Shown: positions 1 through 20,890 of the stretch, one piece after another | Numbering within the stretch: the first letter of the stretch is position 1 | Layout: each line of letters begins with the position of its first letter | Assembly: GCA_029856525.1 (NCBI GenBank) | Contig: JAHQXC010000017.1 | Coordinates: 1 to 20,890, forward strand | DNA: 20,890 nt | Direction of reading: 5' to 3' | Origin: Candidatus Odinarchaeia archaeon | GTDB lineage: Archaea; Asgardarchaeota; Odinarchaeia; Odinarchaeales; Odinarchaeaceae | Program-made: the position numbers and the translations under genes | Notes under the pieces: model-generated | Told to the model about the DNA's origin: nothing | What the model saw: the letters and a program-made list of their open reading frames with translations, nothing else | Database searches by the model: none

Positions 1-274
1 GTGAGCTACTCCTCGACTAAAGTCGGGAGCTTCCAGCGTTCGTCTGAGGCTTTACGCCTTCAGTTACACGTGCTGGTTCGCGGGGCTCACAGCTCCGCCA
101 TCCCATGCCTCTCATTAAGGCATAGGCTATGTTTATGCATGCGTTCAGATCTCGGTTATAGATTAGCTTACATCAAGGGAACATCCCTAAAACTTTTTAA
201 ACACGCATGGATATTTAAGTTTCTGCCCATTCATCCCCTAACTGAAGTTAGGGGTTCTCTGGGCACCCTTTTTT
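1..274 (-). mobile_element. Non-autonomous miniature IS200/IS605-family (tnpB-type) element: left end + internal deletion + tnpB 3' stub + right end
   Basis: Minus strand reads ...TTTAT|AAAAAAGGGTGCCCAGAGAACCCCTAACTTCAGTTAGGGGATGAATGGGCAG... and ends ...GAAGCTCCCGACTTTAGTCGAGGAGTAGCTCAC. Left-end hairpin CCCCTAAC-TGAA-GTTAGGGG at 235-254, with outer stem TGCCCA/TGGGCA at 224-265. Right-end hairpin at 9-29 and terminal TCAC at 4-1. A TnpB RuvC-III motif lies in between. The left boundary and the TTTAT target motif (275-279) are inferred. Confidence 0.85.
17..172 (-). pseudogene. tnpB: C-terminal remnant of TnpB (Zn-finger end + RuvC-III motif)
   Basis: Manual translation of 172->17: CKLIYNRDLNACINIAYALMRGMGWRSCEPREPARVTEGVKPQTNAGSSRL*. 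RDLNACINIA matches the TnpB (D/N)RDxNAxxNI motif. It is preceded by an in-frame TGA (175-173) and has no N-terminal part. Confidence 0.8.
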
Positions 275-296
275 ATAAAATTTAAAGTTTCGAGGC

Positions 297-1631
297 GTGA
301 AATTGAAAACAGCTCTTAGCATAGCCGGCTCAGATCCTACTAGCGGCGCAGGCGTCGCCGCTGATCTGATTACATTCAACTCTCTAGGAGTTCACGGTTT
401 CTACATTATAACAGCTTTAACCTCCCAGACGTTAAGTAAGGTTGTTAGAATCAGGGTGGTGGATTGCGAAGACTTCGCCGTTCAGATGAAAACGGTTTTC
501 GAAAACTTTAAGATTAACGCTGCGAAAACAGGTGTCATAAGCACACCCTGCCAAGCCAGGCTTACTAAAGAATATGTTGAAAAATATAATATACCGGTTA
601 TCGCTGACCCTGTTTTCAAAGCCAGCGACGGCACGGTTTTCTCAGATGAAGATACTATCAGAGAACTTGTAACAGGTTTATATCGGAAGGCGAGTCTTCT
701 AACACCTAATATTATAGAAGCGGAGAGGCTTTCAGATTATCAGATTCGAAAAATAGATGATGTTTTAGAAGCCTCCTATATTCTGCTGAAAAAAGGGTTT
801 AAAGCTGTTCTTATAAAAGGCGGCCATTTAAATGATTCAAGAGAGGTCTTCGACGTATTGAATATAGGCGGAGATGTTAAAATTTTCAGGAAAAACAGGC
901 TTGATTGGTTGAAAATCCATGGTTCAGGTTGCATATTATCGGCAGCTATAACCGCTTATACAGCGCAAGGCTACTCGATTATGGAGGCGGTTATGCGCGC
1001 TGAAGAGTATTTTAGCAAGATCGCCCACCACCCTTTAAACATAAATAGCAGTGTAGGGCTTCTTCAACCCTTTAAGATGTTAACCGATTGCGCGGAGAAA
1101 ATAGAGATAATTAAAGAGATGAATCAAGCAACCGGCTTTTTAAACGAGATACTTAAAGCTGGGGAATGGGATATACACGGTGAAATAATCCTCTTATATT
1201 CGATAAATAAACCAGTGGATGCAAGCGACGTAGTTTATCTAAAACTTTTGAAGGAGTATCCGGAAAAGTCTCTGAGATTAAATTATCCTGTTTTCGGCGG
1301 AGATGACTTAACGAGTAGGATATTACTCGCGGTTAAAAAATTTCTACCCAGTACTAAAGTAGGCTTATGCCTTCCTTACAGTGAAACAGTCTTCAAAGGA
1401 TTAGAGGAGAGCGGTGAATACCAGTATATTAACCTGTATTTCAAAGAGTTTTCGATTAACGAGTCGAATCTACTGGAAGAAACTTTTAAAAACATACTCG
1501 GCGAGCAGGGTAACCGGCGCTTAGACTTTCTAATATTATTCTCGCACATGAAACCTGTTAAAATAATGGTTTTAGGAGAAAACGGTTTCAATTCAATTTA
1601 TAAATTAGCTAAAATTTTAAAAAAGAAGTAA
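297..1631 (+). CDS. thiD: Hydroxymethylpyrimidine/phosphomethylpyrimidine kinase (ThiD) with C-terminal degenerate ThiN-like domain
   Basis: AGSDPTSGAGVAADL, LLTPNIIEA, KGGH and HGSGCILSAAI are ThiD/PfkB motifs. The ~175-aa C-terminal extension loosely follows the ThiN pattern (DVV..., FGG..SRILL, KIMVLGE). GTG start. Confidence 0.85.
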   Translation: MKLKTALSIAGSDPTSGAGVAADLITFNSLGVHGFYIITALTSQTLSKVVRIRVVDCEDFAVQMKTVFENFKINAAKTGVISTPCQARLTKEYVEKYNIPVIADPVFKASDGTVFSDEDTIRELVTGLYRKASLLTPNIIEAERLSDYQIRKIDDVLEASYILLKKGFKAVLIKGGHLNDSREVFDVLNIGGDVKIFRKNRLDWLKIHGSGCILSAAITAYTAQGYSIMEAVMRAEEYFSKIAHHPLNINSSVGLLQPFKMLTDCAEKIEIIKEMNQATGFLNEILKAGEWDIHGEIILLYSINKPVDASDVVYLKLLKEYPEKSLRLNYPVFGGDDLTSRILLAVKKFLPSTKVGLCLPYSETVFKGLEESGEYQYINLYFKEFSINESNLLEETFKNILGEQGNRRLDFLILFSHMKPVKIMVLGENGFNSIYKLAKILKKK

Positions 1632-1644
1632 AGAATTTATAAGA

Positions 1645-3348
1645 TTACATCATGTCCATTCCGCCGCCCATTCCACCGCCCATTCCCTGTCCGCCACCGG
1701 CTCCTGGCCCACCCTCCGGCATGCCACTCGGTTTCTCAGCGGTTTTCGCGGCGATGACGTCGTCGATTCTCAGAATCATTATTGCAGCCTCACTAGCAGC
1801 TTTAATTATCTGTTTTTTAACCACGTAAGGTTCGATTACACCTGCTTTATACATGTCTCCAGGTTTCCCTGTATCAAGGTTCACCCCGTATGCGACTCCC
1901 TTAGCTTTATCTTCGTGTTTAGCTCTAAGCTCAACTAATATATCCATCGGGTCATATCCGCCGTTTTCAGCTAATGTAAGCGGGATAACTTCCAGGGCGT
2001 CAGCGAATGCTTGAATAGCTAGCTGTTCCCTTCCACCTACAGTGCCAGCATAGTCTCTCAGTCGTTTAGCGATCTCTATTTCAACAGCCCCTCCGCCTGG
2101 TACTATTTTACCTGTTTCAATCACATCGCGGACCACGCATAAACTGTCGTGTAAAGCTCTCTCAGCTTCATCTACAACGTGGTCGGTGCCTCCTCTGATA
2201 AGTATGCTAACAGCCTTCGGGTTCTTGCATTCTCTCACGAATATAAGTTCACCGCCTGCGATCTTAAGCTCTTCAACAACCTTAGCGTAGCCTAGCTGTT
2301 TCTCTGTTAAATCATCTAGATTGGAGACCATTACACCGCCTGTGGTTTTAGCAAGCTTCTCCATGTCGCTTCTTTTAACTCTTCTAGCAGCTAGTATCCC
2401 TGCTTTAGCTAGGTAGTGTTGGGCTAGGTCGTCTATGCCTTTCTCGCAGAAAACCACGTTAGCGCCAGATTTAACTATTTTATCAACGTAGCCTTTAAGT
2501 ATTTTCTCTTCCTCTGCTAGAAAAGCTTTCATCTGCGCTGGATCAGAGATCCTGATCTGAGCGTCGAACTCGGGTTTTTCAACCTCTAAAGGAGCGTCTA
2601 TTAAAGCTATTTTAGCATCTTCAACCCGTTTCGGCATACCCGGGTGGACTACTTCTTTATCTATGATCATACCTCTTACAAGCTCTGTTTCAGCTAAGCT
2701 TTTACCATGTTTTTTAACCACGTTGATAAGATCTATATCAGCTTTTAGAACACCATCGTCTTCTCTAGCGATTTGTTTAACCGCCTGAACCGCTAGATTA
2801 GCGAAGTGTTCTTTAGCTGTAGCCAGCGATTTACTATTCATAGATGTGATAGCGATTTTTTTAAGCGTCTCATCGTCATCAGGTTTAACAGGTTGAGCTA
2901 ATTCGTTTAAAATTTCAACAGCTTTATCAGCAGCTTTCTTATAGCCGCTCACGATTATTGTCGGATGAATATTCTGATCGAGAAGATCTTCAGCCCGTTT
3001 CAGAAGCTCGCCTGCTAACACTACTATGCTGGTTGTTCCGTCACCGACCTCGTCATCTTGGGTTTTAGCGACTTCAACCATCATTTTAGCAGCTGGATGC
3101 TGGACATCCATCTCGTCAAGTATTGTTGCACCGTCATTGGTGATTACAACATCGCCTAGACTGTCAACCAGCATTTTATCCATTCCACGTGGGCCTAGAG
3201 AGGTTCTAACAGCTTCAGCTATAGCTCTAGCAGCGCTTATATTAGCTAGTTGAGCTTCTTTTCCACGTGAACGGGTGGTTCCTTCTTTAAGAATTAACAC
3301 GGGTGTGTTTCCTATTCTACCTAGTTGAGCTTGCGCTGACATAGTCAT
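1645..3348 (-). CDS. ths: Thermosome (group II chaperonin) subunit
   Basis: [30 protein letters not shown] motifs and a Gly/Met-rich tail ([17 protein letters not shown]). Confidence 0.98.
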
Positions 3349-3393
3349 ATTCCCCCTAACAATTTGATTTGAATATAAAGTAAAATCATTTTT

Positions 3394-3422
3394 GAAGTAA
3401 TTATACTTCTATATAAATCTTT
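3394..3422 (-). promoter_or_regulatory. Thermosome promoter: BRE/TATA followed by a palindromic operator-like site
   Basis: Minus strand AAAGA-TTTATATA (TATA at 3417-3410), immediately followed by the perfect inverted repeat GAAGTA-N4-TACTTC (3409-3394), about 45-60 nt upstream of the start codon. Confidence 0.6.
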
Positions 3423-4787
3423 CTATTTTAATCTCTGAACCGGGAAGTTTCGACTAACCCAAGCTGAAAACCCGCCTATAAGCCCGAAAACCCTGGTGAA
3501 ACCTGCTCTAAGCAGTATACTCACAGCTATACCTGTTTTAAACCCTGAATCACAATAAACATATATATCTCTGTCTCCAGGTAAAATAGATAATGAACTT
3601 TTAAGATGACCGAGATAGATATTATAAGCCCCTTGTATAAAACCTAGTTCACTATAGGTTTTAGAATCTCTAACATCTAAAAGGAATATTTCGCTATCAG
3701 ACAATTTATTCTTAAGCTCTTCAACAGAAACGGAGAAGGTTCTAGCGTATTCCCCGCCACTCTTAAACCATTCAGATATGTTATTCAAATATCCCTCTAT
3801 ATTATCAAATCCAAGTCTGTAAAGATATCGGAGAATATGGTCTAATAGCTGGTTTTCATCTTTGACAATTATAATCGGCTGCTCATAGTCTAAAACCCAT
3901 CCAGCGAATAAAGGTAAACCAGAAGCCCAAATATTAATACTACCAGGGATATGAGCGGTGTAAAAAGCTTCAGGAGGCCTCACATCAACTATTTGAGAAT
4001 TATCAAAATATTTTTTAAGTTCACCTATCTTTAAAGGATGAGGCTTAGGCAGATCGTTTAAAGGAGGGCCAATACGATTATATAATTCCATTCGCGTAAA
4101 ATAAGGCGGCCGCTCCAACCGTTCTTGAATTTTATAAGCCATAAAATCGTTTTTATCCTTTAATTGAAGAATCCTATTAGTTTTCTTCTCATATCCAATA
4201 GTTGTGAACGGCTTGACGCTTATACTACCACCACATACCGAGCCTGCGCCATGCCCGGGGAAAACTATCACACCATCCCCTAGATTTAAAAATTTATCGA
4301 ATAAACTTTCATACAAGGCTTCTGAGAGTCTTCTAACATGGCTTTCACCGTATAAATCGGTTCTACCCACATCACCTGCGAATAAACTATCCCCTGTGAA
4401 AGCGGCGTAAACCTCTTTTTCACCGGTCTCCTTCAAAGTATAGGTTAAACTTTCATCAGTGTGCCCAGGGGTTTCTAGAATACCTATCTCGGCAGAGCCG
4501 ATTTTAAAAACATCCCCTTCATCAACACGTTCACCGTATCTGAAATCTAGTCTAGATCCATGATATATTGGGGAGCCTGTTAACTTAGATAAATTTAATG
4601 ACCCTATAGTAAAATCCTCGTTTCTATGCGTCTCGAAAATGGCGACTATCCGCTGATTATATTTTTTAGCTAAATCAACATAAACTTCAACATCTCTCCG
4701 AGGATCAATTATAACAGCTTCGGTTCCTGAACCAATATAATAAGAGTTGTGGGCTAATCCCTCGGATATTATTCTTTCAATTATCAT
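3423..4787 (-). CDS. MBL-fold metallo-hydrolase (persulfide dioxygenase/ETHE1-like) fused to two rhodanese domains
   Basis: ETHRNEDF (variant HxHxDH), TPGHT, FTGDSLF and PGHG motifs. Rhodanese domains VDVRPPEAF..HIPGSINI and LDVRD..IQGAYNI, with a catalytic Cys loop (YCDSGFKT) only in the last domain. Confidence 0.85.
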   Translation of the reverse strand: MIIERIISEGLAHNSYYIGSGTEAVIIDPRRDVEVYVDLAKKYNQRIVAIFETHRNEDFTIGSLNLSKLTGSPIYHGSRLDFRYGERVDEGDVFKIGSAEIGILETPGHTDESLTYTLKETGEKEVYAAFTGDSLFAGDVGRTDLYGESHVRRLSEALYESLFDKFLNLGDGVIVFPGHGAGSVCGGSISVKPFTTIGYEKKTNRILQLKDKNDFMAYKIQERLERPPYFTRMELYNRIGPPLNDLPKPHPLKIGELKKYFDNSQIVDVRPPEAFYTAHIPGSINIWASGLPLFAGWVLDYEQPIIIVKDENQLLDHILRYLYRLGFDNIEGYLNNISEWFKSGGEYARTFSVSVEELKNKLSDSEIFLLDVRDSKTYSELGFIQGAYNIYLGHLKSSLSILPGDRDIYVYCDSGFKTGIAVSILLRAGFTRVFGLIGGFSAWVSRNFPVQRLK

Positions 4788-4796
4788 ACTAATTCT

Positions 4797-5675
4797 CTAC
4801 CTAGGTTTACTTCCAGTAATTGTCTCGTTCCCAGGATAAGAAACCCACTCGGTGAAGGAGCCTTCATATATTTTCACTTTCGGGTATTTTAGAAACCATT
4901 TAAATAAGATAAACTCATTAGTCGCCTCCCTGCCTGTTCCGCATGAGCAGATCACAGTTTTATCCGGGGTCGCTCCAACTGATCCTACAATGTTTTTTAA
5001 TTCTCTAACAGGTTTAAGCAAACACTTATTCTGATCGTTCATAAGATTAATCCATGGAAGATTAACCGCTCCTGGGATATGCCCTGGTTTAATCCATGGA
5101 CCCTGCCCCTCATAAAATTTAGCAGGTCTCGCATCTAAAACTATAACATCCTGGTTATCCTTAATTTCTTTAAACTCATCGTATTCTACAAAATATTCTC
5201 CTTTAACAGTAGCTTCAAAATTAGAGGCTGTTAATTTAGGGAATACTTTAGTTAAAGGTCTACTCTCCTGCTTCCACTTATCTATCCCGCCGTCTAATAT
5301 GTAGATGGATCTATGGCCGAAACGCGCAAGAGAGTAGGCGACCATTGTCTGATCCAGACAGTCTCCTTGGCCTTTGAATCCTCCTATTCCAGTATAAACA
5401 ACTACAGTTTTATTTTCTTCAACACCTATACTACTGAATAATTCACTAGCGACCCTGCGACTGACATACTTTCCTGGCATACCATTTGAAGAATTCCTTA
5501 GAAGTTTATCACAGAAGTAAACCGCTCCTGGTATATGCTCTAAGATATAATCGTGGATATCTGGTTGACAGTCTAAAATTAGTAAATTTTCATCATTTAA
5601 ATGATCTTGTAACCATTGAGGTGAAACCCATTTTATAACTCCTGATCCTTCAGGATAGGGCTTATTATCAAACAT
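4797..5675 (-). CDS. Tandem-domain sulfurtransferase (rhodanese / 3-mercaptopyruvate sulfurtransferase family)
   Basis: VSPQWL, HIPGAV twice, ILDGGIDKW, LDARP, active-site loop CSCGTGREA, C-terminal YEGSFTEW signature. Confidence 0.92.
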   Translation of the reverse strand: MFDNKPYPEGSGVIKWVSPQWLQDHLNDENLLILDCQPDIHDYILEHIPGAVYFCDKLLRNSSNGMPGKYVSRRVASELFSSIGVEENKTVVVYTGIGGFKGQGDCLDQTMVAYSLARFGHRSIYILDGGIDKWKQESRPLTKVFPKLTASNFEATVKGEYFVEYDEFKEIKDNQDVIVLDARPAKFYEGQGPWIKPGHIPGAVNLPWINLMNDQNKCLLKPVRELKNIVGSVGATPDKTVICSCGTGREATNEFILFKWFLKYPKVKIYEGSFTEWVSYPGNETITGSKPR

Positions 5676-5800
5676 TTAAACCCTCCATTTTTTATTAACA
5701 TAAATATTTTTTTAATATTTAAATTTGACCACGCGAAAAGAGTAAATATTTAATATAGTGTTGAATCGATACAAACATAAAACTAAATTAAAGTGGTCAG

Positions 5801-7555
5801 ATGTTAACAGAGGAGATAAGTAGAAAAATATTAATACACGCATTAGAAAATGCTTTAAAATTCAACGGTAAAGCTAATCCGAAAGCTGTTTTAGGTAAAA
5901 TTCTAGCAGACAACCCCCAGCTTAAAAATGAAATAGAATCACTTATGAAATCTATTAATGAGATAACCAGCTTAGTTAACTCGATGAGCCTAGAAAAACA
6001 GAGAGAGGAATTCGTGAAGCTGACGGGCGGTGAGATTAGTAAAATTAAACGTAAAGAGGGGAAGCAGCTTCCACCTCTACCTAACGCGGATAAATACAGT
6101 AAGATTATTATGAGACTGGCCCCCTATCCTTCAGGTCCGCTTCATATAGGCAATCTCCGAATGGTAATACTAAACGATGAATATGTTAAACGCTATAAAG
6201 GAGAGCTTTACCTTGTATACGATGACACTATCGGCAGCGAGGAGAAGGAGATTCTACCGGAAGCCTACGATTATATTAAAGAAGGATTAGATTGGCTTAA
6301 CGTTAAAGTTGATAAAATATTCTATAAATCTGACCGCCTCCAAATATTCTATGATTGGTGTAGGAGACTGCTAAGCGAAGGCAAAGCATATGTCTGCACA
6401 TGCAACGCTGAGGTCTGGCGGCAACAATATAAATTGAAGAAAGCAGAGTGCCCTTGCAGATCTAAAACAATTACCGAAAACCTGGATAAATGGGATAAAA
6501 TGTTAAACGGATTTTACAGTGAAGGGGAGGCGGCGGTTAGACTAAAGACTAGTATGAGTGACCCGGACCCTGCGCTTAGAGATCACGTAATCATGAGAAT
6601 ATCTGATAAACTTCACCCTAGAGTCGGCGGTAAATACCGTGTTTGGCCGCTCCTAGAATTTTCATGGGCTATAGACGATTATCTGTTGAATATCACCCAC
6701 ATACTGAGAGGAAAAGATTTAATTAAAGAGGATAGAGTTGAAGAAATAATATGGAGTTTACTCGGTGTACCTAAACGTGAATTCATACACTACGGGCGTA
6801 TAAGATTCCAAGGATTATCTTTAAGCAAATCTAAGTCGGCGAAATACGTTAAAGAAGGAAAGTACATGGGGTGGCGGGATCCAAGAACATGGAGTCTTCA
6901 GTCACTTCAAGCTAGAGGGTTTAAACCTGAAGCGATAAGAGAAGCGATCCTAGATTTAGGTTTAAGCCTAGCTGACATTGAATACAGTCCTGAAATATTA
7001 TACTCTTTCAATAGGAGAATTATAGATCCTCTGGTTAACCGTTTATTCTACGTAGAAAATCCTGTGAGACTTGAAATCACCGGCTTAGAAACCACTGAGT
7101 TAAAAGGGGAACCGCCAAACCATCCTGATTTCCCAGAGAGGGGTAGAAGAAATATAACTCTAAGTGTTGAAAATAATTCAGCGAGTGTTTTAATCTCGAG
7201 ATCAGACGCTGAGAAACTGACGGTCGGAGAGAAAATAAGATTGAAAGATCTTGTAAACGTTCAAATAACCTCTAAAGGTGAGATAAGCCAAGCCAGATAT
7301 TTAAGTAAAAGCATTGAGGAGGCTAGAGAGGAAGGTATAAAGAAAATAATCCAATGGGTACCAGTCCATTCGAATATAAAAGTTGAGGTAATAATGCCGA
7401 ACGGTGGTATAAGCCGCGGTTTAGCTGAATACGAGGCTAGTAAACTTAAAGTCGAGGATATAGTTCAATTTGAGAGATTCGGATTCATACGCGTCGACGA
7501 AATTGAGAGAGAAAACCATACTGTACGGATAAAAGCCTTCTACTCACACAGCTAG
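5801..7555 (+). CDS. gltX: Glutamyl-tRNA synthetase, archaeal type
   Basis: RLAPYPSGPLHIGN (HIGH-like), ITHILRGKD, LSKSK (KMSKS-like), WRDPR; archaeal N-terminal extension and beta-barrel C-terminus (QFERFGFIRVD). Confidence 0.96.
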   Translation: MLTEEISRKILIHALENALKFNGKANPKAVLGKILADNPQLKNEIESLMKSINEITSLVNSMSLEKQREEFVKLTGGEISKIKRKEGKQLPPLPNADKYSKIIMRLAPYPSGPLHIGNLRMVILNDEYVKRYKGELYLVYDDTIGSEEKEILPEAYDYIKEGLDWLNVKVDKIFYKSDRLQIFYDWCRRLLSEGKAYVCTCNAEVWRQQYKLKKAECPCRSKTITENLDKWDKMLNGFYSEGEAAVRLKTSMSDPDPALRDHVIMRISDKLHPRVGGKYRVWPLLEFSWAIDDYLLNITHILRGKDLIKEDRVEEIIWSLLGVPKREFIHYGRIRFQGLSLSKSKSAKYVKEGKYMGWRDPRTWSLQSLQARGFKPEAIREAILDLGLSLADIEYSPEILYSFNRRIIDPLVNRLFYVENPVRLEITGLETTELKGEPPNHPDFPERGRRNITLSVENNSASVLISRSDAEKLTVGEKIRLKDLVNVQITSKGEISQARYLSKSIEEAREEGIKKIIQWVPVHSNIKVEVIMPNGGISRGLAEYEASKLKVEDIVQFERFGFIRVDEIERENHTVRIKAFYSHS

Positions 7556-7648
7556 CAGTTTAAAAAATAAGAAATAAAGCTGTTCAAATGAAACTATTTA
7601 ATAAAAAAGATGATATATTTCTTATTAACAGTGCGAAAAGGGGTTTCT

Positions 7649-8722
7649 ATGAGCGATATAAAGTCCATGTTGAAGAAACTAACAGAAGTATACGCGCCAA
7701 GCGGATGTGAAGAACCGGTAAGAGAGATAATAACTAGCATGCTGGAAGGCTATGTTGATGAATTACATATTGATAGAATGGGGAATCTGATAGCTTTAAA
7801 AAAAGGATTAAGCGGAAAACCTAAGATTCTATTAGATGCGCATATGGATGAAATTGGCATGATCGTTAAATACATTGACGATAAAGGTTTTATAAGATTC
7901 TCCTATACCGGCGGATTCTTCGATCAAACGGTGTTAAATCAACGCGTAGTAATATTAACAAAAAATGGCCCTATACCAGGTGTTATAGGCGCTAAACCAC
8001 CCCACTTGATGACTCAAGAAGAGAAAGAGAAAATTGTGAAAAGAAGCGATATGTTCATAGATATAGGGGCTGAAAACAGGCTTGAGGCTGAGAGATTAGG
8101 GGTTAGAATAGGGGATCATATAACGTGGACAGCCGGCTTCATCGAGTTAGCTGGTGATAAATTAGTTTCTAAAGCCTTTGATAACCGAGTTGGCTGCGCT
8201 ATTCTAATAAAAATATTACAGGAATTAAAAACAGATACACCGGTTTACGGTGTCTTCACAGTCATGGAGGAGATAGGTTTACGGGGAGCTAAAACAGCGG
8301 CTTTCAAAATAGAACCGGATACCGCTCTAGTCTTCGACATAGCTGCAGCTGGAGATCATCCTAATATTAAAGAAGGTGAAGCTCCTATTAGAGTAGGCGG
8401 CGGTCCTGTTATCGGAGTCGCAGATGGAAGCCGCGCGAATCTAGGAGGCGGCTTAATAACACATCCTCTGATTAGAAGAATATTAATCGAAACCGCTGAA
8501 GAGAATAATATTCCATACCAGCTCTACGTGTTTGAAGGTGGGACAACTGATGGAACAGTGATCGCTCTATCAAGAGCGGGTGTCCCAACAGGGCTTATAT
8601 CAGTACCGGTCAGATACGCTCATACAACTAGTGAACTGTTAAGCCTGTCAGATGTAGAGAACAGTATTAAACTAACAGAGTTGGCGATTCATAAAATAGT
8701 TGAAGCGTTTTCGAAAGGTTAG
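7649..8722 (+). CDS. M42 family (TET/Frv-like) aminopeptidase
   Basis: AHMDEIG, KAFDNR, EEIGLRGA, GGTTDG and RYAHT metal-ligand motifs. Start moved from 7610 to ATG 7649, which follows a purine-rich AAGGGG site. Confidence 0.92.
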   Translation: MSDIKSMLKKLTEVYAPSGCEEPVREIITSMLEGYVDELHIDRMGNLIALKKGLSGKPKILLDAHMDEIGMIVKYIDDKGFIRFSYTGGFFDQTVLNQRVVILTKNGPIPGVIGAKPPHLMTQEEKEKIVKRSDMFIDIGAENRLEAERLGVRIGDHITWTAGFIELAGDKLVSKAFDNRVGCAILIKILQELKTDTPVYGVFTVMEEIGLRGAKTAAFKIEPDTALVFDIAAAGDHPNIKEGEAPIRVGGGPVIGVADGSRANLGGGLITHPLIRRILIETAEENNIPYQLYVFEGGTTDGTVIALSRAGVPTGLISVPVRYAHTTSELLSLSDVENSIKLTELAIHKIVEAFSKG

Positions 8723-8729
8723 ATTAAAT

Positions 8730-9413
8730 ATGAAATATCTAAAATCTAGAGATGAAAAGTGGAGCGCCCTTCACTCTATAATTATGTGGGTGTTCGGAGT
8801 TTTCATCTTAATCTCTTTCAGCTATCTAAGTATTTTAAATGAGTGGTTGGCTAGGATAACAGTAGAGATTATAATAGGGTTAACGCCTTTTCTAGTCGTT
8901 TTAACATTTTTTAATAAAAATTTCGATGAGCTAGGTTTACTTAAACCGAGTTTGAAAGAGACGATAACAGGAGTAGGATTCGGTTTACTAGGTGTTTTAT
9001 CAGGTTTCCTAGCCTTTAACTTAGAGGTGTTAATCCTAGGCGGTTATCCTATAGGATACCATGAATTCCAGTTAAAATTCACACCGCTCCAGTTAACTGA
9101 TTTAGTAATCTGGATTGCTTTCTCAGTTATAATAGTTGCTCCATGCGAGGAAATATTTTCAAGAGGCTTCATTCAAAAAGGATTACAGAATAGTGGAGGA
9201 GTGCTCTTCGGTTTAATCGCTTCATCCATACTATTCGGTTTAATACACATAGAACCTTTTAGAATTCTCCCGAATACTGTGCAAGGATTCACACTCGGAG
9301 CCGCGTATATTCGCTCTAAGTATAAGACAAGCGTCTCTATTATATCACATGCAACGTTAAATACGAGCATATTCATTTTAATGTTCTTTCTCCCATATTA
9401 CTTCGGGCTGTGA
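8730..9413 (+). CDS. CPBP (CAAX/Abi) family intramembrane glutamic endopeptidase
   Basis: EEIFSRG, FGLIH and HATLN motifs in a multi-TM protein. ATG 8730 preferred over 8700, which would overlap the upstream gene. Confidence 0.88.
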   Translation: MKYLKSRDEKWSALHSIIMWVFGVFILISFSYLSILNEWLARITVEIIIGLTPFLVVLTFFNKNFDELGLLKPSLKETITGVGFGLLGVLSGFLAFNLEVLILGGYPIGYHEFQLKFTPLQLTDLVIWIAFSVIIVAPCEEIFSRGFIQKGLQNSGGVLFGLIASSILFGLIHIEPFRILPNTVQGFTLGAAYIRSKYKTSVSIISHATLNTSIFILMFFLPYYFGL

Positions 9414-9545
9414 ACCACCCTCGCTTTCACTGAAATGTGAAGTAATAGTTTATTCTTGCAGGTGGCTTAGGCAGTCTAAGCCTCACATCTCTTATATTAG
9501 ACTGCTAGCTTTCACCCGCTATCGAGGGGGCTTCCACCGAAGAAG
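9410..9545 (-). mobile_element. Probable IS200/IS605 right-end (reRNA/omegaRNA-like) remnant with no ORF
   Basis: Minus strand ...TTTAA|CTTCTTCGGTGGAAGCCCCCTCG-[~100 nt structured]-CGAGGGTGGTTCAC. It has the same GAAGC-C-rich stem...G-rich stem-TCAC architecture as the right end at 1-35. Boundaries inferred. Confidence 0.6.
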
Positions 9546-9553
9546 TTAAAAAT

Positions 9554-9904
9554 TTATTTAAACAGGTCCCTTTGATAGAATAAGTAGACTACTATAATTA
9601 TACTTATTATAAGAGAGATTAAGCCACCGAATAAGATAGTCACCACTATGTTAATTATGTTTACAACTACAACTAGCAGCCAAGCCCAGTATTTTAATCC
9701 CATCAGCGATAAAGCTGCTAGTAAAATCACGATCCCCCAGATTAAAGATATTAATCCGGCTATAGTTAGCTCTGCGAAAAACCATCCAGGCATGAACGCT
9801 GCTCCTGCTAGCAGGCTCGCACCGCCAATTATATCAAGTAAACCGCCTATAATCATCAGCACCGCTATAACGATTACACCTAAAGGTGTCCTTTTAGCTG
9901 GCAA
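9554..9904 (-). CDS. Small multi-pass membrane protein, unknown function
   Basis: 116 aa, about four hydrophobic segments, TTG start preceded by GAGGG. Confidence 0.75.
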   Translation of the reverse strand: MPAKRTPLGVIVIAVLMIIGGLLDIIGGASLLAGAAFMPGWFFAELTIAGLISLIWGIVILLAALSLMGLKYWAWLLVVVVNIINIVVTILFGGLISLIISIIIVVYLFYQRDLFK

Positions 9905-9956
9905 GTTGAACCCTCAATCAAGTTTTTAATATTTAAACTATCAATCACCTTAGCAA

Positions 9957-10024
9957 GGGGTTCCTACCTCACCGAGAAGAGGTCTCCTCGTTACAGATAT
10001 CTCAGGACCCCCAAGCCGCGGCTT
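9957..10024. other. GC-rich structured intergenic element (candidate small RNA, leader or repeat remnant)
   Basis: Closing stem GGGGTTCCT (9957-9965) / AGGACCCCC (10004-10012), inner hairpin ACCTC/GAGGT, adjacent 12-bp palindrome AAGCCGCGGCTT (10013-10024) next to TTTATATA. Confidence 0.3.
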
Positions 10025-10120
10025 TATATAATAATATTAATTTATCGCTTTTATAAGATTACCGTTTTCCGACTCCTCTATATATTGAGGGAGATTCATC
10101 GCTGTTAAGTTAAAAACCGT

Positions 10121-10924
10121 TTATTTAAAATATTTTGAAAAATTCTTTTCCAGAGCGTCTTTTAATAAAGGTGTTTTCAACCTCGCCTCTTCAACCTCTC
10201 TTAGATTAATTAACACTCCTTCACTTCTCTCAGCTTCATGAAGTGAAAGTTTAACCTCGCCTGTTGGTGAGAGAACCAAACTATTCCCGCCGAAGGTGAT
10301 TCCGCTTTCAACACCAACCCGGTTAACATATACTATGAAACACTGGTTTTCAACAGCTCTAGCTGGGAGAATATATTTAAAACGTTGAATAGACTCTCTT
10401 GGAGTAGCTGATAACACTATTATACATTCAGCTCCGTTTAAGGCTTGAAAACGGCTTAACTCCGGGAAGTTAATATCATAACATATTTGAATTCCTATCC
10501 TAAAATTTTCAAAAACCACTGGTTGAGGTGAATCACCTGGATTGAAGAATTCTTTCTCTCTGAAAACCCAGAAATTCGGAAGATATATCTTCCTATATTT
10601 CGCGATCACACCTTTTTTACCGATTAAAACAGCTGTGTTAAAAAATCTCTTTTTCATTGTGTCAGATTCAACCATACCAGTTAAAACATACACGCGGTCA
10701 CTTAACCTTTGAGAGATTAAATCAGTCACCTCTCCTGGGATAGTCTCAGCTAGGCGGGGGAGCATAGAGCCGCAGTTATAGCCGGTTATAAAAAGCTCAG
10801 GGAATACATGTAACATTAAGCTTTTTCCATTAAATTTTTCAAGTGAATTGAGAAGCTTCAAAATATTATATTCTTTTTCACCTAGAATCGGCTCTAACTG
10901 ATGAACGATTATTTCAAGAGACAA
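10121..10924 (-). CDS. Carbon-nitrogen hydrolase (nitrilase superfamily amidase)
   Basis: Catalytic triad motifs FPELFITGY (E), YRKIYL (K), ICYDINFPE (C); also RAVENQ and FGGNS. TTG start overlaps the upstream gene. Confidence 0.92.
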   Translation of the reverse strand: MSLEIIVHQLEPILGEKEYNILKLLNSLEKFNGKSLMLHVFPELFITGYNCGSMLPRLAETIPGEVTDLISQRLSDRVYVLTGMVESDTMKKRFFNTAVLIGKKGVIAKYRKIYLPNFWVFREKEFFNPGDSPQPVVFENFRIGIQICYDINFPELSRFQALNGAECIIVLSATPRESIQRFKYILPARAVENQCFIVYVNRVGVESGITFGGNSLVLSPTGEVKLSLHEAERSEGVLINLREVEEARLKTPLLKDALEKNFSKYFK

Positions 10925-11444
10925 TAGAATTACACCTCTTTTTCTTACTAATCAGGTAACCCGTCAGCCCGCCTAAAACACCTATCCAGCTGGGTTTCAA
11001 GCCGCCTAGTATATAGTAGCTAAGCTGATAGATCATGCTACTATTCACTAGAAAACTTATCTCAAACCCGTATAGCGCCCCCCAATAGATGACCCAGCTT
11101 ATTAACCCTAACAGGATAGCAGAGTTTAAACCTGTTAAAACACTTTTTAAGTAGTTATCGGATATAAAACCGGCTGTTAAACCGGAGGCGAACCATACTA
11201 TAAGATTGAAATAAGGATAGGCTTCAAAATTTAGGAGAAGACCTTTAAGATAAGGGTTACTTGTATGTAACGGATCCCCGCCGAGCAAGTATAATAATTG
11301 TAGTTCAATATAGGGGATTCCCCTAATGGTGTTAGCGAGCCCTAACGGTAATAATTCAGCCGGCAGATTCACATATAATGCTAGAATCCAGGTTAATGTT
11401 AATGCAACCGTTATGAAAACTATTATCGGTATGATTATACGCAT
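10914..11444 (-). CDS. Hypothetical integral membrane protein
   Basis: 176 aa, about four hydrophobic segments, basic C-terminus; overlaps the nitrilase gene by 11 nt. Confidence 0.75.
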   Translation of the reverse strand: MRIIIPIIVFITVALTLTWILALYVNLPAELLPLGLANTIRGIPYIELQLLYLLGGDPLHTSNPYLKGLLLNFEAYPYFNLIVWFASGLTAGFISDNYLKSVLTGLNSAILLGLISWVIYWGALYGFEISFLVNSSMIYQLSYYILGGLKPSWIGVLGGLTGYLISKKKRCNSIVS

Positions 11445-11544
11445 AGCAGTTCACTGCTATTTAATGTTTATCCGAAACATTTAAGAATTATTAAATGGAA
11501 AAATTATAAAAAGCTTTTACAGCCGTAAAATAGTGGTGGAGTTC

Positions 11545-12624
11545 ATGGGTAAAATTAAAGTAGCTGTAGCCGGTTTAGGTAACTGCGCTTCCGCTTTAAT
11601 ACAGGGAATAGAGTTTTATAAAAACGTTACAGGCTCTGAGAAAATAGTCCCAGGTTTAATGAACCCGAGCATTGGAGGCTATCTTCCAAGAGATATTGAG
11701 ATAGTAGCGGCGTTCGATGTTAACCGGAATAAAATTGGGAAAGATATCTCAGAGGCGATTTTCATAGATAACTGTACGGTGAAGTTTGCCGATGTCCCGA
11801 GAAAAGGGGTGAAAGTTGTCCCAGGCCCGATATTAGACGGAGTCGCCCCACATATGGTTAAATCATTTAACTGCTATGATGAAAAAGAGATGAAGCCTGT
11901 TAATGTCGCAGACCATTTAAAAGAGACCGGCGCTGAGATACTTATAAATTATTTACCTGTAGGAAGCGCTCAAGCATCGAGAGCATACGCGAAAGCTGCT
12001 TTAGAAGCTGGATGCGGGTTCATAAACGCGATCCCCGAGTTCATTGCATCCGATAAAGGGATAGGAGATGAATTTGAAAAAAGAAATCTCCCCATAGCAG
12101 GGGATGATGTGAAATCCCAGCTTGGAGCTACAATACTGCACAGAGCATTAGTGGATTTATGCGTTAATAGAGGCGTTCAAATACTGGAGACATACCAGTT
12201 AAACGTCGGCGGTGACACAGACTTTGAAAATATGACTGTAGAGGAGCGGTTGAAAACTAAGAGAATAAGTAAAACAACCGCGGTTACAAGCATACCACCA
12301 TATGAGATACCTACCAGAATAGGCCCAAGTGATTATATACCATTCCTAAAAAACAGGAAAATCTGCTATATCTGGCTTAAAGGACTTTTATGGGGCCAGG
12401 TTCCAGCCACTATTGACGTTAAACTATCAGTTGAAGACGCGCCTGACTCCGCTGGTGTAGTGGTCGACGTGATAAGATGCATGAAGCTAGCTTTAGATAG
12501 GGGTATAGGAGGACGGCTTATAAGCATATCCGCTTACTCGTTTAAACACCCGCCGGTATTTGTACCGGACAGTGTAGCTAAAACATGGGTTCAAGAATTC
12601 ATAGAAGGGAAGAGGGAACGCTGA
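11545..12624 (+). CDS. ino1: myo-inositol-1-phosphate synthase (archaeal/bacterial short type)
   Basis: GLGNCAS NAD-binding motif, INYLPVGS, GDDVKSQLGAT, LNVGGDTDF, DAPDSAG. ATG 11545 follows GGTGGAG. Confidence 0.95.
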   Translation: MGKIKVAVAGLGNCASALIQGIEFYKNVTGSEKIVPGLMNPSIGGYLPRDIEIVAAFDVNRNKIGKDISEAIFIDNCTVKFADVPRKGVKVVPGPILDGVAPHMVKSFNCYDEKEMKPVNVADHLKETGAEILINYLPVGSAQASRAYAKAALEAGCGFINAIPEFIASDKGIGDEFEKRNLPIAGDDVKSQLGATILHRALVDLCVNRGVQILETYQLNVGGDTDFENMTVEERLKTKRISKTTAVTSIPPYEIPTRIGPSDYIPFLKNRKICYIWLKGLLWGQVPATIDVKLSVEDAPDSAGVVVDVIRCMKLALDRGIGGRLISISAYSFKHPPVFVPDSVAKTWVQEFIEGKRER

Positions 12625-13308
12625 TCAAATTATTTTAAGCAGGCTAGGAATATCCTTAACGCTTAAAACAATAGCGTCAGGGTGAACACTCCTAAGAATA
12701 TTATAGTCTAATCCCCCGCTTAAAACACCTATAGTCCAGCAGCCTAGTCTTTTACCGGAGAGAATATCAGTTACATAGTCGCCGACAACCACACACTCCT
12801 CTGGTTTAATATTGAATTTTTCAATTAACAGTTTAAAACTACGAGTTTTCTGAAGAGCTTCTTCACCCGTCGACTTCGAGTATAGATTATTCGCTAAAAT
12901 CTCGTCGAATAAACCGTTTAAACCATGCTTTTCAAGCTCTAATCTAACTAATTCAGAGTCTATTATTCTACCTGTAACCACTGATAGAAGATATTTTCTA
13001 TATTTGAGAAGTTTAAGAGCCTCCACCACGCCTTCAAAAGGTTTCTCATCAGCTCCTTTGAATTCATGATAGATTTGGAGAAACTCTGGGAGAAAACGCT
13101 GTTTTACTTGGAGAATAATATCACCTAGACGGTTATTCTTATACAGTACCCTGAACTCATCTCGACTAATCTTTTTTAAACCGTATTTTTCAGCTAAAAA
13201 CATGAAAACGTTATAAAACCTATCAGAGGTATCTATAAGCGTCCCATCTAAATCGAATATAAATAGTTTAACTCGATCTCTCAAATTCTCCAAGCTAATA
13301 GATACCAC
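12625..13308 (-). CDS. HAD-superfamily hydrolase (phosphoglycolate-phosphatase-like)
   Basis: Motif I FDLDGTL, motif II VVTG, motif IV VGDYVTD. Stop codon directly abuts the ino1 stop (tail to tail). Confidence 0.88.
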   Translation of the reverse strand: MVSISLENLRDRVKLFIFDLDGTLIDTSDRFYNVFMFLAEKYGLKKISRDEFRVLYKNNRLGDIILQVKQRFLPEFLQIYHEFKGADEKPFEGVVEALKLLKYRKYLLSVVTGRIIDSELVRLELEKHGLNGLFDEILANNLYSKSTGEEALQKTRSFKLLIEKFNIKPEECVVVGDYVTDILSGKRLGCWTIGVLSGGLDYNILRSVHPDAIVLSVKDIPSLLKII

Positions 13309-13418
13309 CTACACCAGACTATTATAGCTTCGCGACTGCAAACTAGAGTTTACCAGTAAATTTTAAGACACGAAAATATATTATCTTTATTGAATATTAA
13401 ACTACCACCGTATAAAGA

Positions 13419-13569
13419 CTGATCTTATCCCCTCGCACACCGGCTGTTAACAAGTACACTGTGAGAGTTTAGGCTGGTTCACATCAACCCTGCTTTCCAT
13501 CATATACCGAGAAGTCCGTCACCTATATTCACGCCGCTGAAGCCGTCAGCCTCTCTTCTAGCGGCGAAT
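13419..13569 (-). other. Structured GC-rich intergenic island; candidate degenerate IS200/IS605 remnant or ncRNA
   Basis: Hairpin CGCCGCTGAAG...CTTCTAGCGGCG (13532-13566). The minus strand ends GCGAGGGGATAAGATCAG, resembling IS605 right ends of the GGGG-N-TCAG type. No credible ORF. Confidence 0.35.
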
Positions 13570-13687
13570 TTATAAAATACACCAATAAATATTTAATTTT
13601 AAATTAATAAATTATTGAAAAGAGTAATCGATAAAGTTAAAAGCCTGCGTTAATCTAAATAAACGGGTTATTGAAAGGTGGTTTAAT

Positions 13688-13858
13688 TTGCTAATTGACA
13701 GAGTTAAATGCGGGGTTTGCTTCGGATGTGCTGCTGTCTGTCCGTTTGACGCTTTAAGAGCCACTGATAAAGAGATAATAGTTAACTCTGATAAGTGCAC
13801 TAACTGCGGCGTATGCCGGAAGATTTGTCCTGTGGGGGCGATAACTATTGAAGTTTAA
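13688..13858 (+). CDS. 2x[4Fe-4S] ferredoxin (56 aa), missed by the ORF track
   Basis: MLIDRVKCGVCFGCAAVCPFDALRATDKEIIVNSDKCTNCGVCRKICPVGAITIEV*: two CxxCxxCxxxCP motifs. TTG start after GGTGG; overlaps the GGR start. Confidence 0.95.
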   Translation: MLIDRVKCGVCFGCAAVCPFDALRATDKEIIVNSDKCTNCGVCRKICPVGAITIEV

Positions 13859-15068
13859 AGTTGACGTTGCTATTGTAGGAGGGGGCCCGGCTGGAAGCTC
13901 AACAGCTTTAACAGCTGCTAAACTAGGTTTAAACGTTTTATTAATTGATAGAAAAGCGCATATCGGCGTTCCAGTTCAATGCGGGGAAGCCGTGGGTAAA
14001 ACCGGGCCGAGTATAGCGGAGATAGATATACCTAAAGAAGCGATTAGAAATCCTATAAGAGGTTTCAGAATATACAGTCCAAGTAATATTACAGTAGATT
14101 ACGCTAAACCGCAACCTGACGGGTATATAGTGGATAGAAGAGTCTTCGATAAAGAGCTTTTCATTAAAGCAGCTGAAGCCGGCGCAGAAACATTGATTAA
14201 CACTGATATAAAAGAACTTGTGTTCAAGGACGGTAAAGTATCCGGTTTAATCGGCGTTAACGATAACGGTAGAGTTGAAGTTGAGTCGAAGATAGTTATC
14301 GGAGCTGACGGTGTTTTCAGCATAATCGCGAAGCTGGCTGGTTTACGTAAATACGCTAAGCTATCTGATTTAGACGCAAGCGTAGGCTATGAAATGTGTA
14401 ATGTGGAATACGATGACCCGGAGTTAATGGAGTTTTATATGGGTAGAAATATAGCGCCTAGAGGTTACGTCTGGATCTTCCCTAAAGGAGAAAAGCGTGC
14501 TAATGTAGGAATAGGAGTAGGCGCGCAGGATGGTACGCGCACCGCCTTAGACTATATGAAAACTTTTATGAAAGAGCACCCTATCGGAAGAGAGAAATTA
14601 AAAAACGCAAAGATAGTCGAGTACAGGGTTGGAGCGATCCCCTTAGGCGGGCCGAATGAAAAAAATATATTAGACAACCTAATGTTAGTAGGCGACGCTG
14701 CAGGTCAAGTTCACCCTATCACAGGCGGTGGAATCGGTTACGCGCTTGTATGCGGAAGTATCGCTGGGAAAGTCGCTGCTGAGGCGATAGAAGCCGGAGA
14801 CACCAGTGAGCGTATGCTCCTAAACTATGAGAGAAGATGGCGTGAGAAATACGGTGAAGAATTCGAAAAAATGTTAAAATTACGCGAGCTACTCGAGAAA
14901 GCAGAGGATAAAACACTAGACCAGCTTGCAGAGATCCTTAACGGCCAGAATATAGTTGATTTAACCGCGGGTAGGAAAATATCTATTTTATTCAGCGCTG
15001 TTAAAAAACATAACAAGGAATTATTAAATCTCCTCAACGGTTTCAGACAGCTTAAACTAATCCAGTAA
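13848..15068 (+). CDS. Geranylgeranyl reductase family protein (digeranylgeranylglycerophospholipid reductase-like)
   Basis: GGGPAG FAD motif, CGEA, GADG, PRGYVWIFPKG (YxWxFP), LVGDAAGQVHPITGGGI. Confidence 0.92.
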   Translation: MKFKVDVAIVGGGPAGSSTALTAAKLGLNVLLIDRKAHIGVPVQCGEAVGKTGPSIAEIDIPKEAIRNPIRGFRIYSPSNITVDYAKPQPDGYIVDRRVFDKELFIKAAEAGAETLINTDIKELVFKDGKVSGLIGVNDNGRVEVESKIVIGADGVFSIIAKLAGLRKYAKLSDLDASVGYEMCNVEYDDPELMEFYMGRNIAPRGYVWIFPKGEKRANVGIGVGAQDGTRTALDYMKTFMKEHPIGREKLKNAKIVEYRVGAIPLGGPNEKNILDNLMLVGDAAGQVHPITGGGIGYALVCGSIAGKVAAEAIEAGDTSERMLLNYERRWREKYGEEFEKMLKLRELLEKAEDKTLDQLAEILNGQNIVDLTAGRKISILFSAVKKHNKELLNLLNGFRQLKLIQ

Positions 15069-15083
15069 TAGAAGAGGATAAGC

Positions 15084-15686
15084 GTGGGTTTAGGGAGATT
15101 ACTGTTAATATCGCTATTGGTAATATCTATTTCAAGCCTGCTCTCATATTTTATAACCCCGGATATTATAAAACTAATATATACTGTTAAATACCAGTCT
15201 TACGGGAAACCTGAGCTCGGATATTTCATAGCTGTATTAGAGAGTCTTATTCAAGGTTTAAAAGACGCGAGGATAATAATAATAGTCGCAGCTACGTCTC
15301 TGCTGGCCGGCTTCCTTTACTTGAAGAATAACTCTTGGATAGCAGGTTTTTCCACTTATATAATACTGTTAATTCTACTTTTAATCTTCTACTACCGTTT
15401 TTTCAACGGGTTCAACATACCGGATGCCCCGCTGCTCATTATCAATATTTTATTCACAGCCACTATAGGAGGAGTCTCTTCTAGTATACCGGGAGTAGCC
15501 GTCTACTATAGAAGAAGAAGGGGATTGGAAAACGTTCAAACCGTCGAGTATACTGAGACTGCAACCACGTGCCCGGAATGCGGGGTGAAATATGATTCTA
15601 AACCTTTAATCTGCGTTAAATGCGGGTTAAAGTTGAATCAAACATCTAATATCGAATTAGAATCAGACGATAATTGTGCAAAATAA
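15084..15686 (+). CDS. Membrane protein with C-terminal zinc-ribbon
   Basis: About four TM segments, RRRR stop-transfer, then CPECG-x9-CVKCG. GTG start after GAGGA, 15 nt after the GGR stop. Confidence 0.75.
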   Translation: MGLGRLLLISLLVISISSLLSYFITPDIIKLIYTVKYQSYGKPELGYFIAVLESLIQGLKDARIIIIVAATSLLAGFLYLKNNSWIAGFSTYIILLILLLIFYYRFFNGFNIPDAPLLIINILFTATIGGVSSSIPGVAVYYRRRRGLENVQTVEYTETATTCPECGVKYDSKPLICVKCGLKLNQTSNIELESDDNCAK

Positions 15687-15752
15687 AACTTATATAAAAT
15701 AAAAATGTTTTTAAAAATACGAAAGAATTAAATACCGGATAAAACCAAAAAT

Positions 15753-15948
15753 GTGACATCAATCTGGCGGTGTAGGAATTGGTAGGTGGACATTTTCCAA
15801 CACAAATATTCAAATAAGCTCTCACATGATTTTTTAGAAGCCCACCGTGTAAATGTCATTCACTCAGAGGAATACAGTCACTGTGAAAAATTAAGCGGCG
15901 TTAAGAATACGCTATATTTTTTAAGAGTTAACTACTATAATCCGCCAG
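15753..15948 (-). other. Long-range-paired intergenic island upstream of lysW; candidate IS200/IS605 right-end derivative or structured leader
   Basis: CTGGCGG (15764-15770) pairs with CCGCCAG (15942-15948), and GTAG/CTAC extends the stem. The minus strand ends CCGCCAGATTGATGTCAC. Confidence 0.3.
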
Positions 15949-15988
15949 TAAAAATTATTATAAAACAATTAAATGGAGGTTTAAATAT

Positions 15989-16162
15989 ATGGCGAAAGGT
16001 GTCTGTCCTGAATGCGGAGCTGAAATAGAGATCGAAGACCCTGTTGAAAAAGAAATCGTAGAATGCGAAGAATGCGGTGTTGAATTAGAGGTTTCAAAAG
16101 TAGACGGAGATGAAGTTGAATTCGAAGTAGCTGAATCAGAAGGCGAAGACTGGGGCGAGTGA
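15989..16162 (+). CDS. lysW: Amino-group carrier protein LysW/ArgW (57 aa), missed by the ORF track
   Basis: MAKGVCPECGAEIEIEDPVEKEIVECEECGVELEVSKVDGDEVEFEVAESEGEDWGE*: zinc-ribbon CxxC pairs, very acidic, terminal EDWGE. SD GGAGG upstream. Confidence 0.97.
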   Translation: MAKGVCPECGAEIEIEDPVEKEIVECEECGVELEVSKVDGDEVEFEVAESEGEDWGE

Positions 16163-16192
16163 ACAGCACTCTCAAATTCAACAACCGTTTAA

Positions 16193-16282
16193 ACCTCTTC
16201 TCCGAGATCGGAGGAGAGGTCTCTAAAATATTTATTACAAGCGGAGGTGGAGGCGTCTTCTCTAATTGTAAGAAGACACGCC
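16193..16282 (+). other. Two stable hairpins in the lysW-lysX spacer
   Basis: ACCTCTTCTCCG-AGAT-CGGAGGAGAGGT (16193-16220, 12-bp stem with one G.U on the + strand) and GGCGTCTTCT...AGAAGACACGCC (16252-16282). Confidence 0.6.
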
Positions 16283-16288
16283 GTTAAT

Positions 16289-17149
16289 ATGAAAATCGGA
16301 CTTATATGCGATCGAGTCAGCTGGAATGAGAAAGCTTTGATAAACGCTGCTAATAAGCGTAGAGGAGTGGAGATTATAGAAATACTTTCAGATGATTTAA
16401 TACTAGACGCGTCGGGGAACGACCATAATCTACCGGAAGCGGACATATACCTGCAAAGATGTATCAGCGCTATAAGAGGCTTATATGTAGCAGCTGTTTT
16501 AGAGAGTAAAAACCTACCTGTAGTGAACACTTACGAGGCTTCAAGAATATGCGCTGATAAAACTCTCACCATTCTAGCGTTATCTAAAGCAAATGTACCT
16601 ACACCTAAAACATATCTAGCTTTCACAATAGGCTCCGGTTTAAAAATATTAACTGAAAAATTAAACGGAATAGGGGTTCTTAAACCGAATATAGGCAGCT
16701 GGGGTAGACTTATCGCCATACTCAAGGACCCGTTATCAGCTAAAGCGATTATGGAAGACAGGTTAATGATGGGTGTATTATATCATACGTTTCACATCCA
16801 AGAATATATAGGAGGGGAACCTAAAAGAGACCTACGAGTATATGTGATAGGGGATAGAGTAGTAGCGGGTATCTACCGGTACGCTCCACCAGGAGATTTC
16901 AGAACAAACACAGCTGGTGGAGGTAAAGCTGTGCCTTTAGCTATAACCCCTGAAATCGAAGAGATAAGTCTTCGAGCAGCTAAAGCGGTAGGTGAAGGAG
17001 TATTCGGTGTGGATTTAATGGAAACCCCTAACGGTTACGTAGTACACGAGTTAAACCATACAACCGAGTATAGAAACACGGTTGCAGCCACCGGGATAGA
17101 TGTCCCAGGGGCGATAATAGATTATTTAATTGAAAAGGTGAAAAGATAA
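16289..17149 (+). CDS. lysX: LysW-dependent ATP-grasp ligase (LysX/ArgX, RimK family)
   Basis: KPNIGSWGR, QEYI, DLRVYVIG, TNTAGGG, ELNHTTEY. ATG 16289 (MKIG) preferred over the GTG at 16247. Confidence 0.92.
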   Translation: MKIGLICDRVSWNEKALINAANKRRGVEIIEILSDDLILDASGNDHNLPEADIYLQRCISAIRGLYVAAVLESKNLPVVNTYEASRICADKTLTILALSKANVPTPKTYLAFTIGSGLKILTEKLNGIGVLKPNIGSWGRLIAILKDPLSAKAIMEDRLMMGVLYHTFHIQEYIGGEPKRDLRVYVIGDRVVAGIYRYAPPGDFRTNTAGGGKAVPLAITPEIEEISLRAAKAVGEGVFGVDLMETPNGYVVHELNHTTEYRNTVAATGIDVPGAIIDYLIEKVKR

Positions 17150-18198
17150 TGGTTAAAGCTGGAATTATTGGAGGATCAGGTTATACAGGTGGAGAGCTGC
17201 TTAGAATCCTACTCTTCCACCCGGAGGTTGAAGTAGAGTATATAACGTCGAGGCAAAACGCCGGTAAACCGGTCAGCTTCATACACCCCCATCTCAGAGA
17301 GGTTACTAAACTTAAATTCGAAGATTATAATCCGAGTAGAGCACGCGACTGTGATGTCGTGTTTCTCTGCGTACCCCATAAGGCTTCAATGGATAAAGTC
17401 CCAGAGCTGCTTTCATCAGGTTTAAAAGTGATAGATTTAAGCGCAGACTTCCGGTTGAGGAAAAAAGAATTATATGAACAATACTATTGCCAGCATACAG
17501 CACCCGAATACTTGGAGAAGGCGGTCTACGGGCTTCCGGAACTTCACAGAGAAGAGATTAAAAAAGCTGATTTAATAGCCTGCCCAGGCTGCTTATCATC
17601 CTCTATTATACTAGGTTTAGCTCCATTTGTTAAAGCAGGTATAATAGACACAGAGCATATTATAGCTGACTCTAAGATAGGATCAGACGCCGCTGGAGCC
17701 AGCTTCAATTTCATGACACATCACCCTGAAAGAGCGAATGTTGTAAGACCATACCAGGTAGTCGGTCACAGACATTTAGCGGAGATAGAACAGGAATTAG
17801 GGTTAATAGCTGGAAAAGAGATAAAAGTAGGTTTCACACCTCACGCCGTCGACATGGTTAGAGGGATCCTTTCAACCATGCACACTTTTCTAACAAGAGA
17901 TGTAAGCGAATTAGAGGTTAGAAATATAATCAGAGAATTCTATAAAGACGAGCCTTTTATCAGAATCCTGAAAATGAGTAAAGGCTACTATCAGCTACCT
18001 AACCCTAAATATGTAATCGGATCAAATTACTGTGATATAGGCTTCGAAATAGACACTCACGTAAACCGGTTACTCATATTCACAGCTATAGATAATCTTA
18101 TTAAAGGCTCAGCCGGACCAGCGGTTCAAAACCTAAACATCAGATACGGGTTCAAAGAGACAACAGGCTTAGAATTCCCAGGCTTATACCCTGCTTAA
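17149..18198 (+). CDS. lysY: [LysW]-aminoadipate/glutamate phosphate reductase (LysY/ArgC)
   Basis: GGSGYTGGEL, VIDLSADFRL, YGLPEL, ACPGC catalytic Cys, DNLIKGSAG. TAATG overlap with lysX. Confidence 0.93.
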   Translation: MVKAGIIGGSGYTGGELLRILLFHPEVEVEYITSRQNAGKPVSFIHPHLREVTKLKFEDYNPSRARDCDVVFLCVPHKASMDKVPELLSSGLKVIDLSADFRLRKKELYEQYYCQHTAPEYLEKAVYGLPELHREEIKKADLIACPGCLSSSIILGLAPFVKAGIIDTEHIIADSKIGSDAAGASFNFMTHHPERANVVRPYQVVGHRHLAEIEQELGLIAGKEIKVGFTPHAVDMVRGILSTMHTFLTRDVSELEVRNIIREFYKDEPFIRILKMSKGYYQLPNPKYVIGSNYCDIGFEIDTHVNRLLIFTAIDNLIKGSAGPAVQNLNIRYGFKETTGLEFPGLYPA

Positions 18199-18208
18199 GG
18201 TGAAAACT

Positions 18209-19015
18209 ATGAGAATAGTGGTGAAAATAGGCGGAGAAGTTATCAAAACAGGTTTAGAAAATATATCAGCGGATACAGTGAAACTAGCCTCCGATAATGA
18301 AATAATCTACGTGCACGGCGGGGCGAAAATAGTTAATGAAATATCTGAGAAACTCGGTAAAAAACCGGAGTTCGTGGTCTCACCCACAGGTTCTAGAAGC
18401 AGATACACGGATAAAGAAACAATGGAAATCTTTGAAATGGTGATGGCGGGTAAAGCTAATAAAAAGGTGGTTGAAGCCTTACTCGCTAAAGGTTTAAAAC
18501 CGGTTGGTTTAACTGGAATAGACGGTAGACTGATAATAGCGGAAAGAAAAAAAGTGCTTAAAGTAAAAAAAGATAATAAAATAATAAAAATAGACGGCGG
18601 CTACACTGGTAAAGTAGATAAAGTTGACCCAACGCTCATAGAACTGCTTTTAAAAAACGGGTATATACCGGTTATAGCCCCGATAGCGTTAAGCTATGAA
18701 AACGAGCCGCTAAACATAGACGCGGATAGAGCTGCAGCTAACATAGCAGGCGCGGTTAAAGCTGACGTATTAATATTTCTAACAGACGTGGAGGGTGTTT
18801 TAGATAAAGACGGCAAAATAATAGGCAAGATACCTGCAACTGCTGTTGAAAATTTAAGAGAGCAAGTAGGATTCGGAATGGAGAAAAAAATTCTAGCTAC
18901 AAGTGAAGCCTTACAGATGGGTGTGAAGAGAGTGGTCATCGCTTCAGGTAAAATAGAAGCCCCGATATCTAATGCTTTAACAGGTGAGAGGAGAACGGTG
19001 ATAGTCAATGAGTGA
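18209..19015 (+). CDS. lysZ: [LysW]-aminoadipate/glutamate kinase (LysZ/ArgB)
   Basis: VVKIGG, VHGG, SRYTD, NIDADRAA, LTDVEGV, GMEKKI. ATG 18209 follows GGTGA. Confidence 0.92.
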   Translation: MRIVVKIGGEVIKTGLENISADTVKLASDNEIIYVHGGAKIVNEISEKLGKKPEFVVSPTGSRSRYTDKETMEIFEMVMAGKANKKVVEALLAKGLKPVGLTGIDGRLIIAERKKVLKVKKDNKIIKIDGGYTGKVDKVDPTLIELLLKNGYIPVIAPIALSYENEPLNIDADRAAANIAGAVKADVLIFLTDVEGVLDKDGKIIGKIPATAVENLREQVGFGMEKKILATSEALQMGVKRVVIASGKIEAPISNALTGERRTVIVNE

Positions 19016-20192
19016 AATAATGAAGAGAGAAGACACGTACACAGCCAACGTGTACGGTAAACGGGAAGTAGTTATCGCTAAAGGGAAAGGAGCGTTAGTA
19101 TGGGATATAAACGGTGTTGAATACATCGACTGCCTCGGAGGCCACGGTGTCTGCGTGCTCGGACACAGCCACCCTAAGATAATAGAAGCGTTAACAAACC
19201 AATTAAACAAGATTATAACAGTACCCGGAGTATTATACAGTGAGATACGCGCTGAAGCCGCTGAAAAACTTGTTAAAATAGCACCGAAAGGTTTAACAAA
19301 AGTTTTTTTCAGTAACAGTGGAGCTGAAGCAACGGAAACCGCGATAAAACTGGCTAGAAAATATACTGGTAAAAAAGAGATTATCACGATGATTAAAGGC
19401 TTCCACGGGAGAACTCTAGGCGCCTTATCCGCCACCTGGAAAACAGAGTATAGAGCACCGTTCGAACCGCTAATACCAGGGTTTAAATTCGTAGAATACG
19501 GGGATGCAAGTAAAGTAGAGGAGGCGGTCACCGAGGAGACTGCAGCGGTTATCGTTGAACCTGTTCAAGGTGAAAGCGGAGTTATCATTCCACCGCCCAC
19601 ATATCTTAAAGAGCTTAGAGAAGTATGCGATAGAAAAAATATACTTTTAATCTTCGACGAAGTGCAAACCGGCTTCGGGCGAACGGGAAAAGACTTCGCA
19701 TGCCAGCATTGGAATGTCACCCCTGATATAATGGCTATTGCTAAGGGGATAGGGGGCGGGGTACCTGTAGGAGCGACGCTAGCCTCAGATGAAATTTGGA
19801 GTTGCATGCAACCAGGGGATCATGGAAGCACATTCGGCGGTAATCCTCTAGCCTGCGCCGCTGTTTCAGCTGCAGTCGATGTACTTGTAAACGAGAAACT
19901 CTCTGAGAGAGCAGCTCAGACAGGCGCCTATATGATGCAGCAGCTTCACAAACACTTAGATGAAAACAAGCTTATCAGAGAAATCAGGGGGCTAGGTTTA
20001 ATGATCGCTGTCGAGCTTAAAACTAAAGCTAAACCATACGTGATTAGAGCCGTGCAGGAGCGCCTACTAGTTTTAACTTCTGGAGCTAATATTCTCAGAC
20101 TGCTACCTCCGCTTGTCATCACCAGAGAGCAAGTCGACCAGGTAGCTGAGAGGTTAAGCAGGGTTATACAGCCTTTAAAATCCGCGGATTGA
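19008..20192 (+). CDS. lysJ: [LysW]-aminoadipate semialdehyde / glutamate semialdehyde transaminase (LysJ/ArgD, class III PLP)
   Basis: NSGAEATE, FHGRT, EPVQGE, DEVQTGFGRTG, AKGIGGG (PLP Lys), STFGGNP. Overlaps lysZ by 8 nt. Confidence 0.93.
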   Translation: MSEIMKREDTYTANVYGKREVVIAKGKGALVWDINGVEYIDCLGGHGVCVLGHSHPKIIEALTNQLNKIITVPGVLYSEIRAEAAEKLVKIAPKGLTKVFFSNSGAEATETAIKLARKYTGKKEIITMIKGFHGRTLGALSATWKTEYRAPFEPLIPGFKFVEYGDASKVEEAVTEETAAVIVEPVQGESGVIIPPPTYLKELREVCDRKNILLIFDEVQTGFGRTGKDFACQHWNVTPDIMAIAKGIGGGVPVGATLASDEIWSCMQPGDHGSTFGGNPLACAAVSAAVDVLVNEKLSERAAQTGAYMMQQLHKHLDENKLIREIRGLGLMIAVELKTKAKPYVIRAVQERLLVLTSGANILRLLPPLVITREQVDQVAERLSRVIQPLKSAD

Positions 20193-20200
20193 GATGAAAA

Positions 20201-20890
20201 ATGGATGAAATATCTTTTCTTAAATCATTCGTAGAAATATACAGCCCGCATGGAAAAGAGAGTAAAGCTTCAAATTTCCTATACGAGTCTATGCTTCAAC
20301 TAGGCTTTCAAACGTTTAAAACTCCTATAGGAAATGTGATCGGAGAGATCGGCTGCGGTAAACCGAGAATATTTCTATGCGGACACATGGATACGGTTAA
20401 AGGAAGACTTCCGGTTAAACTAACTTCGACGAGACTCTACGGTCGTGGAGTTGTAGACGCGAAATCCGCTTTAGCAGCGATGATAATCGCAGCGTCACGT
20501 CTCTCTAAAAACCAGGGTAAGGGAACGGTGACAGTGGCTGCGGTTGTAGACGAGGAAGGGCATTCTAAAGGAATACGCGAGTTAATTAAGAGAGGAGTGG
20601 ACGCTGATTACGCGATTTTCGGTGAGCCGAGCCATCTGAAATATATCACAATAGGTTATAAAGGATCTTTAAGCCTACGTTTAAATGTTAAAACACGCGG
20701 AGGGCACACTTCAACACTTATGGCTGATAACGCGATAGAGGAAGCTATAACCTTATGGTCTGAGATTAAAAAACATTTTGAAAAATACATGTCTAAAAGC
20801 CTTCGAAACTCTATCACAGTGAATATCAGCGGAATCAGGAATATAGGGGTAACAAAGGCGAGCGTATACTTGAATTTCCGTTATCCTATA
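20201..20890 (+). CDS. lysK: [LysW]-lysine/ornithine hydrolase (LysK/ArgE, M20 family), 3'-truncated by the window end
   Basis: Manual translation MDEISFLKSFVEIYSPHGKE...GHMDTV...YGRGVVDAK...VDEEG...GEPS...GYKG...GGHTS; open to position 20890. Confidence 0.9.
   Translation, partial: MDEISFLKSFVEIYSPHGKESKASNFLYESMLQLGFQTFKTPIGNVIGEIGCGKPRIFLCGHMDTVKGRLPVKLTSTRLYGRGVVDAKSALAAMIIAASRLSKNQGKGTVTVAAVVDEEGHSKGIRELIKRGVDADYAIFGEPSHLKYITIGYKGSLSLRLNVKTRGGHTSTLMADNAIEEAITLWSEIKKHFEKYMSKSLRNSITVNISGIRNIGVTKASVYLNFRYPI

Follow-up and report, generated by a model that had tools for sequence, protein, structure and literature searches.

Four protein-less derivatives of IS200/IS605 elements (palindrome-associated transposable elements, PATEs) were identified on the minus strand of an Odinarchaeota contig, within the 20,890-nt stretch of DNA analyzed here (the window), at positions 1-274, 9410-9545, approximately 9923-10109, and 13397-13571. 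They are very probably non-autonomous relics of a kind inserted mostly into the lagging-strand template and in most cases pointing away from one replication origin, with 2 further islands at 15753 and 16159 being unrelated to them. As elements they are ordinary, gene-less relics of a known jumping-gene type. The 4 window PATEs split into 3 unrelated families (A, B, and C), and in the whole assembly (127 contigs, 93% complete) we identified 67 such loci, approximately 65 copies in 1.3 Mb, with 6 loci in family A, 10 in B, and 50 in C and no decoy with E < 0.4. Heavy colonization by ORF-less IS200/IS605 derivatives, as proposed in the initial annotation, is borne out.

Gene-less elements of three families

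The initial annotation had listed 5 octamers on the minus strand (positions 1, 9410, 13419, 15753, and 16159) as ends of islands in a single possible family, with the caution that such tetranucleotides easily arise by chance. All 5 octamers are present, and the caution was justified, with TCAC or TCAG occurring once per 128 nt per strand and 165 times in the window. A reading of all 5 islands as 1 family, or as chance matches, draws on this frequency and on the 2 sites out of 5 that are coincidental, but it is already refuted and retains practically no credence: 3 sites are matched by copies elsewhere in the genome and by unoccupied sites in relatives, and no window island matches the model of another family. 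A repeat search inside the window found no family common to the 5 islands, and the 3 families, descended from different tnpB parents, emerged only genome-wide. The window had no match in Rfam, and a tRNA search found none. Contigs of the sequencing runs aligned to the window contained no joint skipping an element, which has no bearing either way.

None of the window PATEs carries a transposase or nuclease gene; they keep C-terminal TnpB stubs only, as left by internal deletion of a tnpB element. A tnpB parent was traced for each family, namely, the C93 element (A), an L046-like element (B), and L100, L102, and L103 (C). The target, TTTAA or (T)TTAT, is retained at the left end without target duplication, and the same sites are empty in sister genomes, cleanly so for the window A copy and 2 C copies, with the remaining sites too diverged to read. 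Called right ends close with TCAC in 6/6 family A, 7/7 family B, and 22/24 family C copies and have decayed to TTAA at 13397 and at 9923. TTTAA precedes 37/45 family C left ends, although the end-calling motif itself favors TTTAA and TCAC and biases the family C counts that way. Subterminal hairpins are present in family A, and the family C right end is 83.6% paired; in the B and C copies of the window itself, the hairpins have decayed. Single deletion derivatives occur in many dispersed copies (3 complete A copies with an identical 1067-nt deletion, 10 B loci, and 50 C loci), with a median between-copy identity of 66% in B and 54% in C.

The family A element (1-274, minus strand) comprises a left-end hairpin with BRE/TATA, the deleted tnpB, a C-terminal stub, an omega-RNA scaffold, and a right-end hairpin that closes with GCTCAC (fold z = -6.6), making position 1 a true IS200/IS605 right end, as first supposed. 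It matches the intact tnpB element C93:25961-27305 with 96% identity at either end, and the junction of the internal tnpB deletion is the same in all 3 complete copies. The contig edge coincides exactly with the right end, and the true 3' flank is contig C78. The TTTAT target (275-279, minus strand) lies on the left side only, and at the empty site in closed genome G002, TTTTAT is joined straight to the C78 flank.

Family C is represented twice. The element at 9410-9545 (minus strand; TTTAA target at 9546-9550) is a short, decayed subtype of 136 nt with a fold z of -3.1, and position 9410 is its right end, in agreement with the earlier call; this end provides the TGA stop of a CAAX-protease gene (8700-9413). 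Its model match (E = 2e-12) comes from a model that had this copy in its training set, and independent support is given by single-sequence nhmmer matches (best E = 2e-7). The element at 9923-10109 (minus strand; TTTAA at 10110-10114), missing from the initial list of islands, has a decayed right end, with 9923 being approximate. Its HMM match (E = 3e-17) is partly circular, as the copy joined the iterated model; model R1, built without this copy, gave E = 8e-5. Model R1 is sequence-only because RNAalifold returned no consensus pairs on the whole family C alignment. The first element is missing from the orthologous position of L007 and L008, and the second is a gap in alignments to both. Family C parents with the same ends were found in metagenomes, with L100 and L103 carrying the left end, a small ORF, and tnpB and L102, the sole tnpA-bearing parent found, carrying a Y1 tnpA and tnpB.

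The site at 13419 does belong to a real element, a family B PATE of 175 nt (13397-13571, minus strand) with 10 copies in the genome, but AGATCAG lies within its terminal hairpin, and the true right end, decayed to GGTAGTTTAA, is at 13397. The element has no fold signal (z = +0.4) and is missing in L007 and L008. Another family B copy, on contig C121, retains a 55-aa tnpB zinc-ribbon stub with 51% identity to the L046 TnpB.

Spread of the elements and their guide RNA potential

PATEs of IS200/IS605 were reportedly first defined in Haloquadratum. Those of Geobacillus stearothermophilus encode omega-RNAs (PMC10055086) and resemble the Odinarchaeum elements in having no protein gene, hairpinned ends, a TCAC right end, a kept left-end motif and omega-RNA region, and a need for TnpA and TnpB in trans; the Odinarchaeum elements differ in their Asgard host, their 3 families at approximately 65 copies per 1.3 Mb, and the fact that no cognate TnpB was found for B or C. 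A comparable gene-less mini element in archaea is SMN1 (320 bp) from Sulfolobus islandicus, which the ISC1733 transposase mobilizes in trans (PMC3718332); mobilization was observed for SMN1 and is inferred for the Odinarchaeum elements. TTTAA is an archaeal IS605 target, and S. islandicus IS605 elements with SisTnpB1 share with family C the TTTAA beside the left end and a right-end omega-RNA (bioRxiv 10.1101/2023.03.06.531077); family C parents, in contrast, have no C-terminal zinc finger, and their activity is putative.

At least 3 tnpB-carrying IS605-group elements very probably entered this Odinarchaeum lineage after its split from the sister species. Internal deletions would have left the left end, the promoter, the tnpB 3' tail with the omega-RNA scaffold, and the right end, and a Y1 TnpA would have copied these minis in trans by single-strand "peel and paste," in which the top strand is cut out and joined on the 3' side of TTTAA in family C, or of (T)TTAT in A and B, without target duplication and mostly into the lagging-strand template. 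The sole tnpA in the assembly is an intact Y1 gene (C44), the ends of which differ from those of A, B, and C. Families B and C are presumably old and decaying and family A recent.

The initial annotation had further proposed that the islands, if expressed, would form a distributed set of guides or exapted regulatory RNAs, and we considered whether the minis are maintained as dispersed omega-RNA guides or exapted regulators that steer TnpB, or some other protein, to targets in the host or in viruses. A TATA-like box is kept in 34/42 family C copies, and the family C scaffold stems with the 4-bp terminal pseudoknot are paired in 89.5% of cells with a few double changes, which would fit such a role, but this covariation may be inherited from active parents, and many C copies are without a 25-nt scaffold piece or without the right-end hairpin. 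For family A, an intact cognate TnpB exists, and the final 123 nt have diverged less from the parent (9/246) than the remainder has (~33/302, end artefacts removed); against this, the differences are common to several copies, and copies at contig ends may be assembly-collapsed. Moreover, no cognate tnpB for family B or C was found in the 93%-complete assembly, median identity is 54-66%, and the insertion sites are not common to sister genomes, which carry 0-2 weak matches. The longest TAM-adjacent seed to targets other than the empty allele was 11 nt, whereas shuffled guides reach 14 nt, and mean seed length was 7.8 versus 7.0 for shuffled guides (viruses and plasmids left out). A working guide RNA network is therefore unsupported, and we regard it as very improbable.

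A usable omega-RNA today is plausible only for family A. Copies of this family, including 1-274, could still make omega-RNA, load the C93 TnpB in trans, and cut empty alleles, thereby helping to keep the insertions in place, a proposal to which we give somewhat less than even chances. The promoter is kept, the scaffold fold is unchanged from that of the parent, the parent has an intact RuvC D-E-D and a TnpB frame of 426 aa with catalytic and zinc-finger motifs intact, and the Geobacillus PATEs offer a precedent (PMC10055086). Weighing against it, 2 copies (C29 and C71) are altered by 2 nt in the first hairpin of the scaffold, and the identity of scaffolds located at contig ends may be a product of assembly collapse. 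Such trans-acting retention is known behavior and compatible with the account of the elements as PATE relics. Family A already provides what a nuclease assay would require: a TnpB, an omega-RNA, and the TTTAT motif.

Leader and hairpins of the lysW operon

The remaining 2 islands, at 15753 and 16159, are unrelated, vertically inherited features of the lysW operon; neither has genomic copies or matches an IS family model, and both are present in relatives. The supposed GC-rich IS island at 15753 has an intergenic GC content of 30% and lacks a minus-strand fold signal (z = +0.6). On the plus strand, it forms part of the conserved promoter and approximately 235-nt leader of lysW-X-Y-Z-J-K (15728-15988), with a TATA-like box (15728-15734), a predicted transcription start near 15753, a long-range stem pairing CTGGCGG (15764-15770) with CCGCCAG (15942-15948), and a Shine-Dalgarno sequence (15975-15979). 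A frame-conserved upstream ORF begins at 15786, and a 10-codon ORF from 15753 lies ahead of it in the same frame. Each of 4 Odinarchaeum genomes has the leader once, the long-range stem has a probability of 0.78-1.0 in all 4, and the ORF frame is open in all 4, with indels of 3 and 18 nt (p = 3e-4 by column shuffling). When intergenic stretches aligned with G002 are ordered by their longest identical run, the leader comes 26th among 214, a conservation that is high but not extreme.

The 15753 island could be an undescribed translation-coupled attenuator of an archaeal lysine/arginine operon, with the upstream ORF extending into the long-range stem on its 3' strand, a possibility that we put forward tentatively and consider doubtful. 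Like bacterial leader-peptide attenuators and the lysine riboswitch, it is a structured leader with upstream ORFs before an amino acid biosynthesis operon; unlike them, it has no Rfam match, no covariation in the 4 close sequences, and no run of Lys codons, and among the genomes searched, it is restricted to Odinarchaeum. A lysine riboswitch or other Rfam family was rejected as a candidate (best E = 2.1, to an unrelated family). The ORF alignment of the 4 genomes showed no synonymous excess, no relative was found among proteins of 44-140 aa, and no look-alike was found before lysW in the other Asgard genomes searched or in viral contigs. Amber read-through of the leader TAG was also considered, and a crude parse of the ARAGORN output gave no CUA or Pyl line. 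The leader offers a candidate case of attenuation in archaea that can be tested.

The fifth "TCAC," at 16159, is created by the TGA stop (16160-16162) of the lysW carrier-protein gene (15989-16162, plus strand; Pfam PF21344, E = 8.5e-13), its GTGA being the lysW stop and not an IS end; L007 uses TAA. A hairpin between lysW and lysX (16193-16220, plus strand) is retained with sequence changes in relatives, and a second follows at approximately 16253-16283. The first resembles a family C end by eye and matches no family model.

Orientation of the elements and the replication origin

When projected on the closed sister chromosome, 54/67 loci are oriented away from one origin flanked by ORBs (p ~ 4.5e-7; 53/67 by the automated count, before 1 mapping fix), the origin being a sequence prediction and the contigs being ordered on the sister chromosome, with 6/122 mapping in mixed orientation. 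The orientation bias expected in the initial annotation from lagging-strand insertion is thereby upheld genome-wide. Counted by contig, the ratio is 28 versus 6 (p = 2e-4); the bias is weaker on one arm (28/39) than on the other (25/28); and an own-contig skew test, using this genome only, gave 44/66 (p = 0.009). The best switch point of orientation, at 550-675 kb, contains the ORB pair at 622.65-622.88 kb, and all 4 genomes have 1 ORB pair, 2-3 kb from cdc6, the pair of the present assembly being at C1:10173-10608.

Orientation might instead follow transcription or the strand distribution of target motifs, as 57.5% of genes are themselves directed away from the origin and the bias is strongest where both neighbors are co-oriented with the element (17/18). 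With respect to the upstream gene, however, there is no bias (31 elements in the same and 31 in the opposite direction), 19/25 elements flanked by convergent or divergent genes nevertheless face away from the origin (p = 0.007), just 50-55% of target motifs lie on that strand, and 54/67 exceeds expectations of both 54.5% (p = 7e-6) and 57.5% (p = 6e-5). This explanation is largely refuted, and we consider it very improbable.

The top strand lies on the predicted lagging-strand template in 54/67 loci, approximately 80%, as expected from IS608 and ISDra2, which target the lagging-strand template in bacteria (PMC5027513); those elements were described with DnaN and Ssb, whereas Odinarchaeum has an archaeal replisome. 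A limited literature search found no archaeal demonstration of such targeting. The elements would point away from one bidirectional origin because they were inserted mostly into the lagging-strand template, and the 16-kb stretch shows co-oriented elements because it lies within 1 replichore. The PATEs probably constitute a fossil record of replication, one that links single-stranded IS605 transposition with the lagging strand of an Asgard replication fork and marks a single active ORB/cdc6 origin in Odinarchaeum. The predicted origin disagrees with the published one, proposed from skew for LCB_4, from which it lies approximately 620 kb away; the orientation of the elements suggests that the LCB_4 site is close to the terminus as a result of inverted skew polarity. 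The orientation of these elements would extend the bacterial IS200/IS605 insertion rule to an Asgard archaeon and offer skew-independent evidence on the site of replication initiation in a lineage that is uncultured and close to the eukaryotic root.

Insertion sequence-derived elements and their parents

The window, the whole of contig C125, belongs to a 1.32-Mb genome (G000; 127 contigs, 93% complete), and its genes share 90-94% identity with those of Odinarchaeota MAGs. The comparison set included three further genomes of the same genus, among them G002, a sister chromosome represented by one 1,418,269-bp contig. A metallo-beta-lactamase-fold/rhodanese fusion adjoining a sulfurtransferase-like gene was read from translations at 3423-5675 (minus strand), and the two are probably involved in sulfur handling.

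The initial annotation had tentatively read five octamers (minus-strand ends at 1, 9410, 13419, 15753, and 16159) as ends of IS200/IS605-derived islands. All five were confirmed at these positions, with TCAC or TCAG occurring once per 128 nt per strand. Searching the islands against the genome returned copies for 1, 9410, and 13419 and none for 15753 and 16159. Alignment with orthologous loci of 2 related genomes (L007 and L008) showed DNA present only in the window at about 9410-9550, 9935-10110, and 13310-13580, with the 15753 and 16159 regions aligning without interruption. The insertion at 9935-10110 is a fourth element that had been overlooked, and the right end proposed at 13419 (AGATCAG) proved internal to a hairpin, the true end being a decayed motif at 13397. 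The observation was partly confirmed and its interpretation partly supported, with the first 3 islands being IS derived and the other 2 being features of the lysW operon.

Iterated profile searches to convergence, with family A copies split by contig ends merged, defined 3 families with 6 (A), 10 (B), and 50 (C) loci; in a reversed-genome decoy search, no match to the family profiles fell below E = 0.4. All 3 families have right ends closing in TCAC, and the left end is preceded by TTTAA in C and (T)TTAT in A and B. The empty site of the window A copy (1-274) has the target motif on the left side only, without duplication. Family A equals a tnpB-only element on contig C93 less 1067 nt, and the identical deletion junction in 3 complete copies therefore indicates one derivative copied in trans; TnpB of C93 is encoded in an uninterrupted frame that carries RuvC D-E-D and zinc-finger motifs. 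The 3' scaffold of family B is related to scaffolds behind TnpB genes in other Asgard genomes, and one copy retains a TnpB stub. Full-length family C parents, found in a metagenome scan, share its left end, promoter, and right end; L100 and L103 carry tnpB and a small upstream ORF, and L102 carries Y1 tnpA plus tnpB. The ORF between promoter and tnpB in L100 (3264-3389, minus strand) and L103 encodes a 41-aa zinc ribbon. C-like minis also occur in other Asgard genomes (at most 31 matches per genome). Family A ends adjoin family C tnpB elements in metagenome contigs (L098:13-128 and L103:6654-6728), and A and C therefore co-occur in other organisms.

Judged from sequence, A, B, and C show the defining marks of PATEs (PMC10055086), and the proposal of ORF-less IS200/IS605 derivatives was borne out by their ends, targets, and tnpB parents. 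They are additional members of this known type, and what is added here is the replichore test and the lysW leader.

The 4 copies in 21 kb stand above a mean of 1.1 (post hoc p = 0.03); 2 other contigs likewise carry 4. At 9410-9413, the stop codon of a CAAX-protease gene comes from the family C right end, L007 having its own TAA. The tnpA+tnpB IS605 element at G000:C44:7986-9870, itself intact and bounded by ends of its own, interrupts an older family C copy. Minis are nearly absent from G002 (one decayed family A remnant at 573.5 kb) compared with 67 loci in G000, and the whole G002 chromosome yielded zero matches to Y1 tnpA or the TnpB zinc ribbon.

Features of the lysW operon

The octamer at 15753, which lacks genomic copies, was rejected as an IS end; its reverse complement is where transcription of a lysW-operon leader probably starts, ~25 nt 3' of a TATA-like box. 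This conserved leader (15728-15988, plus strand) combines a long-range stem, formed in the predicted folds of all 4 sequences, with a frame-conserved upstream ORF, and it is single-copy in 4 genomes with its first 90 nt near-invariant. In all 4, one frame stays open for 54-60 codons and its indels keep the reading frame (p = 3e-4, a post hoc observation), and no selection signal on the peptide was detected across the 4 genomes. The ORF ends in Tyr-x-Pro-Pro on the 3' strand of the stem and is preceded in frame by a 10-codon ORF with 2 Arg and 2 Trp codons; in L007, CAG replaces the TAG between them. The ORF data would fit a leader in which the act of translation counts for more than the peptide made. 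No covariation among the 4 genomes and no Rfam match were found, and the leader is therefore a lead only.

The octamer at 16159 was likewise rejected, being the stop codon of lysW. Between lysW and lysX lie 2 hairpins (16193-16283, plus strand) that are conserved in relatives; they could provide differential stability or partial termination favoring the carrier protein.

Potential as guide RNAs

A TATA-like box is retained in family C, as are scaffold stems and a terminal pseudoknot in its better copies; any deletion sparing both ends would leave as much. That the minis form a maintained, distributed set of working guides is made unlikely by the lack of cognate tnpB for B and C in the 93% complete assembly, their low and patchy copy identity, internal scaffold deletions, and insertion sites confined to G000; guides flanking the minis had no targets in the G000 genome. 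As the exception, family A may still serve the C93 TnpB, an activity that would match self-retention behavior already known.

Orientation relative to the predicted replication origin

Element pairs within contigs lie on the same strand in 31 cases versus 10 on opposite strands (p = 0.003). In G002, one inverted pair of canonical ORB elements surrounds an AT-rich stretch at 622.65-622.88 kb (C1:622653-622883) beside cdc6. All 4 Odinarchaeum genomes have a single such pair 2-3 kb from cdc6 (G000 copy, C1:10173-10608). The turning point of strand-corrected third-position skews in G002 is at 608-627 kb and that of gene orientation at 576 kb.

When G000 loci were placed on G002 through flanking sequence, the left-to-right-end direction pointed away from the ORB pair in 53 of 67, or 54 of 67 (p = 4.5e-7) after correcting one flank that had mapped to a moved segment, in agreement with the strand-biased insertion initially proposed. 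An unconstrained scan placed the orientation switch at 550-675 kb, and G000 contig skews alone agreed with the bias at 44 of 66 loci. Elements of different families also lie back-to-back at near-palindromic AT-rich targets (G000:C82:20201-20453 and C77:1-365) or in tandem (C111:10330-10667), and such side-by-side pairs account for some of the loci facing the origin. Target availability, with 50-55% of motifs on the favored strand, was rejected as the cause, as was gene direction, with 57.5% of genes pointing away from the predicted origin; the bias persisted between convergent or divergent genes (19/25). The window is on the arm that has its minus strand as lagging template, and finding all 4 elements on minus is therefore expected about 40% of the time.

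The lagging template is the strand whose 5'-to-3' direction follows fork movement, and it is the substrate described for IS608 and ISDra2 (PMC5027513).

The paper on the published chromosome of Ca. Odinarchaeum yellowstonii LCB_4 set its potential origin, a skew minimum, as position +1, and G002 has a skew minimum at its first bases. If G002 is the LCB_4 chromosome, as we infer, +1 would lie ~620 kb from the ORBs and at most ~130 kb from the inferred terminus. Skew polarity in Odinarchaeum is opposite to that of bacteria, with the cumulative GC maximum at the predicted origin, and this inversion may have misled the published origin call. The replichore test bears on where Odinarchaeum replication starts.
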